Positions 1-64,000 of a stretch of DNA of 64,000 nucleotides are shown here, piece after piece. The stretch covers positions 422,327 through 486,326 of the forward strand of contig CAYGOD010000002.1 in assembly GCA_964351525.1 (NCBI GenBank), given 5' to 3'. The notes below the pieces were generated by a model. It was not told where the DNA came from. It did not search any database and worked only from the letters and a program-made list of their open reading frames with translations. A program made the translations under genes and the position numbers. The stretch comes from an uncultured Bdellovibrionales bacterium (GTDB lineage: Bacteria > Pseudomonadota > Alphaproteobacteria > Micavibrionales > GCA-2720935). The stretch's first letter is position 1, and every line of letters starts with the position of its first letter.

Positions 1-676
1 AGTTTTCACAGGCCTTAAGCAATGTTTTATAGGTTTTTTCGCCTTCTAATTTGCTGTGTGACATGTTCACAACGACTTGGATTGAGCGCGCTAAACCAGC
101 CGCGTGGCATAGTTTGATATAAGCATAGGCATCGGTTAATGATGTTGGCTCATCTGTGCTAACCAGTAATGTTGTTGCCGTGGCGGATGATAACATGCGG
201 ACTGTGCGATCAACGCCGGCACCCAAATCAATCAAGATGGCATCATATTGTTTTGATAGACCAAGTAATTGATCGCGCAACATGCTGAGGCGTTGACTTG
301 GCAGTGCTGATAATGACGCAGAACCAGAGCGTCCAGCAACAATATCAAATCCACCTTCTTCGTAATGATGGATGACACGCTCCATTGTTAAACGACCATG
401 AATAACATCGCTCAAGTCGCGTTTTGGCATTAAGCCTAATTGAACATCAACATTGGCCAGACCCAAATCACCATCAAAGAGCAAGACTTTCTTACCTTTT
501 TTAGCAAGGGCATGGGCCAAGCTAACAGAGAACCAAGTTTTTCCGACACCGCCCTTACCGCTGGCGATGGCAATCATATTTGCCGCGCGCTTTGGCGCAC
601 CATTGCCTGTTTTCGTCTTGGCAATTGTTTGCGGTGTCGTCTTGGTTGCGGCTGCTGTTGGTTTATTATCACTCAT
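1..676 (-). CDS. flhG: FlhG/FleN MinD-type ATPase (flagellar number/placement regulator). N-terminal part only; the 3' end lies beyond the window start
   Basis: My own reverse translation from the ATG at 676-674 gives MSDNKPTAAAATK...NMIAIASGKGGVGKTWFSVSLAHALAKKGKKVLLFDGDLGLANVDVQLGLMPK. It has the deviant Walker A SGKGGVGKT and starts 2 nt after the flhF stop. It is absent from the ORF track because it runs off the edge. Confidence 0.8.
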   Translation of the reverse strand, partial: MSDNKPTAAATKTTPQTIAKTKTGNGAPKRAANMIAIASGKGGVGKTWFSVSLAHALAKKGKKVLLFDGDLGLANVDVQLGLMPKRDLSDVIHGRLTMERVIHHYEEGGFDIVAGRSGSASLSALPSQRLSMLRDQLLGLSKQYDAILIDLGAGVDRTVRMLSSATATTLLVSTDEPTSLTDAYAYIKLCHAAGLARSIQVVVNMSHSKLEGEKTYKTLLKACEN

Positions 677-678
677 AA

Positions 679-1965
679 CTATTCTACCTTACGTGATTTG
701 TTCTTTTTGTCAAAGAGGTGAGGGATTAAAATTTTTGCTAATGCGTCTGAATTTATTGAAAATAAGCCATCAACGACTTGTTCTGTATTCGCGCCGTCAC
801 TTAAGGGAATTTTTGCCATATAAGCGGCACATAAAATCCCGCCATAGCGACGCGCAAAATCGAGGCGCGTTGGGATAAGACCTGAAATTTTTAACGTACC
901 AAAGGCGCGGGCAATATCGGCGTTTTCTTGTGGGTCACCGCCAGCGGGCATGACCAAATAAGGCGATAAGGACGTTGATTTTAGCGTGATTGCCAATTCT
1001 TTCATTGCATCCATGTCAAAAGGATTTGTGCCAGCACTATCGATAATAATTTGATCGGCATCCGCATGCATAGCGATGGCCTCTTTAAGAGTAGGCAGGT
1101 CTTCGGCTTCGATTAGAGGAATATCCAAAACATCGGTAAAGGCCTTTAATTGTTCTAATGCACCAGCCCGCTTTGTATCGGTAGAAATAACAACAACATT
1201 TAATTTATTCATGACGCCGCGCGCAGCAATTTTTGCGGCTGTCAATGTTTTGCCAGCCCCAGGCGCACCAATTAAAATGATCGGTTGATCAAAAGATTCG
1301 CGTGGTAAGGGTGCATAATTATAAACCCGGTCAAGCGCACCAGAAAGGGCAGCGATTGTTTCTTGTTCGTCACCATTGCTGGCGGCGGATATAATCATAT
1401 CAATGATATCGGCTGGGACATTGTGACGCAACAAACCCTCAGTGATGGGTTCAATAAATCCATATTCTTGTAAATCGCCCGCGTCATCTTCTGCCATTTC
1501 CCAATCAAAGAAATCAAAATCTTCGGTGAACTCTTCTTCATCATCTTTAATGGCAAACGCATTCTCAAAATATGCTTCTTCAGCGTCATCAATAATGTCT
1601 TCTTTGTCCGATGTTAAACTGCGATCTGGCCTGTCCAAATTAAGATCTGCATCATCAAACATGTCATTATTATCATGCTCATTATTGTAATCGCGGCTCT
1701 CTTTTAAGAAACTATCGAACCGTTCCTCTAATGTCACATGCAAGGCATCTACCGATTCTTCATCATCATAATCCCAGTGATCTTCGCCAAAATCGAGGGG
1801 TGCTTCTTGCTCTAATGTGATTTCTTCGATAGCAGCGGTGACACGGAATTTTTTATCGGCCTTATCTTCGCGCGTAGAAATTATGATCGCGTCTTCGCCC
1901 ATGGCCTCTTTTACAAGGGCCATAGCCTGCGTCATTGTATCTGCTTCGAATGATTTTAATCTCAT
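679..1965 (-). CDS. flhF: FlhF, SRP-like flagellar GTPase
   Basis: 428-aa ORF. The C-terminal NG domain has GAPGAGKTLTAAKIAA (G1) and IIDSAGTNPFD (G3). It lies between flhA and flhG. The N-terminal half is extremely acidic. Confidence 0.9.
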   Translation of the reverse strand: MRLKSFEADTMTQAMALVKEAMGEDAIIISTREDKADKKFRVTAAIEEITLEQEAPLDFGEDHWDYDDEESVDALHVTLEERFDSFLKESRDYNNEHDNNDMFDDADLNLDRPDRSLTSDKEDIIDDAEEAYFENAFAIKDDEEEFTEDFDFFDWEMAEDDAGDLQEYGFIEPITEGLLRHNVPADIIDMIISAASNGDEQETIAALSGALDRVYNYAPLPRESFDQPIILIGAPGAGKTLTAAKIAARGVMNKLNVVVISTDTKRAGALEQLKAFTDVLDIPLIEAEDLPTLKEAIAMHADADQIIIDSAGTNPFDMDAMKELAITLKSTSLSPYLVMPAGGDPQENADIARAFGTLKISGLIPTRLDFARRYGGILCAAYMAKIPLSDGANTEQVVDGLFSINSDALAKILIPHLFDKKNKSRKVE

Positions 1966-2007
1966 AAAATTAATCTAGTCTCTATATCTGTATTTTTCAA
2001 AATATTT

Positions 2008-4155
2008 TTATTCTATCTGGCCTAATGTTTTGATCTTGGCTTTGGGATGAATTTCACTTTGTGCCATAACTGTTGTTTGTGGTCTAAAGCGCTCAATAAT
2101 TGATCGTACATAAGGGCGAATATAAGGGCTTGTTAAAAGAACAGGGTTTTCGCCTTGCGCTGCTAGTTGCTCATATTTCGCACGTACTTTTTGAATAAAA
2201 TCTTGTAGTTGGGATGGGGGCATAGAAAGACTTTTTTCATCGCCCTCACCAATGAGTGAGCCTGCGAACGCCGCTTCCCATTCACCTGATAATGTGATCA
2301 TTGGGATCATACCAAGAATGTTAGAATATTGATCACATAGCTGACGGGCCATACGACTGCGTACATGTTCTGTAATCATATTCACATTACGTGTTGCTTG
2401 TGCGCCTTCGGCAACGGCCTCAATGATTGCGGGTAAATCACGAATTGAAATACGTTCTGCTAATAAATTTTGTAGCACGCGTTGTAATGATCCAATAGTG
2501 ATTTGTGATGGGACAAGATCAGAGATCATTTTCTGATGGGCATCACTTAATTCATCCAATAATTTTTGTGTTTCTGTATAGGATAATAAATCCGCCATGT
2601 TATCTTTTACGACCTCTGTTAGATGTGTCGTAATAACGGTTGCTGGATCAACAACGGTAAGGCCGTTAAATTGTGCTTCTTCGCGATTTGCTTCTTCAAT
2701 CCACATGGCTGGTAGGCCAAAGGTCGGCTCGGTTGTTTTCTCGCCAGGTAATGTGATGGCTTTGCCAGAAGGGTCCATGCAAAGCAACATAGTTGGGCGC
2801 ACTTCAGAGCGTCCAGATTCAATCTCTTTTACCTTAACGGAATAGGCATTGGCGGGCAGTTGTAAATTATCTTGAATGCGCACAGAGGGCAAAACAAAGC
2901 CCATTTCTTCGGCGAGCTGACGGCGTAAACCTTTAACTTGTTCGGTTAGCTTTCCGCCGCTCTCTTTATTAACAAGGGGTAGTAAACCATAGCCCAGTTC
3001 AAGACGAATAATATCCATTGCCAATGTTTTTGAAATAGGTTCGTCGGCGGGTTTGGGTGGTGCTTTTGCGGCGGCTTCTTGAGCAGTCGTTTCTGCTGCT
3101 TCTCTATCTTGTTTGCGACCGCTTAAGAAAGCCATACCAGCAAGTGCCGCAGCAAGTGTTAAGAAGGGTAGAACAGGAAGTCCTGGTAAAAGAGCAAGGG
3201 CAATCATTAAAACGGCACTTAAACTCATGGCACGCGGGTAGTGACTTAGCTGACCGAAAACAGCCTTATCTGCTGAACCTTTTACGCCAGCTTTCGTGAC
3301 CAAAAGACCTGCGGCGATTGATACGATCAGCGCAGGAATCTGTGAAACCAAGCCATCACCAATTGTCAGCATCGTGTATGTTTTTGCTGCTTCGCCTAGG
3401 CTTAAATCCATTTGCGCCGTACCGATAATGATACCACCAATAACATTGATGAATGTAATCATTATTCCCGCAATGGCATCACCGCGAACAAATTTCGCGG
3501 CACCATCCATAGCACCAAAAAATGTGCTTTCTTGTTCTAATTCTGAACGGCGTCTTTTTGCGCCTCCTTCGTCAATCAGGCCTGATGATAAATCAGCATC
3601 AATCGCCATCTGTTTACCAGGCATCGCATCCAAGCTAAAACGTGCGGCAACCTCTGCAATACGTGTCGCACCCTTGGTAATAACAACGAAGTTTACAATC
3701 ACTAAAATCGTAAAAACGATGATCCCGATGATATAATTATTCCCCGTTAAAAAGCCCCCGAAGGCTTGAATAACGTCCCCCGCGGCATCTGTCCCATTGT
3801 GGCCTTCGCCTAAAATTAGACGTGTGGAGGCAAGGTTTAATGCCAAGCGTATCATTGTTGCGATCAACAAAATTGTTGGAAAAGAAGTAAATTCAAGTGA
3901 GCGTTGAATAAATAGAACCGTCATTAGAATCATCACAGAAAACGCCATAGAAAAGGCGAGTGAGGCATCCAATAACCAGCTAGGCATTGGTAAAATAAGG
4001 ACAACCAAGATGGCAATCATACCAAGGGCTAGCGCAACGTCACCACGAAAAACATTAGCGAAACTTAATCCAAAATTTAAAGGCGCAGAGCTGCCACCAC
4101 CAGTATTATTGGCGGGCTTATTATTACTGGATGGTGTTGGTAAATTATCTGTCAT
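2008..4155 (-). CDS. flhA: FlhA, flagellar type III export gate protein
   Basis: 715 aa. It has a polytopic N-terminal domain, a linker and the typical FlhA cytoplasmic domain (…VPLVNKESGGKLTEQVKGLRRQLAEEMGFVLPSVRIQDN…). Confidence 0.97.
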   Translation of the reverse strand: MTDNLPTPSSNNKPANNTGGGSSAPLNFGLSFANVFRGDVALALGMIAILVVLILPMPSWLLDASLAFSMAFSVMILMTVLFIQRSLEFTSFPTILLIATMIRLALNLASTRLILGEGHNGTDAAGDVIQAFGGFLTGNNYIIGIIVFTILVIVNFVVITKGATRIAEVAARFSLDAMPGKQMAIDADLSSGLIDEGGAKRRRSELEQESTFFGAMDGAAKFVRGDAIAGIMITFINVIGGIIIGTAQMDLSLGEAAKTYTMLTIGDGLVSQIPALIVSIAAGLLVTKAGVKGSADKAVFGQLSHYPRAMSLSAVLMIALALLPGLPVLPFLTLAAALAGMAFLSGRKQDREAAETTAQEAAAKAPPKPADEPISKTLAMDIIRLELGYGLLPLVNKESGGKLTEQVKGLRRQLAEEMGFVLPSVRIQDNLQLPANAYSVKVKEIESGRSEVRPTMLLCMDPSGKAITLPGEKTTEPTFGLPAMWIEEANREEAQFNGLTVVDPATVITTHLTEVVKDNMADLLSYTETQKLLDELSDAHQKMISDLVPSQITIGSLQRVLQNLLAERISIRDLPAIIEAVAEGAQATRNVNMITEHVRSRMARQLCDQYSNILGMIPMITLSGEWEAAFAGSLIGEGDEKSLSMPPSQLQDFIQKVRAKYEQLAAQGENPVLLTSPYIRPYVRSIIERFRPQTTVMAQSEIHPKAKIKTLGQIE

Positions 4156-4190
4156 TAGATATTAAATGACCCGTTTATCCTTGTTAAAAG

Positions 4191-5756
4191 TTATTTAGCT
4201 TTTGATTGATGGGCTTCTGGAATTTCCAAACCATCATCATTATATTGGCGTAATTTATTGCGTAATGTGCGAATTGAAATGCCTAAAATATTGGCAGCAT
4301 GGGTGCGATTGCCCAAACAATGATCCAAGGTATCAATGATTAAATCACGTTCTACATGGGCAACCGTACGACCAACAAGGGCAGAGGTTGCTGTATCTGG
4401 CGCACTCTCATTTGGCGCGGTTTCGACTGTTGCCGGTGTCGATGTACCAGCCACTTCATCATCACCAAACGGCGTTAACGAATCTGCAGAATAAGGATTG
4501 CCAGCCGCAACTGGCACAGCTTGTGCTGCTTGCGGTGTTGGATTATCAAGACCAGAACTATTCCCCAAAACGCCGCTCGATGAGGGCGGGGAACCATAAG
4601 GATTAGCTGGTGAAATTTGTTGTGTAGGTGCTTGGGCAGGTGTCGCCGGTATCGGTGCTTGACCAGCAAGGATAATCGCCTCTGGTTCAATATGATCTTC
4701 TGTTGAAATTAACACGGCGCGGTGCATTGTGTTTTCAAGCTCGCGGATGTTACCACGCCACACATGATTAAAAATTTTGTGCATAGCCCCTTCGGAAACT
4801 TGCTTAACAGGCATATCATTTTGACCTGCATATTTTTGGACAAAAAATGTAGTTAGTTTGGCCAAATCCTGACGACGTTCACGCAAAGGCGGCAATAATA
4901 AATTCACGACATTAAGGCGGAAATATAAATCCTCCCGAAAATTCCCGGCCATTACTTCGCGTTGTAAATCACGGTTACTGGTTGCCAACAAACGAATATC
5001 AACCTTGACTGGCTTACCGCCACCAAGGCGATCAATTTCTTTTTCTTGAATAGCACGCAGTAATTTCGCTTGTAATAGAGGGTGCATCTCACTCACTTCA
5101 TCAAGTAAAAGCGTGCCACCATCGGCCTCTTCAAATTTACCAATACGCCGCGCAACAGCACCGGTAAAGGCGCCTTTTTCATGACCAAATAATTCAGATT
5201 CAAGTAAATTTTCCGGAATTGCCGCACAGTTTACAGAGATAAAACGACCATTGACGCGAGGGCTGTTCTCATGAATAAAGCGCGCCATGACTTCTTTACC
5301 TGTACCTGATTCACCGGTAATTAATACGGTGGCGGTACTAGGTGCAATTTGTTTTGCCATTTTCATGACAGGGATCATCGCGGGATCATCGGCAATCATG
5401 GAGCGATCTTCTTGCGTAACGGCGGCTAAAACCGCAGCAATAAGCTCAGCATCAGGCGGCAAGGGAACATATTCTTTTGCCCCTGATTTAATTGCACGAA
5501 TAACAGATTGTTTGTCATTGCCAATACCACAAGCAACCACAGGAATGGCAATACGTTCTAATTTCAACTGATCGATAAATTGCTTCACATCTTCTTTAAC
5601 ATCAATCATGACTAACTCAATGCCGTCACCATTACGCAGGGCAATTAAGCCCTGTTCAATTGTTGTGGAATGCATGACTTTGGCACCGCGTGATAGTGCG
5701 ATTTTACCAGCGTCTGAAATATGACCTTCTAGATGTCCAATAATAAGAAGTTTCAT
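4191..5756 (-). CDS. flbD: Sigma-54-dependent transcriptional activator, FlbD-like (degenerate receiver + AAA+ + Fis-type HTH)
   Basis: Walker A GESGTGKE, the GAFTGA loop (ESELFGHEKGAFTGA) and a C-terminal HTH (GNRTHAANILGISIRTLRNKL). The N-terminus MKLLIIGHLEG lacks the acidic pair of phospho-receivers. Its position downstream of fliF-fliG-fliH-fliN matches the Caulobacter fliF operon, and fliX is present in the window. Confidence 0.85.
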   Translation of the reverse strand: MKLLIIGHLEGHISDAGKIALSRGAKVMHSTTIEQGLIALRNGDGIELVMIDVKEDVKQFIDQLKLERIAIPVVACGIGNDKQSVIRAIKSGAKEYVPLPPDAELIAAVLAAVTQEDRSMIADDPAMIPVMKMAKQIAPSTATVLITGESGTGKEVMARFIHENSPRVNGRFISVNCAAIPENLLESELFGHEKGAFTGAVARRIGKFEEADGGTLLLDEVSEMHPLLQAKLLRAIQEKEIDRLGGGKPVKVDIRLLATSNRDLQREVMAGNFREDLYFRLNVVNLLLPPLRERRQDLAKLTTFFVQKYAGQNDMPVKQVSEGAMHKIFNHVWRGNIRELENTMHRAVLISTEDHIEPEAIILAGQAPIPATPAQAPTQQISPANPYGSPPSSSGVLGNSSGLDNPTPQAAQAVPVAAGNPYSADSLTPFGDDEVAGTSTPATVETAPNESAPDTATSALVGRTVAHVERDLIIDTLDHCLGNRTHAANILGISIRTLRNKLRQYNDDGLEIPEAHQSKAK

Positions 5757-5775
5757 TTTGGGTCTCTTATCCTTT

Positions 5776-6615
5776 TTATTTACCTTTAAAGAAGTTCAAA
5801 CGGTTTGTTGGCGCCACGCTGTTATTGAGAACAATTTCTAAACGACGCGGGTTTTCATGTTTTGCCATAGAGATCGCCGCCTGTAATATCAAACGTCTCT
5901 CTGAGTTTTCTTCCAATGAATTTTTTTCTAATTTTGACGCGATGGGCGACAAAATGACTGTCCCCAAGAATGCACCATAGAGTGTCGTTAAAAGGGCAAC
6001 AGCCATAGAGGGTCCAATGATTGATGGGTCATCTAATTGTGCCAACATTTGCACCAAACCGATCAATGTACCAATAAGCCCCATTGCTGGCGCGACCTCA
6101 GCTGCACGATAGAGCAGTTCCGCTGATTTTTCATGACGGTCTTTAACAGCCTCAATCTCGCCTAACATAATACGCTGAATATCTGGCGCGGTATAACCAT
6201 CACTGACATAACCAAGGGCACGTTTTAGGGTTGGATTGCGTCCAGCGTCTTTCTCAATAGACTGTAGAGATAAAACACCATGTTTTTTGGCAATGACGGC
6301 AATTTCCAAAAGGGTCTTTAATAATGTACGGCTGTTGAGTGGTTTTTTGGTTATCGCGCGCGCAACAATAGTTGGGGTGCTAAGGATGTCACTGATACTG
6401 AATGACATCATCGTCACGGCTATTGTACCACCAACAACAATAAGGAGAGACGGTACGTTCAAAAAAGAATTTAAATTTCCCCCCATATAAAGCGCCATGC
6501 CGATAAAGCCAATAGCGCCAATAAAGCCCAACACTGTTGCACTATCGGTTTTTGATTTTACCGCAGGGATAAAAATTCTAGGGACGTCCCCGCCTTTTTT
6601 GTCATTATCTGCCAT
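5776..6615 (-). CDS. motA: MotA/PomA-type flagellar stator channel protein
   Basis: 279 aa with 4 predicted TM segments and the MotA/TolQ/ExbB C-terminal core (…PAMGLIGTLIGLVQML…MAVALLTTLYGAFLGTVILSPIASKL…). No motB is adjacent. Confidence 0.85.
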   Translation of the reverse strand: MADNDKKGGDVPRIFIPAVKSKTDSATVLGFIGAIGFIGMALYMGGNLNSFLNVPSLLIVVGGTIAVTMMSFSISDILSTPTIVARAITKKPLNSRTLLKTLLEIAVIAKKHGVLSLQSIEKDAGRNPTLKRALGYVSDGYTAPDIQRIMLGEIEAVKDRHEKSAELLYRAAEVAPAMGLIGTLIGLVQMLAQLDDPSIIGPSMAVALLTTLYGAFLGTVILSPIASKLEKNSLEENSERRLILQAAISMAKHENPRRLEIVLNNSVAPTNRLNFFKGK

Positions 6616-6640
6616 TGTTTTTTTATGTCTCTTATAGCGG

Positions 6641-7009
6641 TTATGTGCGGTCAGATTTAATAATTTCTGTCATGGTAACACCAAGGCGGTCTTCGTTAAT
6701 AACGACCTCACCGCGGGCAACCAAACGATCATTCACGTAAATGTCAACGGCTTCTCCAACACGGCGATCCAATTCAACAACAGCACCACGACCTAACTTT
6801 AAGAGCTGGCTTACTTGCATTGTTGATTTACCGAGAACGGCAGAGATTTGCACAGGGATATCATAGATAGCCTCTACGTCTTTCTCTGTTGCACCGGGGG
6901 GGGCAAAATCAGATGCGCTTAGTGCGCCGCCTTCATTTTCATGTGGGTTTTCACCAATGGCTTCATCGGCACCAAAATCCATGTTTTCTAGTTCTGTGTC
7001 ATCAGTCAT
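6641..7009 (-). CDS. fliN: FliN, C-ring switch protein
   Basis: 122 aa. The C-terminal SpoA domain reads IPVQISAVLGKSTMQVSQLLKLGRGAVVELDRRVGEAVDIYVNDRLVARGEVV. It contains a C8 homopolymer on the coding strand (6896-6903). Confidence 0.9.
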   Translation of the reverse strand: MTDDTELENMDFGADEAIGENPHENEGGALSASDFAPPGATEKDVEAIYDIPVQISAVLGKSTMQVSQLLKLGRGAVVELDRRVGEAVDIYVNDRLVARGEVVINEDRLGVTMTEIIKSDRT

Positions 7010-7012
7010 TTT

Positions 7013-7798
7013 TTATTCTCCTGTGGTCGCGTTATTATTTATATCTCGTTTTTCTTCTAAGCTTTTCTCTTCTTGTATTTTCTCTGGGGCATTTATGAAT
7101 GCTGGGTCTGGTTCTTTCTCTGTGTTGCTCGTTTCATAGTCGGTTGGTGCATTTAAATAATCATCAATTGAATCGCCCTTTAAGAGAGATGTTATTTGTG
7201 TTTCAATTTCCGTCCATAAGTGCGGGATAATGCGTGTTACACCGCCAATCCCCCAGTCTAATTTACAGTCACCAGCGGCGATACGTTCGTCGGCCTTAAA
7301 TGTTGCGCGACCTTTGTAATCATTTTCTTCTATAAAGCCACTCAAGCGTGCCTCTAAATCATCTAAGATAGAAGGGTGCACAAAGATAATCAGTTCTTTA
7401 ACTGTGATATTATTGCGTAAGGCGCGTTCAATCAGGCGTGCAATTTCATCTGTGCCCTGCGTTTCTACAAAACGCGGCATCATTTTCTTAATAATCGCAA
7501 CGGCAACATTTATCGTTTCTTTTTCTTGAACGGCTTCTGCCGCTGACTGCATAGAGATTAAACGATCGAATTGTAGGGTGAGCTTTTCAAAACTGGTTGC
7601 AACACGCTCTTCTTGTGTTGTTAGGGCATCTCGCTGTCCTTGAGACAAACCATTATCATAAGCATCTTGCACGGCGCGGTCGTAATCATCTTGTCTGTAG
7701 GTGACTTCTTTGCTGGCTTCGGCAGCAAGGCGTGCTTGCTCCTCTAGCTTATCAAAGTCATTCTCTTCAACGACCATATATGGTTTTTGTTCTGTCAT
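7013..7798 (-). CDS. fliH: FliH-like flagellar export ATPase regulator
   Basis: 261 aa, lying between fliG and fliN. It has a coiled-coil N-terminal half and a FliH-like C-terminus (…IFVHPSILDDLEARL…AAGDCKLDWGIGGVTR). Confidence 0.7.
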   Translation of the reverse strand: MTEQKPYMVVEENDFDKLEEQARLAAEASKEVTYRQDDYDRAVQDAYDNGLSQGQRDALTTQEERVATSFEKLTLQFDRLISMQSAAEAVQEKETINVAVAIIKKMMPRFVETQGTDEIARLIERALRNNITVKELIIFVHPSILDDLEARLSGFIEENDYKGRATFKADERIAAGDCKLDWGIGGVTRIIPHLWTEIETQITSLLKGDSIDDYLNAPTDYETSNTEKEPDPAFINAPEKIQEEKSLEEKRDINNNATTGE

Positions 7799-8814
7799 TA
7801 GTAAACCAATTCATCATCAGAGTTACCGCGGGAAATAATGATTTCACCCTTCGCGGCAAGGTCTTTGGCTGTGTTCACCATCAATTGTTGTGATTCTTCT
7901 ACTTCCTTAAGACGAACAGGACCCATTGCGGTCATATCTTCACGCATAATTTTTGCGGCGCGCTCTGACATGTTACTAAAGAACATATCTTTCATATCAT
8001 CACCCGCACCCTTAAGGGCAAGGGAAAGCTTATCACGATCAACCGCACGAATAATCGATTGCACGCCTTGCGCATCCAAAACACTTAAGTCTTCAAAAGT
8101 GAACATCAGTTCACGAATACGCTCTGCAGATTCTGTGCTTTTTTCCTCTAAGGCGGTCATTAAGCGCTGTTCAACGGCGCGGTCAAAATTGTTAAAGATC
8201 TCAGCCATTTCTTCATGAGGATCTTGACGGCTTGTGCGCGCAAGGTTCGACATGAATTCTGTACGCAGGGTTTTTTCGACGTCTTCTAAAACTTCTTTTT
8301 GGACGACCTCCATGCGCAACATGCGCGTAATGACCTCCATTGAAAAGCTTTCAGGCAATAATGACAAGACGCGCGCGGCGTGATCCGTACCAATTTTTGA
8401 CAAAACAACGGCAACTGTCTGGGGATATTCTTTCTTTAAGAAGGTTGCTAAGACCTCTTCGTTCACATTGGTCAGTTTTTCCCACATTGTACGTCCAGCA
8501 GGCCCGCGGATTTCTTCCATGATTTGACCAACTTTGTCTTTCCCTAAAACTTTGGCTAAAAGACGTTCGGTTGTATCAAAAGACCCAACCAAAGAACTGG
8601 TTGACGACATTTGATCTGCAAAATCAACAAAAAGTTTCTCAATCACATTGGCACTAACAACGCCAAGCGTTGCCATTGTTTGTGACAATTCCATGATCTC
8701 TTCATCATCCATATGCTCGAATAATTTCGCTGCATTTTCTTCGCCAATAGACAGCAAGAAAATAGAGGCTTTTTCTTTTCCAGCAAGGGTTCTGTAATCT
8801 TCTCTTACGCGCAT
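7798..8814 (-). CDS. fliG: FliG, rotor/switch protein
   Basis: 338 aa with the typical FliG sequence (…[13 protein letters not shown]…, C-terminal torque-helix region …[24 protein letters not shown]…). Confidence 0.95.
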
Positions 8815-8835
8815 GATCTGTTCACTATTATAGGA

Positions 8836-10482
8836 TTAATTTTCTTGGTACATCCAATTACGAATAACGGATACGGTTTCATTCGGGTGCTTTTCTACTA
8901 ATTCATTTACTTTTTGTACGGCCGCCGCTTTAACGCGCCCCTCAACCTTGTCCATATTAATCATATCGTCCGCGCCATCACCGCTATTTGGTGCGGCCAA
9001 GGCCGCTTGGTTTTCAAGTTGTGAGGTAATAAGGTTTTCTAATTCATTATCGAGGCTGCCTGTCGCTGCTGTCGCCGATTCAATAAGCTTGTTAACTAGG
9101 GGCTGCAACACAAGGAAAACTACCAGAAGTGCAACAATCGCCAAGGTAACTGTTTCTGCAATATCAAGCAAATCAGCGCGCTCAAACCCCATGATTGTTG
9201 TGTCTGCTAAAATGTCTTCTGGCTCTTGTTCGCCACCAGCAAATTTAAGATTTAAAACTTCGATTGTATCGCCGCGCGCATCATCAAAACCAATAGCCGA
9301 TCGCACAAGAGATTCAATTTGTTCAATTTCTTTTTCACTGCGTGGTTGATAGGTTTTCACACCTTCTGCATCTGTCACATATGTGCCATCAAGAAGAACA
9401 GCAACAGACAGGCGCGTCACTTGGCCTGTTTCTTTCACGTGATTGCGAATAGTTTTTGTAATTTCAAAGTTTGTGATTTCTTCAGTACGGTTTGATGTGT
9501 TTGATGATCCACCACCTTGACCCGCAGGCGCATTTACTAGGCCTGGCAGGTTGTTGCCAACAGTAACACCGGCATTACGAGAGCCATCATTTTCTTCTAA
9601 GCTTTCTTCGATAACTTGTGTTGAACGAACAACCTGACCTTCTGGGTCATAGATTTCTGAATTTGATGAAATGCGATCAAAATCAAGTTCGGCGGAAACG
9701 TTGGCGCGGACATTACCAAAGCCAACAATTTCTGTAATAAGGTCTTCAACCATACGCGACATGCGGCGCTCATAGGCTTGCTGCATGTCTTCGGCATTTT
9801 CACCAAAGAAGGCCTCTGGATTATCACTGTCATCAACACCGCGTGCGAGTAATTTACCATTTTCATCAACAATGGAAACGCGCGCAGGCTTTAATTGTGG
9901 GACAGCAGCGGCAACCATATGTTGAATGGCCGATATTTGTTCTGCGCCCAAATCTTGACCAGAGCGTAATTTAACAAAAACACTGGCGGTTGCGGGCTGT
10001 GCATCACGGCTGAATAATTGACGTTTTGGTAAAACCAAATGAATGCGGGCTGTTTTAACAGATTTTAATGTGCTGATTGTGCGACCAATTTCACCCTCAA
10101 GGGCGCGGACTTGGTTGATATTTTGTACAAAGTCGGTTGTACCAAAGCTAGATTGTTCATCAAACAATTCATACCCAACAGACGCAGAAGAGGGCAGGCC
10201 TTCTTCTGCTAAGATCATGCGCGCACGTCCAACATCATTATCGGCAACGCTGACGGATGTACCATCAACACTTAGTTGATAGGGGATATTGACTTGCTCT
10301 AGTTTGGCTGCTATCGCACCCGTATCGTTACTATCTAAATTCGAATAGAGAAGTGCTAAATCAGTATTTGATAAGCGCGCCGTAATGAAAATGAAGAAAA
10401 GAATGATACCAAATAAGACAGCACCCATCATACCAAGGCGTGCGGGGCCGACTGCTTTGACTGTTTCTGATAATGTACTCAA
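8836..10482 (-). CDS. fliF: FliF, MS-ring protein (TTG start)
   Basis: 548 aa with an N-terminal TM, a YscJ/FliF periplasmic domain and a second TM near the C-terminus. The start codon TTG at 10482 is preceded by AAGGA. Confidence 0.95.
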   Translation of the reverse strand: MSTLSETVKAVGPARLGMMGAVLFGIILFFIFITARLSNTDLALLYSNLDSNDTGAIAAKLEQVNIPYQLSVDGTSVSVADNDVGRARMILAEEGLPSSASVGYELFDEQSSFGTTDFVQNINQVRALEGEIGRTISTLKSVKTARIHLVLPKRQLFSRDAQPATASVFVKLRSGQDLGAEQISAIQHMVAAAVPQLKPARVSIVDENGKLLARGVDDSDNPEAFFGENAEDMQQAYERRMSRMVEDLITEIVGFGNVRANVSAELDFDRISSNSEIYDPEGQVVRSTQVIEESLEENDGSRNAGVTVGNNLPGLVNAPAGQGGGSSNTSNRTEEITNFEITKTIRNHVKETGQVTRLSVAVLLDGTYVTDAEGVKTYQPRSEKEIEQIESLVRSAIGFDDARGDTIEVLNLKFAGGEQEPEDILADTTIMGFERADLLDIAETVTLAIVALLVVFLVLQPLVNKLIESATAATGSLDNELENLITSQLENQAALAAPNSGDGADDMINMDKVEGRVKAAAVQKVNELVEKHPNETVSVIRNWMYQEN

Positions 10483-10729
10483 CCGTTCATATCCTTATAT
10501 GTGATGCATGATATCTCATGCGGCCCTTTTTATTTTTTATAAGGCCAATATAATTGTCTTTTTAGTTTGGGTCTCTAAGCACTTGGTTAAGGCTTAAATC
10601 ATTCTTGATTATGTGATCATTATTTTGATTAACTCGAATAATAATCACTTTGTCTTCACGAACAGCTCTGCTCATCTTCTCATGATAACAGGACTACTCT
10701 ACTATAATATATAACAAAATTTAACATTC

Positions 10730-10742
10730 GGCAAATTTTGCC
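10730..10742. promoter_or_regulatory. Dyad GGCAAATTTTGCC (GGCA-N5-TGCC), candidate FlbD-type enhancer/operator
   Basis: Perfect 6-1-6 palindrome in the fliF / flaG-like divergent intergenic region. The same half-sites recur at five other flagellar control regions. Confidence 0.35.
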
Positions 10743-10792
10743 CATCATTTTATGCATTTTTTTCGTGTTTTTTATCGATTATGTTCGAAACT

Positions 10793-10805
10793 GGGCATAT
10801 TTGCC
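10793..10805. promoter_or_regulatory. Dyad-like GGGCATATTTGCC (variant of GGCA-N5-TGCC)
   Basis: It lies about 60 bp from the first dyad. It reads as GGGC-N5-TGCC or GGCA-N4-TGCC, so it is imperfect. Confidence 0.25.
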
Positions 10806-10891
10806 TAATAATGTTCGATTTTTAGCCATATTCAAATAGTTAAGTGAGTCTTAATTATTATTTTAATCTTCTTGTATTTTTATACATATTC

Positions 10892-10919
10892 TTGACTTTT
10901 CCTCGTATTTTGCTATAAT
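10892..10919 (+). promoter_or_regulatory. Sigma-70-type promoter TTGACT-N16-TATAAT
   Basis: Near-consensus -35 (10892-10897) and perfect -10 (10914-10919). It lies about 185 bp upstream of the ORF starting at 11103. Confidence 0.5.
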
Positions 10920-11102
10920 AAAGATAGTAGGATGACTCTGACTGTAGCATTATATCATTACAGATTGGGCAGAGCACCAATATTGCAGAAGCAATGGTTA
11001 AAAGTTTTTATAAGCGGGGTCTTATAAAGCTATAGGTTCAAATAGGGGTATTTGTACCAATAGTATAAAAAAGCTTTTAATGTTAAACATAGGAAGTGTG
11101 TC

Positions 11103-11573
11103 ATGACTGATAATATTATCATACCATCATCTGTCGCCAGTGCGGGCGCTGCGTCTCTTAATATAAGAGCCGAGCAAGCTGTACAACAGCCGGTTGCAAC
11201 AAATGAGCAGCCTTCAGATTTTTCAAGAACAAACCCACCATTTGTTAGTCCGGCGATACGCCTCGACTATGAAACACAACAGGTGGTCTTAGAATTCCGT
11301 GATTCAATAAGTGGCGAAGTAGAGCGCCAAATTGAACCTAACAGCCGTATTGAGGCATATACACCGCCAACATCATCGGATCGTGCAGAAAATGTTGATA
11401 TTGAAATTTCTTCACAATCATCACCCCCCCCATCATCAGGGGCACAATCTGTAAATGCTCAAGATGTGTCAGTTCCTGAATCGTCTGGTAATAATTCCGC
11501 TGCGGCATCATCAGCATCAACGGTTGATCCACAAACACCGTTAGCAAGTGGTGATACATCATCCTTTGCGTAA
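11103..11573 (+). CDS. FlaG-like protein (Ser/Pro-rich)
   Basis: 156 aa. The segment IRLDYETQQVVLEFRDSISGEVERQIEP resembles the FlaG family core (…V.V.D..TGEVIRQIP). It has flagellar neighbours and contains a C8 tract at 11424-11431. Confidence 0.4.
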   Translation: MTDNIIIPSSVASAGAASLNIRAEQAVQQPVATNEQPSDFSRTNPPFVSPAIRLDYETQQVVLEFRDSISGEVERQIEPNSRIEAYTPPTSSDRAENVDIEISSQSSPPPSSGAQSVNAQDVSVPESSGNNSAAASSASTVDPQTPLASGDTSSFA

Positions 11574-11591
11574 ACGATGATAAAAAAATAT

Positions 11592-11626
11592 TAAAAAAAA
11601 CGCCTCAATTACGAGGCGTTTTTTGT
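11592..11626. terminator. Bidirectional rho-independent terminator
   Basis: AAAAAAAACGCCTC-aattac-GAGGCGTTTTTT. The GC stem is flanked by an A-run and a T-run. It sits between convergent ORFs ending at 11573 (+) and 11645 (-). Confidence 0.75.
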
Positions 11627-11644
11627 GTTTTTAGCTAATCGCTT

Positions 11645-12367
11645 TTAGTGGTTCAATTTCGCGATACTTCTTTTAGGTGTCGCCTCAACCATATCAAAAA
11701 GTTTCTGAAGCTCTGCTTTTGAGACTAACGTAATTGTTGGACGCATGGGGATAAACGGCTTTTTATATTTAATTTTACGATAAAGGCCTTTATCAATCAC
11801 TTCGGAAACGGCATCTGGATTTATTAATAGGCTACGTTTGGATGCCATGGAAAAATCACGGTCATAGCCGCTATTGTCAATATTGGGGTTTAGGGCAGTC
11901 TTATTATATTGATCACGCAGATGTTTTTTAATGGCTTTTTTTGCTAATCTTCTTTTAATTGGATCTTGTTCTAGATGGCTGTCTTTCACTAGCTCGCCCG
12001 GGATTGAACCCTCTAGACCCTCAAGCTCGATCATATTCGGCAATACTTTTTGGATATCGGCAACGGTTGCTGTTTTTAATGTGATGATGACTTGTCTGTC
12101 AAGGTTAGAAAAACTGATTGTTAAGGCTGTTTCGTTTAATCCACTAGGAAAACCATTGATAACACTAATTCTGTCTGCAATTTTTGCTAACGGCACATAT
12201 TTTTCTGTGCCTGTCGGCAGTATTTGGCCGTCTCTATCTGCTAATGCTTGATGTAAAGGACTTGGTTTAGGCGTATAGATCAATGTTAATGCGTTGTTAT
12301 GGCTTGTAATAACGCCACCGTTGATCTGTAAAATACCGTCCCTTAAATAATCAATATATTCTTCCAT
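11645..12367 (-). CDS. Hypothetical protein (240 aa, soluble, basic C-terminal half)
   Basis: Long ORF with no overlap, 23 bp downstream of the 176-aa ORF. I recognise no family motif. Confidence 0.6.
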   Translation of the reverse strand: MEEYIDYLRDGILQINGGVITSHNNALTLIYTPKPSPLHQALADRDGQILPTGTEKYVPLAKIADRISVINGFPSGLNETALTISFSNLDRQVIITLKTATVADIQKVLPNMIELEGLEGSIPGELVKDSHLEQDPIKRRLAKKAIKKHLRDQYNKTALNPNIDNSGYDRDFSMASKRSLLINPDAVSEVIDKGLYRKIKYKKPFIPMRPTITLVSKAELQKLFDMVEATPKRSIAKLNH

Positions 12368-12390
12368 GGTCTATCCTTTTTTGAATGATT

Positions 12391-12921
12391 TTATAATGGT
12401 TTGTATGAGCTCGCTTTTATTGCGGTTGTTCTTTTATCTTTTGATAGTCCGAATAATTCCTCTAGCTCTTCAACACTGTCTAGTGAGGCAAACTCGCATG
12501 CTGGAAAATCAGCACTTAAGATGATCTTAGTATAACGTCCGTGGTCTTCTATGCGATCTATGGTATTTCTATTAATCAAGGCACGTTCAAAGGTAACGTA
12601 AGAACTATATGTTGCTATTGCTACTTCACGATATACGCCATCTAAGTGAACGGCAACGGCCTCTTCCATATTAGGGAGGTCAAAATATTCGGAGGGAATA
12701 GAAGCTGCCATGATGTCTATTTCAACAAAATCAGGCGATAGAGTTTTAAAATCATCTAGTGTCATCTGGTCTTTATTCATAAATTTCATGGGACCATCGT
12801 CTTTAAAACCAATAATTAAATAATCAGAATCAATGACATAGCCAATGTGTTGATTGACTTGATTATGGGGCATAGAGCGTTCCCAGAATTCACCACGAAA
12901 TGTTTCGTAATAACTATCCAT
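12391..12921 (-). CDS. Hypothetical protein (176 aa, soluble, acidic)
   Basis: The ORF is preceded by GAGGAG 7 nt upstream of the ATG and by a TTGACA-N17-TACATT-like promoter on the minus strand in 12922-13042. I recognise no family motif. Confidence 0.6.
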   Translation of the reverse strand: MDSYYETFRGEFWERSMPHNQVNQHIGYVIDSDYLIIGFKDDGPMKFMNKDQMTLDDFKTLSPDFVEIDIMAASIPSEYFDLPNMEEAVAVHLDGVYREVAIATYSSYVTFERALINRNTIDRIEDHGRYTKIILSADFPACEFASLDSVEELEELFGLSKDKRTTAIKASSYKPL

Positions 12922-13042
12922 AGCGGATCTCCTCAGTAAATAAATTATTTTGATATGTAATTATAATATGAAAATGTATCACGTGAAAGATGGCGTGTCA
13001 AATGATGGCGGGCAGTCAATATTTAGGCAAATATTTTATATA

Positions 13043-14440
13043 TTAGGCATGATTAGGCAGCGTTTCTAAGAGCAGAATGTAATCATCTTTTTGAAATAGT
13101 TTTGCAGAGCCATAGGAGATATCTTTAATTCCGTTTTTTGTGCGATTAAAAATGACGGTCTCATATAAAGTGCTATAGCCGCTGTCCTTCGTGATAACAA
13201 GATCATTAGTGTGACTTTTTTCTATTTCTGGGGCTTTCTCAAAGGGCTTTGGGGTGTTTAAGTTGGTAACGAAGATTGTCTCACCGAGAGGCATAAAATA
13301 ATACGATCCCCAATGATTATAAAATTCCCCGCAATAAGATGATAGCTTGGTATTCGCACGGTAATGCTTTTGAAAGTGGTCGATAATATGCCATAGGCCA
13401 TTTTGTAGCATTGCCGTATCTGCAGCATAGCTGTTTGTCATGATTGAAATCACAATATTGGCTTTTGGATTAATATAGGTACGAGACAAATGCCCAGGCA
13501 TTCCACCTGTATGACCATTTAGACGATATCCTCCAACTATGTTATGAACAACACCAAGCCCATAGCCAAAATTCGGCTGTCTTTGATCAACACCAAAATA
13601 TTTTGACAGCATCTTTTCTTTTAATCTATCGGATAAAAGCAAACCCGTTCCAATCATCAGTGCGCTATAAAAACGACACAGGCTTTCTGGGTTACTACAG
13701 ACACCAGCAGCGGCAATCATGCCTTTCGTGTCAATATTACTGTTTATAGGGATAATCTTTTTTGTTCCTGGAGCATATTTATTGTGCCCTGCACTATAGG
13801 GCGCATTGTTCGGATCATAGCTTGCACAAATTCTATTTAGCTCTAAAGGTTTAAAAATATGTGTTGTGATATAATCTTCAAATGAAAGCCCTGAAACATC
13901 TTCAAGTATATATCCCAGCAGGGCATAGGCAAAATTCGAATATCTAAATATTTTTCCAGGTGTGGTTAAGAGCGCCGATGTTTCATAAAAAGATAAAATT
14001 TCATCTTTGGTAGGAAAGGCGCGCAGACAGCTAAAAAATGTTGCATCATCACCATCACGCGATAATCCAGAGCTGTGGCTTAAAAGATGTTCAATTGTGA
14101 CATCGTTTATCTTTGTATCTGGATTGCTTTTTAATTGTGGAATGAAATAGGTCAATTTATCCGTGAGTGACAGCTTATTGGCCTCAACCAGTTGTAATAT
14201 TGATAGTGCTGTAAAGCTTTTTGTATGGGAGGCGGACAGAAACAAATGATTGGGCGTTAATATTTCTTTTGTGTCATGATTGGCAAAGCCAAAGCTTTTA
14301 TTATAAACAAGACTATCGTCGTGCATAATTGCAATGCTGTGGCCGGGGACTTGTTCATTTAAATCTGTTTGGCGCTGTAGCCATAAATCGCAGAAATCAA
14401 TTGCGGCATTAAGAGCGGAAATATTAAGATTTTCTGTCAC
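13043..14440 (-). CDS. Beta-lactamase-fold serine hydrolase (class C / esterase-like), apparently no signal peptide, GTG start
   Basis: 465 aa with the SxxK motif in LSASHTKSFTA and YxN in RYSNFAYALLG. There is an extra C-terminal domain of about 110 aa. The N-terminus MTENLNISALNAAIDF is not hydrophobic. Confidence 0.8.
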   Translation of the reverse strand: MTENLNISALNAAIDFCDLWLQRQTDLNEQVPGHSIAIMHDDSLVYNKSFGFANHDTKEILTPNHLFLSASHTKSFTALSILQLVEANKLSLTDKLTYFIPQLKSNPDTKINDVTIEHLLSHSSGLSRDGDDATFFSCLRAFPTKDEILSFYETSALLTTPGKIFRYSNFAYALLGYILEDVSGLSFEDYITTHIFKPLELNRICASYDPNNAPYSAGHNKYAPGTKKIIPINSNIDTKGMIAAAGVCSNPESLCRFYSALMIGTGLLLSDRLKEKMLSKYFGVDQRQPNFGYGLGVVHNIVGGYRLNGHTGGMPGHLSRTYINPKANIVISIMTNSYAADTAMLQNGLWHIIDHFQKHYRANTKLSSYCGEFYNHWGSYYFMPLGETIFVTNLNTPKPFEKAPEIEKSHTNDLVITKDSGYSTLYETVIFNRTKNGIKDISYGSAKLFQKDDYILLLETLPNHA

Positions 14441-14458
14441 GTTTTATGTGTCACTTCA

Positions 14459-14980
14459 TTACAATTCTACATCAAAATCCATTAATGGCTTTGCGGGCTG
14501 TGTGTTGTCCGATTGGACTTCGGGTGTCTGTTGTGCATATGGATTTGGGGCGACAGGCGTTTGCTGTGCTGCCTTTAAGGCGTTGTTGCGAGAATTACGG
14601 ATACTGTCTTGAAGGCCGGCGGCGATGTTTCGATTAATATTGATCAAAACATCAAACTTTTCTGCTGTACCATCGGCGCGGATATCAAGCGTGCGTTTAA
14701 AAACAAATAAACCAAGATTTGCAATATTATTACGAATGGCGACCTCTAGGCCCGTATCGTCTTTTTGCATTTCAGCGGTGAAGATCGCCCATAATTGTTG
14801 ATTGGTTGTTAAGGCTTCGTCTAATTGATCGATAGTATGTGATCCCCAGTTGTCTTTGAGGGCCTGTAAACGTTCTGCGGCCTTAATCAATGCGCGCACC
14901 TCAATCTCTCGCGGGTCACTCATCGAGGCTTTATTGGTTTTATCATAGGCGCCAAGCGCTTTGGTATAATCGTTAGACAT
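14459..14980 (-). CDS. flaF: FlaF, flagellin synthesis regulator (with a Q/P-rich C-terminal extension)
   Basis: The N-terminal 120 aa are FlaF-like (…DPREIEVRALIKAAERLQALKDNW…NQQLWAIFTAEM…). It lies directly downstream of flbT. Confidence 0.85.
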   Translation of the reverse strand: MSNDYTKALGAYDKTNKASMSDPREIEVRALIKAAERLQALKDNWGSHTIDQLDEALTTNQQLWAIFTAEMQKDDTGLEVAIRNNIANLGLFVFKRTLDIRADGTAEKFDVLININRNIAAGLQDSIRNSRNNALKAAQQTPVAPNPYAQQTPEVQSDNTQPAKPLMDFDVEL

Positions 14981-15004
14981 TATTCTCGCTTTGCTTTGTT
15001 CTTT

Positions 15005-15394
15005 TTATGCCGTGTTGCCAGCCATAAGATCTGTTTCATAGTTGATTAGATCTTGGGCCGTTTTTAATGCCTTGTAATAGTGGTTCATTAATAAATGTTC
15101 ATTGATAAGAGTAATTAGTGGAATTGTGCTGGGCGCGGCATCTTGAACATCTTTGATAAGTTCAAAATAAGTGGCATGCAGATCTTCGGGCGTTGTTGAT
15201 AAATACATTAATTGAATGGCAAAATAAATTTTCTTGCACGGCGTATCGGCAGCATCTTCTGTGATAATATCTTTTTCACGCAAAATTGGTGTATCGCCCT
15301 CTATGTAGAGGCGCGCACGATTTTTGTCATTACGAACAACGGCTTGTCCGATGACAACACGTTCATTTGGTTTTAGATCAATGACAAGAGCCAT
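15005..15394 (-). CDS. flbT: FlbT, flagellin mRNA-binding translational regulator (copy 1)
   Basis: MALVIDLKPNERVVIGQAVV…PILREKDIITEDAADTPCKKIYFAIQLMYL is a classic FlbT N-terminus. Confidence 0.9.
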   Translation of the reverse strand: MALVIDLKPNERVVIGQAVVRNDKNRARLYIEGDTPILREKDIITEDAADTPCKKIYFAIQLMYLSTTPEDLHATYFELIKDVQDAAPSTIPLITLINEHLLMNHYYKALKTAQDLINYETDLMAGNTA

Positions 15395-15666
15395 AATAAT
15401 TCGTCCTTTTTATTTTGTGTGGATAACCCACTCTATTAAGTTTACGCGAGAAGGGGTTAAAGAATGCTTTATGTGTTTGCGATAAGCGCAAGATCATCTC
15501 GTGTTTTAGGGCGCGCTATTTGAGAACACTAAAAGTATGATAACGCAAAAGGAGATTCTTGGAAATCGAAAATCAGAAGTTAAAAATGGAAAACCAGCGA
15601 GATTTCTCTCGCTGGTTAAATCCAATTTGGCTTCCTCGAAAAACCGGACTTTTATAAAGTACGATC

Positions 15667-16476
15667 TTAGAAGAGAGACAACACGGCCTGTTGAGCCTGA
15701 GAGGCCAAAGACAATGATGTAACACCAAGCTGCTGTCTTGTCTGCAAGGCAAGCAAGTTAGCACCTTCTTCGTTTTGGTCAGCCAATGTAAGCTTATCAG
15801 AACCTTCTAAAAGGTTATTAATAATACCTTTTGTGAAGTCTTCACGGTTCTGAATTGTTGTTAAGTTAGAACCAAATACACGTGCTTGTGAACGTAAGTT
15901 AGCAAGCGCTGTATCAATTTCAGCTAAACCAGCATCAAGTAAGGCATCTGTTGTAAAGTCAGCAGCAGTTGCTATACCAACACCAGCGGCATCATATGTG
16001 ACACCTGTAACTGTGATTGTACTTGATGAATCTTCGTTGAAGTTTACGACAAGGTTATCACCGTCCAACAAGTTAACACCACGGTAACCAGTATCCTGGA
16101 TCGCTTGGTCAATTTGTGTACGAACAGCATCATAATCAACTTCTAATGCAATGGCTTCGGCAGAACCAACACCAGCATCACGTGCTGCATTAGCTAGACC
16201 TTCAGCTTGTTCAACAAGGCTAGTGATTAACTCAATACCCTCATCAGCGGCTTGAAGTGTTTGTACAGCCTGGCCCATACCATCTAAAAGACGGCTAAGG
16301 TCACTGGCACGGTTGTCAAGACCCTGTGACGCGAAGAATGCATTAGCATCATCAAGCGCAGAGTTAACTTTACGACCAGTCGACAAACGCAGCTGGGTTC
16401 TGTCAGTTAGGCTTTGTGTATTTTGAAGGGATAATAGGTTACTACGAATCGCAGAACCGAGAACAATATCAGACAT
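15667..16476 (-). CDS. Flagellin (short alphaproteobacterial type, copy 1)
   Basis: 269 aa. The conserved N-terminus is LSTGRKVNSALDDANAFFASQ and the C-terminus is LALQTRQQLGVTSLSLASQAQQAVLSLF. Confidence 0.95.
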   Translation of the reverse strand: MSDIVLGSAIRSNLLSLQNTQSLTDRTQLRLSTGRKVNSALDDANAFFASQGLDNRASDLSRLLDGMGQAVQTLQAADEGIELITSLVEQAEGLANAARDAGVGSAEAIALEVDYDAVRTQIDQAIQDTGYRGVNLLDGDNLVVNFNEDSSSTITVTGVTYDAAGVGIATAADFTTDALLDAGLAEIDTALANLRSQARVFGSNLTTIQNREDFTKGIINNLLEGSDKLTLADQNEEGANLLALQTRQQLGVTSLSLASQAQQAVLSLF

Positions 16477-16780
16477 ATCAAATTTCCTTTCCTAGGAGGT
16501 TGTGTCTATTTACTTTTAGTTACGAGGAGATACTTTCCTCATACTTCTATCATCGCATGTAATCATTAATAAATGGTTACAATTATGAGAGGTCTTATTT
16601 CTTTTTTGATTTTTATGATGAGATCGCTAAAGAAACTGTATGTATGCGCTTATCTAATAAGAATATATGAGTATAGAGCGCCAACTTACCCTGTTTATGA
16701 TAACCGCTTTAAAATATTTTTCAATACTAAATAAAGCTCTTGAGACATGTTTGTTATGCTTATAGCAAATCAAACGAGAT

Positions 16781-16820
16781 AAAAAAACGGGATGCTTATT
16801 CTTTAAGCATCCCGTTTTAG
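16781..16820. terminator. Strong hairpin terminator (bidirectional form) after flbT copy 2
   Basis: AAAAAAACGGGATGCTTA-ttctt-TAAGCATCCCGTTTT. It has a 12-bp perfect stem with A/T runs on both sides. Confidence 0.8.
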
Positions 16821-16991
16821 TATTATCATATGACTTCTTGTCATTATACATTGTGCAAACACATTCTGCGTTCTTGTATGATTGAATTCATGGCATACCG
16901 TTAAAAACGTTTGATCCAGCCTGAATTTCTTTTTATTAAGAAAGGGACATTCTGTCTTTTCTTATCTTAAGCCTTTATATACAGCGCTTAA

Positions 16992-17402
16992 TTATTGTGC
17001 CGCTTGTCTTGCTGAGTCTAGTTCACGATTAATCAATTCTTTCTCGTGAGCCAAAAGGTTCTTAGTTTCTTTTAGAGCGCGGTAAAGATCACCTTCTAAA
17101 ATTCTTTCACCAATTGATAAGAAGAAGAACGTTGTTGATGGCGCGGCATCTTGAATTTCGCGTACAAGCTTGAAATATTCTTCATAAAAAGGTGTTGGGT
17201 CTTTTGACAGATACATAAGCTGTACAACTAAATATAGTTTTTTACAGGCTGTATCTGCTTTTTCTGGTGTCATAACATCCTTTTCACGCAAGATTGGCGC
17301 ATTGCCTTGGATGTTAATTTTTGTGCGGTGGTCAGATGCCGATATAACAGCGTCGCCAACAACAACTTTTTCGTTTGGTTTTAGATCAATAATAAGTCCC
17401 AT
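16992..17402 (-). CDS. flbT: FlbT (copy 2)
   Basis: MGLIIDLKPNEKVVVGDAVI…PILREKDVMTPEKADTACKKLYLVVQLMYL. By eye it is roughly half identical to copy 1. Confidence 0.9.
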   Translation of the reverse strand: MGLIIDLKPNEKVVVGDAVISASDHRTKINIQGNAPILREKDVMTPEKADTACKKLYLVVQLMYLSKDPTPFYEEYFKLVREIQDAAPSTTFFFLSIGERILEGDLYRALKETKNLLAHEKELINRELDSARQAAQ

Positions 17403-17469
17403 AATGTGGTACTCCTTTTATATTGTGTTATTAACAGATGTAATCGTTTTTTATAGATGACGATTAGTT

Positions 17470-18288
17470 TTAGAAGAGGTTCAAGACGGCCTGATCTGCC
17501 TGAGATGCTAATGACAATGATGTCACACCAAGCTGCTGTCTTGTCTGTAGGGCAAGCATATTTGCACCTTCTTCATTTTGGTCAGCCAAGGTTAACTTGT
17601 CTGATCCTTCTGTTAAGTTGTTAATTAATCGCTCTGTAAAGCTTTCACGATTTTGAATAACATTTAAGTTTGATCCAAAAACACGGGCTTGTTGACGTAG
17701 GCTGGCAAGGGCTGTATCAAGCTCTGCTAAGTTTGCGCCAATGGTCGCATTCGTAGAAAAGTCAGCGGCTGTTACAATACCAAGACCAGCAGAGTCAAAT
17801 GTTACGCCTGTTAATGTGATGGTACTGGTTGATGTTTCGTTAAACTCAACCAATAGATCATCACCATTAAGGAGGTTAATCCCGCGATAGCCCGTATCTT
17901 GAACAACTTCATTGATTTGTACGACAATTGCGGCATAATCTGCTTGTAAGGCAACAGCGGCTGTTGAGCCGGCGCCTTCGTCACGCGCTGTATTGGCAAT
18001 CGCTTCGGCTTGTTCAACCAAACTTGTTAAAAGAGTAATACCTTCGTCGGCATTCTTAATTGTTTGGATTGATTGTCCCATACCATCCAATAGACGGCTA
18101 AGGTCACCCGCACGGTTGTTCAGTGCTTGAGAGGCGAAAAATGCATTCGCATCATCGAGGGCTGAGTTAACTTTACGACCTGTTGATAGACGTATTTGTG
18201 TTCTATCTAGGAAGTCTCCTGTAGTTTGCAAGCTCAATAGGTTTGAGCGTAATGCGGCTGATAAAGCAATATCGTTGGCCATTTTCAT
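17470..18288 (-). CDS. Flagellin (copy 2)
   Basis: 272 aa. The termini are nearly identical to copy 1 and the central region has diverged. Confidence 0.95.
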   Translation of the reverse strand: MKMANDIALSAALRSNLLSLQTTGDFLDRTQIRLSTGRKVNSALDDANAFFASQALNNRAGDLSRLLDGMGQSIQTIKNADEGITLLTSLVEQAEAIANTARDEGAGSTAAVALQADYAAIVVQINEVVQDTGYRGINLLNGDDLLVEFNETSTSTITLTGVTFDSAGLGIVTAADFSTNATIGANLAELDTALASLRQQARVFGSNLNVIQNRESFTERLINNLTEGSDKLTLADQNEEGANMLALQTRQQLGVTSLSLASQADQAVLNLF

Positions 18289-18444
18289 GTCTCCTTAGTT
18301 ATATACAAGGGTTCGTTTTTCTCGAAAAATCCATTCTTTTCATTCTGAACCCGATGTTTGCTTTGTGGTGCTTTATTAAGAGAAGAAATGTCATGTCCTT
18401 TTGTCATTTCTTATGAACCTCTTCAGGGAAAGCGGGTTTACTTA

Positions 18445-20070
18445 TTATCTAAGCCTTAACAGTTCCTCTGTTAATTCATCGGCTGTGGTAATTATTTTAG
18501 TGGCAGCAGAGTAAGCGCGCTGCGTCACAATCATTTTGGTAAATTCATCGGCTAGATCGACGTTAGAGCCTTCTAAAGTACCACCTTGAATGAGGCCCGA
18601 ACCACCATCTCCAGGAATACGTAAGTTAAAGTCACCCGAGCGATCTGTTTGGCGATAGGCGTTACCTGTAACCTCATCAAGGCCATCGGCATTGGCAAAG
18701 GTTGCCAAAGGTAGCTGATAAATACGTGTTGACTGACCATTAGAGAAGTTGGCAACAAGGAAGCCTTCTTCATCGACAGATATTCCTGTTCTAAGTCCAA
18801 GCTCGGCACCATTTTGGTTTACGAATACAACGTTATATTCACCAGAAAACTGGGTGAAGTTTGTAACGCGGAAATCAATATCTTGGGGATCCGAACCATT
18901 ACCCCAGTTAATACCAGTTAGACCGACATCAACTTCGCCATCGGCACCAGGGGCGGCGTTAATTGTACCGTCACCGTCAAAGTTAATCGCACCAGAGCGC
19001 AAAACAGAACCATTGGGAGATAAAACCTCGGCTTCCCACCAGCCAAAGGGGTTCGCTTCATTTTCAAGAGGCGTTAATAATGTCGGTACAACAGGGGCTG
19101 CGATAGCGCCGGCTGCGACACCAAGGTCACCACCAGCAAGCGGTGTGCCCGTTACATCTGTTAATGTGATTGCATCACCAGGTGCATTTGCCGCAAAGGC
19201 TAGTTCACCAGCATCTGTCACATAAGCGATACCGCCAACAATAGAAGCGTTAATATTAGTTGCAACATCACTGATGTTATCGCCCGGATTGATTGTTACT
19301 GTAACGGCGGGGTTCGCACCAAATTGTACAGAGAACTGGTTACCAGCGGCAATATTCGGCAAGGTTGTTAAGTCTGTTGTGCCAGATAGATCAACGGTAC
19401 CTATCGTTTCTGCTGTTGGTGTACCGATCTTACGAAAATTGATCGTTAGATCTTGTGCCGCACCAAGTGAATCAAAGACACGAAGCCCACGAGAGAAATC
19501 AACATTCTCTGTTCCTGTTAAAGGATAAGCATTGTCAATTTCTGAGGCATCAAGGTTAATTGAAATCTCCGCCGTTGATGTTGGGCGTGTTAAACCACCC
19601 GCGAATGATACCTGTGCAGGCTCAAGCGATGAAATATCAGAGTTAGCAGATGGAATGTCTCCATTATCATCCAAAGGCCAGCCGTAAAGATAGAAGCCCG
19701 CCGAGTTTCTCAAGAAACCTTCTGAATCTTCGGTGAAAGAACCGGCGCGTGTGTAAAGGGGCTCTGTCTGATCGTCCGGCGTTGCACGAACAACATAGAA
19801 ACCATTACCAGATACAGATATATCAGTCGGTGAATTTGTTTGTGAGATATTTCCTTGCTCACTAATGCGATTTTTTTGAACCGCAAAAACTGATCCTGGG
19901 CTATAGGCTGTTGAGCCTGAGCTCTGTGTAACAACTGATTGGAAATCCGCATCAATACGCTTATACCCAACGGTTGAAACGTTTGCGATGTTATTTGATA
20001 ATGTTGCCAAAGACTGACTTTGTGCACCAAGGGCTGAAACCCCCGTAAATAGTGAACCGAATAAACTCAT
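18445..20070 (-). CDS. flgE: FlgE, flagellar hook protein
   Basis: 541 aa. The N-terminus is MSLFGSLFTGVSALGAQSQSLATLSNNIANVSTVGYK and the C-terminus is …VDLADEFTKMIVTQRAYSAATKIITTADELTEELLRL. Confidence 0.95.
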   Translation of the reverse strand: MSLFGSLFTGVSALGAQSQSLATLSNNIANVSTVGYKRIDADFQSVVTQSSGSTAYSPGSVFAVQKNRISEQGNISQTNSPTDISVSGNGFYVVRATPDDQTEPLYTRAGSFTEDSEGFLRNSAGFYLYGWPLDDNGDIPSANSDISSLEPAQVSFAGGLTRPTSTAEISINLDASEIDNAYPLTGTENVDFSRGLRVFDSLGAAQDLTINFRKIGTPTAETIGTVDLSGTTDLTTLPNIAAGNQFSVQFGANPAVTVTINPGDNISDVATNINASIVGGIAYVTDAGELAFAANAPGDAITLTDVTGTPLAGGDLGVAAGAIAAPVVPTLLTPLENEANPFGWWEAEVLSPNGSVLRSGAINFDGDGTINAAPGADGEVDVGLTGINWGNGSDPQDIDFRVTNFTQFSGEYNVVFVNQNGAELGLRTGISVDEEGFLVANFSNGQSTRIYQLPLATFANADGLDEVTGNAYRQTDRSGDFNLRIPGDGGSGLIQGGTLEGSNVDLADEFTKMIVTQRAYSAATKIITTADELTEELLRLR

Positions 20071-20107
20071 AATGTGTCTCCTTTCAAGGACTTGTTATTA
20101 TTAATTC

Positions 20108-20818
20108 TTATAAAGTTGGTGGCGTTGATGCCGATAAAATATTGTTAAAGGATACGAATTGATTGCCAGCGGTTAGCATCAGTTGGCCATCAACTGTCTC
20201 CACGCCGTCAACCAAGACAGTTACGTTTGTTTGTGCGTCTTCGATAATCTCACCTTCACCATCCAATGGCTCAAGTGCGATACGATAATTGCCAGCTGGT
20301 AGAGGATTACCCGAACCATCGGTGCCGTCCCAAACAATTTTGTTCTTACCGCCATCAATTGTACCGCGGCCCTCAAACAGAGGCTGGTTGTCTTCATCCA
20401 AGATCGTGTAATTAACAGCCGAAGCACCACCAGCAGGCAGGTCATAACTGAACTCATAGGGAACGCCTTCTGCGTGATCAAAGAACTGTCCTGGAATTTC
20501 AACATTCATGCCGATATAGCCAAGGGCGATTGATGTCAAAGATAGGTCTTGTAGTGTCACAAGCTCTTCTAGGCGCTCATTTGATTTAATTTGCTGCTCA
20601 ACCTGAGAAAACTGAACCAGTTGGTTCGTAAATTCAGATGAATCATCTGGATCTAATGGATCTTGGTTTTGCAATTGTGTTGTTAGCAAAAGCAAGAAGT
20701 CATCAAAATCACTGGCAAGTCCCTGCTCATCAGTTTCGGCCTCGGTTAGTGACTCAGCAACAGCACTAGCCGTTGTTTGTGTAGGGAAACTATTAAGACC
20801 ACTTAAAATATCTGCCAT
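20108..20818 (-). CDS. flgD: FlgD, hook capping/assembly protein
   Basis: FLLLLTTQLQNQDPLDPDDSSEFTNQLVQFSQVEQ motif plus a FlgD Ig-like C-terminal domain. Confidence 0.9.
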   Translation of the reverse strand: MADILSGLNSFPTQTTASAVAESLTEAETDEQGLASDFDDFLLLLTTQLQNQDPLDPDDSSEFTNQLVQFSQVEQQIKSNERLEELVTLQDLSLTSIALGYIGMNVEIPGQFFDHAEGVPYEFSYDLPAGGASAVNYTILDEDNQPLFEGRGTIDGGKNKIVWDGTDGSGNPLPAGNYRIALEPLDGEGEIIEDAQTNVTVLVDGVETVDGQLMLTAGNQFVSFNNILSASTPPTL

Positions 20819-20847
20819 GTTATTAATCCTTTATTTTTTAATCTTGT

Positions 20848-22284
20848 TTAAACAACGATGTTGACTTGGGTTGCGCTTAGAACGCCGAGAGAGGATGTTT
20901 GCATCTGGATCTCTTGTGTTTCAACCGCACTTGTCATGACTTCATCATCAAGTGAGAAATCATCACTGTTATTCTTGTTCTTATCTGTCTCGCGGCCTTC
21001 ATCATTTTGTTGACGCAAATCAAAGGCCAAGCCATCTTCTGCTGTCTCTAAGCCAGCTTCTTCTAATAGGGCTTGGATCGATGAAGAATCTTGCTTCAAT
21101 AGTTCTAATGTTTCGGGGCGTTCTGCACGGATAACCGCTTTAACGCGTCCGTCTTCGGCAATATCAAATTCAATATCAACCTTACCAAGGCTTGCAGGGT
21201 CTAGTTGAAGGGAGATTTTCTCTAATTTGCCCTCTACGCCTTTTTGTAACTGCATCATCACTTGTTCGCTTGGTGCACTTGTATAGCCAGGTGCTTTAGC
21301 TTGCGTGATATGACTTGCAAAACTTTGCGCAGCGGTTGGTGTACCGCTTGCGGTGGCGCGACTGGCGGCCAAGTCTTTAGTCATGAATAATGTTTCTGCG
21401 TCACTGTCATTAAAGCCTTGACCAAAATCACCGCCATTACTCATCTCAAATCCGTCAATGCTGATACCATCAGCGCTTGAAATCATTGCTAAGTCAGTGC
21501 CAGATAAGCTGTTCTGTGTTGTGTTCGCGTTATTTTGTGCAACATTCGCGACAAGAGATGCGGCGTTATTCATGCCCGTATCTGTGCCGCCAAATAATTG
21601 TGCTGTGATAAGGCTGTTACTGTTCTGGTTCGAGCTTGTTGTCGCACCTTGGATAGAACTGCGCCATTCATATATATCGACAGCATTTTCTAAAATAGGG
21701 GTTTCACCATTAACTAACTGTGAAAAAACATTATTTACAGTGTTTGCATTTGTCGGTGTTTGTGCTGTTTCGCCAGTATTTTTAATACCGTCTTTTACAA
21801 GGGCATTTTGTGCTGCATTAATAACGGGCTGTGAGGCTGTTGTTTTTGCATCAATCGGTGTAACAGTTATAAGGCTTGCATCGGTATTTGTTGTTGGTGT
21901 CACTAAGGGGCTAACGATCCCCGTATTTTGATTGATGGCTTCTTGTGCGATAACAAGACCGGCTTGAATTCCTGTTTGCGACAACGCATTATTTTGTGCA
22001 TTATTTTGTTGTGTCGTTGGCGCTTCAATAGATGTGCCCAATGACGCAGAGCTATTTGTCGTTGTTTGTGCGCCAGGCTCAATTTGTGACAACATCAAGG
22101 CTAAGAAATCTGTTGTTTCAACGGTAGAAAGATCTTGAGTGTCCTCTTTATTATCAACGTCATCTTTTTCAGACACATCATCATTCTTATAGTCAGCACG
22201 CTTATATGACTTATCATCATCAAAGCTAGGCTTTTGAGGAATTGATTGTCTGGCGTTAACAAATGCAAATGTTGCGTCGGTCAT
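20848..22284 (-). CDS. fliK: FliK, hook-length control protein
   Basis: 478 aa with a low-complexity N/Q/T-rich centre. The C-terminal Flg_hook-type domain reads LQLDPASLGKVDIEFDIAEDGRVKAVIRAERPETLELLKQD. It lies upstream of flgD-flgE. Confidence 0.8.
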   Translation of the reverse strand: MTDATFAFVNARQSIPQKPSFDDDKSYKRADYKNDDVSEKDDVDNKEDTQDLSTVETTDFLALMLSQIEPGAQTTTNSSASLGTSIEAPTTQQNNAQNNALSQTGIQAGLVIAQEAINQNTGIVSPLVTPTTNTDASLITVTPIDAKTTASQPVINAAQNALVKDGIKNTGETAQTPTNANTVNNVFSQLVNGETPILENAVDIYEWRSSIQGATTSSNQNSNSLITAQLFGGTDTGMNNAASLVANVAQNNANTTQNSLSGTDLAMISSADGISIDGFEMSNGGDFGQGFNDSDAETLFMTKDLAASRATASGTPTAAQSFASHITQAKAPGYTSAPSEQVMMQLQKGVEGKLEKISLQLDPASLGKVDIEFDIAEDGRVKAVIRAERPETLELLKQDSSSIQALLEEAGLETAEDGLAFDLRQQNDEGRETDKNKNNSDDFSLDDEVMTSAVETQEIQMQTSSLGVLSATQVNIVV

Positions 22285-22360
22285 TGTTTTTCTTTCTCTT
22301 CAATCTCTTTTGTCATTTTTACCCAGTTGGCTGTGATGACTTTTGTTCTGCTATAAGCAA

Positions 22361-22376
22361 TGCACAGCCCGTGCCA
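22361..22376 (-). promoter_or_regulatory. Sigma-54 promoter for fliK-flgD-flgE
   Basis: The minus strand reads TGGCACGGGCTGTGCA, with GG and GC 12 nt apart. It differs from TGGCACG-N4-TTGCW at one position and lies about 77 bp upstream of the fliK ATG. Confidence 0.7.
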
Positions 22377-22474
22377 ATTTTTAAACCATTGATATATAAT
22401 AATTTTTATTGATTTTTCGCACATATTATACGAATGGTGCTATGCGTTTTTGGTCATAGGTAGCTTTATCGTTA

Positions 22475-22487
22475 GGCAGTTTTTACC
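22475..22487. promoter_or_regulatory. Dyad GGCAGTTTTTACC (GGCA-N5-TACC), candidate enhancer for the fliK sigma-54 promoter
   Basis: It lies about 100-110 bp upstream of the -24 element at 22376 and has one mismatch to GGCA-N5-TGCC. Confidence 0.3.
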
Positions 22488-22515
22488 CTGTGAATAAGGG
22501 TATGACACTATCATG

Positions 22516-22541
22516 CAAAAACACCGCCTTATAAGCGGTGT
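22516..22541 (-). terminator. Rho-independent terminator after the 180-aa ORF
   Basis: The minus strand reads ACACCGC-ttataag-GCGGTGT followed by TTTTT. Confidence 0.6.
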
Positions 22542-22573
22542 CTGTTGATGGAAGGAGGATCAAAATAGGGCTT

Positions 22574-23116
22574 TTATAATGTCTCATTGTAAGACAAATA
22601 AACGGCTTTTTTCTGTTGTTGCATTGCCGTGCCATAGGGCGAGTAATTAATACTATTTTCGGCCATATGATTTTTGGCAATACCAATGATACGGCTTGAT
22701 AAGCGTTTCGATAGCACCGCTGCTTTTTCTAGGGCGAGTTTATTTTCTTGAATGGCGGAGCGGAATAGGGCGCGTTCTTTTTCAAAGATGTCTTTTGCGG
22801 CTTGGGGCACTGTCTTTAATAATGCGCCTTGTGTACCAATTATTTCAATTGCATCGGCGTAATCATTGGCCGCCTGTTTTTTGGCGTCGTGTAATTGACC
22901 TGCTTGACGATAATCAAATTCATTAAGCGCTTTGGTTTCTTGTGTTATCACATCACGGAAATGTTGTGTGGCTTTCAATGTGGCCTGCATCATTTCTTTG
23001 AGTGTCATAGGACGCGGCCTTACTAATGTTTGTGAATCGACGGCGTTTTCATCATCATGTATTTTTGATGATTCTGCTTCTGGCGTTTTACCGGGATATC
23101 TTGTTTTTATAATCAT
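22574..23116 (-). CDS. Hypothetical flagellar-cluster protein, possibly a FlgN-like chaperone
   Basis: 180 aa and helical. Its start is 2 nt after the flgJ-like stop, which suggests translational coupling. The FlgN assignment is a weak impression only. Confidence 0.3.
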   Translation of the reverse strand: MIIKTRYPGKTPEAESSKIHDDENAVDSQTLVRPRPMTLKEMMQATLKATQHFRDVITQETKALNEFDYRQAGQLHDAKKQAANDYADAIEIIGTQGALLKTVPQAAKDIFEKERALFRSAIQENKLALEKAAVLSKRLSSRIIGIAKNHMAENSINYSPYGTAMQQQKKAVYLSYNETL

Positions 23117-23118
23117 GA

Positions 23119-23460
23119 TTATTCAGCTTCTTGCATTTTTAAAATCTGTGTATAAATAGAATCGCTAAGGCCAATTCCACCGGCCTTTGCCAAACCTTTA
23201 CCGTATTCATCAACCATCATCTCGCGGAAAATTTTTTCACTATTACCACCGCCAAAATAACCATCTGTTGGTAGATCATTGAACATATGGGCAACCATCT
23301 GAGAGATAAAAAGACCTTCTAGCTCTTCTGCCGCAGCAGCGGCTTCTTCTCGGTTTTTCCCTTGAAAGCGTGATTGTAAGTCACCAAGATCATTTATGGC
23401 GGATTGTTTTTGTGATTGCGCTTGTGCATTACCAATAATATTTGAAACATCGATATCCAT
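23119..23460 (-). CDS. flgJ: Rod-binding protein (FlgJ N-terminal domain only; no glycosidase domain)
   Basis: 113 aa. AAEELEGLFISQMVAHMF matches the rod-binding-domain motif. It lies directly downstream of flgI. Confidence 0.8.
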   Translation of the reverse strand: MDIDVSNIIGNAQAQSQKQSAINDLGDLQSRFQGKNREEAAAAAEELEGLFISQMVAHMFNDLPTDGYFGGGNSEKIFREMMVDEYGKGLAKAGGIGLSDSIYTQILKMQEAE

Positions 23461-23499
23461 TTTGATCTCCTTTCATCGCTTTAAGTGTAAGTTAGTTTT

Positions 23500-24723
23500 T
23501 TATAAAAGTTGTATCTCTGCCTGAAGAGCTCCAGCCGCTTTGATTGATTGTAAAATACTAATCATATCGCGTGGTCCAACACCAAGGGCGTTCAGGGATT
23601 CAACCAGTTCTTGTAGGGTTACGCCAGCGCTTAAAACGGCCAGTTTCTCGGCGCTATCGCTGTCAACGCCAACGGCGGTACGATTAACAACCTCTGTTGT
23701 GCCGCCTTGTGCAAATGGCTGTGGTTGTGAAACAAGCGGTGTTTCTGTTACGCGAATTGTTAAGTTTCCTTGCGCGATCGCAACGGTACTGATTGTTACA
23801 TTCTGTCCCATCACGATAATGCCTGATGTTTCATCAATAACGACACGCGCCACTTGATCAGGGCGAATTTTTAGCTGTTCTATATCTGTAATAATATTAA
23901 AGACACTACCCTCCATGTCTGGACTACGCATCAGAACAATATTTGATGGGCTTTCGGCGCGCGCTGCTGGGAATTGTAAGAAGTCGTTAATAGCCTTTTC
24001 AACGCGGCGGGCCGTTGTAAAATCTGGATTACGCAGGGTGATATTAACGGTTTTGAGTGTTTCTAGGTCAAAATCAATCTCACGTTCGATGATACCACCA
24101 TTGGATAGGCGTGCCTGTGTTGGAATATTTTGTGTGACCGTATCGGCCTCACCGCCCGCTGTAAAGCCAGAGGCAACAATAGAGCCTTGTGCTACGGCAT
24201 AAACTTCGCCGTCTGCACCAATAAGGGGTGTAGCTAATAATGTACCGCCTTGTAAGCTCTCTGAATCACCCATTGCTGATACTTGTACATCAATGGTTGT
24301 ACCATGCTTAGCAAAAGGGGGTAATTTGGCTGTAACCATAACGGCGGCGACAGTATTTGTATTAATATTCTGTGTACCGATATTAACGCCTAAACGTTCT
24401 AACATCGCAACCAAGCTTTGTTGTGTAAAGGGGGTGTTGGCCAATGTATCACCCGTACCGTTCAAACCAACGATTAAACCATAGCCCACCAGAACGTTAT
24501 CACGCACACCTTCGAATTGGACGATGTCTTTAATGCGGACTTGATTGGCGTCTGCTTGTGAACCAATGGTTGGGATCATCAATATGAATGCCATTATCGT
24601 TAAGATAGCAAGCGTCATAAGGCGAGACTGTCTGTTTTTAACTGGTATTTCTATCGTATGGTCTATGTTCTGTTGGTTATTCAGCATTATATTTTCACCT
24701 TTTTTATCAAACTTCGTGTTCAT
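23500..24723 (-). CDS. flgI: FlgI, P-ring protein (true start may be the ATG at 24687)
   Basis: 407 aa with a signal peptide …LTIMAFILMIPTIGSQADA, then RIKDIVQFEGVRDNVLVGYGLIVGLNGTGD. Confidence 0.95.
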   Translation of the reverse strand: MNTKFDKKGENIMLNNQQNIDHTIEIPVKNRQSRLMTLAILTIMAFILMIPTIGSQADANQVRIKDIVQFEGVRDNVLVGYGLIVGLNGTGDTLANTPFTQQSLVAMLERLGVNIGTQNINTNTVAAVMVTAKLPPFAKHGTTIDVQVSAMGDSESLQGGTLLATPLIGADGEVYAVAQGSIVASGFTAGGEADTVTQNIPTQARLSNGGIIEREIDFDLETLKTVNITLRNPDFTTARRVEKAINDFLQFPAARAESPSNIVLMRSPDMEGSVFNIITDIEQLKIRPDQVARVVIDETSGIIVMGQNVTISTVAIAQGNLTIRVTETPLVSQPQPFAQGGTTEVVNRTAVGVDSDSAEKLAVLSAGVTLQELVESLNALGVGPRDMISILQSIKAAGALQAEIQLL

Positions 24724-24767
24724 TTTTGCCTTTAGTATTAAAAATTCTTTTCTCTGTAAAACACCGT

Positions 24768-24783
24768 TTCAAGAGTTGTGCCA
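24768..24783 (-). promoter_or_regulatory. Sigma-54-like promoter for flgI unit (weaker -12)
   Basis: The minus strand reads TGGCACAACTCTTGAA. The spacing is correct, but the -12 element is TTGA rather than TTGC. Confidence 0.45.
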
Positions 24784-24855
24784 AAAAATTATTACTTAAG
24801 GTGTTGTTATATAACAATAAAGATATTTAGGTGGTTTTTGGTTGTTTGCGATGCG

Positions 24856-24868
24856 GGCAAAATTTACC
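24856..24868. promoter_or_regulatory. Dyad GGCAAAATTTACC (GGCA-N5-TACC) between flgI and fliX
   Basis: It lies about 75-85 bp upstream of the flgI -24 element and about 95 bp upstream of the fliX ATG. Confidence 0.3.
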
Positions 24869-24960
24869 GACTAGCAATCTCTCATAAAATCGCGTTATAG
24901 TTTCAATAAGAATAGTTATGCGTATAAAATAAAAAACGTATTTATAATAAGAAGAGCATC

Positions 24961-25404
24961 ATGGACGTTAAAGGCCCTACCGGTCCCAGTAAGACTGGAA
25001 AAACAGATAAGAGCAAGAAGAGCAAAGGCAGCAGCAGCGCAGCCGGCGCATTTGCGTCTTTTTTGGATGGTGCGGATGAAAGCAGTAGCAATGCAGGCAC
25101 ATCATCGCTGCAAGCTACTGCACCCCTAGATGCTATTTTGGCCATGCAGGGGATTGACCCAGATGAGGCACGTAAAGCCCGTGGGCAAGAAGTGCGCCGC
25201 GGTTTTGATTTGCTGGAGTCCTTAGATGATATTCGTATTGGGTTGTTAACGGGAACGATTTCTGGTGCAAATTTAACGCGTTTACAAGACCTTATCGAAA
25301 CACAGCGCGCCCAAATAGATGATCCGAAACTCCTTGAGATTATGGATGATATTGATTTACGCGCCGCCATTGAGCTAGCGAAATTTCAGCGTGATAACGC
25401 ATAA
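24961..25404 (+). CDS. fliX: FliX, class II flagellar assembly regulator (FlbD partner)
   Basis: 147 aa, transcribed divergently from flgI as in Caulobacter. It has a basic, low-complexity N-terminus and a conserved C-terminus …LDDIRIGLLTGTISGANLTRLQDLI…. Confidence 0.85.
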   Translation: MDVKGPTGPSKTGKTDKSKKSKGSSSAAGAFASFLDGADESSSNAGTSSLQATAPLDAILAMQGIDPDEARKARGQEVRRGFDLLESLDDIRIGLLTGTISGANLTRLQDLIETQRAQIDDPKLLEIMDDIDLRAAIELAKFQRDNA

Positions 25405-25554
25405 TTTATAAAGAGTGACAATTCATAATTTATATATGCGTTAGATATTCTAAAAAACAGATCGCTTTATTTATTCCTTTTTTAATTGCCTTTTAACTTT
25501 GTAAGTCTATAATTTTACATTATTATTTTGATAATCTATTAGAGGAGATATCGC

Positions 25555-25989
25555 ATGACAAATTCAGTCGCAAATTCAGTCAATGTTTCACCCGATTACA
25601 AACCGACCACCGACGAAGATTTTATGAATCCAACGATGTTGGAATATTTTCGTTTAAAGCTGATTGCGTGGCGTGATGAATTACTACAAGAATCCTCTGA
25701 TACGATTAAGGAACTTCAGCAAGAGAATCTGCAAAAGCCAGACTTAACAGACCGTGCTTCTGCGGAAACGGATCATGCCCTTGAACTGCGTACGCGTGAT
25801 CGCGAGCGTAAATTAATCTCTAAAATTAACAAAGCACTGCGTAAAGTTGAAAGTGGCGACTATGGTTTTTGTGAAGAAACAGACGAACCAATCGCCGTCG
25901 CACGTTTGGATGCCCGCCCGATTGCACAATACACAATCGAAGCCCAAGAGCGCCACGAACGTAAAGAAAAAGTATCTCGTGACGAGTAA
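25555..25989 (+). CDS. dksA: DksA-family RNA polymerase-binding factor (only 1 of 4 zinc-finger Cys)
   Basis: The coiled-coil tip is DLTDRASAETDHALELRTRDRERKLI. The C-terminus is YGFCEETDEPIAVARLDARPIAQYTIEAQERHE, compared with E. coli CxxC…CxxC. Confidence 0.9.
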   Translation: MTNSVANSVNVSPDYKPTTDEDFMNPTMLEYFRLKLIAWRDELLQESSDTIKELQQENLQKPDLTDRASAETDHALELRTRDRERKLISKINKALRKVESGDYGFCEETDEPIAVARLDARPIAQYTIEAQERHERKEKVSRDE

Positions 25990-26065
25990 TTAAATAATTA
26001 TAATTAAAAATTCAAAACTGCCACTCATTCACGTGATTGGCGGTTTTTTTTTATAGACTTAAGGT

Positions 26066-26692
26066 TTAGGTGTCTGCGTCTTGTACTTTTTCCTTATTGG
26101 CAATGGCGCATTTCATATGGCCGTAGATTTGGATGGCTTGATGGTTTAGGGCTTTTTTAATTTTCTTGGGCTCTATGACATCTTTGAAGGATTCTAGCGT
26201 TTCAATAACGGGGTCGATATTATTGCCGAAATTCTCAACGATGAAGTCTAGGTTGGTGCCGCTTTTTTGTAAGGCTACATTCGTTTTTAAGCGATTGGTT
26301 GTTGAAAAATGTGAGGCTTTCAAATAACCAAAAACATTCTCTTTATCGAGCCATGCATTCCATGTTGGTGTTGCTTTTAATTTTAATTTTTCATCTAAAT
26401 GATAGCGGATATTATGGGCATGTGTATTCAGATTATTATTGAGATAATCATAGGTACTGAACAGTGTTTGTAGCTGTGTGGTTTTTAGTTCTCGAGCATT
26501 ATTTTGTTTGCTTTCATACAAAACAAATAATAATGATGGAAGGGTAAAGAGTGCGGTAACGCCAGCAAGGAAATCACCTATCTGACTAGGGTTATTCAAA
26601 AATGACCGTACCATATCATTGCTATCGAGCCATGTTATATATCCTATACAAGCTAAGATCACGGCGCCAAACCAGATGAGTGTGTATTTCAT
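26066..26692 (-). CDS. Two-TM membrane protein resembling putative phage abortive-infection (putAbiC-type) proteins
   Basis: 208 aa. It has an N-terminal TM, then the QIGDFLAGVTALFTLPSLLFVLYESKQ motif, which recalls the GxIGDxxGG-TM2 signature of that family, and a soluble C-terminal domain. This is based on recall only. Confidence 0.35.
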   Translation of the reverse strand: MKYTLIWFGAVILACIGYITWLDSNDMVRSFLNNPSQIGDFLAGVTALFTLPSLLFVLYESKQNNARELKTTQLQTLFSTYDYLNNNLNTHAHNIRYHLDEKLKLKATPTWNAWLDKENVFGYLKASHFSTTNRLKTNVALQKSGTNLDFIVENFGNNIDPVIETLESFKDVIEPKKIKKALNHQAIQIYGHMKCAIANKEKVQDADT

Positions 26693-26799
26693 TGCGCTTT
26701 AATCCTTCTAATTATATAGCCTATGGGTGTTTTTAATTTAGCAGGATATGTGCGTTGAAACTAGTGCGTTTAAATATTTTTAACGATTGGGTGCTATGC

Positions 26800-26836
26800 T
26801 AAAAAAAGAGGTCGGCCCTGTTTATAGAGCCGACCA
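26800..26836 (-). terminator. Rho-independent terminator of the flgF-flgG-flgA-flgH unit
   Basis: The minus strand reads GGTCGGC-tctataaacagg-GCCGACC, then CTCTTTTTTT. Confidence 0.6.
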
Positions 26837-26940
26837 GAGTTTGGTGGGTGAGATAACTAAACTTATTTTTTCTTCTGTTTTTTCCTTGCGTTGCCCTTTT
26901 GGGCGGCGCTTTTTTTTATGTGGAAAAAGTCGGTAGAAGG

Positions 26941-27723
26941 TTAAAATGGATAAATAATATCAAGAACCTGTTGTCCATAGCGGGGTTGTTGAACATCAGA
27001 GATCTGTCCGCGTCCGCCATATGAAATACGGGCTTCGGCGATTTGATCATAATTAATTGAATTACCTGGTGAAATGTCCACTGGACGAATGACGCCAGCG
27101 ACTTTTAGTTCGCGTACTTCAAAGTTTAAGCGCACTTCTTGTTTGCCAGCAATGACCATATTGCCATTGGGTAAGACATCGGCAACAACGGCGGCAATGC
27201 GTGTTTCAATTTTTTCTTCACGTTCAATTTCACCGGTACCAACGTTGTTTGTTTGACCATCAATATTAACCAAATTCGGCAATGTTGCGGCGCCTGGTAA
27301 AATCTTATCTAAGTACGATTCAAAACCAAGAGCCGTGTTCAGGTTATTATTTTCAGTGTTCTGACGCGTACGTGTTGTTTCGTTTGTTAGCTCCGCTGTA
27401 TCATCAATTTCAATGATAACGGTTAAAATATCACCAATATCAGAGGCGCGTTGATCTTTGAAAAAGCCCTTACGACTAGCTTGCCACAGAGAGTTTTTCA
27501 CGGAAGAATCCGCTTGTTGTACAGTCTCTGGCATCGGCATAGAAACAAAATTATAATCGGGTGTTTCTTTTACATTCTCGATGGGCGCTAAAGCGGGTGC
27601 TTTGCCAATATTTTGCATACGATCTGCAACCGATGAGCACGCCGTTAATGAAATGCTCAGGGCAATAATAGCCGTCATGTTCAGCAAGTGTTTTTTATAT
27701 GTTTTTTGTTTCATCTTATTCAT
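26941..27723 (-). CDS. flgH: FlgH, L-ring lipoprotein
   Basis: Lipobox LSISLTAC followed by the conserved FlgH body (…GDILTVIIEIDD…, C-terminal …ISYGGRGQISDVQQPRYGQQVLDIIYPF). Confidence 0.95.
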   Translation of the reverse strand: MNKMKQKTYKKHLLNMTAIIALSISLTACSSVADRMQNIGKAPALAPIENVKETPDYNFVSMPMPETVQQADSSVKNSLWQASRKGFFKDQRASDIGDILTVIIEIDDTAELTNETTRTRQNTENNNLNTALGFESYLDKILPGAATLPNLVNIDGQTNNVGTGEIEREEKIETRIAAVVADVLPNGNMVIAGKQEVRLNFEVRELKVAGVIRPVDISPGNSINYDQIAEARISYGGRGQISDVQQPRYGQQVLDIIYPF

Positions 27724-27782
27724 TGTCCCACTCCTTATTTATTTGTATCAAATATGTTATTTATTTGTTTTTATTTTATTAT

Positions 27783-28769
27783 TTAAAATGCAATTGTTGT
27801 ACCAGACTGTACGCGGACCAAATTATCATCTTCGACGATGGCCTCTATAATGCGATTACTTGTGCTGTTTGCGACACGAATGAGGTCACCTTTAGCACCA
27901 TTTTCTAAGGCACGTCCTTTAGATGTTAATTGTAATTTCCCTGTATCTAATAACATTGTCACGGCACTGCCTTTTTTAACAACTTCAGGGGCTTGAACAT
28001 CGGACAAACGGATGGCGGTTTGGCTGTTCACAAAGCGTCTTGGTGTCATACCGATAAGTTGTTCGGCATCCACCACATTGTTACGCGCCACTTTACCCAA
28101 TTCCATTTCTACCCAGTTAATGTCATTCATTGTAATGACGTCACCATTGCGCATTTTTTCGGCTAAAACAGGTATTTCTGTTAGGCGTGTTACGCGACCA
28201 ACCACACGGTGTGTTTTGTTGTCGTCTGTTTTGAAGACTGCATCAACGCGGCCTGTGCGACTATCGTAATCAAGTGTTTCAATATCAACCACGGCGTTAT
28301 ATTTGCTTGGTAAGATAATGTCATTCATGCGACTGCCCAATTCAACCTTAAATGTACCAAGATTATGGTCTTGTACGATTTTGTCTTCTAGGGCGTTTTT
28401 AATGTCTTTCATGGTAATAAGGGTGGCATCACGTGTTATTTTGACGGTATCTTGCGCGTAACTACCCTGCCAATCTAGATCGAAAGACAACGCAATTTGA
28501 TTGAGATCATAGCTGTTTAATTTCATCTCATGGCCTGGCGCCGGGGCGGGTGCCAGAACAAAAGATTTATGTTTGGTAATACCGTTAAAGACATCACCCA
28601 ATGTTAAGACATCCTTTTCAAGCATTATCGTTTCATTCACACTCAAAGGTGCTTTTGCCGATGCCTTCTTGGCTGCCTGTGCATTATTCATCAGGGGCGT
28701 TGCGCATAAAAATGCGATTGCTACCGTGCCTAATAATGCTTTTTTAAATGTATGTTTCATTGTTTTCAC
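27783..28769 (-). CDS. flgA: FlgA, P-ring assembly chaperone (long form)
   Basis: Signal peptide and a C-terminal SAF/FlgA region …VKKGSAVTMLLDTGKLQLTSKGRALENGAKGDLIRVANSTSNRIIEAIV. Confidence 0.8.
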   Translation of the reverse strand: MKTMKHTFKKALLGTVAIAFLCATPLMNNAQAAKKASAKAPLSVNETIMLEKDVLTLGDVFNGITKHKSFVLAPAPAPGHEMKLNSYDLNQIALSFDLDWQGSYAQDTVKITRDATLITMKDIKNALEDKIVQDHNLGTFKVELGSRMNDIILPSKYNAVVDIETLDYDSRTGRVDAVFKTDDNKTHRVVGRVTRLTEIPVLAEKMRNGDVITMNDINWVEMELGKVARNNVVDAEQLIGMTPRRFVNSQTAIRLSDVQAPEVVKKGSAVTMLLDTGKLQLTSKGRALENGAKGDLIRVANSTSNRIIEAIVEDDNLVRVQSGTTIAF

Positions 28770-28817
28770 CTTAAAATTATTTCTTAATTTCTATGATCGT
28801 GATGTCCTGCTTACGTC

Positions 28818-29603
28818 TTATCTAAGCTGAGCTGTCGTACTTAACATCTCGTCACTTGTACGAATAACTTTTGAATTCATTTCATAAGCACGCTGTGCAG
28901 TAATCATATTTGTAATCTCAGCAACAACGTCAACGTTTGAGTTCTCTAGGGCGCCCTGAATAAGATCACCAAAACCATCTTGACCTGGGTTGCCCGTGAT
29001 TGGGGAACCAGAAGCTGCGGTTTCAAGCAAGATATTATCACCAATGGCTTCTAAGCCTGCTTCATTAGGGAAAACGGCCGTTTGGATTTGCCCAACATTC
29101 GTCAAGTTAATCTGACCTTGGATTTTTGCAAAAACTTCGCCATTCGGGTTGATTGTCACATCAATCGTGTCGTCTGGGATCGTTAATCCAGGTTCTAGAG
29201 CAAAGCCTTCAGATGTTACAATTTCACCTGTTTCACTCATTTGGAATGATCCGGCGCGAGTATATCCTGTTTCACCGCTAGGCAATTCAATCTGGAACCA
29301 ACCTTTTCCATCAATGGCTAAATCAAGTTCGTTACTTGTGATCTGTAATGTTCCTTGCTCATGGACACGGTAAACTGAACCGGCCTTTACACCTGCACCT
29401 AGCTGAATACCGGCGGGAACAATTGTACCGACATCAGAAGAGTTAGAGCCAGGGCGCACAATATTTTGATATAAAAGATCGTGAAATTCTGGGCGTTGTC
29501 TTTTAAAGCCATTGGTGGTCATGTTGGCAATGTTGTTGGCAATAACGTCAACATTTAATTGCTGGGCTAACATACCTGTTGATGCAATATCAAGTGATCT
29601 CAT
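28818..29603 (-). CDS. flgG: FlgG, distal rod protein
   Basis: MRSLDIASTGMLAQQLNVDVIANNIANMTTNGFK … NVDVVAEITNMITAQRAYEMNSKVIRTSDEML. Confidence 0.95.
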   Translation of the reverse strand: MRSLDIASTGMLAQQLNVDVIANNIANMTTNGFKRQRPEFHDLLYQNIVRPGSNSSDVGTIVPAGIQLGAGVKAGSVYRVHEQGTLQITSNELDLAIDGKGWFQIELPSGETGYTRAGSFQMSETGEIVTSEGFALEPGLTIPDDTIDVTINPNGEVFAKIQGQINLTNVGQIQTAVFPNEAGLEAIGDNILLETAASGSPITGNPGQDGFGDLIQGALENSNVDVVAEITNMITAQRAYEMNSKVIRTSDEMLSTTAQLR

Positions 29604-29666
29604 GGGGTTATCTCCTTAGTTTTTATTATTATCTTTTTTGTTAAATTACTGTTTAATTGCTTTTAA

Positions 29667-30398
29667 TTATCCTGAAAGGCGGCCGAGCTTTTGAATGGCA
29701 CCGCGCATACGTTCATGTTCATTTTTGATGATTGTTTGGTTCATTTGGTACATACGAGAGATCTCAATCATCTCTGTCATTTGAACAACCGCTTGTACGT
29801 TAGAGCCTTCAACCATGCCTTGATATACTTCTGTATTTTTTGCGGGGTTTCCTTCGACCTCTGCAATATAAATACCTTGGCCTAACTCACGCAGTGTTTG
29901 ATCATTATCAAATTCCATTAATTTAAAGCTGTCTATGTCATTACCATCGACATAAATATTCCCTTTTTTATCAATAACAATCTCTGTTGCATTATCGGGG
30001 ATTACGATGGGGGCGTTACTGACGCCTAGTACTTTATTGCCAGAAGGGGTTACAATCTCATTGTTGCTGTTAAGGGCAAAACTACCGGCACGGGTATAGG
30101 CTTCGCCGCCTGTTCTTTCATTTTCAACGGCGAAATATCCTTGGCCTTGTAGGGCAAAATCATACGTGTTACTGGTGCGCTGAATTGGGCCTTGCTCAAG
30201 ATTGGTGAACATACCGTAATCCATGACCATGCGAGACGGGAACTTTTCGCCCATTTCGCCCATTTTCTCTTCGGTCTGCACCATGTGTTGGCTTTTAAAA
30301 CCAGAGGTTGATGCATTGGCAATGTTATTGGCGATCAAATTCATCTGCTGTTGCAGTGTCATTTGTTTTGATAACGAAATGTAGCTGGTATTTTCCAT
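29667..30398 (-). CDS. flgF: FlgF, proximal rod protein
   Basis: 243 aa with rod-family N- and C-terminal heptads. It lies upstream of flgG. Confidence 0.9.
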   Translation of the reverse strand: MENTSYISLSKQMTLQQQMNLIANNIANASTSGFKSQHMVQTEEKMGEMGEKFPSRMVMDYGMFTNLEQGPIQRTSNTYDFALQGQGYFAVENERTGGEAYTRAGSFALNSNNEIVTPSGNKVLGVSNAPIVIPDNATEIVIDKKGNIYVDGNDIDSFKLMEFDNDQTLRELGQGIYIAEVEGNPAKNTEVYQGMVEGSNVQAVVQMTEMIEISRMYQMNQTIIKNEHERMRGAIQKLGRLSG

Positions 30399-30499
30399 TT
30401 ATCTCTAACCCTTTTTTTAAGTGAGGCTTTATCGGCCCGTTTAAATCTCTTTTAGATATATGCGATCTTGCTTGCCGCGTTTTATCTGGTTTAATGTTT

Positions 30500-30515
30500 T
30501 GCACACACCGTGCCA
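30500..30515 (-). promoter_or_regulatory. Sigma-54 promoter for flgF-flgG-flgA-flgH
   Basis: The minus strand reads TGGCACGGTGTGTGCA with correct -24/-12 spacing, about 100 bp upstream of the flgF ATG. Confidence 0.75.
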
Positions 30516-30635
30516 AAAATATTTTATCATTATATAACAGTAGCTTGTTCTATTATAGGGGTGGGTTTTGTCTGTTATATGGGGATGTTTCTATTGCGGG
30601 ATAGCTAGGAAAAAACCGCCTTATTGAACAAAAAT

Positions 30636-30648
30636 GGCAAAAAATGCC
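30636..30648. promoter_or_regulatory. Dyad GGCAAAAAATGCC, candidate enhancer/operator
   Basis: It lies about 120-130 bp upstream of the flgF -24 element. The 13-mer is identical to the one at 42654-42666. Confidence 0.4.
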
Positions 30649-30838
30649 TGATTTGGTTCCTTGAGCCTTGGTAGCCGAAAGTGATCGTGTAAATATAGCG
30701 ACCATATGTATGTATAAGTTCTTGAATAAAGGGGTGAAAATACCCTATAGTTTTATAGGTCTATTTATAAAAGCGTTCTTGCTTTTAATTGTAGCTCAAA
30801 ACAAAAGACAATTTACGGCAGGAAAATGGAAAAAATCA

Positions 30839-31384
30839 ATGGTTGCTGATGCACAAGAAAATGATGAAGCATTCGATGATGAAGGCGCCGTTGAGGGTGA
30901 AGAAGCCCTAGGCGAAGAAGAGTCTGGGGGGTTTGGACCCAAACAAATCGTCTTGTTTATTGTTTTACCACTTTTGATTTTGGTCGGTGTTGGTGCCGGT
31001 CTCTATTTTGGCGGCTTTATTGGTGGCGGCGATGAGGCCCCTGTAGCAGCCGAAGAAATTATGGTTGATGATAAAAGTACGGGTATTTTCTATGATTTAC
31101 CTGATGTGATCGTAAACTTGAGTAATACAGGTCGTAAACCGCGCTTTTTAAAAATCAGTATTTCTCTGGAACTCGCAAAAACAGAAGATACCGCTTTGAT
31201 CGAAACGGTACTACCACGCGTCATGGATCATTTTCAAACATATCTACGTGAACTGCGTGAGCCGGACTTGCGCGGATCTGCCGGTATTTACCGTTTAAGA
31301 CTTGAATTATTAGCGCGTGTTAATGCCGCTATTTACCCTGAACAAGTTCGCGATATATTATTTAGGGAAATTTTGGTACAATAA
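30839..31384 (+). CDS. fliL: FliL, basal-body-associated protein (ATG at 30839 preferred over the TTG at 30668)
   Basis: It has an acidic N-terminus, one TM (IVLFIVLPLLILVGVGAGLYF) and the FliL core …RFLKISISLELAKTEDTALIETVLPRVMDHFQTYLREL…. Confidence 0.85.
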   Translation: MVADAQENDEAFDDEGAVEGEEALGEEESGGFGPKQIVLFIVLPLLILVGVGAGLYFGGFIGGGDEAPVAAEEIMVDDKSTGIFYDLPDVIVNLSNTGRKPRFLKISISLELAKTEDTALIETVLPRVMDHFQTYLRELREPDLRGSAGIYRLRLELLARVNAAIYPEQVRDILFREILVQ

Positions 31385-31424
31385 TTGCTAGGTAGTTCTT
31401 CGGGTGTATCTATCATTGGCTTAT

Positions 31425-31457
31425 CCAATAGATTGCTAATAGGTTGCCAATAGGTTG
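31425..31457. repeat. 3 x 11-bp tandem repeat in fliL-fliM spacer
   Basis: CCAATAGATTG CTAATAGGTTG CCAATAGGTTG. Confidence 0.8.
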
Positions 31458-31514
31458 TATGCCAGATAAAATTAAAGGATCTCTAATAGCCGCACGGTTA
31501 TAATGAATTAAGAT

Positions 31515-32642
31515 ATGACAGATCAGAACGCAAATATCGATAACGCCGAAACGGAAGACATGTCCGAAGAAGAGCGTAAGATGATGGAGGAATGGGATTC
31601 CATGGCCGATGGCGATGCTGTTGCTGATTCCGCTGATGGTGGTGTCTCTGCTGATGTAGATGATGAGCTTGGCGAAGATGGCGAAGCGCGTATTCTTAAT
31701 CAAGACGAAATTGATAGCCTCCTTGGCTTTGATGGCGATGAAGAAGGTGGTGAACGTTCTGGTCTCAAAGCCTTGGTTAATAGTGCCATGGTCAATTATG
31801 AGCGTCTGCCGATGCTCGATATTGTTTTTGATCGCCTTGTCCGCCTCATGTCAACAAGTCTGCGTAACCTTACATCTGATAATGTTGAAATTAGTTTAGA
31901 TCAAATTTCATCTGTTCGTTTTGGTGATTACCTTAACTCAATTCCTTTACCTGCTATGTTGTCTGTCTTTAAAGCCGAAGAGTGGGATAACTATGGCTTG
32001 ATGACTGTTGATAGTTCTTTGATCTACTCTGTAGTCGATGTTTTACTCGGTGGACGCCGTGGTACATCTGCAATGCGGGTTGAGGGTCGTCCCTATACAA
32101 CAATTGAGTTGCGTCTTGTTGAACGCATGATTACCGTGATGTTAGCTGATTTATCCTCTGCATTTGATCCGTTATCGCCTGTTACTTTCCGTATGGAGCG
32201 TATCGAAACCAATCCGCGTTTTGCTGCAATTACACAAGGAAATAATGCCTGTGTCTTGATAAATATGCGTGTGGATATGGGGGACCGTGGCGGTCGTGTT
32301 GAAATTCTCATCCCTTATGCAACCTTAGAGCCTGTGCGCGAATTGCTTTTACAGATGTTTATGGGTGAAAAATTTGGCCGTGATTCAATTTGGGAAAATC
32401 ACTTAACCAATGAGCTTTATAAAACAACGATTGAACTAGATGCTGTTTTGGGTGAGGCGACGGTTTCTCTTCATGATGTATTAAACTGGAAACCAGGATC
32501 AAAAGTTATTTTAGATAGTTTCCCCGAAGATCCTGTTGAAATGCGCTGTGGCGCGTTTCCTATGTTCCTTGGAACACCTGGTCAAAAAAAGGGCAATATT
32601 GCCATCCGTATCCAAGAAGATATTGAGAAAAAACCCGATTAA
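31515..32642 (+). CDS. fliM: FliM, C-ring switch protein
   Basis: 375 aa with the N-terminal CheY-binding-type motif ILNQDEIDSLLGF, the FliM middle domain and a SpoA C-terminus. Confidence 0.95.
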   Translation: MTDQNANIDNAETEDMSEEERKMMEEWDSMADGDAVADSADGGVSADVDDELGEDGEARILNQDEIDSLLGFDGDEEGGERSGLKALVNSAMVNYERLPMLDIVFDRLVRLMSTSLRNLTSDNVEISLDQISSVRFGDYLNSIPLPAMLSVFKAEEWDNYGLMTVDSSLIYSVVDVLLGGRRGTSAMRVEGRPYTTIELRLVERMITVMLADLSSAFDPLSPVTFRMERIETNPRFAAITQGNNACVLINMRVDMGDRGGRVEILIPYATLEPVRELLLQMFMGEKFGRDSIWENHLTNELYKTTIELDAVLGEATVSLHDVLNWKPGSKVILDSFPEDPVEMRCGAFPMFLGTPGQKKGNIAIRIQEDIEKKPD

Positions 32643-32679
32643 GTAACTATTTTAGTCATAGAAGAGAATAAATATATAG

Positions 32680-33099
32680 ATGTTTGCCCTTGGTTTAGAT
32701 TTCCTGATTTTGATTTTGTTAGCGATAGCCATCGTTTTCACATTCAAGCTATATAAACAATTACAGGATTTTAAGAAAAATAAAGAAGATTTCTTAAAAG
32801 CCATTATGGACTTAAATACGGCAACCGGAAGCGCCGAGCGCGCCATAGCAGGCTTGCGTCATAATTCAGATGAAATTGCGGGTAAGCTTCAAAGTGAAAT
32901 GAGTGAGGCCCAAAAATTATTTGATGAATTACATTTTATGAATGATGCGGGTAATAACTTGGCGCAGCGTTTGGAAAATTTAGCCGAAAAAGCCAACGAA
33001 TCCCATGGATTAAAGCAACCATCGGCGAAAAAAGCACCAAAAATAAAAAAGCGCACAAAAGCCGAAGAGGATTTGTTGAAAGCTTTGAAGGATAGTTAA
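32680..33099 (+). CDS. Small membrane-anchored coiled-coil protein of the fliLM unit (function unknown)
   Basis: 139 aa with an N-terminal TM (LDFLILILLAIAIVFTF), a helical region and a basic C-terminus. It abuts the next ORF, with a 1-nt gap. Confidence 0.5.
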   Translation: MFALGLDFLILILLAIAIVFTFKLYKQLQDFKKNKEDFLKAIMDLNTATGSAERAIAGLRHNSDEIAGKLQSEMSEAQKLFDELHFMNDAGNNLAQRLENLAEKANESHGLKQPSAKKAPKIKKRTKAEEDLLKALKDS

Positions 33100-33100
33100 A

Positions 33101-33799
33101 ATGACAAAGGCAGACCAAAAGAAAAGTTTTCTAAGGCGTCACGGTATTTTGCCAATCATATTGGTCGTGCTGGTTTTGGCGTTTGGTTTGCGTGGATTTA
33201 ACTTTGCTGAAGATGTGCAGCATATTGCACAAAACTTCACCCATGCCGGTTTTAATACTGCGGTCGCGGCGGATGGTGAAATGGTATCAAAAGATGATAT
33301 GGGCGGTGCGATGACGCCCGATAACGTCTTTGCCGAACCACCAATAATGCCGACCCGTGACTTTTTGGAAGAAGAGAATTTTTCTTCAAGCGAAGTCGAA
33401 ATACTACAATCCTTGTCTAAGCGCCGTAAAGACATTGATAAAAAAGAACGTGGGCTGCAGCAAAAAGAGGCGTTGTTAGCCGCGGCTGAAAAGCAGATTG
33501 AGACAAAGATGTCTGAGCTGAGTGCGCTACGTCAAGAAATTCAAAATTTACTTGGTCAACAGCAAGAAGAACAAGAGGGTCGCATAAACAGCCTCGTACG
33601 TATGTATGAGTCGATGAAGGCCAAAGACGCAGCGACAATTTTTGATACACTGGAGATGGAAGTCTTGTTAAGCGTGATTGGACGTATGTCTGAACGTAAG
33701 GCTGCACCTGTCTTGGCACAAATGAACCCTGAGGTTGCGCGCGAGGTCACGATTAATTTGGCCGCACAAAAGCAACTGCCTCAGCTGCCTGAAAACTAG
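33101..33799 (+). CDS. MotE/FlbB-like protein (MgtE-N-like domain)
   Basis: 232 aa with an N-terminal TM, a coiled coil and the C-terminus MYESMKAKDAATIFDTLEMEVLLSVIGRMSERKAAPVLAQMNPEVAREV, which is typical of the MotE family. Confidence 0.55.
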   Translation: MTKADQKKSFLRRHGILPIILVVLVLAFGLRGFNFAEDVQHIAQNFTHAGFNTAVAADGEMVSKDDMGGAMTPDNVFAEPPIMPTRDFLEEENFSSSEVEILQSLSKRRKDIDKKERGLQQKEALLAAAEKQIETKMSELSALRQEIQNLLGQQQEEQEGRINSLVRMYESMKAKDAATIFDTLEMEVLLSVIGRMSERKAAPVLAQMNPEVAREVTINLAAQKQLPQLPEN

Positions 33800-33921
33800 G
33801 ATATTCCTTAAAAACATAATATAAACCATGTTCTTATGCTTTCCAGCTTAAGAGTGTTTTAACTTTATATCGTCATAATAATGTTTATAAAAATAAGAAT
33901 AATCAGTGAGGAGATTATACC

Positions 33922-34305
33922 GTGGTTGATAAGTCGATGAATGTTTTGGTTGTGGACGATTACGCAACAATGCGCCGTATTATTAAGAATCTTTTGAAGC
34001 AATTAGGTTTTAACAATATCCAGGAAGCCGCCGATGGCAAAGAGGCCTTTGCTCTTGCCGGTAAGACAAAGTTTGGTCTGATTATATCGGATTGGAATAT
34101 GGAGCCCATGACAGGTTTAGAGCTCCTTAAGCAAATCCGTGCAACAGAGGCGACCAAGGCTACACCTTTCATCATGATTACGGCCGAGAGTAAAACGGAG
34201 AATGTTATCGCCGCCAAACAAGCAGGCGTTAATAATTATATTGTTAAGCCGTTTAATGCTGAAACATTAAAGCAGAAAATGTCGAGCGTTATCGGAGAAT
34301 TCTAA
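33922..34305 (+). CDS. cheY: CheY response regulator (GTG 33922 or ATG 33937)
   Basis: VLVVDD…LIISDWNMEPMTGLELL…ITAESK…YIVKPF. All receiver signature residues are present and it is a single-domain protein. Confidence 0.9.
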   Translation: MVDKSMNVLVVDDYATMRRIIKNLLKQLGFNNIQEAADGKEAFALAGKTKFGLIISDWNMEPMTGLELLKQIRATEATKATPFIMITAESKTENVIAAKQAGVNNYIVKPFNAETLKQKMSSVIGEF

Positions 34306-34307
34306 AT

Positions 34308-34934
34308 ATGGATAAGCAAAATACAATTGATGCGGTTAACGAAGACGCAACAGCAACAATGGAACAAATGGGCCGTCCTTTTTCCAAGGATGAGGTCTTA
34401 AACATCATTAATTCTGTTGTTGGTAAAATTGAGACCAACAAAACACATCCTATTTATAAAGATCTTAAGGCCTTGGCTGATTATATAGAAGAGTCGCGTC
34501 GTGAGATATCAAATCTTGCTCCTATTGCTATTGGGCAAGAACATATCCCTTCTGCCACCGACGAACTTGATGCTGTTGTTAAATCGACTGAGGAGGCAAC
34601 GGGTAAGATCATGGATAATTGTGAATTATTAGAAGTCACAGCCGAAAAAATAACAGATGAGGGTAATAAAGAGCGGGTGCTTGAGGCCGTTACAAATATT
34701 TATGAAGCATGTGGATTTCAAGATATTACGGGACAACGTATCGCAAAGGTTGTTAACACATTGCGCCATATTGAAACACAAGTGAATATGATCGTTGAGG
34801 CCGTTGGTTTGGAAGTCGGGGCCTCGGATGATCTAGAAAAAGACGGCGATGAGGCCTTGTTAAACGGGCCGCAAATGCAATCTCAAGCGATTAATCAAGA
34901 TGATATTGACGCGCTTTTGGCGAGTTTTGATTAG
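34308..34934 (+). CDS. cheZ: CheZ-type CheY-P phosphatase
   Basis: Catalytic motif GFQDITGQRIAKV (E. coli has FQDLTGQ) and a C-terminal CheY-binding-like peptide QDDIDALLASFD. Confidence 0.85.
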   Translation: MDKQNTIDAVNEDATATMEQMGRPFSKDEVLNIINSVVGKIETNKTHPIYKDLKALADYIEESRREISNLAPIAIGQEHIPSATDELDAVVKSTEEATGKIMDNCELLEVTAEKITDEGNKERVLEAVTNIYEACGFQDITGQRIAKVVNTLRHIETQVNMIVEAVGLEVGASDDLEKDGDEALLNGPQMQSQAINQDDIDALLASFD

Positions 34935-35038
34935 TCTTTTCTCTGATTATTCACAGAGAACATAAATATCCTTATTTTTTAGCGTGTTATGCTCTATTTC
35001 TTTTTGCTTTTTAGGGGCAAATAACATGAAATAGAGGG

Positions 35039-35719
35039 ATGAAACGTAACTCTGCCTCAACACAACTTTTATCGCTCGCGCTGTTTATCGTTATTCTGGC
35101 GTTTTTTATCGTGTTAAATACAATTTCTGATTATCGTGAAGACAAGGTTATCCCTGTTCTTGCCTCACTTGAGGCAGCGTTTGCGTCACAACTTATTTCG
35201 GCTAAGGGTTTGCCGTCCGAAACAGAGAATTTCGAAGATGTTGATTTATTCGCTGGCTCTGCGCTTGATGCGCTCGATGTATCATTCCGCAATGCTTTTG
35301 ATCTTATTTCGTCGAAACGCATCGATGGCGGGCGCGGTCTTGAAATCGTATTGGATAAAAAGACCTTTCAAAACGCGATGGAGCAAGCCAATAATACTGC
35401 CTTTCAAAGCTTAATGGAAAAGATGTTTGATATATCACGGGAGAATGCGTTTCTTATGCATGTTGTTGGACGCGCTAAAAACCCTTATGACGCCCCCGCA
35501 GACGAGGTGTCATCAATTGGTTTTTACATGATGAATGCTGGTTTTTCACCCTCTTTTTTAACGCTGTCGATGGAACACGGTGATCCCGCTAGTTTGGCAT
35601 TTCGTTTTTTGCGTGATAAGCGTCTTATTGTTATGCCTAGTCAGGTGAGTGACGATAAAAAACGGGATGAAAAGAAGCCAAATGAAGTGCCCAATGAAGT
35701 AAAGGGTGGGCAAGAATAA
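35039..35719 (+). CDS. MotB-like single-TM protein lacking the conserved Asp and lacking OmpA-type PG-binding residues
   Basis: 226 aa. The N-terminal TM STQLLSLALFIVILAFFIVL resembles the MotB TM, but Q replaces the proton-relay D. The periplasmic part has MotB/OmpA-like topology only. Confidence 0.4.
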   Translation: MKRNSASTQLLSLALFIVILAFFIVLNTISDYREDKVIPVLASLEAAFASQLISAKGLPSETENFEDVDLFAGSALDALDVSFRNAFDLISSKRIDGGRGLEIVLDKKTFQNAMEQANNTAFQSLMEKMFDISRENAFLMHVVGRAKNPYDAPADEVSSIGFYMMNAGFSPSFLTLSMEHGDPASLAFRFLRDKRLIVMPSQVSDDKKRDEKKPNEVPNEVKGGQE

Positions 35720-36399
35720 TGTCATCATCTCTTAGCGATCATTTTAATACAACCGATTTGCCGCCCGCAAATACTAAAAAAATTGAACGACAGGCAACGT
35801 GGCTTATATCATTCACGGATGTGATTAGTCTGATGTTGGCGTTCTTTGTTTTGTTGTTTTCTATGAAACAACCAGACCAAGATAATTGGACAAAAGTACT
35901 GTCAACGTTAGACGGCGAAGCAAAACAATTTTATGGGATGCCTTTTGTTGCGGGCAATGCCGATCAAAATAATATTTCATCGATTAAAAAGAATAAAGAA
36001 TTCGCGTTGAACTATATCGAAGCATTAATTAAGCATTATATAGAATCCGCAGGAACATTATCCACGGTTGATATGGTGCGTTATGAAGATTTTATCATTA
36101 TGTCAGTCCCCTTGTTCGATGCTAGCTATAAACAAGAAGCTCAGAGCTTAGCGCGCGCCTTGGGACGCATTGATAATAAAATTGATATGGTTGTTTATGC
36201 ACAAAAACCATCAGAATTAACACAAGCGCTTGCTAAAGCGCAGGGCTTTGGTAAGATTCTAACTGAGGCTGGTTATAATAAAGATATTACGTTGTTGAGC
36301 CAAACGCATGAAGATGCGGATGAACTAAAACGTACAATTAATTTTAAGGGTGCTGATATGATTTTGCGTATGACCATCCATAATGGCGATAAAAAGTAA
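35719..36399 (+). CDS. MotB-like stator protein candidate (Asp-containing TM; degenerate OmpA-like domain)
   Basis: 226 aa. WLISFTDVISLMLAFFVLLFS matches the MotB plug/TM with the conserved Asp (aa 34). In the C-terminus, YAQKPS…ELTQALAKAQGFGKILTEAGY stands where GHTD…NxxLSxxRA is expected. The start overlaps the previous stop (TAATG). Confidence 0.5.
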   Translation: MSSSLSDHFNTTDLPPANTKKIERQATWLISFTDVISLMLAFFVLLFSMKQPDQDNWTKVLSTLDGEAKQFYGMPFVAGNADQNNISSIKKNKEFALNYIEALIKHYIESAGTLSTVDMVRYEDFIIMSVPLFDASYKQEAQSLARALGRIDNKIDMVVYAQKPSELTQALAKAQGFGKILTEAGYNKDITLLSQTHEDADELKRTINFKGADMILRMTIHNGDKK

Positions 36400-36407
36400 A
36401 AAGATAG

Positions 36408-39400
36408 ATGATAAAACATAAAAAACAGATAATAAAAAGGCGCGTTTTAACGTCTTTGTTTGTGGCGGGTCTTTGTGGCGGTCTGTTTTTTATCATGCCT
36501 GATGAAATAAAAATATCACCAGCAATGGCACAAGAACGCGGACAGATTAAGATTATTGATTTGTCAAAACCGACATCTAGAAACACCTCAAAGAACCCCG
36601 TTCGTTCATCATCTTCAATATCTACGGTTGCTAAAACGGCGATTAATGTGCGGACAGCCCATCATCCTAGTTATGATCGTATTGTTTTTGATTGGGGGAG
36701 GCGTACTGCTGTTATGCGCTCTGATGATAAAACAACAGCGGGCGATAATCGTGTACGTCTGAAATTTGATTATCCAGGGTCGTTGCCTGCATCAGTTACA
36801 AACAAAGAAAATTTACCGCGTGTGAAAAGCTTAAAGATTTTAAACACCAATCCCTTAGAGATTGAAATGGTCTTAAATAATGCTTATATGAAACGCTCTG
36901 AATTGGGGTCTCGTATTGTTTTTGATTTTTATGACATTGAACAGGCTGTGCCTAATGCAGGGCGTTCTGTGACAGACACAGCGTCACCTATTGAACAGCC
37001 TACCCTTGAAAAAAAGCAGTCGGCCACAAGAGATAAGTCAGGCGCACAAATTCTCATTGTGCGCGGTAATAAGGCAGCAGAGCCAGCGCCTATGTTGAAA
37101 GCAGATAATGTATCAAATGCGAACGAAGGACCGCTGGTGAAAGCCCAGATAGATGAAGCGGTTAATGACGATGAAGTTAATGATGATGCAGATATATCAG
37201 CGCCATCTCTATCGAATGTTTTAGAAAAGAGACAGGTCGGTTTTGAACGCACATCAAGGGCGGTACCGCAACCGAATGTATCGCTTGATGATATTGCGAT
37301 GAATGATGAAAATTTATCACCGCGTGAGCGTGCTGTTCAAAATGCTATTCGCAAGGCAGGTCAAGATATTATTGGCTTTAATCAATCTCGTTTGAAGGTG
37401 GGGGATAGTGTCTCTATTTCTTCTTTGAAGCCATTAAAGCTAGCTGTTTTTAGACGGGGAAACATTTTATGGATTGTACAATCAGATAAGCGAAAATCGG
37501 TACCGCCTGTTGTTAATAGCGCACAGCAAATTAACGTTAATCCGTTAGACGATCAAAGCGGTAACGCGCAGGCATGGCGTTTTCCAATTGATGAAGCCGC
37601 GCATTTCAATGTGGTGAATAATGAATTCTCATGGGATGTTCAGGTGACAGACAGCTATGTCCAAGATCCCTCCCTTGATATCCGTTCGGAAAAAATCGAT
37701 TATCGCGGGCAGGAAACATATGCCCTGATCATGAATGTTGAGCGTCCATCAACGGTGCTTTCATTTAGTGATCCTGTATTGGGGGATAAGATATTTGCCA
37801 TACCGTTGCATCAAGATCGTTTGAAGGTCAACATTGCCCAAACCCTGCCTGAGTTTTCATTTATCCCCGCGGATGTTGGTGTTGTGGTGAAACCACAAAC
37901 GCAAACATTAGAGCTGTTTTTTGAAAATACGGACCTATTTATCACTAATCGTGAGGGGCTAATGGTATCAGATGCCTTAGCCTCATCTTCTATGAGCTTT
38001 TCTAAGAAAAATAAAGGTGATAACAAAAGCCAAGCACGCTTATTTGATTTAGAAAACTGGTTTGTGACAACGCCGCAAGATTTCCAAGACCATCGCCGTG
38101 TCTTTGAAAATCAAGCCGCTGTAACATCGGATCAGAATGAGCGTATTCGTAATATAATTGATTTGGCCAAGCTGTATTTCGTTAATGGGTTTGGGTCAGA
38201 GGCTGCTGGTTTAATGCGTATGGCAAAACAAGATGATAAGCGTCTTGTCGATAATATAACATTTTTGGCACTTGAGGGGGCAGCTCTGTCATTAGCTGAT
38301 CAATATGATAAGGCAGCAATATTACTTGAAGATGGTCGTATCTTTGATCAACCAGAAATCGCCCTTTGGCGTGGTTATTCTAACGCTCGCCAAGGAAAGT
38401 GGAGAAAAGCCTATGATGATTTTGCCGCTACGGGTAATTTGGTCATGGAATATCCAGATACCTTAAAACCACGTCTTTTAAAAATGATGGCAGAGGCCGC
38501 ATTAAATGTTCAAGATGTTATCAATGCCGAGAACTTAATCAATGTGTTCGATGGTCTTGATAACGCAACTAGAAAAGATGACTCTGCGACACAATTCTTT
38601 AAGGGTAAATTGGCTTATTTAAACAAAGACTATGATAAGGCGAAGCCATATTTACAGGCGGCATCTAACGGCTCTGATCGTTATTACCGCGCAAAGGCGG
38701 CTTTTGAGTTCTTAAAGCTTCAAGAACAAACGGATTCAATTACAACCGAAGAAGCGACCGAAATTTTGGAACGTTTGCGTTATATATGGCGCGGTGATGA
38801 TTTTGAAATTAACGTGACAGAGCATTTGGGCGATTTCTATATTGATAAGGGTCAATATCGTGAGGGTCTTAATACACTGCGTTCCATTATTCCTTTGTTG
38901 GAAAATGATCAAGAAAAAACTGAAGAAATAACACAAAAACTAACCCAAACATTTGGGGCATTGTTTATCGAAGATCGCGCGGATAAGAAATTACCGCCGT
39001 TAACGGCCTTGGCCCTTTATAATGAATTTAGTGAGCTAACGCCAAGCGGTGCAGACGGTGATCGCGCCATTCAGAATTTGGCGGAACGTATGGTTGATGT
39101 TGATCTCCTTGACCGTGCCGCATCCTTACTTGAACACCAAATTAAATTCCGTTTAGAGGGTGAAGAAAAGCAACGTGTTGCAACACGTTTGGCGGCTATT
39201 CGTCTGATCGATAGTTCACCAACGGCAGCAATCGAAGCGCTGGATCGTTTGGAAGGTGAAATCTTGCCAGATGATCTCAAAGAACAAGGTTTGCTTTTAC
39301 GTGCGCGCGCCTTGTCACAATTGGGACGCCCTGATGATGCTATTAAAATTTTATCTGGACTGAACAGCGAAGATGCACATCGTTTGAATATCGACACAAA

Positions 39401-39812
39401 TTGGCGTGCTAGCAGATGGATGGATGCCGCGCGCGCGATTGATCCTTTGTTGGACTATACACTCGATAAAGAAGATCTTGTTTCCGATGGGGGACAGGTC
39501 GTGCGCCTTACGCCAGAAGCCTCTGATCTTGTGTTGAACAAGGCTGTGGCTTTCGTTTTAGCGGGCGAACAAGGCGAGGTTCGCGAATTATTCCGCACCT
39601 ATGGTTTAGCAATGCAAGGTACGCGCAATGCAGACTTATTCACGCTTATTACCCGCGCGCCCAAGCCGGGTGAATTGGCAGATCTTTCAACACTACAATC
39701 GCATGTATCAGAAGTTGATATGTTCAATAGTTTCTTAGAGGCCTATCGACGACCTCCATTGACTGAGAACGCTCCAGAGGCCGAACCGACCGACGATATT
39801 CAGGGTGGATAA
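36408..39812 (+). CDS. Large exported AMIN-like + TPR repeat protein
   Basis: 1134 aa with a signal peptide/anchor (…FFIMPDEIKISPAMA-QE). An N-terminal region carries two RIVFDW / RIVFDFYD beta-motifs typical of AMIN domains, and the C-terminal half has many TPR-like helices. Confidence 0.5.
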   Translation: MIKHKKQIIKRRVLTSLFVAGLCGGLFFIMPDEIKISPAMAQERGQIKIIDLSKPTSRNTSKNPVRSSSSISTVAKTAINVRTAHHPSYDRIVFDWGRRTAVMRSDDKTTAGDNRVRLKFDYPGSLPASVTNKENLPRVKSLKILNTNPLEIEMVLNNAYMKRSELGSRIVFDFYDIEQAVPNAGRSVTDTASPIEQPTLEKKQSATRDKSGAQILIVRGNKAAEPAPMLKADNVSNANEGPLVKAQIDEAVNDDEVNDDADISAPSLSNVLEKRQVGFERTSRAVPQPNVSLDDIAMNDENLSPRERAVQNAIRKAGQDIIGFNQSRLKVGDSVSISSLKPLKLAVFRRGNILWIVQSDKRKSVPPVVNSAQQINVNPLDDQSGNAQAWRFPIDEAAHFNVVNNEFSWDVQVTDSYVQDPSLDIRSEKIDYRGQETYALIMNVERPSTVLSFSDPVLGDKIFAIPLHQDRLKVNIAQTLPEFSFIPADVGVVVKPQTQTLELFFENTDLFITNREGLMVSDALASSSMSFSKKNKGDNKSQARLFDLENWFVTTPQDFQDHRRVFENQAAVTSDQNERIRNIIDLAKLYFVNGFGSEAAGLMRMAKQDDKRLVDNITFLALEGAALSLADQYDKAAILLEDGRIFDQPEIALWRGYSNARQGKWRKAYDDFAATGNLVMEYPDTLKPRLLKMMAEAALNVQDVINAENLINVFDGLDNATRKDDSATQFFKGKLAYLNKDYDKAKPYLQAASNGSDRYYRAKAAFEFLKLQEQTDSITTEEATEILERLRYIWRGDDFEINVTEHLGDFYIDKGQYREGLNTLRSIIPLLENDQEKTEEITQKLTQTFGALFIEDRADKKLPPLTALALYNEFSELTPSGADGDRAIQNLAERMVDVDLLDRAASLLEHQIKFRLEGEEKQRVATRLAAIRLIDSSPTAAIEALDRLEGEILPDDLKEQGLLLRARALSQLGRPDDAIKILSGLNSEDAHRLNIDTNWRASRWMDAARAIDPLLDYTLDKEDLVSDGGQVVRLTPEASDLVLNKAVAFVLAGEQGEVRELFRTYGLAMQGTRNADLFTLITRAPKPGELADLSTLQSHVSEVDMFNSFLEAYRRPPLTENAPEAEPTDDIQGG

Positions 39813-39859
39813 TTCTAGTTTTATCTATGCGTATCATCTTTTTATAAAGAAGCCTTAAT

Positions 39860-40599
39860 TTGTCTATATTCCTCATTCTTGGCGTGGTTTTTCTTGTCGC
39901 ATCCTTGGTCCAATCTGCAATCGGATTTGGGTTTGGGTTGTTAGCGATTACTCCTGCCTTGCTTTTGTTCGAGCCTGTTCTCGCGGTACAGATTGTCATC
40001 TTAGGAAATCTATTTATGGCGTTATTAATGTCTCCTCTATTAAGAAAAAGCATACCAAAAAACGATTATTTAGGTTGTGTGCGGGTAGTCTTTTAGGCTT
40101 TCCTCTTGGCATATTCGCTGTGCAACATCTTGATGTGAATATGTTGAAAATTTCGGTTGCTGCTCTTATTTTATTAACAACAGTGCATATGATTTTCTAT
40201 AATGGTGAGCCAAAAGAAAAGGCCGTGAAAAATCAAAAAATACACGGTACGAATTATATCATTGGTTTAATCTCCGGTGCGTTAATGAGCGGTCTGTCAA
40301 CACCAGGTCCCGTTATTATGCTGTACTTATCTAAGCTGCGTTTAAATAAAGACGAGGTTAGGGCGACTATTTTGGGGTTCTATGCATTGGCTTATGCGGG
40401 GGCTGCATTAACGCAATATATAATGGTGGGGTTTTCAAGCCAGCTTTATGATCTCATCTGGTCTATGATCCCGTTTATTATTCTTGGTGTTGTGATAGGT
40501 CATTTGGTTGCCAAACATATCAAGCAAAACATGTTTCGCATGATAGTTCTGACAGTTCTAATCGTCTCATCTGTTTATACAATTTGGGTAACGGTCTAG
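39860..40599 (+). pseudogene. TSUP/TauE-SafE family anion exporter interrupted by a frameshift
   Basis: ORFs 39860-40096 and 40075-40599 are in different frames and together form one 4+4 TM TauE-like protein. The frame switch maps to A-runs at about 40045-40062. Confidence 0.7.
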
Positions 40600-40601
40600 C
40601 G

Positions 40602-41453
40602 TTATTGATTAAAGCTCTCAATCAAGCTACCGGCAATAAGATACCAGCCATCGACCAGAACGAAGAAGATGATTTTGAACGGGAGTGAGATCATTACGGG
40701 GGGCAACATCATCATACCCATCGACATCAAAATTGAGGCCGTGACAAGGTCAATAATAAGAAATGGCATAAAGATCATAAAGCCAATTTCAAAGGCGCGC
40801 CGTAATTCAGAAATCATGAAGGCAGGAATAAGAACGCGGATTGGTGTTGCTTCTGGGCTATCAACAACCTCGATTTCCGCGGCATTAAAAAACAGTTCAA
40901 GATCGGATTCACGTGTGTTTTTTAACATGAAGGCATGGAATGGTTCCATGCCGCGCTCAAAGGCTTCCATCTCTGTTATTTCTTCATTTATTAGCGGTAA
41001 AAATGCAGCGTCATAGGCCTGTGTTAGAACGGGTTGCATGATGAAAAGTGTTAGGAATAATGCCAAAGAAATCATCACTGTGTTCGGCGGTGTCTGCTGT
41101 AAACCCATTGCCGTTCTTAAGAATGACAAGACCACGACAATACGGGTAAAAGAGGTCATCATAATGAGGATTGAGGGTGCAAGGGATAGGACACTCAAGA
41201 GTAAAATCATTTGAATGATACGCCCTGATGTCGTCCCCGCACTTTCTGTACCAGCAGCCGCGCCAAGGTCAAGGGTAAGGCTCTGTGCAAATGCATCGGG
41301 GCCAAAACCAGCGATTAAACCGATAAACGCAGCTAAAGACGTCAGGGCAAATAAGCCCGATTTCCATGATGTTAAAAAACGAACGATTTTAGATGGCTCG
41401 TTAGGTGTTCTTGTCGTGGTTGCGACTGTGTTTAAAGTGTCTGTCTGCGTCAT
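40602..41453 (-). CDS. fliP: FliP, export apparatus protein
   Basis: …MTSFTRIVVVLSFLRTAMGLQQTPPNTVMISLALFLTLFIMQPV… is a hallmark FliP sequence. Confidence 0.95.
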   Translation of the reverse strand: MTQTDTLNTVATTTRTPNEPSKIVRFLTSWKSGLFALTSLAAFIGLIAGFGPDAFAQSLTLDLGAAAGTESAGTTSGRIIQMILLLSVLSLAPSILIMMTSFTRIVVVLSFLRTAMGLQQTPPNTVMISLALFLTLFIMQPVLTQAYDAAFLPLINEEITEMEAFERGMEPFHAFMLKNTRESDLELFFNAAEIEVVDSPEATPIRVLIPAFMISELRRAFEIGFMIFMPFLIIDLVTASILMSMGMMMLPPVMISLPFKIIFFVLVDGWYLIAGSLIESFNQ

Positions 41454-41495
41454 TTATAGGGCTCTTTATTTATATGTGATTGTTATAGGGTAGCT

Positions 41496-41789
41496 TTATT
41501 TTTCAATCACGTCTGCTTTTTTCTTCGTTATTTGTGTACTGGATATTAATAAGTCTTGTCCGCCGCCCGTTAGGATAAGATGTTCATCCACGCCATTTTG
41601 CACGCGCATTAAACGACGTTTCCCATCAACAGCTTTGGTTTCAAGAATGCTGATCTGCTTATCATCTTTGGCTAAACCATGATGGGCATTTGCAATGCCA
41701 AATCGTTTAATCAGGAGTAAAACAAAATATAATCCAGCCAAAACAACGACTAAAGAGATAATAAAGCGTGAATAATCGAGTGATTCCAT
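41496..41789 (-). CDS. fliO: FliO-like protein
   Basis: 97 aa with a single TM. It lies immediately upstream of fliP. Confidence 0.7.
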   Translation of the reverse strand: MESLDYSRFIISLVVVLAGLYFVLLLIKRFGIANAHHGLAKDDKQISILETKAVDGKRRLMRVQNGVDEHLILTGGGQDLLISSTQITKKKADVIEK

Positions 41790-41818
41790 GGTTTTAAAGT
41801 GCCTATATGACGTTCTTG

Positions 41819-42121
41819 TTATGATTGTTTAATGTTATTTTGAATGGCGCGCGCCAAACGATCAAGCGTTATAATCATCTTTTTTAAAAGCGGTTCAAAA
41901 TTCCGGGCTTCTTTACCGGGCAATGATTGTACTTTTTCGCAAAGACGTGTGATTTTCTCATCCAGCCCGATCATCGAAACATCATCACCGCCAAGGCTCT
42001 CGGTTGTCTTGTTTTCCAACGTTTCCACCATCATAGCAATCTCTTTGGTTAATAAAGCCAAGAGAGTAGGATCAGCATGTTGTGTCATCTTTTGCGTCCT
42101 TTTCTGGTGCGGATTTTTCAT
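41819..42121 (-). CDS. Small helical hypothetical protein in the fliOP unit (start uncertain)
   Basis: 100-aa ORF. It overlaps the upstream ORF's end unless a later Met (42088 or about 42034) is the true start. Confidence 0.4.
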   Translation of the reverse strand: MKNPHQKRTQKMTQHADPTLLALLTKEIAMMVETLENKTTESLGGDDVSMIGLDEKITRLCEKVQSLPGKEARNFEPLLKKMIITLDRLARAIQNNIKQS

Positions 42122-42524
42122 TTTTCTCTTTCTCTATTGCTGCTTTTTTAGCATATTCTTTGAGCAGAGAGAAATCAGGTTTATAGCTTTTTGGTAATGT
42201 GCCATTAGCTTTGTAAACTTGGATCAAAATTTCTGCAACGGCCACGATGGCTTCTGTTGGAATCTCATTGTCTAGTTCTACAAGTGATAGGATTTCGGCT
42301 AGATCGGCGTCTTTTCTAACTTTTACACCTTGGGCAAAGGCCATTTCTAATATTTTTTCAGCCACCGCGCCGTGCCCGCTGGCTGTTATGATCGGCAGTT
42401 CATTGGTATTATCACGATCATTCTTAAGGGCAATCGCGACTTTTTTCTTATTTTTATCGTCAATCTTATCATCACCAAGGGGGCTGATAATCTGATCAAT
42501 TTGGGAGTTGTCGCTTTTTTTCAT
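42072..42524 (-). CDS. FlhB C-terminal-domain-like protein (EscU/YscU/FhlB family); start taken at MKKSDN
   Basis: ITASGHGAVAEKILEMAFAQGVKVRKDADLAEILSLVELDNEIPTEAIVAVAEILIQVY resembles the stand-alone FlhB-C paralogues. Confidence 0.65.
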   Translation of the reverse strand: MKKSDNSQIDQIISPLGDDKIDDKNKKKVAIALKNDRDNTNELPIITASGHGAVAEKILEMAFAQGVKVRKDADLAEILSLVELDNEIPTEAIVAVAEILIQVYKANGTLPKSYKPDFSLLKEYAKKAAIEKEKNEKSAPEKDAKDDTTC

Positions 42525-42653
42525 GATTGGCACGTTTTTCGCAAGTCTATACCGTAGGAAGTGATTTGTTCGTGTGAGAATAGCAAGTTTTTCCGCTTTT
42601 GGCGAAAAATAAAGATAAATCAGCGTCAAAAACTGTTAAAATAATTAAAAATA

Positions 42654-42666
42654 GGCAAAAAATGCC
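42654..42666. promoter_or_regulatory. Dyad GGCAAAAAATGCC 26 bp upstream of flgB
   Basis: The 13-mer is identical to 30636-30648 and has similar A/T flanks. Confidence 0.4.
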
Positions 42667-42691
42667 TTATTTACGCATATGGTGAGATAAA

Positions 42692-43129
42692 ATGAGTTTA
42701 GAAAATATTGGATTATTTAAGGTAATGGGCGAAAAAATGAACTGGCTTGGTCAACGCCAAGTCGTCATTGCTGGTAATATTACAAATGCTGATACACCTG
42801 GCGCTAAGCCACAAGACTTACAAGCTTTTAGTTTTAAGCGCGCCCTACAAGGTGGCGGCACATTAAAACAGCCCTCTGGTGCAGGCAAGAAATCATTAGT
42901 TGCCCAAACCGCTCCTAATCATATTCAAAGTCAAACATCTGGTAATGGCATGGCGCGCGAGATCAAGCAAAAGACTGTTTATGAAACAGCACCTGCGGGT
43001 AATGCGGTTATTGTTGAAGAACAACTTATGAAGGCCAGTAAAACAGCAATGGATTATCAAGCAACAGCGAATTTATATAAGAAGCATGTTAATTTAATTA
43101 TGTTGTCATTAGGCCGTAATGGCGGATAA
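42692..43129 (+). CDS. flgB: FlgB, proximal rod protein
   Basis: 145 aa. …RQVVIAGNITNADTPGAKPQD… is FlgB-type. It lies upstream of flgC. Confidence 0.9.
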   Translation: MSLENIGLFKVMGEKMNWLGQRQVVIAGNITNADTPGAKPQDLQAFSFKRALQGGGTLKQPSGAGKKSLVAQTAPNHIQSQTSGNGMAREIKQKTVYETAPAGNAVIVEEQLMKASKTAMDYQATANLYKKHVNLIMLSLGRNGG

Positions 43130-43174
43130 TATAAAGATAATATAAATAAGAATTTATTGGGAAGGAGATAGACG

Positions 43175-43585
43175 ATGGATTTAACCGATGCAATGCTAAT
43201 ATCAGCCCAAGGTATGCGTGCCCAAGGTGGCCGTATGAAAGTTATTTCAGAAAACGTTGCCAATGCAAATACGGCGGCAAACACGCCTGAGGAGCTACCT
43301 TATCAACGCCAAATTGTTACTTTTAAAACAGAGCTTGATCGTGCCACGGGTGTGGAAACCGTTGCTGTTGATAAAATTGTTATGGATCAAAGCGATTTCC
43401 GTTTGAAGTTACAGCCCGGCCACCCAGGCGCTGATGAAAATGGATATATCCGTTTGCCCAATGTGAATATGTTGGTCGAAACCATGGATATGCGCGAGGC
43501 CCAAAGATCTTACGAAGCCAATTTGAATATGATTGAATTAAGCCGATCAATGGTAATGCGTACCGTTGATATGTTACGTGAATAG
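43175..43585 (+). CDS. flgC: FlgC, proximal rod protein
   Basis: MDLTDAMLISAQGMRAQGGRMKVISENVANANT … MDMREAQRSYEANLNMIE. Confidence 0.95.
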   Translation: MDLTDAMLISAQGMRAQGGRMKVISENVANANTAANTPEELPYQRQIVTFKTELDRATGVETVAVDKIVMDQSDFRLKLQPGHPGADENGYIRLPNVNMLVETMDMREAQRSYEANLNMIELSRSMVMRTVDMLRE

Positions 43586-43646
43586 TTACTTTAGCGCTTA
43601 AAAATACTATAATAGAGAACGAAAGACATTAAAAAGGATATTGACC

Positions 43647-43988
43647 ATGATTAAAGCACCAGATGCCATTTCAGCCTATCAAAATGCCGGTAAGTTACAA
43701 CAAGGCGGCGTTGGCGGCGTGGGTAATATTGGCAATATCGGCAATATCGATAGTAAAGGCCCCAATCAACCGGGTACATTTGCCGATTTGGTAAAAGAGG
43801 GTATCCAAGATACAATCGCTGTGACCAGAGCATCTGAAGATGTATCAGCACAATTTATCGCGGGTAATGCCGACATCCAAGATGTTGTTGCCGCCGTTGG
43901 TAATGCCGAAATCACATTAAACACAGTGACTGCCATCCGCGATCGCATGGTAACGGCCCTTCAAGAAATCATGCGCATGCCGATTTAA
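43647..43988 (+). CDS. fliE: FliE, MS-ring/rod adaptor
   Basis: ATG at 43647 with AGGA 7 nt upstream. The C-terminus is …DVVAAVGNAEITLNTVTAIRDRMVTALQEIMRMPI. Confidence 0.9.
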   Translation: MIKAPDAISAYQNAGKLQQGGVGGVGNIGNIGNIDSKGPNQPGTFADLVKEGIQDTIAVTRASEDVSAQFIAGNADIQDVVAAVGNAEITLNTVTAIRDRMVTALQEIMRMPI

Positions 43989-44008
43989 TTATCAGGGGTA
44001 TTAGCCTT

Positions 44009-44024
44009 TGGCGGGGTGTTCGCA
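44009..44024 (+). promoter_or_regulatory. Candidate sigma-54 promoter upstream of fliQ
   Basis: TGGCGGGGTGTTCGCA has GG and GC with correct 12-nt spacing, but three mismatches elsewhere. It lies 75 bp upstream of the fliQ ATG. Confidence 0.3.
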
Positions 44025-44098
44025 GAATTCTTTGATATAATAATTCTTTATTTAAAAATCGCTTTGCGCTGTAAAGTGAATAGCGGTACTATATTTCC

Positions 44099-44368
44099 AT
44101 GACAGAAGCAGAAATTATTGATGTAGCCAAAGAGGCCATGTGGGTGTGTATCAAAATGGGTACGCCGATCATGTTAATTGGCTTGATTGTCGGTGTGGCG
44201 ATTTCTCTTATTCAGGCCCTAACGCAAATTCAGGAAATGACCCTTGCTTTTGTTCCCAAAATTATCGCTATTTTTATAGGTCTCTTCATATTTATGCCTG
44301 GTTTGGCGACGATATTGGTGCCTTATACAAAAAATCTGTTACAATCGGTGACCGGATTTAGTGGTTAG
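44099..44368 (+). CDS. fliQ: FliQ, export apparatus protein
   Basis: 89 aa with two TM segments, and typical FliQ sequence. Confidence 0.95.
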   Translation: MTEAEIIDVAKEAMWVCIKMGTPIMLIGLIVGVAISLIQALTQIQEMTLAFVPKIIAIFIGLFIFMPGLATILVPYTKNLLQSVTGFSG

Positions 44369-44385
44369 TGGGGCTTGACGTATAA

Positions 44386-45162
44386 ATGCAAAGCTTATTA
44401 ACCGAATTTCTGACCTCCTTTCTTTTTGTCTATATCATGGTGTTCGTGCGTTTTGGTACGGCGATCATGATTATGCCTGGTTTTGGTGACACGTTTGTAT
44501 CCCCTCAGGTTAGGCTTTATTTCGTGCTGGCATTATCATTAGTGGTCGCGCCCGCACTGACCACATCTATTCCCACACCACCATCGAGTGCCGTGGCCTT
44601 GGTCGGTATGGTTTCTATTGAAGCTATTATTGGTTTTTTCATTGGGACAATCGCGCGGATCATGATGTCGGTTTTATCGGTGGCGGGGATGATGATCTCA
44701 ATGCAGTCGGGTCTTGCTAGTGCACAGGTATTTAACCCCACTATGTCGGGGCAGGGATCTATTATCGGTGCTTATTTATCTGTCGTGGGTGTGGTCTTGA
44801 TTTTTGTTACAGACTTGCATCATCTTCTTATTTTGTCTGTATTTCATTCTTATGATGTCTTCCCATTTGCAACATTGGGTGATGTGGGGGACATATCTCA
44901 AACAATTACCCGTTTAGTTGCTGAGAGCTTTAATATAGGTATTCAATTTGCCGTGCCCTTTATTATTGTATCATTAATGATTTATCTGGCGCTGGGTGTG
45001 ATGGCGCGTTTAATGCCACAAATGCAGATTTTCTTTATTGCGCTACCAATTCAAATTATTGTCAGCCTTATGTTGTTGGCGATTGTTGTCGGTAGCGGTC
45101 TCTATTATTGGTTGGGGCATTTCGAAAGTGCTTTGATCGGCATACTTGGCGGAAGGGGGTGA
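44386..45162 (+). CDS. fliR: FliR, export apparatus protein
   Basis: 258 aa, polytopic, lying between fliQ and flhB. Confidence 0.95.
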   Translation: MQSLLTEFLTSFLFVYIMVFVRFGTAIMIMPGFGDTFVSPQVRLYFVLALSLVVAPALTTSIPTPPSSAVALVGMVSIEAIIGFFIGTIARIMMSVLSVAGMMISMQSGLASAQVFNPTMSGQGSIIGAYLSVVGVVLIFVTDLHHLLILSVFHSYDVFPFATLGDVGDISQTITRLVAESFNIGIQFAVPFIIVSLMIYLALGVMARLMPQMQIFFIALPIQIIVSLMLLAIVVGSGLYYWLGHFESALIGILGGRG

Positions 45163-45171
45163 GGGGTATAA

Positions 45172-46251
45172 ATGTCTGGAGAAGATACACAAGATGACAG
45201 TCAGAAAACCGAAGACCCCACGCCCAAACGCCTTCAAGAGATGCGGGATAAGGGCCAAGTTGCGATGAGCCGAGAAATCAATAGCTGGTTGATGTTATTC
45301 ACTGGTACGTTGATTCTTGTCTTTCTGGGGCCGTGGTTTTTTAGTGGTATTTCTGGTGTTATGACGGCCTTTATTGAAAAACCCCATTTGTTATTGGCGG
45401 ATTCAATGGGATTTCATAACGTGATGGTTGAAACCTTTAGGGGGATTGGGGGGTATTTAACCCTGCCTGCTATCTTACTTATCGTGGCCGCTATTATTGG
45501 ACCTTTTGCACAGATAGGGCCGATCTTTTCTTCTGAAACCATTCAGCCCAAATTAGAGAAAATCAGTTTGATTAAGGGGATGGGGCGCTTATTTGCAATG
45601 CGTTCAATCGTCGAATTCCTTAAGGGGATTGTTAAAATGGTTATCGTTGGCGTCGTCATCGGTATTATTTTATATCCCGTTCTGGATGAAACGCCCGGTT
45701 ATGTTGGGCAATCAATGGGCTTTATGATGGCAAAAATCATTGAATTGACAATCAAGGTTATGATCGGTGTGTTAGCCGTTTTATTCGTTGTGGCGGTGTT
45801 AGACCTTATATATCAGCGCCACGAACACATGAAAAAAGCCAAGATGAGCCGCCAAGATATTAAGGATGAATATAAGCAATCAGAGGGTGACCCACACGTT
45901 AAGGGACGCTTGCGGATGTTGCGCCAAGAGCGCGCACGTAAACGCATGATGGCTGATGTACCAAAAGCTGATGTTATTATTACTAACCCGACCCACTATG
46001 CGATTGCCTTGCGGTATAATCCCCAAAAAATGAATGCGCCAGTGATGATTGCCAAGGGTGTTGACGCGGTTGCTTTGCGTATCCGTGCGGTTGCGACCGA
46101 ACATAAAATACCGATCATGGAGAATAAGCCGCTCGCTCGTGCCTTGCATGCTAGTATGGAGCTTGATCAAGAAATTCCTGCTGAACACTTTAAGGCTGTC
46201 GCTGCAATTATCTCTTATGTATTTAAACAAAAGGGAAAAAGTCTCAGCTAG
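45172..46251 (+). CDS. flhB: FlhB, export switch protein
   Basis: 359 aa with N-terminus KTEDPTPKRLQEMRDKGQVAMSRE and the autocleavage site ITNPTHYAIAL. Confidence 0.95.
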   Translation: MSGEDTQDDSQKTEDPTPKRLQEMRDKGQVAMSREINSWLMLFTGTLILVFLGPWFFSGISGVMTAFIEKPHLLLADSMGFHNVMVETFRGIGGYLTLPAILLIVAAIIGPFAQIGPIFSSETIQPKLEKISLIKGMGRLFAMRSIVEFLKGIVKMVIVGVVIGIILYPVLDETPGYVGQSMGFMMAKIIELTIKVMIGVLAVLFVVAVLDLIYQRHEHMKKAKMSRQDIKDEYKQSEGDPHVKGRLRMLRQERARKRMMADVPKADVIITNPTHYAIALRYNPQKMNAPVMIAKGVDAVALRIRAVATEHKIPIMENKPLARALHASMELDQEIPAEHFKAVAAIISYVFKQKGKSLS

Positions 46252-46369
46252 AACCATCAATCGCTTAAGGGGTTTTAAAAGCTGTGGTATGATACCTTTT
46301 CTTGCTGTAAAATAACACGCAATATACATCTTATATGATCTCTATTTATTTAGGCACTATCTATTATTT

Positions 46370-48991
46370 ATGAAGAAAATTAATAAAAAACACGAATTCT
46401 TTATCGCGCCCGAAGGGGGTGATATGGATTTATTCGCAGAGAGCGCCGAACATGATGTTGGTTCGGGGGCGGGGTCTTTTAATCCTATCTTGTGGTTGAT
46501 TATCTTGTTTGTGGTTGGTTTTCTATGTCTTGAGTTCATCCAATTCTTTCTACCCGAGGCTGTTGTAAAACAATGGTTTCAAGGGCATACGACCTTGTTA
46601 TTCGTTATTATTGCGGCTTTTTTGGCGGTTTTTATTATGACCTTGTTTGGTTTTTTCAGATTACAGGGCGCACGCCGCCAGGTTGCTCAAGAATACGCTT
46701 TGATGAAAAGCGTTCTAGAGGGATCAAAGGGCGCGCGTTTTATTTGTGATCCACAAGGGCTTGGTTTATATGCAAATATTAAATTCTACGATATTGTTGG
46801 TCTGCGCGATGAGGCCCTACAGAATAATTTTACACTTCAGGCATTAGAGGTGTTTTTTGCCGATAGTTTGGCGCAAGCTAATATCTCATTGCAAGATATG
46901 GCTGCCGCTGCGCGTGACGGCGAAAGTCAGCTTTTTGAAATTCCGTTCACGGATAGTGAGGGTATGGAGAAACATTTCGCCATTGCCATTCATGCGGTGG
47001 GGGGATGGAAAAACTATACCCATGTCCGTATTGATGACATTACCGACAGACGGGACATAGAAAAAGTCACAGATTTTGAGCGTCAGCGCTTGTTAGACTT
47101 CATGGATAATGCCTTGGTTGGCTTCTTTTCGGTTGATGAGCAAGGGCGTTTTCTTTTTGCAAATTCTACGCTGGCAAGGTGGTTGGGGGTTAAAGAAACC
47201 GATTTCGACGGTATGACACTACACGATTGTTTGGTTGATCCGCCCATTGGTGGCATGGCCTATGATGTTGTTGAGGGCGGCGGCACAAAACAGTTTGGCG
47301 AAATGTATTTAAAGACGGCTGATGGTGAAACTTTCCTTGTTGCCATTGCCCATGCGGTTATTCATGAAAATGGTGAAGCGGTACGTACGCAATCGGTTGT
47401 GCGTGATTTGACCCCCGAATATGAAATGAAAGAGGCGTTAAAACGTTCTGAAGATCGTTTTCATCGCTTTTTTGATGACGCGCCAACGGGTATATTATTG
47501 ATGAATCAAGATGGTAAAATCGAAGAGGTCAATAAGTCTTTTTGTACGATGACGGGACAAAAGGCCTCAGGCCTTATTGGTACGTTCTTGGTGGAAGCGC
47601 TTAATAAAGAAAGTCAGCCACAGTTAAAGTCTCTTATTCGTGCTATTGATTTAAAAACCGAAGCGAAAAAAGAGGCCATTGAAGTTCACTTATTGCCATC
47701 CTATGGCGATATGACGTTGCAATTAACGGCCAATAAATTACGCGGTAGTAAAAGCTTTATCATTCACGTATCTGATCTATCTAGGCAAAAACAGCTTGAG
47801 GTGCAATTCACCCAATCACAAAAAATGCAAGCCGTGGGTCAATTGGCGGGCGGTATCGCGCATGATTTTAATAATTTGCTGACGGCTATGATCGGTTTTT
47901 GTGATTTATTGCTTGAGCGTCATCAGGCAGGTGATCCATCATTCCAAGATATTATGCAGATTCAACAAAATGCCAATCGCGCCGCAAATTTGGTGCGTCA
48001 ATTATTGGCTTTTAGTCGCCAGCAGACCTTGCGTCCACAATTACTAGATATGACAGATGTTTTGTCCGAGTTGTCTAACTTATTGCGTCGTTTGATCGGC
48101 GTGAACATTACCTTGACGATGCATCATGGTCGCGATTTGTGGCCGATTAAGGCAGATCAGGGGCAAATGGATCAGGTCTTTATTAATCTGGTCGTTAATG
48201 CCCGTGATGCCATGGTCGAAAAAGCCAGTAAGTCCAAAGATAAAAAAACAAAGAAAGATGGTGAAATCACCATCACCAGTGAAGCATTTCAGAATGATAA
48301 CGAGATAGAATTGGTTTCTGATACTTTGCCACAAGGTGAGTGGGTTAAGATTGATGTGCGCGATCAAGGCTGTGGTATTCCAGAAGATATTATTACCCGT
48401 ATCTTTGATCCTTTTTTCACAACAAAGGGATTGGGTGAGGGAACGGGTTTAGGGCTATCAACGGTCTATGGTATTATCCGTCAAACAGGGGGGTATTTAG
48501 ATGTACAGTCGGTCGTTGATAATGGAACTGTGTTTACAATCTTCTTGCCGCGTGCCTCTGCCGATGATTTAGAGAAGCTAAAGGTTGTTGAAAAAGAAAT
48601 CGTCAAAGCCAAAGATTTGACAGGATCAGAACGTATCTTGTTGGTTGAAGATGAGGAGGCTGTGCGTAAATTCTCCAAGCGCGCTTTGTCTGCCAAGGGC
48701 TATGAAGTGCTTGAGGCTGAACATGGCGCGGCTGCTGTTAAGGTTTACGATGATAATGATGGACAAGTTGATCTAGTCATTACCGATGTCATGATGCCCG
48801 AAATGGACGGCCCGACGATGGCCAAAATATTACAAGAAAAAGACCCTGCTATTAGAATATTATTTGTCTCTGGTTTCAGCGAAGATCGCATCAGTGATTA
48901 TGCGGGCGATAATATTTACTTCCTCGCTAAGCCGTTCAGTCTTAAGCAATTGGCTGGAAAAGTTAAAGAAATTCTTGAAGAATCGCAATAA
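46370..48991 (+). CDS. cckA: Hybrid sensor histidine kinase (2 TM, PAS repeats, DHp, HATPase, receiver), CckA-like
   Basis: H-box GGIAHDFNNLLTAMIG, G-boxes …DQGCGIP…GEGTGLGLSTVYG, and a C-terminal REC (ILLVEDEE…VITDVMMPEMDG…). The architecture and H-box match CckA. The orthology call is tentative. Confidence 0.6.
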   Translation: MKKINKKHEFFIAPEGGDMDLFAESAEHDVGSGAGSFNPILWLIILFVVGFLCLEFIQFFLPEAVVKQWFQGHTTLLFVIIAAFLAVFIMTLFGFFRLQGARRQVAQEYALMKSVLEGSKGARFICDPQGLGLYANIKFYDIVGLRDEALQNNFTLQALEVFFADSLAQANISLQDMAAAARDGESQLFEIPFTDSEGMEKHFAIAIHAVGGWKNYTHVRIDDITDRRDIEKVTDFERQRLLDFMDNALVGFFSVDEQGRFLFANSTLARWLGVKETDFDGMTLHDCLVDPPIGGMAYDVVEGGGTKQFGEMYLKTADGETFLVAIAHAVIHENGEAVRTQSVVRDLTPEYEMKEALKRSEDRFHRFFDDAPTGILLMNQDGKIEEVNKSFCTMTGQKASGLIGTFLVEALNKESQPQLKSLIRAIDLKTEAKKEAIEVHLLPSYGDMTLQLTANKLRGSKSFIIHVSDLSRQKQLEVQFTQSQKMQAVGQLAGGIAHDFNNLLTAMIGFCDLLLERHQAGDPSFQDIMQIQQNANRAANLVRQLLAFSRQQTLRPQLLDMTDVLSELSNLLRRLIGVNITLTMHHGRDLWPIKADQGQMDQVFINLVVNARDAMVEKASKSKDKKTKKDGEITITSEAFQNDNEIELVSDTLPQGEWVKIDVRDQGCGIPEDIITRIFDPFFTTKGLGEGTGLGLSTVYGIIRQTGGYLDVQSVVDNGTVFTIFLPRASADDLEKLKVVEKEIVKAKDLTGSERILLVEDEEAVRKFSKRALSAKGYEVLEAEHGAAAVKVYDDNDGQVDLVITDVMMPEMDGPTMAKILQEKDPAIRILFVSGFSEDRISDYAGDNIYFLAKPFSLKQLAGKVKEILEESQ

Positions 48992-49060
48992 GATCATTTG
49001 ATGGCTTTAATCATCAATGTGGATGGCATTGCCATGGTTGAAAAAACTATAGACAAAAAA

Positions 49061-49075
49061 GAACAAAGCAAGTAC
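49061..49075. promoter_or_regulatory. Possible alphaproteobacterial SOS (LexA) box upstream of recA
   Basis: GAACAAAGCAAGTAC is GAAC-N7-GTAC, compared with the recalled consensus GAAC-N7-GAAC. It lies about 50 bp upstream of the recA ATG. Confidence 0.25.
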
Positions 49076-49124
49076 AAATAAGAGTAAGAGATAAACCGAT
49101 TCCTTTTAACAGCATAAGAAAGAT

Positions 49125-50219
49125 ATGACTATGGATAAGCAAAAAGCACTTGAATCAGCCCTTGGGCAAATCGAACGCGCCTTTGGTAAGGGCTCTATTA
49201 TGAAGCTTGGTGGTGAAGGTCAAAATATTGATATTGAAACAGTTCCCACGGGTTCTCTTTCATTGGATATCGCCTTGGGTATTGGCGGACTTCCTCGTGG
49301 TCGCGTTATTGAAGTTTATGGTCCTGAGAGCTCGGGTAAAACGACATTGGCTCTTCATGTCATTGCTGAGGCACAAAAATTAGGCGGAACATGTGCTTTT
49401 ATTGATGCTGAGCATGCGCTTGATCCAACATATGCTAAAAAGCTTGGCTGTAATATTGAGGAACTTCTTATTTCTCAACCAGATGCAGGTGAGCAGGCCT
49501 TGGAAATTACAGATACATTGGTGCGCTCAGGTGCGCTTGACGTCTTGGTTATTGACTCTGTTGCGGCGCTAACTCCGCGCGCGGAGCTTGAGGGTGATAT
49601 GGGTGACAGTCATATGGGGCTACAAGCTCGTTTGATGAGCCAGGCTTTAAGAAAACTGACATCATCAATTTCAAAATCAAATACGATTGTTATCTTCATT
49701 AACCAAATTCGTCAAAAAATTGGTATTATGTTTGGTAATCCGGAAACAACAACAGGTGGTAATGCGCTTAAGTTCTATGCTTCTGTGCGTCTTGATATCC
49801 GCCGTATCGGTGCGATTAAAGATAAAGAAGAAATTACAGGTAACCGCACGCGCGTTAAAGTTGTTAAAAATAAAATGGCCCCACCATTCCGTCAGGTTGA
49901 ATTTGATATCATGTATGGTGAGGGTGTTTCCAAGAATGGGGAAATCCTTGATCTAGGTGTTCAGGCGGAGATCGTTGATAAAGCTGGTGCATGGTATTCT
50001 TACCAAGGCCAAAAAGTTGGACAAGGACGGGAGAATTCAAAAATCTTCTTACAGGAAAACCCTGATATTAAAGCGGAGATTGAAAATAAAATTCGTGCTA
50101 ATGCCGGGCTTGTTGCTGAAAAACTTATGGTTGGAGCTGAACATGATGAGGCCGCCAACGCTGTATCTGAGGCGGTCGAGACAAAAGATGCTAAAAAACC
50201 AAAAGAAGTTGCTGCATAA
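49125..50219 (+). CDS. recA: RecA recombinase
   Basis: The sequence is unmistakable: Walker [14 protein letters not shown]1/L2 loops, …[15 protein letters not shown]…. Confidence 0.98.
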
Positions 50220-50245
50220 TCAAGCAAGTACATAACATATCGAAA

Positions 50246-50275
50246 GGCCAGAGGTTATTCTCTGGTCTTTTTTTA
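50246..50275 (+). terminator. recA terminator
   Basis: GGCCAGA-ggttattc-TCTGGTC followed by T8. Confidence 0.7.
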
Positions 50276-50358
50276 TAGTTTTGATTTTATTTGGACGTTC
50301 CAATTTTTGCATAACGCAAGAACATCCTTTTGTGTGTTTGTTATATAATTACGCAATC

Positions 50359-50407
50359 TGTGGATAACTGTTGTTCTTTCCACAGTTCAAAATATTCTCG
50401 TGGATAA
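50359..50407. promoter_or_regulatory. Cluster of DnaA-box-like sequences upstream of gcrA
   Basis: TGTGGATAA (50359-50367) is a perfect complement of TTATCCACA. CGTGGATAA (50399-50407) has 1 mismatch. CTTTCCACA (50377-50385) has the opposite orientation and 2 mismatches. Confidence 0.5.
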
Positions 50408-50594
50408 CAGTGTCTTTTACGACTCGGGGCACTACCGCTCCTCCTCATTATCTGTTAACAATAATGACATCACACAGATAAGAAATATTTTTTAAGATCC
50501 TTGGTGCCACAAGACATGTTCTTGTTTTCCAATTGATCCAGACTGCTGTTGTTAGCTGTGTATTTGAACAATATTTTATTTAAAGGGGTTAGCA

Positions 50595-51065
50595 ATGAGC
50601 TGGACAGATGATCGCGTAGATGTTTTAAAGAAATTATGGACAGAAGGGCGTACAGCCAGCGAGATTGCAAAAGAATTGGGCGGTGTGACTCGTAATGCCG
50701 TTATCGGTAAGGTTCACCGTCTTGGTTTATCTGGTCGTCCATCACCCATTAAGCGTCGTACGAAAAAAGCCGAAGCAAAACGCAGTGCTGCGTTGAAGAC
50801 GAAAAAGACAGCAACAACGGTTACTCCTATTCGCAAGAAACAAGAAATCTTTATTCCCGCTGATGGCGGCGCTGAGTTGCTAGAACTTAAGGAAAGCATG
50901 TGCAAGTGGCCTATTGGAGACCCTAAAACATCTGAATTTCGTTTTTGTGGCCAAAAGAAAACCTCTGGTATTCCTTATTGTGAACACCATGCGGCTGTTG
51001 CTTATCAGGGATCAAAGCGCAAAAAAATATTGCAGTCGAAAAAAGTTATAAACACAAAGAAATAA
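50595..51065 (+). CDS. gcrA: GcrA cell-cycle regulator
   Basis: MSWTDDRVDVLKKLWTEGRTASEIAKELGGVTRNAVIGKVHRLGLSGR… and the C-terminus …CKWPIGDP…FCG…YCEHHA. Confidence 0.9.
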   Translation: MSWTDDRVDVLKKLWTEGRTASEIAKELGGVTRNAVIGKVHRLGLSGRPSPIKRRTKKAEAKRSAALKTKKTATTVTPIRKKQEIFIPADGGAELLELKESMCKWPIGDPKTSEFRFCGQKKTSGIPYCEHHAAVAYQGSKRKKILQSKKVINTKK

Positions 51066-51093
51066 GTCACGCTATAGAGTGATTTAAAGAAAA

Positions 51094-51127
51094 AGCCTCT
51101 TCGCCCAGTCGAAGGGGCTTTCTTCTT
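51094..51127 (+). terminator. gcrA terminator
   Basis: AGCCTCTTCG-cccagt-CGAAGGGGCT followed by a T-rich tail. Confidence 0.6.
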
Positions 51128-51244
51128 ATCGCTCAATTTGTTAATAGCCGGGATATTATTTGTTTTTAGGAACGAATGGTTTATTTTAATATATGTATAT
51201 TTTTACTTATTTTCTTCACCTAAATTAAGAGCTCACTTTATATC

Positions 51245-52339
51245 ATGTCAAAAAAATCTAATATCTTGGCGATCTGTATTGCTCTTGTGGCACTTATCTG
51301 GATCGGATCTGGTTTTTTAAAGAATGATCATAGTAAGAGTGTTTCTAGCGCTAGCGTGACAGAATCAGAATTAGAAGATGGTCAAGAACTGTTTCAAGTT
51401 CGCGTTGCTGACTTAATAGCACAAGATTATCAACAGCGTGTCTCAATCACAGGGTTAACCCAAGCTTTCTTGGATGTTACAGTGCGCGCCGAGGTTGCTG
51501 GCGCGGTTCGTGCGACACCTATTGATGAGGGTCGCTTTGTAATGAAAGACACGGTGATTTTTGAATTAGCCATGGAAGATCGTTTGGCGATAAAAAAACA
51601 AGCTGAAGCCGCCATGCACCAAGCACACATTGAATATAAGGCCGCCACTCAATTACAGAAAAAAGGCTATAGCTCAGACGTCCGTCTAGCAACGGCGCGC
51701 GCAAATTTAGACGCAGCACAAGCGTCTGTAGACCGCGCTATATTAGATGTGAATAACGTCCAAATTAAAGCGCCTTTTGACGGAATCTTAGAAAGACGTA
51801 TGCTAGATGTTGGTGATTTCGCCAGTCGCGGGGATGCATTATTAAGATTTGTATCTCTGTCGCCGATAAAAGTAACCGCGTTTGTAACAGAGCAACAAAA
51901 GGTAATTATTACAAAAGGTAATAAAGCGCAAATTACTTTGGTTGATGGTCATGAAATTGAGGGTGAGATTGTTTATGTTGCGTCCATTGCTGATCCAACA
52001 AGTCGTACCTTTGAAATTGAACTCTGGGCGGATAATGCCGACAATAAAATATCGGCTGGATTGACAGCGAATATTGAGGTGCTAGGGAACAGCTATCGCG
52101 CTTATAAGGTTTCACCGTCTGTTTTAACTCTATCTGATTCAGGCATTGTTGGGGTTAAGCTTGTTGGTGATGATGATCTTGTCACGTTTCATCCTGTGAA
52201 AATCTTAACAGATACAAAAGATGGTATTTGGATTAAAGGATTAGATGATGATATTCGTCTGATCACTGTTGGGCAAGAATTTGTGATTGATGGTCAATTG
52301 GTTGACCCTGTTTTATCCGATGATATTAAGGGGCAATAA
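51245..52339 (+). CDS. RND efflux periplasmic adaptor (MFP)
   Basis: 364 aa with a signal anchor, a lipoyl/hairpin/beta-barrel pattern (…VRAEVAGAV…, …IKAPFDGILERR…), and a position directly upstream of the RND pump. Confidence 0.85.
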   Translation: MSKKSNILAICIALVALIWIGSGFLKNDHSKSVSSASVTESELEDGQELFQVRVADLIAQDYQQRVSITGLTQAFLDVTVRAEVAGAVRATPIDEGRFVMKDTVIFELAMEDRLAIKKQAEAAMHQAHIEYKAATQLQKKGYSSDVRLATARANLDAAQASVDRAILDVNNVQIKAPFDGILERRMLDVGDFASRGDALLRFVSLSPIKVTAFVTEQQKVIITKGNKAQITLVDGHEIEGEIVYVASIADPTSRTFEIELWADNADNKISAGLTANIEVLGNSYRAYKVSPSVLTLSDSGIVGVKLVGDDDLVTFHPVKILTDTKDGIWIKGLDDDIRLITVGQEFVIDGQLVDPVLSDDIKGQ

Positions 52340-52342
52340 TCA

Positions 52343-55300
52343 ATGTCGTTAATTGATGGAGCCTTTGCAAGAACACGAACAGCCATGATGGTACTAGCGC
52401 TGTTGTTTATAGCGGGCATTTATGCCTATGCTGACATTCCCAAGGAATCTGACCCTGATATTAATATTCCTATTATATATGTCTCTATGCATCTTGAGGG
52501 GATTTCCCCGAATGACGCGGAACGTATTTTAATCCGCCCAATGGAGCAGGAATTGGCGTCAATCGAGGGCCTCAAAGAATTGCGTGCAACAGGCTATTTA
52601 GGCGGCGGTAATGTCATCCTTGAGTTCGAAGCAGGATTTGACGCCGATAAGGCATTAACGGATGTCCGAGAGGCTGTTGATAAAGCAAAATCAGAACTAC
52701 CCGCAGAGGCCGATGAGCCAAAAGTTGAAGAGGTAAATTTTAGTCTCTTCCCTGTCATTACCGTGACCCTATCAGGCGACATACCAGAGCGCACATTATT
52801 GCGCATGGCACGTAATTTACAAGATCGTTTGGAAACGCTGTCTTATGTTTTAGAGGCGCCAATTGCAGGTGACCGCGAAGAACAGGTTGAAATTATTATT
52901 AATCCCGACGTGATAGAGAGTTACGGCCTTAACGGCGCAGAGATTTTAGAGTTTTTTAGTCGCAGTAATCGTCTTGTCGCTGCTGGTCAAATGGATACAG
53001 GACAGGGGCGTTTTGCCATTCAATTACCGGGCTTGTTAGAAGATATCAATGACATTTTAGATATGCCCGTAAAGGTTGAGGGTGATTCATCTGTTACGTT
53101 ACGCAATTTGGTTGAAGTGCGGAAAACATTTAAAGATCCAGAAAATTTTGCATGGTTTGATGGGCGTAAATCTTTGGCGATTGAGGTTGTTAAACGGACA
53201 GGTGAAAATGTAATTGAAACCATTGATGCGGTTAAAGAGATCGTCGCAGATGAATCTCAATTTTGGCCAGATCATGTCCAGATTAATTTCTCACAAGATC
53301 AATCAAAGCAAATTAAAACAATGTTGAGCGATCTACAGAATAATGTGATTAGTGCGATTTTATTGGTAATGATTGTTTGTGTCGCTGCTCTTGGTTTACG
53401 TGGTGCTAGTTTGGTAGGCATTGCAATCCCTGGTTCATTCTTAACTGGTTTGCTAGTCTTATATTTAATGGGCTTAACGGTTAATGTTGTCGTTCTTTTT
53501 GCACTGATTTTATCTGTAGGGATGTTGGTTGATGGGGCCATTGTTGTCACCGAATATGCCGACCGTGAAATGATGGAGGGGCAAAAGCCTCGCGATGCGT
53601 ATTTCTTTGCCGCAAAACGCATGGCATGGCCGATTATTGCTTCAACGGCGACCACATTGGCGGCATTTTTACCATTGCTTTTCTGGCCAGGCATTGTTGG
53701 TGAATTTATGTTTTATTTGCCACTGACTTTGATTGCGACGTTAATTGCATCACTTCTTATGGCCTTGGTTTTTGTACCAACAATTGGTGCCTTAATTGGC
53801 AAGCCAGCTATTGTGTCTGATGAAAAAGGCTCTGAAAAATTATCTTATGATGAATTACTTTCTTTAAAAGGCCCGAGCGGTCTTTATGTCGGATTTTTGA
53901 GCAAGGTTTTAAAATTCCCGGGAACGATCTTATTAGTTGCACTGGCAATGTTAGTTGGTGTTCAATGGTATTATGCGACCCACGGAAATGGTGTTGAGTT
54001 TTTCCCAAATATTGAACCCGAATATGCATCGGTTTTGGTCCACGCACGCGGCAATTTATCGGTTTATGAGCAAGATAATTTGGTCAATGAGGTTGTGAAA
54101 CAAATCCAAGGTATTGATGGTATAGAGCACATATACGCGCGCAGTGGTGCTGCGGCTTCTTCGGGCGATGATTTAGCAGAGGATGTTATCGGCCAGATTC
54201 AATTAGAGTTTGAAGAATGGGATCAACGTAAAACGGCGGATGAAATATTTGTCGATATCCGTGAGGCGACCAAAAACAATGCCGGTCTTATTATCGAAAC
54301 GCGCAAGGCACAAGAGGGGCCTAAATCAGGTAAGGCCCTGCAAATTCAGCTGAGATCTTATGACGCTGATATTTTGGATAAAACTGCTGATGATGTTTTA
54401 AAAGCTTTAGATGCTGTTGGTGGTTTTATTGATATTGAGGATACACGACCTATCCCTGGTATTGAATGGGAACTGCAAGTTGATCGTGCACAGGCCGCCA
54501 AATTTGGTCTTGATACAACTTTGATTGGAAACTCTATTCGTATCGTCACTAATGGTTTGAAAGCCGCCGAATATCGCCCTGATGATTCAGATGAAGAGGT
54601 TGATGTTGTTATTCGTCACGCGCCAGAATTTAGAACATTGGATCAGTTGGACCGTGTTAAAATCGAAACGGGTGCGGGGTCAATTCCTGTGTCAAATTTT
54701 GTTCAACGTGTGGCCATAGAAAAGGTCGGAAAAGTTAACCGTGTTGACCAACAAAAATCAATTACGATTAAGGCTGATTTGCCGCCCACTCTTAATATCA
54801 ATGATAAAATAAAAGCATTAGAAGTTTATTTTACGGATAAGCCAATATCGCCCTTGGTGCGCTTTGCTTTTAAGGGTGATAATGAAAATCAACAGGAATC
54901 CCAAGCCTTTTTAATGGGCGCGTTTATTGTTGCACTGTTTATCATGGCGATTATTTTAGTGACACAATTCAATAGTTTCTATAGTGCATTTCTTATCTTG
55001 TCAGCAGTGATCATGTCCACCATTGGTGTCTTTATAGGACTAATTATCACGGGACAACCATTTGGTATTGTGATGAGCGGGGTAGGGGTTATTGCCTTGG
55101 CGGGTATTGTGGTGAATAATAATATTGTTCTAATCGATACGTTTGATTATTTGCGCGCACAGAATGAGGGGCTTTCTAAAAAAACACAAAAATCTATCAT
55201 GCATCTTATTGTCTTAACCGGCTATCAACGGTTACGCCCTGTTGTGTTAACAACCATCACAACGGTGTTGGGATTATTACCCATGGTTCTGCAAATGAAT

Positions 55301-55507
55301 ATTGACTTTGTTTCACGCGATATATCAATCGGTGCACCGTCTACACAATGGTGGGTTGGCTTGGCAACGGCGATTTGTTTTGGTCTTATTTTCTCAACTA
55401 TATTAACATTGGTAGTGACGCCAGCGGCGCTTATTTATCGTTCTAAATTAACGACATATAAAAATAATATTTCTAATTTTATTACAAGAAAGGTGTATGC
55501 ATCATGA
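52343..55507 (+). CDS. RND efflux permease (AcrB/AcrD/AcrF family)
   Basis: 1054 aa with 12 TM segments and two large periplasmic loops. The N-terminus is …RTRTAMMVLALLFIAGIYAYADIPKESDPDI. Confidence 0.95.
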   Translation: MSLIDGAFARTRTAMMVLALLFIAGIYAYADIPKESDPDINIPIIYVSMHLEGISPNDAERILIRPMEQELASIEGLKELRATGYLGGGNVILEFEAGFDADKALTDVREAVDKAKSELPAEADEPKVEEVNFSLFPVITVTLSGDIPERTLLRMARNLQDRLETLSYVLEAPIAGDREEQVEIIINPDVIESYGLNGAEILEFFSRSNRLVAAGQMDTGQGRFAIQLPGLLEDINDILDMPVKVEGDSSVTLRNLVEVRKTFKDPENFAWFDGRKSLAIEVVKRTGENVIETIDAVKEIVADESQFWPDHVQINFSQDQSKQIKTMLSDLQNNVISAILLVMIVCVAALGLRGASLVGIAIPGSFLTGLLVLYLMGLTVNVVVLFALILSVGMLVDGAIVVTEYADREMMEGQKPRDAYFFAAKRMAWPIIASTATTLAAFLPLLFWPGIVGEFMFYLPLTLIATLIASLLMALVFVPTIGALIGKPAIVSDEKGSEKLSYDELLSLKGPSGLYVGFLSKVLKFPGTILLVALAMLVGVQWYYATHGNGVEFFPNIEPEYASVLVHARGNLSVYEQDNLVNEVVKQIQGIDGIEHIYARSGAAASSGDDLAEDVIGQIQLEFEEWDQRKTADEIFVDIREATKNNAGLIIETRKAQEGPKSGKALQIQLRSYDADILDKTADDVLKALDAVGGFIDIEDTRPIPGIEWELQVDRAQAAKFGLDTTLIGNSIRIVTNGLKAAEYRPDDSDEEVDVVIRHAPEFRTLDQLDRVKIETGAGSIPVSNFVQRVAIEKVGKVNRVDQQKSITIKADLPPTLNINDKIKALEVYFTDKPISPLVRFAFKGDNENQQESQAFLMGAFIVALFIMAIILVTQFNSFYSAFLILSAVIMSTIGVFIGLIITGQPFGIVMSGVGVIALAGIVVNNNIVLIDTFDYLRAQNEGLSKKTQKSIMHLIVLTGYQRLRPVVLTTITTVLGLLPMVLQMNIDFVSRDISIGAPSTQWWVGLATAICFGLIFSTILTLVVTPAALIYRSKLTTYKNNISNFITRKVYAS

Positions 55508-57195
55508 AGCAATCATCACAATATCCAAAAGATGTTCAATGGGATATGGCGATAGAGCCAAGACCTGTTTATACAATTTTGGAAGATACTGTTGAAAAAT
55601 ACGGGTCACGTCCCGCTTTTGATTTTATGAACAAGAAATATAGCTATGCCCAATTGGGGCGCATGGTGAATCAGTTTGCCGCGGGCTTGCAAAAAATTGG
55701 TGTAAAAAAAGACGTAAAAGTGGGTCTGTTCCTGCCAAACTCGCCTTATTTTATTATCTCTTACTATGCAATTTTAAAAGCGGGCGGTACGGTTGTTAAT
55801 TATAATCCTCTTTATGCAGAGCGCGAAATTGAATATCAGATCAATGACAGCGACACCGAGATTATGATCACCCTTGATTTGAAAATGCTGTACGACAAGG
55901 TAGATCATTGTCTTCATGCTACGGATTTGAAAAAGATCATTGTGTGTGGCATGAAAGATATTCTACCTTTCCCTAAAAATATATTATTTTCTTTATTAAA
56001 GAAAAAAGACATAGCAGGTGAGCTGTTGAACAAAGCCAAATGGGGTGAGGATCACTATCGTTTTGACGATCTATTAGATAATGAAAACGCCCCCACAGCC
56101 ATTGACATTGATGTCGATAATGATGTTGCCGTTATTCAATATACGGGTGGCACAACGGGTGTGCCAAAGGGCGCTATGTTAACCCATACTAATATTTATG
56201 CGAACACGCATCAAGCAGCCGCTTGGTTCACAGGGGTCGAAGTTGGTAAAGATAGCATGCTCGGTGTGTTACCATTTTTCCACGTATTTGCCATGATTGT
56301 TGTGATGAATTTAAGTGTCAAAAATGCGATGGAAATTATTGCGATGCCGCGCTTTGATATGGAAGATGCGTTAAAGATCATTGATAAAAAGAAACCAACA
56401 ATGTTTCCCGCCGTACCCGCAATTTATTCAGGGATTGTGCATCATAAAAATATTAAGAAATATGACCTTAGCTCCATTCGCTATTGTATTTCTGGCGGTG
56501 CGCCATTAGCCGTTGAAGTGAAGCATGCTTTTGAGAAGATCACAGGCTGTAAATTAGCCGAAGGCTATGGCTTGACAGAAAGCTCTCCTGTGGCGGCCTG
56601 TAATCCCTTAGAGGGGATTAATAAACCAGGATCAATCGGTTTGCCATTACCGCAAACGGTGATTGAAATTATATCACGTGATGATGGTATAACAGTGATG
56701 CCGACTGCCGAGGCTGGCGAGCTTTGTATTCGTGGACCACAAGTCATGAAGGGCTATTATAAGCGTGATGATGAGACAGCCTCAACCATCCGTAATGGTC
56801 GCCTTCATACAGGTGATGTCGCCTATATTGATGAAGAGGGCTACATTTTCATTATTGATCGTATCAAAGATCTTATCATCACCAACGGGTATAATGTCTA
56901 TCCGCGTCATGTGGAGGAAGCAATTTATAAGCACCAATCTGTCCAAGAGTGTATTGTTGGCGGACTGCCAGATATTAAACGCGGTGAAATTGTTAAGGCA
57001 TGGATTAAGTTAAAGGATGGTCACACATTATCTATTGAAGAAATGAAAGAGCATTTATCGGATAAAGTGTCCGCCTATGAAATGCCGCGCCAAATAGAAT
57101 TTCGCGACACCGAATTACCAAAGACAATGATTGGCAAGCTTTCACGCAAAGATATTATCGCCCAAGAAGTCGCCCATAATGCGACAAAGAGATAG
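55504..57195 (+). CDS. fadD: Long-chain acyl-CoA synthetase (AMP-binding, FadD-like)
   Basis: AMP-binding motif YTGGTTGVPKGAML, plus …GYGLTESSP… and …TGDVAYIDEEGYIFIIDRIKD…. The ATG overlaps the RND stop (ATGA). Confidence 0.9.
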   Translation: MKQSSQYPKDVQWDMAIEPRPVYTILEDTVEKYGSRPAFDFMNKKYSYAQLGRMVNQFAAGLQKIGVKKDVKVGLFLPNSPYFIISYYAILKAGGTVVNYNPLYAEREIEYQINDSDTEIMITLDLKMLYDKVDHCLHATDLKKIIVCGMKDILPFPKNILFSLLKKKDIAGELLNKAKWGEDHYRFDDLLDNENAPTAIDIDVDNDVAVIQYTGGTTGVPKGAMLTHTNIYANTHQAAAWFTGVEVGKDSMLGVLPFFHVFAMIVVMNLSVKNAMEIIAMPRFDMEDALKIIDKKKPTMFPAVPAIYSGIVHHKNIKKYDLSSIRYCISGGAPLAVEVKHAFEKITGCKLAEGYGLTESSPVAACNPLEGINKPGSIGLPLPQTVIEIISRDDGITVMPTAEAGELCIRGPQVMKGYYKRDDETASTIRNGRLHTGDVAYIDEEGYIFIIDRIKDLIITNGYNVYPRHVEEAIYKHQSVQECIVGGLPDIKRGEIVKAWIKLKDGHTLSIEEMKEHLSDKVSAYEMPRQIEFRDTELPKTMIGKLSRKDIIAQEVAHNATKR

Positions 57196-57202
57196 CGTTT
57201 CT

Positions 57203-58192
57203 TTATATAATATCATGAAAGCCAAACGCCATGATTGTCATGATTGCGGTGACGATTAGTAAAACGGCACTGTAACATAATAGGGCTTTGCGCAAATGTA
57301 TAGCGCTTGGCTTTGCGGTTGCATCATCATGACCAATCCATGGTTGATTACTACTTATACCATCTTGTAGCGCAGGCCCCATTAACGTTAAATTCGTTAC
57401 ATTGGCCATGACAGCAATAATTTTTAAATGATTTGTTTTTGCCACGCGGAGAAGCGCGAATAATTTTTGCAGAGATTTTGGATTAATTAATAGGGATAAA
57501 ATTCCGATAAGAATTGTTGATAATATCATCGGTATAAAGTTTAAGATTGTATAAGTCATTGTGATCGTAAACGCATAATCCTTGGCTTGGCTGTGTTGAT
57601 AGCTGGATGTGAAATATAGGGCGGATAAAGATGAATATATTACCAAGCCATAAAGCCCAAAGATGAGATAGAAAAAGCATGGTGCAATCAGAAAACGTTC
57701 TATTGACCGTGTTAAATAAATGACTAAATCACGGTGACATTTATGAATGTCTGATAATTTTGAATCATCTTGGGTTAAGTCATAAAAAAACATGGCTCTT
57801 TGTGTGCTTTTAGTCTTCAGCATTTTTAGGCCTTTAATATAAGTCGTCCAAGATTGTAGCGTCGATACTGATAGACCAATAATCATGATTTCTAAAATTA
57901 CGTGATAGCCATCAAAGACAGGAAGATTAAATATAAAACGCATACAGAAAATCACGCTGGTGAGAATAAAGATTAGAGCGACAAATCCACGTATTTTTTT
58001 TTCAGTTTTTGAGCGCTGAGCGCGGTTTAACTTTTGGTAAAAGAATGCGCCTATAGCTTTAAAAAATTGCCATATAAGGGGGAACTTTCCAAAAGGCAGC
58101 ATGCCAATAATAAAAGAAAGCAGAAGCCCATAGAGCAATATGGTGGGGTGACCCATAAAGTCTGTGTAGTTTGATATATTTAAAAATGACAT
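57203..58192 (-). CDS. CobD/CbiB-family integral membrane protein
   Basis: 329 aa. IAPCFFYLIFGLYGLVIY and the C-terminal …GPALQDGISSNQPWIGHDDA… align with my recollection of CbiB (…IIAPLFFLFLGG…, …GGPNNYFGERVDKPWIGD…). Confidence 0.5.
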   Translation of the reverse strand: MSFLNISNYTDFMGHPTILLYGLLLSFIIGMLPFGKFPLIWQFFKAIGAFFYQKLNRAQRSKTEKKIRGFVALIFILTSVIFCMRFIFNLPVFDGYHVILEIMIIGLSVSTLQSWTTYIKGLKMLKTKSTQRAMFFYDLTQDDSKLSDIHKCHRDLVIYLTRSIERFLIAPCFFYLIFGLYGLVIYSSLSALYFTSSYQHSQAKDYAFTITMTYTILNFIPMILSTILIGILSLLINPKSLQKLFALLRVAKTNHLKIIAVMANVTNLTLMGPALQDGISSNQPWIGHDDATAKPSAIHLRKALLCYSAVLLIVTAIMTIMAFGFHDII

Positions 58193-58217
58193 TTAAAAAA
58201 TCCTTTTATTATTTACG

Positions 58218-58826
58218 TTATGCTGAAAGCCATAAAATACGTGCGGCCCAGTCACAGTGTTTCTTTAAAATTGTTTGTTTCGCATCATTTGTAATTATTT
58301 GATAATCATGGGCTGTTTCTATTGCTAGATGACCAATGTTATAGCTTTTTTGCTCTGTGTCGTTACTTTGGATGATAACTAAATCATTGCGCCGTAATCC
58401 CGATCCCATATCGAGGAGAGCAATGGTTCCTGCTTTAATATTATGATCTTTATAATCTTGGCTAACTTCAAACGCCAAATGGATATTGTCATCATGCTCT
58501 ATTAGGGGGAGCGTTTCTAATGTATCGATTTCATTAAAGTTTAACCCTGTATCATTTTGAATGAAATGAGGGTAATGGTTAAATGATTTCTGTTTGTTTT
58601 TATCAATAGGCTGTATGAAGCTATTTAAGCTTGTATTGGTTACAGCCAGTATTTTTGCAATACTTTCTGTGCTGGGCCAGCGTAACTTGCCGCTTAACGC
58701 AACGCGTTTACTTTTATTGAAGGTGGTGGGGTCTAGTCCTGCCAAGCGTGCTAAACCAGAGGGGCTTAGGTTATTATCTTTCGCCAGTTCATCTATCGCG
58801 TACCATATTGTCTTATGCGTTAACAT
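58218..58826 (-). CDS. HTH (Cro/CI-type) regulator with a degenerate S24/LexA-like C-terminal domain
   Basis: The N-terminus is IWYAIDELAKDNNLSPSGLARLAGLDPTTFNKSK. The C-terminal beta-domain resembles S24, but no clear Ser/Lys dyad is visible. Confidence 0.6.
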   Translation of the reverse strand: MLTHKTIWYAIDELAKDNNLSPSGLARLAGLDPTTFNKSKRVALSGKLRWPSTESIAKILAVTNTSLNSFIQPIDKNKQKSFNHYPHFIQNDTGLNFNEIDTLETLPLIEHDDNIHLAFEVSQDYKDHNIKAGTIALLDMGSGLRRNDLVIIQSNDTEQKSYNIGHLAIETAHDYQIITNDAKQTILKKHCDWAARILWLSA

Positions 58827-58936
58827 TGATCTTGTCTTTCTATGTGAATTTATCCCTAAAAAAGAGACATTTAAATTATCTCACAGGAATTTACCCCTGT
58901 ATATAGGAATAAAAGCATAAAAATATTAAAAAAGTG

Positions 58937-58965
58937 TTGACATAGGAATAAATACCTACTATTCT
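58937..58965 (+). promoter_or_regulatory. Sigma-70-type promoter TTGACA-N17-TATTCT overlapped by ATAGGAATAAA repeats
   Basis: The -35 is at 58937-58942 and the -10 at 58960-58965. The 11-mer ATAGGAATAAA occurs at 58903-58913 and 58942-58952. Confidence 0.4.
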
Positions 58966-59378
58966 ATAAAAAGCATCGGGATAAGTGCGTCTAAATTTAA
59001 AGATCCTTTCCCTATGACTATTTAAACAAGTAATAGGGAGAAGGACATGCCGAAAGACATGAACCAGGATGCGTCAAGCAAGCCATGTCAGGGCAGGTGA
59101 TTAATGCGATGGCATCTTTGGGAACAATATGGACGGTCGGGCTATCTGTATTAGGCATCTATGTTTATAAGCGTAGCCAAGATAAAAAGCACGGCATGCC
59201 CGCGACTGATAAAGATCAAAACGTCACGCCTTTTCAATCTATTATAGATTTATTGCTCAAGAATAAGGCTTGATCTTTTCATAAGGCTTGTTTAGGCTTT
59301 TCTATATTACGTATATGAAAAAATATGAGTAATTATTTATCTGTTAAGTAACTGATAAGTAATAAGATTAAATTAAGT

Positions 59379-60863
59379 GTGAATCACGTGATTCGTTTAA
59401 TTAATGCTCTTAAACACATTTTGTGGGATGTCTTGATTGTGCTAGCCGCCGATAAGCCAAATAAAACAACGCCAAAACGCACAGGATCTAATCCCGCAGC
59501 GTCGACTGTTGTGTCGCGTAAACCCAAGAAACAGCGCCAGAAAAATACGCTATCGACTTTATTCCTGCGTCCTTCTTTTGTTTTAACGCTGGTTGTGGCG
59601 GTTCTTTCGCTCTTTATTCTTTATATAACCTATAAAAGCGCGACTATCGGTGCATCCATGGGGTTCTTGATGATTGTGTTAACAATCTTTGGGGCGGGTG
59701 TTTCTTATGAGGTCATAAGTCGTCGTCGTTGGGAGGCCGCTTTAAGTGTTTACTTCCGCAACATGGAAAAACGTGTTGATCAATTATCAGACTCCCACGA
59801 CCAAGAATTGTCACGCTTAAAGCTAGCCCTTTCGGCGCTGATTGATGAGCGCCAAGATGAGGCATTTCAAGAAGAAATATCCAAGCTAGAAGAATTAAAT
59901 ATCCAACGTGATACCGAAAAAAGCACATTGCATCATTTAATGGCACAAAATTTATCTGATTATGAAGAAACCGAATTGGAGCCAGAATTTAACGATGAAG
60001 ATGTAACGCCATATGAAACGGTCTTACCGTCTTTTGATAATGACGAAACGCAAAAGAAAGCCTTAAACACGCCCAATGCTGATGCTGCATTAAACCAAGC
60101 GATGTTCGCGTCATCACCCGTGCCAGATGATGTTATAATTAGTGCGATTAAGCGTGACCGTATGGATGTGTTTTCACAACCTGTTGTAAAGCTACCCTCT
60201 AGAACAACAATTGGTTATGAATGTTTTGCACGTGCAAAGGGGCTGCATGATAAATTTATTCATGCAAAAAATTATGCTCAAACCGTTGGTGCGGAAAATC
60301 TTTGGCCAACGATCGATAATTTCCTCCTTATGCGCGTTATTCAGTATATTCGTAAAAGTGAAAATCACGTTGAAAATATGGTCTATTTCCTAAATATGGA
60401 TGAAGATACGTTCAACGACGAAGATTTCATTTTGGATATGATTGAGTATCTTTCCGATTCTCCATCAATTGCCCGTTGTTTGGTTCTAGAATTCTCACAA
60501 GACGCATTTTATAACTTGCAGAAGAACCACAAAAACCTGCTTCAGGGTCTAAAGACTGCAGGCTGTAAATTCTCCCTCGATCATGTTGATGATTTAACGT
60601 TGAAGGCGCAAGATCTGTTTAGTAAAAATATTCGCTATATCAAACTCGATACTGAATTCGTTCAGGACACAGCCACTTCCCGAATCGGGCTGGTCGCGCT
60701 GAATACGTTGAAGAAAGATTTATACCGCAACGGTATTGATCTTATTATCCAGAAAATTGAGCAAGACGATGCTCTATTACAGCTTCTGGACTATAATATT
60801 GACTATGGACAAGGCTATCTCTTTGGTGTGCCTGAGAAAATGTCTCTGAAAAAAGTCGCCTAA
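59379..60863 (+). CDS. Membrane-anchored EAL-domain protein (catalytic residues partly degenerate); start codon uncertain
   Basis: The C-terminal 250 aa read …FSQPVVKLPSRTTIGYECFAR…FLNMDE…LVLEFSQ…SLDHVDD…IKLD…IQKIEQ…GQGYLFG. There are two TM segments plus a coiled coil N-terminally. Confidence 0.8.
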   Translation: MNHVIRLINALKHILWDVLIVLAADKPNKTTPKRTGSNPAASTVVSRKPKKQRQKNTLSTLFLRPSFVLTLVVAVLSLFILYITYKSATIGASMGFLMIVLTIFGAGVSYEVISRRRWEAALSVYFRNMEKRVDQLSDSHDQELSRLKLALSALIDERQDEAFQEEISKLEELNIQRDTEKSTLHHLMAQNLSDYEETELEPEFNDEDVTPYETVLPSFDNDETQKKALNTPNADAALNQAMFASSPVPDDVIISAIKRDRMDVFSQPVVKLPSRTTIGYECFARAKGLHDKFIHAKNYAQTVGAENLWPTIDNFLLMRVIQYIRKSENHVENMVYFLNMDEDTFNDEDFILDMIEYLSDSPSIARCLVLEFSQDAFYNLQKNHKNLLQGLKTAGCKFSLDHVDDLTLKAQDLFSKNIRYIKLDTEFVQDTATSRIGLVALNTLKKDLYRNGIDLIIQKIEQDDALLQLLDYNIDYGQGYLFGVPEKMSLKKVA

Positions 60864-61115
60864 TTCCCTAATAATTTGCCTTATTATCGCCACATTTATA
60901 CCAATTTAGTCAGAAATAAGGCAGATTTTAATTCCTTTTTCATCTTTTTTATGGCATAATTATCAAAGTAATATGTTTATATCATCGTTAATAGTAAGGT
61001 TTTTTTAAGCTTTAGCGCTTAACATAGAAGATGGGAATGGTATATTTGCGTCACTTTAAGTATAAAAAGGACGTTTGAAGGTTTAGAGTTTTTGGTTTAG
61101 GGGGCCACCCACATA

Positions 61116-63773
61116 ATGAGTATAGCTGACGATATTGCGAAACAACGCAACCGACCGGTACGTGAAAAAACACGCACAATCATGCGCACCTTGTTCATGC
61201 CAGAAATCAAACTCAGTTTTGGTACAACGGGCATGACACACCGCGCTTTCTTAAGCGTGATTGCCGCAATGTTCATTCAATCTGGATTATTGGCCTATAA
61301 CCACCCCGCAAAATCAATGGATACTATCGGCTCTTATGGCTTACGCGATTTGATGGGCGAGGCATGGTATAACCTGCGCCATCGTGGCACGGGCGATATT
61401 CAACAATACGGCCTATTCTTCAGTGTCTTTCTCCTTTTCGCCCTCGCCATTATGATGGTCGTAACCTTCGCCGCACAAATGTTCACAAGTGTGGCACAGG
61501 CCGCAGGCGCAGGAACACCAGGTGGTTTATTCACCTCCCCAGACCCAGATAATGATATTGGTTTGCAGCTTATTAAATATTTGGTTGGCATGGCTTCAGA
61601 AGGCGGCGGTGGTGCTGCTGAGCAAGCGCTGGGAACAGCGCTATCTATGTATTCATATGGTGTTCTTGTAATCGCTACTTTTATTATCGCATGGGCCATC
61701 TTGTCAATCGTGGTTGATACTGCGGCTACTGGTAAATTCTTCGGTGGGCGCCATAATCCTGTTTGGTGGCCAATACGCCTTATTTTTGCGTTGGGTATTT
61801 TGATTCCTTTGGGGCACGGCTTTAACGCAGGACAATATATGGTTATTCAAATTGCGAAATGGGGTTCTAACCTAGCGTCAAATGTTTGGGTTGCATATGT
61901 TGATGATCTTTTAAGTGACGGAATGGCGGAGTTTATTGCAAATAAATACCCTCCAGGAGAGGTCGCCCAAGATATGAAGTCTATTGCAAAGATCGCTCTA
62001 TGTATGCACGGGACAAATAAAACGCTTTCCGATCAAGGGAAAACGTCGAGCTATAAAAAATGGATTCGGCCTCATGCTCCTGTACTGCGTAAAGGAAAAG
62101 AGTATGTCTACACTGTCGGCGAGGCTTCAGGTTTGTTTAGAAATAAAGCCAAGTGTGGTCGTATTATTGTATCGAAAAATTTAGCAGGTGGGACAAAAGA
62201 ATCTTCAAACAACGATGAAGATTGGTCTTTTACAGCGCTTGCCAATTCTATTATTTCAAGCAGTAATCTCCACGATGAATATTTTACAATATATAATGAT
62301 ACTTATGCAAGGCTTTTAAGCAATGCTGACCCCATAGGGAGTGGCTTTGTAGACGCATTCTATAGTTCAGGCGCGAATTTTGATACGAGCTCCGTTTCTG
62401 CATCACTGGGACCTATGGTTGATACCTATATGAATTACGAAAGCAGGATGAATGACGCTACTGAGGCCGCTATAACTGCTAATGAAGGCTACATTGAAGA
62501 TGTTATGAATGAAGTTAAATCAGCAGGGTGGCCAATGGCATCATTATGGTATTACGTCATTAGTAGTGCCAATGCACAGTTGGATGCAGCAGTTAAATCA
62601 GCACCGAGTGTTGATGTCGGGTATTTCAATGATCCTTCTACAAAAGACCTAACGCGATATGAACGCAAGCACAACCAAAGAGCACGAGAAAATGAAGGAC
62701 AACGCGTCTACATTCAATTTGATCAATGGTGGAATTCACAAGTCTCAAACATATTGGATAGTGCGACAGCGCAGGAAACAAATCCAACGCGTCTTGGCTT
62801 CTATGGAGCCCTAGAAACAACATCTGTTGAAAGGGGGTCTAATGACGCAGGAACACAAAGTAAATTATTTGATTCTAAGGCTGTATGGACAGTAATGGCA
62901 AAATTTAATGGCAGCTTAAAGAACCTTTCCATTTCTGGGGATGGCCCGCACCCAATCGTTGTTATGGCTGAGATAGGTCGGGAAATGATTTGGGCTGCCA
63001 CAGGTATTATACTGGCAGCTACAGTGGTGCCTTTTGGTCTTGCAATGGTTGCTGCGGCAGTTCCTTTTGTCGGTAATGTTGGTGCTGCTATGGCAGAAGG
63101 GGTCCAATTCTTTGGCCTTCTAATGTTCGTTCTTGTAAGCCCCCTTATGATTGGTGGGGTTGTATTGTCAATAATTTTACCCATGACGCCTTTCATTCGT
63201 TTTGTATTCGCTATCTCAGGGTGGTTAATCGCGATAATTGAAGCAGTCGTTATGGTTCCTATCATGGCTCTTGGACATTTGCGTACAGATGGTGAAGGAA
63301 TTATGGGGCCTATGCTTCAATCTGCTTATATTATGATGTTGCAACTATTGTTGCGTCCTGTACTGATTTTACTTGGATTAATTTTCTCAATGTTCTTAGT
63401 AAGCGTGACTGTCGGATTTGTTAATGATATGTTCATGGCAATGCTTGATACAATTCCTATCGGTGGTGGCTGGAATCCACTTAATCACATAATCCGTTTT
63501 GTGGGATTTGGTGTCATGTATGGTGTTCTTATGTTTGGGTTAATTAATTCTTCATTCAAGATTGTAGATTTATTCCCAGAAGCTGTTGTGAAATATTTAG
63601 GCTCCGGTGCCTCTGGTGGTATGCAAGATCGCGAGGAAAGCGGCTTTAATCAGGCGATTCTAGCATCCGCAGTCTTCGCTAGCGGGAACCCAATAGATAA
63701 AGGTTCTGCGAAAGCGGGGCTTAAAACTAAGACGGATGCAATAAAAGGCCCTAAAGGTAAAGGTGAAGACTAG
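61116..63773 (+). CDS. Large polytopic membrane protein, tentatively DotA/TraY-like (type IVB secretion family)
   Basis: 885 aa. TAATGKFFGGRHNPVWWPIRLIFALGILIPLGHGFNAGQYMVIQIAKWGSNLA resembles my recollection of the DotA/TraY signature (TAHEGEVMG.R…W.P.R…LIP…GY…Q). It has a large central soluble domain and a C-terminal TM bundle. Confidence 0.4.
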   Translation: MSIADDIAKQRNRPVREKTRTIMRTLFMPEIKLSFGTTGMTHRAFLSVIAAMFIQSGLLAYNHPAKSMDTIGSYGLRDLMGEAWYNLRHRGTGDIQQYGLFFSVFLLFALAIMMVVTFAAQMFTSVAQAAGAGTPGGLFTSPDPDNDIGLQLIKYLVGMASEGGGGAAEQALGTALSMYSYGVLVIATFIIAWAILSIVVDTAATGKFFGGRHNPVWWPIRLIFALGILIPLGHGFNAGQYMVIQIAKWGSNLASNVWVAYVDDLLSDGMAEFIANKYPPGEVAQDMKSIAKIALCMHGTNKTLSDQGKTSSYKKWIRPHAPVLRKGKEYVYTVGEASGLFRNKAKCGRIIVSKNLAGGTKESSNNDEDWSFTALANSIISSSNLHDEYFTIYNDTYARLLSNADPIGSGFVDAFYSSGANFDTSSVSASLGPMVDTYMNYESRMNDATEAAITANEGYIEDVMNEVKSAGWPMASLWYYVISSANAQLDAAVKSAPSVDVGYFNDPSTKDLTRYERKHNQRARENEGQRVYIQFDQWWNSQVSNILDSATAQETNPTRLGFYGALETTSVERGSNDAGTQSKLFDSKAVWTVMAKFNGSLKNLSISGDGPHPIVVMAEIGREMIWAATGIILAATVVPFGLAMVAAAVPFVGNVGAAMAEGVQFFGLLMFVLVSPLMIGGVVLSIILPMTPFIRFVFAISGWLIAIIEAVVMVPIMALGHLRTDGEGIMGPMLQSAYIMMLQLLLRPVLILLGLIFSMFLVSVTVGFVNDMFMAMLDTIPIGGGWNPLNHIIRFVGFGVMYGVLMFGLINSSFKIVDLFPEAVVKYLGSGASGGMQDREESGFNQAILASAVFASGNPIDKGSAKAGLKTKTDAIKGPKGKGED

Positions 63774-63801
63774 GCCGTTTGAAAAACATATATTTTTTAA
63801 A

Positions 63802-63832
63802 ACGCGCGATAATTATATCGTGCGTTTTTTTT
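63802..63832 (+). terminator. Terminator after the DotA-like gene
   Basis: ACGCGCGAT-aattat-ATCGTGCGT (one G-U pair) followed by T8. Confidence 0.65.
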
Positions 63833-63932
63833 GTATTTTCTCCTCGCATATTCTTATTCATTTCTTGATGAAACTCGGCTACTCTAAAACTCATATAAGA
63901 ACCTGATTATTTGAATAAAGGGCGTTGGGCTA

Positions 63933-64000
63933 TGTCTCGTTTTACACTATTATCTTTTTTGTCTATTTTTGTGATTTTTCTAATGGTGCATGATAATTGT
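63933..64000 (+). CDS. Start of an ORF with a signal-peptide-like N-terminus (truncated by the window end)
   Basis: ATG at 63933 gives MSRFTLLSFLSIFVIFLMVHDNC…. Only 22 codons are visible. Confidence 0.3.

Follow-up and report, generated by a model that had tools for sequence, protein, structure and literature searches.

A probable lineage-specific insertion directly downstream of flaF encodes a serine hydrolase with a predicted lipocalin-like domain and two proteins of an unnamed family

The stretch of 64,000 nucleotides analyzed here (the window) contains a flbT-flaF operon of the type known from Caulobacter, Brucella and Agrobacterium, with its canonical flanks: flagellin-flbT-flaF, a convergent small gene and fliF-fliG. 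It differs from the canonical alphaproteobacterial operon by three extra genes located between flaF and the convergent gene, which are found in this lineage only. This raises the question whether the three genes are part of the flagellar system, form a system of their own, or are accessory genes that were added to a conserved locus. The three minus-strand, co-directional genes occupy the interval between flaF and a bidirectional terminator, and their open reading frames and coordinates agree with the original prediction. The features of the region are as follows:

11103-11573, plus strand: convergent 'flaG-like' gene, Ser/Pro-rich, 156 aa, conserved in position; downstream boundary of the block
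11595-11624, both strands: bidirectional intrinsic terminator with a 12-13 bp stem
11635-12425, strand not applicable: segment without counterpart in the sister species (blastn against L001-L004 and junction alignment)
11645-12367, minus strand: P3 gene, 240 aa
12391-12921, minus strand: P2 gene, 176 aa
12922-13042, minus strand: AT-rich spacer of 121 nt between the hydrolase and P2 genes, with a sigma-70-like site and a GAGGAG ribosome-binding site
13043-14440, minus strand: hydrolase gene, 465 aa, GTG start
14459-14980, minus strand: flaF (Pfam FlaF 1e-29; NCBIfam FlaF 4e-28); upstream boundary of the block
15005-15394, minus strand: flbT (Pfam FlbT 4e-40)

The spacers were as predicted: 18 nt from the flaF stop codon to the GTG of the hydrolase gene, 121 nt between the hydrolase and P2 genes and 23 nt between the P2 and P3 genes. 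The terminator, predicted at 11592-11626 and found on both strands at 11595-11624, is common to the block and the convergent gene and is kept in the sister species described below. It is the only terminator in the flaF-to-P3 stretch, and no terminator-like hairpin was found on the minus strand of the 12922-13042 spacer. The P2 gene is preceded by a GAGGAG and the P3 gene by an AAGGA ribosome-binding site. The hydrolase gene starts with GTG without a clear Shine-Dalgarno sequence, the flaF stop codon is 18 nt away (2 nt in the sister species) and no terminator separates the two genes. Translation of the hydrolase is therefore probably coupled to that of flaF, and the protein would be produced alongside the late flagellar regulators. 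P2 and P3 would be translated from their own ribosome-binding sites and perhaps transcribed from their own promoter. A promoter had been predicted in the spacer between the hydrolase and P2 genes, and a sigma-70-like TTGACA-17-TACATT site with a TG is present at 13001-12973, but the region holds no more promoter-like sites than shuffled sequences do (19 versus 17.8), so that the site counts as no more than a pattern match. For the convergent gene, the label 'flaG-like' is based only on its conserved position and its resemblance to counterparts that tblastn detected in the related genomes L015, L019, L027, L031, L040 and L045; no Pfam or NCBIfam family, FlaG (PF03646) included, matched 11103-11573 at E up to 1.

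The distribution of the three genes was examined in a scan anchored on FlbT, which returned 80 genomes, 26 species representatives among them sharing the flbT-flaF-...-fliF arrangement. None of the 26 carries the hydrolase, P2 or P3 (tblastn), nor are they present at any of the 80 flbT loci, and the block was accordingly rejected as a core or conserved flagellar accessory. The gap between flaF and fliF has a median of 1180 bp in the 26 genomes versus 3977 bp here. In the closest syntenic genome (L015; FliF 71% and FliG 82% identical) flaF abuts the convergent gene at a distance of 114 bp, the arrangement expected where the block is absent. Other, unrelated genes occupy the same slot in L094, L047, L017/L020 and L021. 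Outside the window, only one sister species has any of the three genes, namely two of them. These comparisons support a lineage-specific gain in a conserved flagellar locus and bear out the original view of a non-flagellar insertion that is not found throughout the flagellated relatives. On balance, we regard the block as probably a lineage-specific accessory insertion in a variable slot that follows flaF directly, and as neither a conserved three-gene system nor a core flagellar component. The slot would extend from the flaF stop codon to the terminator shared with the convergent flaG-like gene.

The sister species, whose FliF is 96% identical to that of the window, has the order flaF-hydrolase-P2-terminator without P3. 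The segment 11635-12425, which holds the end of the P2 coding region, the 23-nt spacer and the entire P3 gene, is replaced there by about 55 bp. It is bracketed by an imperfect 12-nt direct repeat (11639-11650 and 12411-12422, 11/12 identical), a repeat that could be due to chance. P2 is more conserved between the two species (82-84% identity) than the hydrolase (68%). The dS of about 1 corresponds to saturated synonymous divergence; the hydrolase has a dN/dS of about 0.10 and P2 one of about 0.23. Both genes are under purifying selection, and these low ratios (about 0.1 and 0.2) indicate that both proteins are functional.

The block had also been suspected to be compositionally lighter than its surroundings. 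Its genes have a GC content of 37.5-38.5% versus a mean of 42.2% (sd 2.6) for the genes of the window (z -1.5 to -1.9), but several ordinary genes of the window, flbT included, are equally low, and GC3 and synonymous codon choice are native (z -0.2 to +0.2). A compositional argument for recent horizontal transfer was rejected for this reason, and composition is weak evidence for a recent foreign origin. An anti-phage defence system or other mobile 'cargo' of recent horizontal origin would account for a block with slightly low GC content in a conserved locus and for two proteins without a known family. The native codon usage and GC3 argue against it, as does the age of the block, which is old enough to be common to two species with saturated dS. 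Integrase or transposase genes, tRNA genes and long flanking repeats were not found around the block, and the window gave no matches in Rfam and tRNA scans. None of the three proteins matched a family of PADLOC-DB 2.0 at E up to 1, and P2 and P3 had no match in PHROGs and were not found in viral contigs. We consider this explanation highly improbable; the defence or toxin/immunity character suggested by the original prediction found no support.

The first gene encodes a serine hydrolase of family S12 (PF00144; 202.7 bits versus a cut-off of 27, E 1e-59, residues 29-339). The catalytic motifs SxxK (S71-H-T-K74), YxN (Y167-S-N169) and HxG (H310-T-G312) are intact, and all six catalytic residues are invariant in a 24-sequence alignment and kept in the sister species. 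An AF2 model (pLDDT 88, pTM 0.89) predicts a PBP/beta-lactamase-like domain (residues ~1-360) followed by a lipocalin-like eight-stranded C-terminal barrel (~365-460), with eight strands and a terminal helix in residues 371-460 (pLDDT ~90). The full-length model matched 2qmi, 7spn, 9sn1, 6ksu and 8fek in Foldseek searches. In the hydrolase, P2 and P3 no hydrophobic segment approaches a transmembrane or signal sequence, the maximal 19-residue Kyte-Doolittle mean being at most 1.0, compared with 2.8 for FliF. The protein is a signal-less serine hydrolase of the beta-lactamase fold with an extra C-terminal domain, just as predicted. Class C beta-lactamases and AmpH-type periplasmic PBPs are alike in catalytic fold and motifs, but the hydrolase differs from both in its extra C-terminal domain, the missing signal peptide and NCBIfam scores far below the cut-offs. 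Assignment as a class C beta-lactamase (bla_class_C, 63 versus 415 bits; no hydrophobic N-terminus) or as AmpH (80 versus 266 bits) was rejected. In PHROGs the hydrolase matched the phage tail lysin phrog_382 (1.8e-54).

The best PDB match of the hydrolase is the CubicO-type S12 D-peptidase Pab87 of Pyrococcus abyssi (2QMI; sequence E 3e-31, full-length fold E 9e-27). Both proteins consist of an S12 PBP-like domain with SxxK, YxN and HxG motifs followed by a C-terminal eight-stranded lipocalin-like barrel, both lack a signal peptide, and their lengths are similar (447 aa for Pab87 and 465 aa for the hydrolase). They differ in that they share only 23-24% identity, that their C-terminal domains have no detectable sequence similarity, and that Pab87 is found in a peptide transport context whereas the hydrolase is found in a flagellar one. 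CubicO proteins, which are self-compartmentalising D-peptidases, are characterized by the motifs YAEAF/L, FFYLN and ERY (PMC2651629). These are absent from the hydrolase, which has D-D-A-T-F and F-R-Y-S-N at the equivalent positions (phmmer against 2qmi) and no ERY in its C-terminal domain. The C-terminal lipocalin domain, a further CubicO characteristic, is present in the hydrolase as a predicted structure only (466-473 Foldseek columns to 2qmi). The Pab87 octamerisation domain (Pab87_oct, PF13969) was not detected in the hydrolase at E up to 1; some of its homologues (P0015 and P0068) contain it. The same domain order is found in the esterase IS11 (7SPN), the peptide cyclases SurE (6KSU) and Ulm16 (8FEK) and the DL-peptidase Lip3 (9SN1), with full-length Foldseek E-values of 1e-24 to 1e-19 and 17-20% identity. 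The relatives that share this architecture thus include esterases, peptide cyclases and D-peptidases. Their substrates differ (esters, NRPS-bound peptides), identity is low (17-20%) and no NRPS genes are located near the hydrolase gene, so that substrate specificity cannot be transferred from them. By analogy with Pab87 and the other S12-lipocalin enzymes, the protein would be a cytoplasmic acyl-serine hydrolase and neither a beta-lactamase nor a periplasmic PBP, probably acting on small D-amino-acid-containing peptides or esters such as peptidoglycan-derived stem peptides.

P2 and P3 were predicted to be distant paralogues, and this similarity proved to be beyond chance. BLASTP aligns them with an E-value of 8e-8 (25% identity over 136 aa), and distant family members match P2 and P3 independently; one of these, P0113, matches P3 with E 3e-10 and P2 with E 2e-11 in pairwise comparisons. 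The two proteins are homologous. A recent tandem duplication of P2 giving rise to P3 was rejected, since the similarity between the two does not exceed that of either to distant members of the family. P2 is a soluble, acidic protein (pI 4.5), and the C-terminal half of P3 is lysine-rich (pI 10.0, 25 K+R), both in line with the original description. P2 has one close homologue (84% identity), and a profile search identified eight small distant members of 165-209 aa (P0113-P0118, P0120 and P0121; E 7e-13 to 4e-4). One long protein also matched the profile, probably spuriously. For P3, a search of 5.8 billion clusters returned only P3 itself, and the core-subgroup alignment of the P2 family found nothing in metagenomes and viral contigs. 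By exhaustive profile search the family is small and unnamed, with proteins of 165-240 aa. Its invariant residues are E67, P76, N117, D126, G128 and Y130 in P2 numbering, the last three forming a D-x-G-x-Y motif. P3 keeps every one of them and has insertions at the N-terminus and, lysine-rich, in the C-terminal half.

Neither protein could be placed in a known family, as had been noted before: no match was obtained in Pfam, NCBIfam, PADLOC, PHROGs or PDB sequences. Eleven P2-family members shared nothing in Pfam at E 10, and the family profile gave chance-level matches only against PDB sequences. The AF2 model of P2 (pLDDT 81.5, pTM 0.74; first 13 residues predicted to be disordered) had no significant counterpart among solved structures or in BFVD, a library of predicted viral structures. 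The four-stranded C-terminal sheet of P2 carries an L-I-N-P-x-x-V motif. Phage 'flagellar and swarming motility' proteins of 60-70 aa (FlbD/SwrD, PF06289) align with this sheet, though not significantly (Foldseek E 0.13-0.6), and comparison with a real phage FlbD-like sequence gave an hhalign probability of 0.5% (E 0.12), by which FlbD/SwrD was rejected as the identity of P2. A LytTR domain, the only other weak resemblance in fold, also aligns with the sheet without significance (E 0.57). We infer that P2 and P3 represent a new family of soluble alpha/beta proteins located in the cytoplasm.

The genomic contexts of homologues elsewhere bear on whether the three genes form one system. P2-family genes and flagellar genes were absent from all 38 metagenomic loci with hydrolase homologues. 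Distant P2-family members occur in unrelated contexts, without an S12 hydrolase and never in a flagellar one. In two distant bacteria (two contigs) the gene of a P2-family member, P0114 or P0120, comes first and is followed by a gene for a homologous protein of ~340 aa with an HExxH motif; these two neighbour proteins had no match in PDB sequences. Behind a third member of the family, the next gene encodes an ankyrin protein instead. A single conserved system of three genes, as originally considered, is not supported: the sister species is without the 240-aa protein, and co-occurrence of hydrolase and P2-family genes in unrelated genomes was not observed (0/38).

The arrangement of a hydrolase gene followed by one or two small paralogues, with a copy number that varies between species, would also fit a toxin-immunity or protease-inhibitor module in which the hydrolase is harmful and the P2-family proteins are cognate immunity proteins or inhibitors, similar to the immunity-paralogue arrays of polymorphic toxins. 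The patchy distribution, fast divergence and HExxH and ankyrin neighbours elsewhere are consistent with such a module, but the 38 hydrolase loci without a P2-family neighbour and the HExxH pairs, in which the small gene comes first and not second, are not. The hydrolase has no toxin-delivery or secretion domain, PADLOC gave no match, and P2 is better conserved than its supposed toxin. Moreover, other organisms have S12-lipocalin proteins as ordinary enzymes of their cytoplasm (PMC2651629). We regard a toxin-immunity module as quite unlikely. For the accessory insertion that we prefer, the most economical guess, and a weak one, is that P2 and P3 are protein-binding partners or regulators of hydrolases. 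A more far-reaching version, to which we attach little probability, is that the family is a new class of small cytoplasmic hydrolase partners (inhibitor, immunity factor or adaptor), paired with an S12 enzyme here and with HExxH metallopeptidase-like proteins elsewhere. In this lineage the pair may then have been brought under the control of the late flagellar operon, with the result that a peptidoglycan-type peptidase lacking a signal peptide is produced alongside the flagellum and, possibly, uses it for export.

Since the hydrolase gene is kept next to flaF in two species at saturated dS, a flagellum-linked role could be considered. The hydrolase, and perhaps P2 and P3, would then serve or use the flagellum, by trimming or modification of flagellin or peptidoglycan or through flagellar type III export. 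Both FlgJ and the non-flagellar Yersinia protein YplA are exported through the flagellar type III apparatus. The apparent coupling to flaF fits this role, as does the combination of a missing Sec signal with relatives that act on peptidoglycan peptides (Pab87, the R61 DD-peptidase and phrog_382). The local FlgJ homologue consists of the rod-binding domain only (113 aa), and the disordered first 13 residues of P2 would also be compatible. However, all 26 other genomes of the same architecture are without the genes, none of the three genes has homologues close to flagellar genes elsewhere, the sequences contain no recognisable export signal, and the FlbD-like resemblance of the P2 C-terminal sheet is not significant. 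A flagellum-linked module is therefore, in our view, unlikely.

If the block is an accessory insertion, it shows that a conserved flagellar supercluster can accommodate cargo specific to a lineage at one particular site, the 3' flank of flaF. Genes inserted there would, judged from their spacing, inherit the expression of the flagellar operon. A small, unnamed protein family has also come to light, for whose confidently predicted fold neither solved structures nor BFVD gave a significant match. Neither the cargo in the flaF slot nor the P2/P3 family alters current understanding. Both would carry more weight if the hydrolase or P2/P3 were secreted in a flagellum-dependent manner, or if the hydrolase and its neighbours represented a new kind of hydrolase-partner pair.

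An ORF scan and a hairpin search reproduced the predicted arrangement of three co-directional genes behind flaF, including their coordinates, their spacers and the bidirectional terminator that closes them off. The features of the locus, with P2 and P3 denoting the second and third of the three genes, are:

15005-15394, minus strand: flbT (ORF scan; FlbT confirmed by Pfam and NCBIfam)
14459-14980, minus strand: flaF (ORF scan; FlaF confirmed by Pfam and NCBIfam)
13043-14440, minus strand: serine hydrolase, 465 aa (ORF scan)
12391-12921, minus strand: P2, 176 aa (ORF scan)
11645-12367, minus strand: P3, 240 aa (ORF scan)
11595-11624, both strands: bidirectional intrinsic terminator (perfect 12-bp-stem hairpin between A and T runs)
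11103-11573, plus strand: convergent ORF, 156 aa, called flaG-like by position (ORF scan)

The spacers are 18 nt (flaF-hydrolase), 121 nt (hydrolase-P2) and 23 nt (P2-P3). The terminator also ends the convergent ORF, and no terminator-like hairpin was found before it on the minus strand from flaF to 11624. Flagellin was confirmed by Pfam and NCBIfam as well, and around the three genes the window is a single large flagellar supercluster, with flhF, flhA, a sigma-54 activator gene, motA, fliN, fliH, fliG and fliF on one side and two flagellin-flbT pairs, flgE, flgD, fliK, a FlgJ-like rod-binding gene, flgI, flgH, flgA, fliL and fliM on the other. The two flagellin-flbT pairs lie in tandem (15005-18288, minus strand); the FlbT paralogues share only 46% identity, and each is kept at 91-96% in the sister species. 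Two large ORFs on the plus strand lack a Pfam domain at E 1e-5, one of 1134 aa (36408-39812) directly behind the fliL/fliM part of the cluster and one of 885 aa (61116-63773). The Ser/Pro-rich flaG-like protein has no match in Pfam or NCBIfam, and measures 156 aa versus 223 aa in the sister species (L001 704-1375), with 78% identity across the shared part.

The predicted TTGACA-17-TACATT promoter is present at 13001-12973, but it is only a candidate because similar sites in the AT-rich region are no commoner than in shuffled sequence (19 observed versus 17.8). The region's best sigma-70-like site (TTGACT-16-TATAAT with TG, 10892-10919, plus strand) lies in a 620-bp non-coding AT-rich stretch of about 37% GC (10483-11102) that separates fliF and the convergent gene. 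Good ribosome-binding sites precede P2 (GAGGAG) and P3 (AAGGA). The start codon of the hydrolase is GTG, with no ribosome-binding site upstream, and in the sister species this GTG is 2 nt past the flaF stop. Start codon, missing ribosome-binding site and the 2-18-nt spacing suggest that translation of the hydrolase is coupled to that of flaF.

Metagenome contigs of this sister species, about 80% identical to the window in DNA, show the same gene order (flbT, flaF, hydrolase, P2, terminator, convergent gene, fliF). Protein identities are 99% for FliG, 96% for FliF, 87% for FlaF, 82-84% for P2 and 68% for the hydrolase. Window positions 11635-12425, including all of P3, have no counterpart there, and about 55 bp are found instead. 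An 11-of-12 direct repeat lies at both edges of the P3 segment (11639-11650, TCGCTTTTAGTG; 12411-12422, TCGCTTTTATTG), which is compatible with a short-homology deletion and may also be due to chance in AT-rich DNA.

A FlbT-anchored scan with one genome per species (185,579 species representatives, the window's own genome not included) yielded 80 loci, the best FlbT match being 68% identical. The nearest genomes, all of them MAGs, bear the labels Rickettsiales, Micavibrio or unclassified Alphaproteobacteria. Tblastn with all local proteins placed FlaF beside FlbT in 78 of the 80 loci and fliF downstream in 26, and detected the hydrolase, P2 or P3 in none. The distance from flaF to fliF is 3977 bp in the window versus a median of 1180 bp (range 774-4658) in the 26 loci. 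The closest genome, L015, a MAG labelled uncultured Rickettsiales with 40% GC, has the identical gene order (FliF 71%, FliG 82% identity), and only 114 bp lie between the stop codons of flaF and the convergent gene. L015 also shows the flagellin-flbT duplication. The proposal of an acquired block in a conserved locus is supported by the 26 syntenic loci. In a few further alphaproteobacterial lineages the post-flaF slot holds other genes, unrelated to these (L094 10987-14688; L047 10838-11815; L017 3387-4010 and L020 8859-9482; L021 10927-11385), one occupant being an unassigned 207-aa protein that is near-identical in two MAGs. Insertions thus recur at the 3' flank of flaF, and the data agree with accessory genes having been gained by this lineage between the stop codon of flaF and its terminator.

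The lighter composition that had been suspected holds for GC content, which is 37.5-38.5% in the three genes (z -1.5 to -1.9; mean of window genes 42.2%, sd 2.6), but not as a mark of recent foreign origin. Relative to the window genes, z-scores are -0.6 to -1.4 for GC3 and -0.2 to +0.2 for synonymous codon likelihood, and since flbT and other native genes are equally GC-poor, the block is compositionally native or fully ameliorated. In the comparison with the sister species synonymous sites are saturated (dS about 1), and dN/dS amounts to about 0.10 in the hydrolase and 0.23 in P2, 0.12-0.13 in flagellin and the flaG-like gene, and 0.01-0.04 in the core flagellar proteins FliG, FliF, FliH, FliN, MotA, the sigma-54 activator and FlbT2. 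The hydrolase and P2 are real, constrained genes that evolve faster than the flagellar core.

The first gene encodes the expected signal-less serine hydrolase: it matches PF00144 (E 1e-59), has neither a hydrophobic N-terminus nor a membrane segment in its sequence, and an alignment of 24 sequences shows no variation at the motif residues of SxxK (S71, K74), YxN (Y167, N169) and HxG (H310, G312). Among solved structures the closest in sequence is Pab87 of Pyrococcus abyssi (2qmi, E 3e-31), with only the N-terminal domain aligned. A confident alignment-based AlphaFold2 model (pLDDT 88, pTM 0.89) shows residues 371-460 as eight strands and a terminal helix, and the extra C-terminal domain that had been noticed is predicted to be lipocalin-type. 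The top Foldseek hit in PDB is 2qmi over the full length (E 9e-27), followed by IS11 esterase, Lip3 DL-peptidase, SurE and Ulm16. All five are PBP-like enzymes with such a domain. The study in which the CubicO family was defined names three motifs specific to it, YAEAF/L, FFYLN and ERY (PMC2651629). Because these are not conserved in the hydrolase and the Pfam domain Pab87_oct was not detected, the enzyme appears CubicO-like in architecture but is no demonstrable CubicO member. The protein is far under all NCBIfam cut-offs for class C beta-lactamases, AmpH, PBP4B and D-aminopeptidase. Its architecture, judged by that of Pab87 (PMC2651629), suggests a D-stereospecific peptidase or esterase of the cytoplasm and not a beta-lactamase. 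After the sister-species protein (68% identical), the next relative (44%) comes from a metagenome fragment of 1.5 kb that has no flaF upstream, and all others are at 33% identity or less. The enzyme adds a new and divergent member to an already known architecture.

P2 and P3 have no match in Pfam, NCBIfam, PADLOC or PHROGs. A word-indexed search of 5.8 billion clusters returned one P2 homologue, 84% identical, and none for P3 beyond itself. The suggested distant paralogy was strengthened: P2 and P3 align with E 8e-8, and an exhaustive search of 1.84 billion representatives with a profile built from P2, P3 and the P2 homologue retrieved eight further small proteins (165-209 aa, E 7e-13 to 4e-4). 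A 2144-aa match (P0119, E 2.4e-4) covers only about 19 positions and is probably spurious. The homology is real, since distant members match both proteins independently (e.g., P0113 with E 2e-11 to P2 and 3e-10 to P3). Recent tandem duplication was rejected, as the mutual score of 36 bits does not exceed those with distant members (up to 48 bits); the two are old paralogues or independently acquired genes. Six residues are invariant in the family alignment (E67, P76, N117, D126, G128, Y130), which also has a conserved stretch L-I/V-N-P-x-x-V-x-x-V-x-D-x-G-x-Y-R-x-I. AF2 gave a good model of P2 (pLDDT 81.5, pTM 0.74), for which Foldseek returned nothing significant in PDB (top LytTR domain, E 0.57) or BFVD (top E 7e-3; several FlbD-like phage proteins, E 0.13-0.6). 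Kinship with FlbD is not supported, as hhalign of a real FlbD-like phage sequence on the conserved motif reached a probability of only 0.5%. P2 and P3 belong to a new, small uncharacterised family and are predicted to be soluble cytoplasmic proteins.

Distant family members occur in unrelated contexts: beside a symporter and ankyrin or Macro-domain proteins (L007), adjoining a SOUL-domain gene (L011), overlapping an ankyrin-repeat gene (L012), within a run of ORFans (L133), and, for the weakest member, between rplV and rpsC (L013/L014). In L012 (region 320-1473) the ankyrin-repeat gene lies downstream, and in L007 (region 895-2876) two lie upstream, with the Macro-domain gene; such neighbours hint that the carriers may be host-associated bacteria. 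The weakest member, P0121 (E 4e-4), sits at an odd S10-operon insertion place between the L22 and S3 genes (regions L013 64-1486 and L014 15-1422), and the profile may have picked it up falsely. Behind both P0114 and P0120 (regions L007 5317-6915 and L133 5372-7125) comes a gene for a HELGH-motif protein of some 340 aa; these two proteins are homologous to each other (BLASTP E 1e-6), a sub-threshold Peptidase_M78/IrrE match exists for one, and the arrangement may be a conserved gene pair. The only functional hint, and a thin one, is that in three lineages a hydrolase-like gene adjoins a family member (S12 here, HExxH in the other two).

The block had further been proposed to be a small undescribed system, and the P2/P3 pair was to be sought with the hydrolase in unrelated genomes. 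None of 38 metagenome loci from a scan with the hydrolase alignment holds flagellar or P2-family genes. Because composition differs between the sister species, P3 being absent from one, the parts never co-occur elsewhere, and defence and toxin-immunity libraries yielded no match, the three genes are not a conserved system, and the proposal of an undescribed one is not supported. Their post-flaF position would place inserted genes under flagellar-operon transcription. A flagellum-linked role, through this co-expression or through export via the flagellar apparatus, a route that FlgJ and some virulence factors are known to take, is not favoured by the comparative data. The whole block is an ordinary accessory islet.

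Follow-up and report, generated by a model that had tools for sequence, protein, structure and literature searches.

In the small marine clade represented by the window (the whole stretch of DNA analysed here, 64,000 nucleotides in length), the stator protein MotB has, as read from the aligned sequences, lost its wall-binding motif together with the flanking loops; its fold, plug and channel Asp remain under strong purifying selection. A textbook stator is anchored through the binding of MotB to peptidoglycan. Natural loss of the MotB wall motif appears to be new, and phrase searches of the literature found no report of a MotB lacking either the Asp or the wall motif. In a stator that is held by a scaffold, MotB was most likely no longer needed for anchoring to the wall. 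The explanation favoured as a whole, which we regard as probable, is a scaffold-held stator with a degenerate MotB (ORF2), an Asp-less partner encoded immediately upstream (ORF1) and a large MotK/PflA-like protein encoded downstream.

We read the region as the part of a Rhodospirillales-type alphaproteobacterial flagellar cluster that encodes the stator and its probable scaffold, with the gene order fliL-fliM-DUF6468-motE-(cheY-cheZ)-ORF1-motB-motK/pflA-like (Table 1). The three open reading frames on which a preliminary description had centred are real and placed as it described in the ORF list of the window, and the TAATG stop/start overlap of ORF1 and ORF2 was confirmed at 35717-35721, but the spacing before the large gene is 8 nt rather than the 9 nt reported there. 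The DUF6468 protein occupies the pflI slot of the described fliL-pflI-motE order and may, by synteny, be the equivalent of PflI. The Response_reg and CheZ genes occur at the same place in three related loci (L001, L004 and L087), and both are missing in the locus from Roseibium (L005). A scan for promoters and terminators across 30.4-40.2 kb returned counts at the level of shuffled sequence, so that an operon boundary is not definable.

Table 1. Coordinates of the stator genes, their neighbours and the domains of the large protein in the window.
Feature	Position	Strand	Evidence or remarks
flbD	4191-5756		flanks motA
motA (stator A subunit)	5776-6615	-	279 aa; Pfam MotA_ExbB E 2e-23
fliN	6641-7009		flanks motA
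fliL	30668-31384	+	Pfam FliL E 3.9e-19
fliM	31515-32642	+	ORF; the orthologous position in L001, L004 and L087 holds Pfam FliM + FliMN_C
DUF6468 protein (TM + coiled coil)	32680-33099	+	Pfam DUF6468 E 5e-20
MotE/FlgY/FlbB-like protein	33101-33799	+	232 aa; N-terminal TM, coiled coil, MgtE_N-like C-terminal domain
cheY	33922-34305	+	between the motE-like gene and the stator genes
cheZ	34308-34934	+	between the motE-like gene and the stator genes; Pfam CheZ E 1.5e-16
ORF1 (Asp-less MotB paralogue)	35039-35719	+	226 aa
ORF2 (motB orthologue)	35719-36399	+	226 aa
MotK/PflA-like periplasmic scaffold protein gene (putative)	36408-39812	+	1134 aa
AMIN-like beta-sandwich, residues 77-177	36636-36938	+	AF2 model: 8 strands, pLDDT about 80-88
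Two further beta-sandwiches, residues 334-414 (AMIN-like) and 425-514 (unassigned)	37407-37949	+	AF2 of residues 325-520: pLDDT 89
TPR-like alpha-solenoid, residues 556-1114	38073-39749	+	AF2 helices, pLDDT 80-94

On sequence evidence, ORF2 is orthologous to the MotB that at least 58 related genomes carry at the same position. It matches Pfam MotB_plug with 45.2 bits (cut-off 24; plug at residues 25-64) and has a single N-terminal TM helix, in which the channel Asp, D34, is retained within WLISFTDV (codon 35818-35820). The degenerate OmpA-like domain (residues about 92-226) gives no Pfam OmpA match, and a profile of the window clade alone detected no OmpA-like structure in the PDB; the C-terminal domain of this clade is homologous to that of the canonical orthologues (hhalign 99.4%, E 1.6e-21). 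At the columns of the peptidoglycan-contact Asp and Arg (GHxD ... NxxLSxxRA), ORF2 carries Q and K, and two stretches, of about 13 and about 17 residues, are missing around the peptidoglycan pocket. These losses and the orthology support the earlier suggestion of ORF2 as a MotB with an OmpA-like domain from which the peptidoglycan motif has disappeared.

Within the MotB family (n=64), the TM Asp is present in every sequence, Pfam OmpA matches 55/64, and the wall-binding Asp and Arg are each found in 52/64. All seven members of the window clade lack both residues, and their replacements vary by member (Q/K, P/E, K/A, E/A, Q/L, F/I). The residues that are invariant in 64/64 sequences (W28, D34, L38, L40, F42, F43, Y99 and N153) differ from the wall-binding ones. 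The dN/dS of ORF2 is 0.05, as low as that of fliM and cheZ, and that of its C-terminal OmpA-like domain is 0.058, indicating purifying selection; the degenerate MotB is kept across clade members sharing just 30-40% identity.

A species-representative genome collection, in which the window genome is not included, yielded 518 matched stretches with relatives of the large protein; the closest locus (42% identity) belongs to a MAG labelled 'Rickettsiales bacterium SP2989'. Thalassospira, Kiloniella and Magnetovibrio are culturable relatives. Among the 69 related loci with enough upstream DNA, ORF1, MotB and the large protein are contiguous in 58, which bears out the co-occurrence of the trio. ORF1 and MotB are invariably paired, with a stop/start overlap in 38/63 loci, and in some relatives the large protein is present without an adjacent motB.

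ORF1 is a member of a coherent and widespread MotB paralogue family, apparently undescribed. Its own Pfam MotB_plug match is sub-threshold (E 0.005), the family profile aligns with the MotB family over 175 columns spanning the TM, the plug and the periplasmic domain (hhalign 98.7%, E 3.7e-16), and a PDB profile search matches PomB (E 1.3e-8) and MotB. Profile searches placed both 226-aa proteins with MotB rather than with an unrelated family, and the alignment columns confirmed that both lack the peptidoglycan-contact residues, as had been noticed. The layout of ORF1 comprises a TM at about residues 10-30, a plug-like helix and an OmpA-like domain without the wall-binding Asp; Pfam MotB_plug matches 48/54 family members and Pfam OmpA 0/54. 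The preliminary description had read Q in place of the MotB channel Asp: the absence of the Asp holds, but the aligned residue is A14, not Q9. All 54 relatives have S, A or G at this position (S38/A10/G6), as do 141 of 148 representatives (S112/A21/G8) in a library of representative proteins, and no acidic residue occurs in the TM segment of the 54 relatives or the 148 representatives. The library, searched with a 4-sequence profile as query, holds 355 clusters of the family at 50% identity. The wall-contact Asp is not conserved in the family, and the Arg-equivalent is R in 33/54 members and E156 in the window. Near-invariant TM residues are L13, L15, L20, F22, F23, I24, L26 and S30, the segment shares an L-A/T-F-F-I/V core with the MotB TM, and the dN/dS of ORF1 is 0.04. 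Recent tandem duplication of ORF1 and ORF2 was ruled out, as the two share 23% identity, the pair is ancient and the equal length is coincidental.

According to these features, ORF1 would be a MotB paralogue that does not conduct and is produced together with MotB. It would most likely pair with MotB via the OmpA-like domain and the conserved TM/plug segment and serve the stator unit as a structural partner. Alternatively, ORF1 might stand outside the MotA ring as a membrane-anchored periplasmic scaffold or pillar, in a role like that of MotY or PflB, holding the periplasmic domain of MotB or the TPR spokes. Its lack of a proton-relay residue, the conservation of its OmpA-like domain with the Arg-equivalent kept in many members and the inner-membrane pillars known from the Campylobacter scaffold are consistent with such a role. 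However, the TM shows much stronger conservation than a simple anchor would call for and has the MotB-type core, MotB_plug matches most members, and the stop/start overlap with motB is widespread, so a pillar appears possible but doubtful. The pairing of ORF1 with MotB might be taken further, with ORF1 occupying one B-subunit place in an asymmetric MotA5:MotB1:ORF1-1 stator that has only one proton-relay Asp, in hundreds of Rhodospirillales-type species, which in the window clade would leave no peptidoglycan-binding B subunit and a stator held purely by the MotE/MotK-type scaffold; we consider this form of the proposal unlikely. The ORF1 family is a candidate new stator component in a large alphaproteobacterial group, and could alter views of stator stoichiometry and activation.

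The motA gene lies where it had been located, but on the minus strand, flanked by fliN and flbD. Its product has PomA, MotP and MotA as best NCBIfam matches, every one below the curated cut-off. Several stator sets are present in many bacteria. ORF2 might be a sidelined or specialised MotB copy, with a wall-anchored MotB/PomB, perhaps accompanied by a second MotA or MotY, encoded elsewhere; the loss of the wall motif would then be uninformative on anchoring. This reading draws on the PomA-like best match of MotA and on a view limited to one 64-kb window of the genome. However, no second MotB or MotA was found in the window, where no other ORF matches the MotB profile, in line with the earlier statement that there are no further MotB-like genes. 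ORF2 sits in the orthologous slot of the sole MotB seen in the flagellar clusters of relatives, its TM Asp and plug are intact, its dN/dS is low, and the degenerate form has been maintained among divergent clade members; a sidelined copy is accordingly quite improbable. The description of motA as orphaned was not upheld, because motA apart from motB is normal for alphaproteobacteria: the two genes are unlinked in Caulobacter, and the Fla2 cluster of Cereibacter sphaeroides has the order fliL-pflI-motE-motA-motK (PMC10954123). That the OmpA-like domain of ORF2 still binds peptidoglycan via a non-canonical pocket, leaving wall anchoring unchanged, is very unlikely: the core secondary-structure elements are all alignable and the domain is under purifying selection, but both ligand-contact residues are replaced, differently among clade members, the pocket is reduced by both deletions, and the clade-only profile detects no OmpA-like structure in the PDB.

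The N-terminus of the large protein is signal-peptide-like by sequence inspection, with a basic n-region, a hydrophobic core and AMA-Q at residues 39-42. Residues 77-177 match Pfam AMIN-like below threshold (E 3e-4), and 9/18 family members match it, down to E 2.8e-6; the two RIVFD motifs noted earlier are AMIN-like, but they represent two halves of one AMIN-like domain and not two domains. Residues 179-303 have pLDDT below 50 in the AF2 model, as in a disordered linker. The first of the two middle sandwiches is related to the AMIN-like region (hhalign 96.9%, E 1.5e-10), and residues 334-514 are the most conserved part of the family, whose invariant residues are F348, R350, W355, R391, W409, P456, D460 and G491; for this middle domain the PDB profile search was empty and Foldseek gave just a weak PilQ match. 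Pfam TPR matches are sub-threshold in the window protein and significant in 8/18 relatives. With the AF2 model as query, the best PDB fold match in Foldseek was C. jejuni PflA (9hmf_K, E 5e-11, 12% identity). The AF2 model, Pfam and synteny support the view of a probably exported AMIN-like/TPR protein adjoining a MotE-like gene; for the fold, the AF2 sandwich, the solenoid and the PflA match agree with it, but the PDB profile search with the AMIN region found no AMIN structure. In the window clade the N-terminal AMIN domains number one fewer than in most relatives, so that no compensation for the MotB loss is apparent.

The MotE-like protein is a candidate E-ring subunit. Its matches are weak and below cut-off (Pfam MgtE_N E 2.5e-4, NCBIfam collar_FlbB E 8.8e-5), and the position of its gene is conserved in all relatives examined; the matches and the synteny bear out the MotE-like gene that had been recognised upstream. 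MotE, FlgY, FlbB and CC_2059 have been equated in the literature.

The physical interactions and the anchoring logic that we infer would be as follows. ORF2 is most likely the real MotB, and its TM Asp and plug would sit inside the pentamer of the MotA encoded at 5776-6615. By analogy with described homologues, the large protein would be exported, most likely with TPR spokes that bind the periplasmic portion of MotB as well as the MotE-like protein, and its AMIN-like domains would hold the scaffold to the wall or the motor. Where a protein scaffold positions the stator, direct binding of peptidoglycan by MotB would be dispensable, and the window clade would have lost the binding residues and pocket loops and kept the MotB domain as a protein-protein interaction module. 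The preliminary proposal that the anchoring function had moved from MotB to accessory proteins is misleading. In most relatives, ORF1 and the large protein adjoin a canonical MotB, so they predate the degeneration of MotB and nothing has moved; likewise, the AMIN/TPR protein as an adaptation to the MotB loss was ruled out. Recent in situ work on Campylobacter suggests that in scaffolded motors MotB may not come into contact with the wall at all. The loss of the MotB wall residues in a free-living lineage, with the domain kept under selection, serves as a natural experiment in favour of the scaffold-anchored model.

The module had been presented as undescribed and without a described equivalent. 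However, its MotE plus AMIN/TPR pair matches four described pairs, namely MotE-MotK (C. sphaeroides Fla2, PMC10954123), CC_2059-FssB/CC_2058 (Caulobacter), FlgY-PflA (Campylobacter, Helicobacter) and FlbB-FlcB (Borrelia). As MotK, FssB/CC_2058 and PflA are known stator scaffolds of this architecture, with MotE/FlgY as partners, the module is not undescribed; the large protein is most likely of the MotK/PflA kind, judging from its architecture, fold rank, synteny and the literature. MotK interacts with both MotE and MotB2, and rotation depends on it (Velez-Gonzalez et al. 2024, PMC10954123). Like MotK, the window protein is probably exported and has an AMIN-like beta domain towards its N-terminus, a C-terminal region of TPR type and linkers that are disordered or rich in proline; its gene likewise lies downstream of fliL-pflI-motE with a MotE-like partner gene present. 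Unlike MotK (652 aa), it has 1134 aa and the extra beta-sandwiches, and its gene follows motB, whereas motK follows motA. A weak tblastn link connects the large protein with flagellar-cluster proteins of about 617 aa on Roseobacteraceae plasmids.

PflA of C. jejuni and H. pylori likewise combines an N-terminal beta-sandwich, an unstructured linker and a long TPR superhelix, and its partner FlgY is a MotE homologue; however, the identity to the window protein is low and TPR folds match promiscuously, the window showed no genes for PflB, PflC or a basal disk, and the MotB of C. jejuni keeps its OmpA-like domain. A 2025 preprint already proposed that the PflA AMIN domain contacts peptidoglycan, whereas the scaffold shields the MotB of C. 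jejuni from it. FssB (CC_2058), whose deletion in Caulobacter results in a paralysed flagellum, is by description a TPR protein exported by the Sec route, and its gene neighbours that of the MotE-like CC_2059, downstream of fliLM; in Caulobacter, however, motB is unlinked, and an ORF1-type gene beside motB has not been reported.

Compared with canonical MotB/PomB, ORF2 has kept the TM Asp and the plug, and its C-terminal fold is homologous, but the peptidoglycan-contact Asp, Arg and pocket loops are gone; ORF1 has the same overall layout, and all family members examined are without both the channel and the wall-binding Asp. In the gliding motor AglRQS of Myxococcus, which is not flagellar, AglQ and AglS are two TolR/MotB-type subunits on one MotA/TolQ-type channel. 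AglQ and AglS thus provide a precedent for a heteromeric B-subunit pair, although, unlike ORF1, both keep an acidic channel residue.

The stator-related genes of the window and the flagellar and other genes near them are collected in the table below. The preliminary description had placed the three consecutive genes correctly in coordinates and length, and the TAATG overlap of ORF1 and ORF2 at 35717-35721 was confirmed, while the spacing ahead of the large gene is 8 nt rather than the reported 9 nt. Among all ORFs of at least 60 aa, a MotB-family profile matched ORF2 and ORF1 alone, which bears out that they are the only MotB-like genes within the 64-kb window. They are preceded by fliL, fliM and the genes for a DUF6468 protein, a MotE-like protein (its weak FlbB match fits the MotE/FlgY class), CheY and CheZ. 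The cheY-cheZ pair lies inside the flagellar cluster at the same place in the TARA relative, Kiloniella and the 86%-identical relative, and is missing in Roseibium. To our knowledge, CheZ (Pfam E 1.5e-16) is not typical of alphaproteobacteria. The motA gene is wedged between fliN and flbD (motA and flbD together span window 4191-6615, minus strand), in an order otherwise reading fliF-fliG-fliH-like-fliN-flbD, and FlbD reaches 716 bits with the Caulobacter FlbD model, slightly below the cut-off of 750. This motA had been regarded as orphaned; however, it is usual in this class of bacteria for motA and motB to lie apart, according to the Cereibacter and Caulobacter literature.

Stator-related and neighboring features in the window
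Feature	Coordinates	Strand	Description
motA	5776-6615	-	flanked by fliN and sigma-54 regulator flbD
MotE-like protein	33101-33799	+	232 aa; N-terminal TM, coiled coil, MgtE_N-like end, weak FlbB match
cheY-cheZ	33922-34934		between MotE-like gene and stator genes
ORF1	35039-35719	+	226 aa
ORF2	35719-36399	+	226 aa
Large gene	36408-39812	+	1134 aa
TauE/SafE-type ORF	40075-40599	+	TTG start; matches profile positions 69-236 only
FlhB-C-like ORF	42072-42629	-	185 aa; adjoins fliP

Downstream, the TauE/SafE-type ORF either has its true start further upstream or is truncated; between the large gene and fliP, the TARA Oceans contig L001 carries an EamA transporter and locus L004 nothing. The 185-aa ORF matches the C-terminal part of FlhB alone (Bac_export_2, profile positions 258-335) and looks like a stand-alone FlhB C-terminal-domain-like protein; similar genes of 125-137 aa occur in L001 and L004 besides full-length flhB.

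With the large gene as anchor, 518 stretches were confirmed to encode a relative of its product, and 80 loci from named genomes were recovered (Thalassospira, Magnetovibrio, Kiloniella, Pelagibius, Micavibrio, Thalassobaculum, Hwanghaeella, Azospirillaceae and others). Linkage was scored in the 69 loci with enough upstream DNA: ORF1, motB and the large gene are contiguous in 58, the ORF1-MotB pair is near the large gene without being contiguous in four, and the large gene stands on its own in seven; neither ORF1 nor MotB was found without the other. In 38/63 pairs, stop and start codons share 4 or 1 nt, and this pattern would be consistent with the two proteins being made in step as subunits of a single complex. 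On the Azospirillum brasilense plasmid NZ_CP059453.1 (6269-10571), a flagellar cluster that lacks an ORF1-type gene has its motA-motB pair directly preceded by a second relative of the TPR protein, shorter at 794 aa; scaffold and ORF1 paralogue are therefore separable. Related TPR genes also adjoin motA-motB on Azospirillum replicons and occur in flagellar clusters on Roseobacteraceae plasmids.

ORF2 matches Pfam MotB_plug (45 bits, cut-off 24) with no Pfam OmpA domain, and it has few direct homologues in a collection of 5.8 billion proteins. Across the recovered loci, the gene in its position encodes a MotB of 235-313 aa; the alignment of 64 such proteins gives the classical OmpA-type consensus GHxDP...SNWxLSLARA...RRVDIVI, with MotB_plug matched in 64/64 and OmpA in 55/64. 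The channel Asp is invariant (64/64); of the wall-contact residues, Asp is kept in 52 and Arg likewise in 52. Both are missing in one clade, made up of the window protein, L001, the MAG locus L007, three metagenomic relatives and the 86%-identical relative of the window protein; this clade is in addition shorter by about 13 and about 17 residues in the pocket-forming loops. The substitutes vary among members (Q/K, P/E, K/A, E/A, Q/L, F/I), therefore the clade shares no alternative pocket. When the clade is profiled by itself, PDB MotB structures are matched over the TM and plug only; compared directly with the domain of canonical orthologues, the C-terminal domain of the clade is clearly homologous (hhalign 99.4%, E 1.6e-21, 138 columns). 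Against the 86%-identical relative, dN/dS of ORF2 is 0.05 overall and 0.058 in the C-terminal part, comparable to fliM (0.04) and cheZ (0.05). Taken together, low dN/dS, homology and residue loss indicate a domain that is maintained, but not for peptidoglycan binding in the usual mode, and sequence comparison identifies ORF2 as an orthologue of canonical MotB that degenerated in the window lineage. Outside this clade, both residues are missing in L012 (9073-9897; alphaproteobacterial MAG) and L055 (8602-9330; Azospirillaceae MAG), Asp alone in L036, L037 and L063, and Arg alone in L018, L032 and L051; such scattered losses suggest that the wall motif has been lost repeatedly.

ORF1 shares just 23% identity with ORF2 (E 0.075), and their equal length is a coincidence. 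An alignment of 54 ORF1 homologues matches the MotB family (hhalign probability 98.7%, E 3.7e-16) across the TM helix, plug-like helix and OmpA-like domain, and its profile finds PomB (E 1.3e-8), MotB and OmpA-like structures in PDB. MotB_plug is matched in 48/54 members and OmpA in none. The claim that ORF1 lacks the channel Asp holds, but the aligned residue is A14, not the proposed Q9; in the family this position is Ser (38), Ala (10) or Gly (6). When 1.84 billion representative proteins were searched exhaustively, 355 clusters passed E <= 1e-3 and 104 passed E <= 1e-10; the ORF1 profile outscores the MotB profile on all 148 retrieved matches, and no acidic residue occurs in any of their TM segments. 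This segment is unusually conserved (near-invariant L13, L15, L20, F22, F23, I24, L26 and S30) and has the L-A/T-F-F-I/V core in common with MotB. The wall-contact Asp is unconserved in the family, the Arg equivalent is R in 33/54 and E in the window, and dN/dS of ORF1 is 0.04. NCBIfam has no dedicated model (MotD, MotB and MotS matches are all sub-threshold), the Kiloniella homologue is plainly named "flagellar motor protein MotB" by NCBI, and our literature search found no paper describing such an Asp-less MotB protein. By its profile, ORF1 belongs to a distinct Asp-less MotB paralogue family. Its MotB-like, highly conserved TM and plug and its strict coupling to motB lead us to favor a structural role alongside MotB, possibly within the MotA ring.

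The AlphaFold2 model of the large protein (18-sequence alignment, mean pLDDT 71.6) consists of an eight-strand beta-sandwich (residues 77-177), a disordered stretch (179-303), beta-rich domains (330-515) and a helical-repeat solenoid (556-1114). The window protein matches Pfam AMIN-like below threshold (E 3e-4); 9/18 relatives match this family (best E 2.8e-6), and 8/18 match TPR families. The two RIVFD motifs reported earlier are the halves of a single domain. Most relatives carry an extra N-terminal AMIN-like domain, which neither the window clade nor the Micavibrio group has. Residues 325-520, modeled separately (pLDDT 89), form two further eight-strand sandwiches; hhalign relates the first of them to the AMIN-like domain (96.9%, E 1.5e-10), and Foldseek gives only a weak PilQ match. 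These two sandwiches (residues 334-514, window 37407-37949) are the best-conserved part of the family, above the N-terminal AMIN-like domain or the TPRs, with invariant F348, R350, W355, R391, W409, P456, D460 and G491 and no significant PDB match.

A canonical motB may lie elsewhere in the genome, outside the 64 kb analyzed. The most economical reading of the wall-motif loss, in which all interactions are inferred, is that a scaffold-held stator would make the peptidoglycan contact of MotB dispensable, so that this contact may have decayed in some lineages, the domain surviving as a protein-binding module. The earlier proposal that wall anchoring resides in accessory proteins instead of MotB is reasonable and has published precedent. 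A move of this function with the loss is not implied, since ORF1 and the scaffold protein were already associated ancestrally with a canonical MotB and did not arise as replacements.

In Foldseek searches of PDB, the whole large-protein model ranked 9HMF chain K first (E 5e-11), from the periplasmic scaffold of the Campylobacter jejuni motor; its 773 residues would fit mature PflA, which has an N-terminal beta-sandwich, an unstructured linker and then 16 TPR motifs. MotK of Cereibacter sphaeroides Fla2 begins with a signal peptide and an AMIN-like N-terminus, the rest being TPR-like, and its AMIN domain was proposed to anchor the complex to peptidoglycan (Velez-Gonzalez et al. 2024, PMC10954123). 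In Caulobacter, loss of the exported TPR protein FssB (CC_2058) paralyses the flagellum; by their published descriptions, the large protein would resemble both MotK and CC_2058. Later work identified MotE, FlgY, FlbB and CC_2059 as equivalent E-ring proteins and equated their TPR partners MotK, MotC, PflA, FlcB and CC_2058. Periplasmic scaffolds were already seen as a second stator-anchoring region in a 2021 review, and a 2025 preprint on C. jejuni stated that the PflA AMIN domain may contact peptidoglycan, with MotB separated from it by the scaffold. The module, previously put forward as a candidate undescribed one, is best placed with the known E-ring/TPR-spoke stator scaffold rather than seen as a new kind of system.
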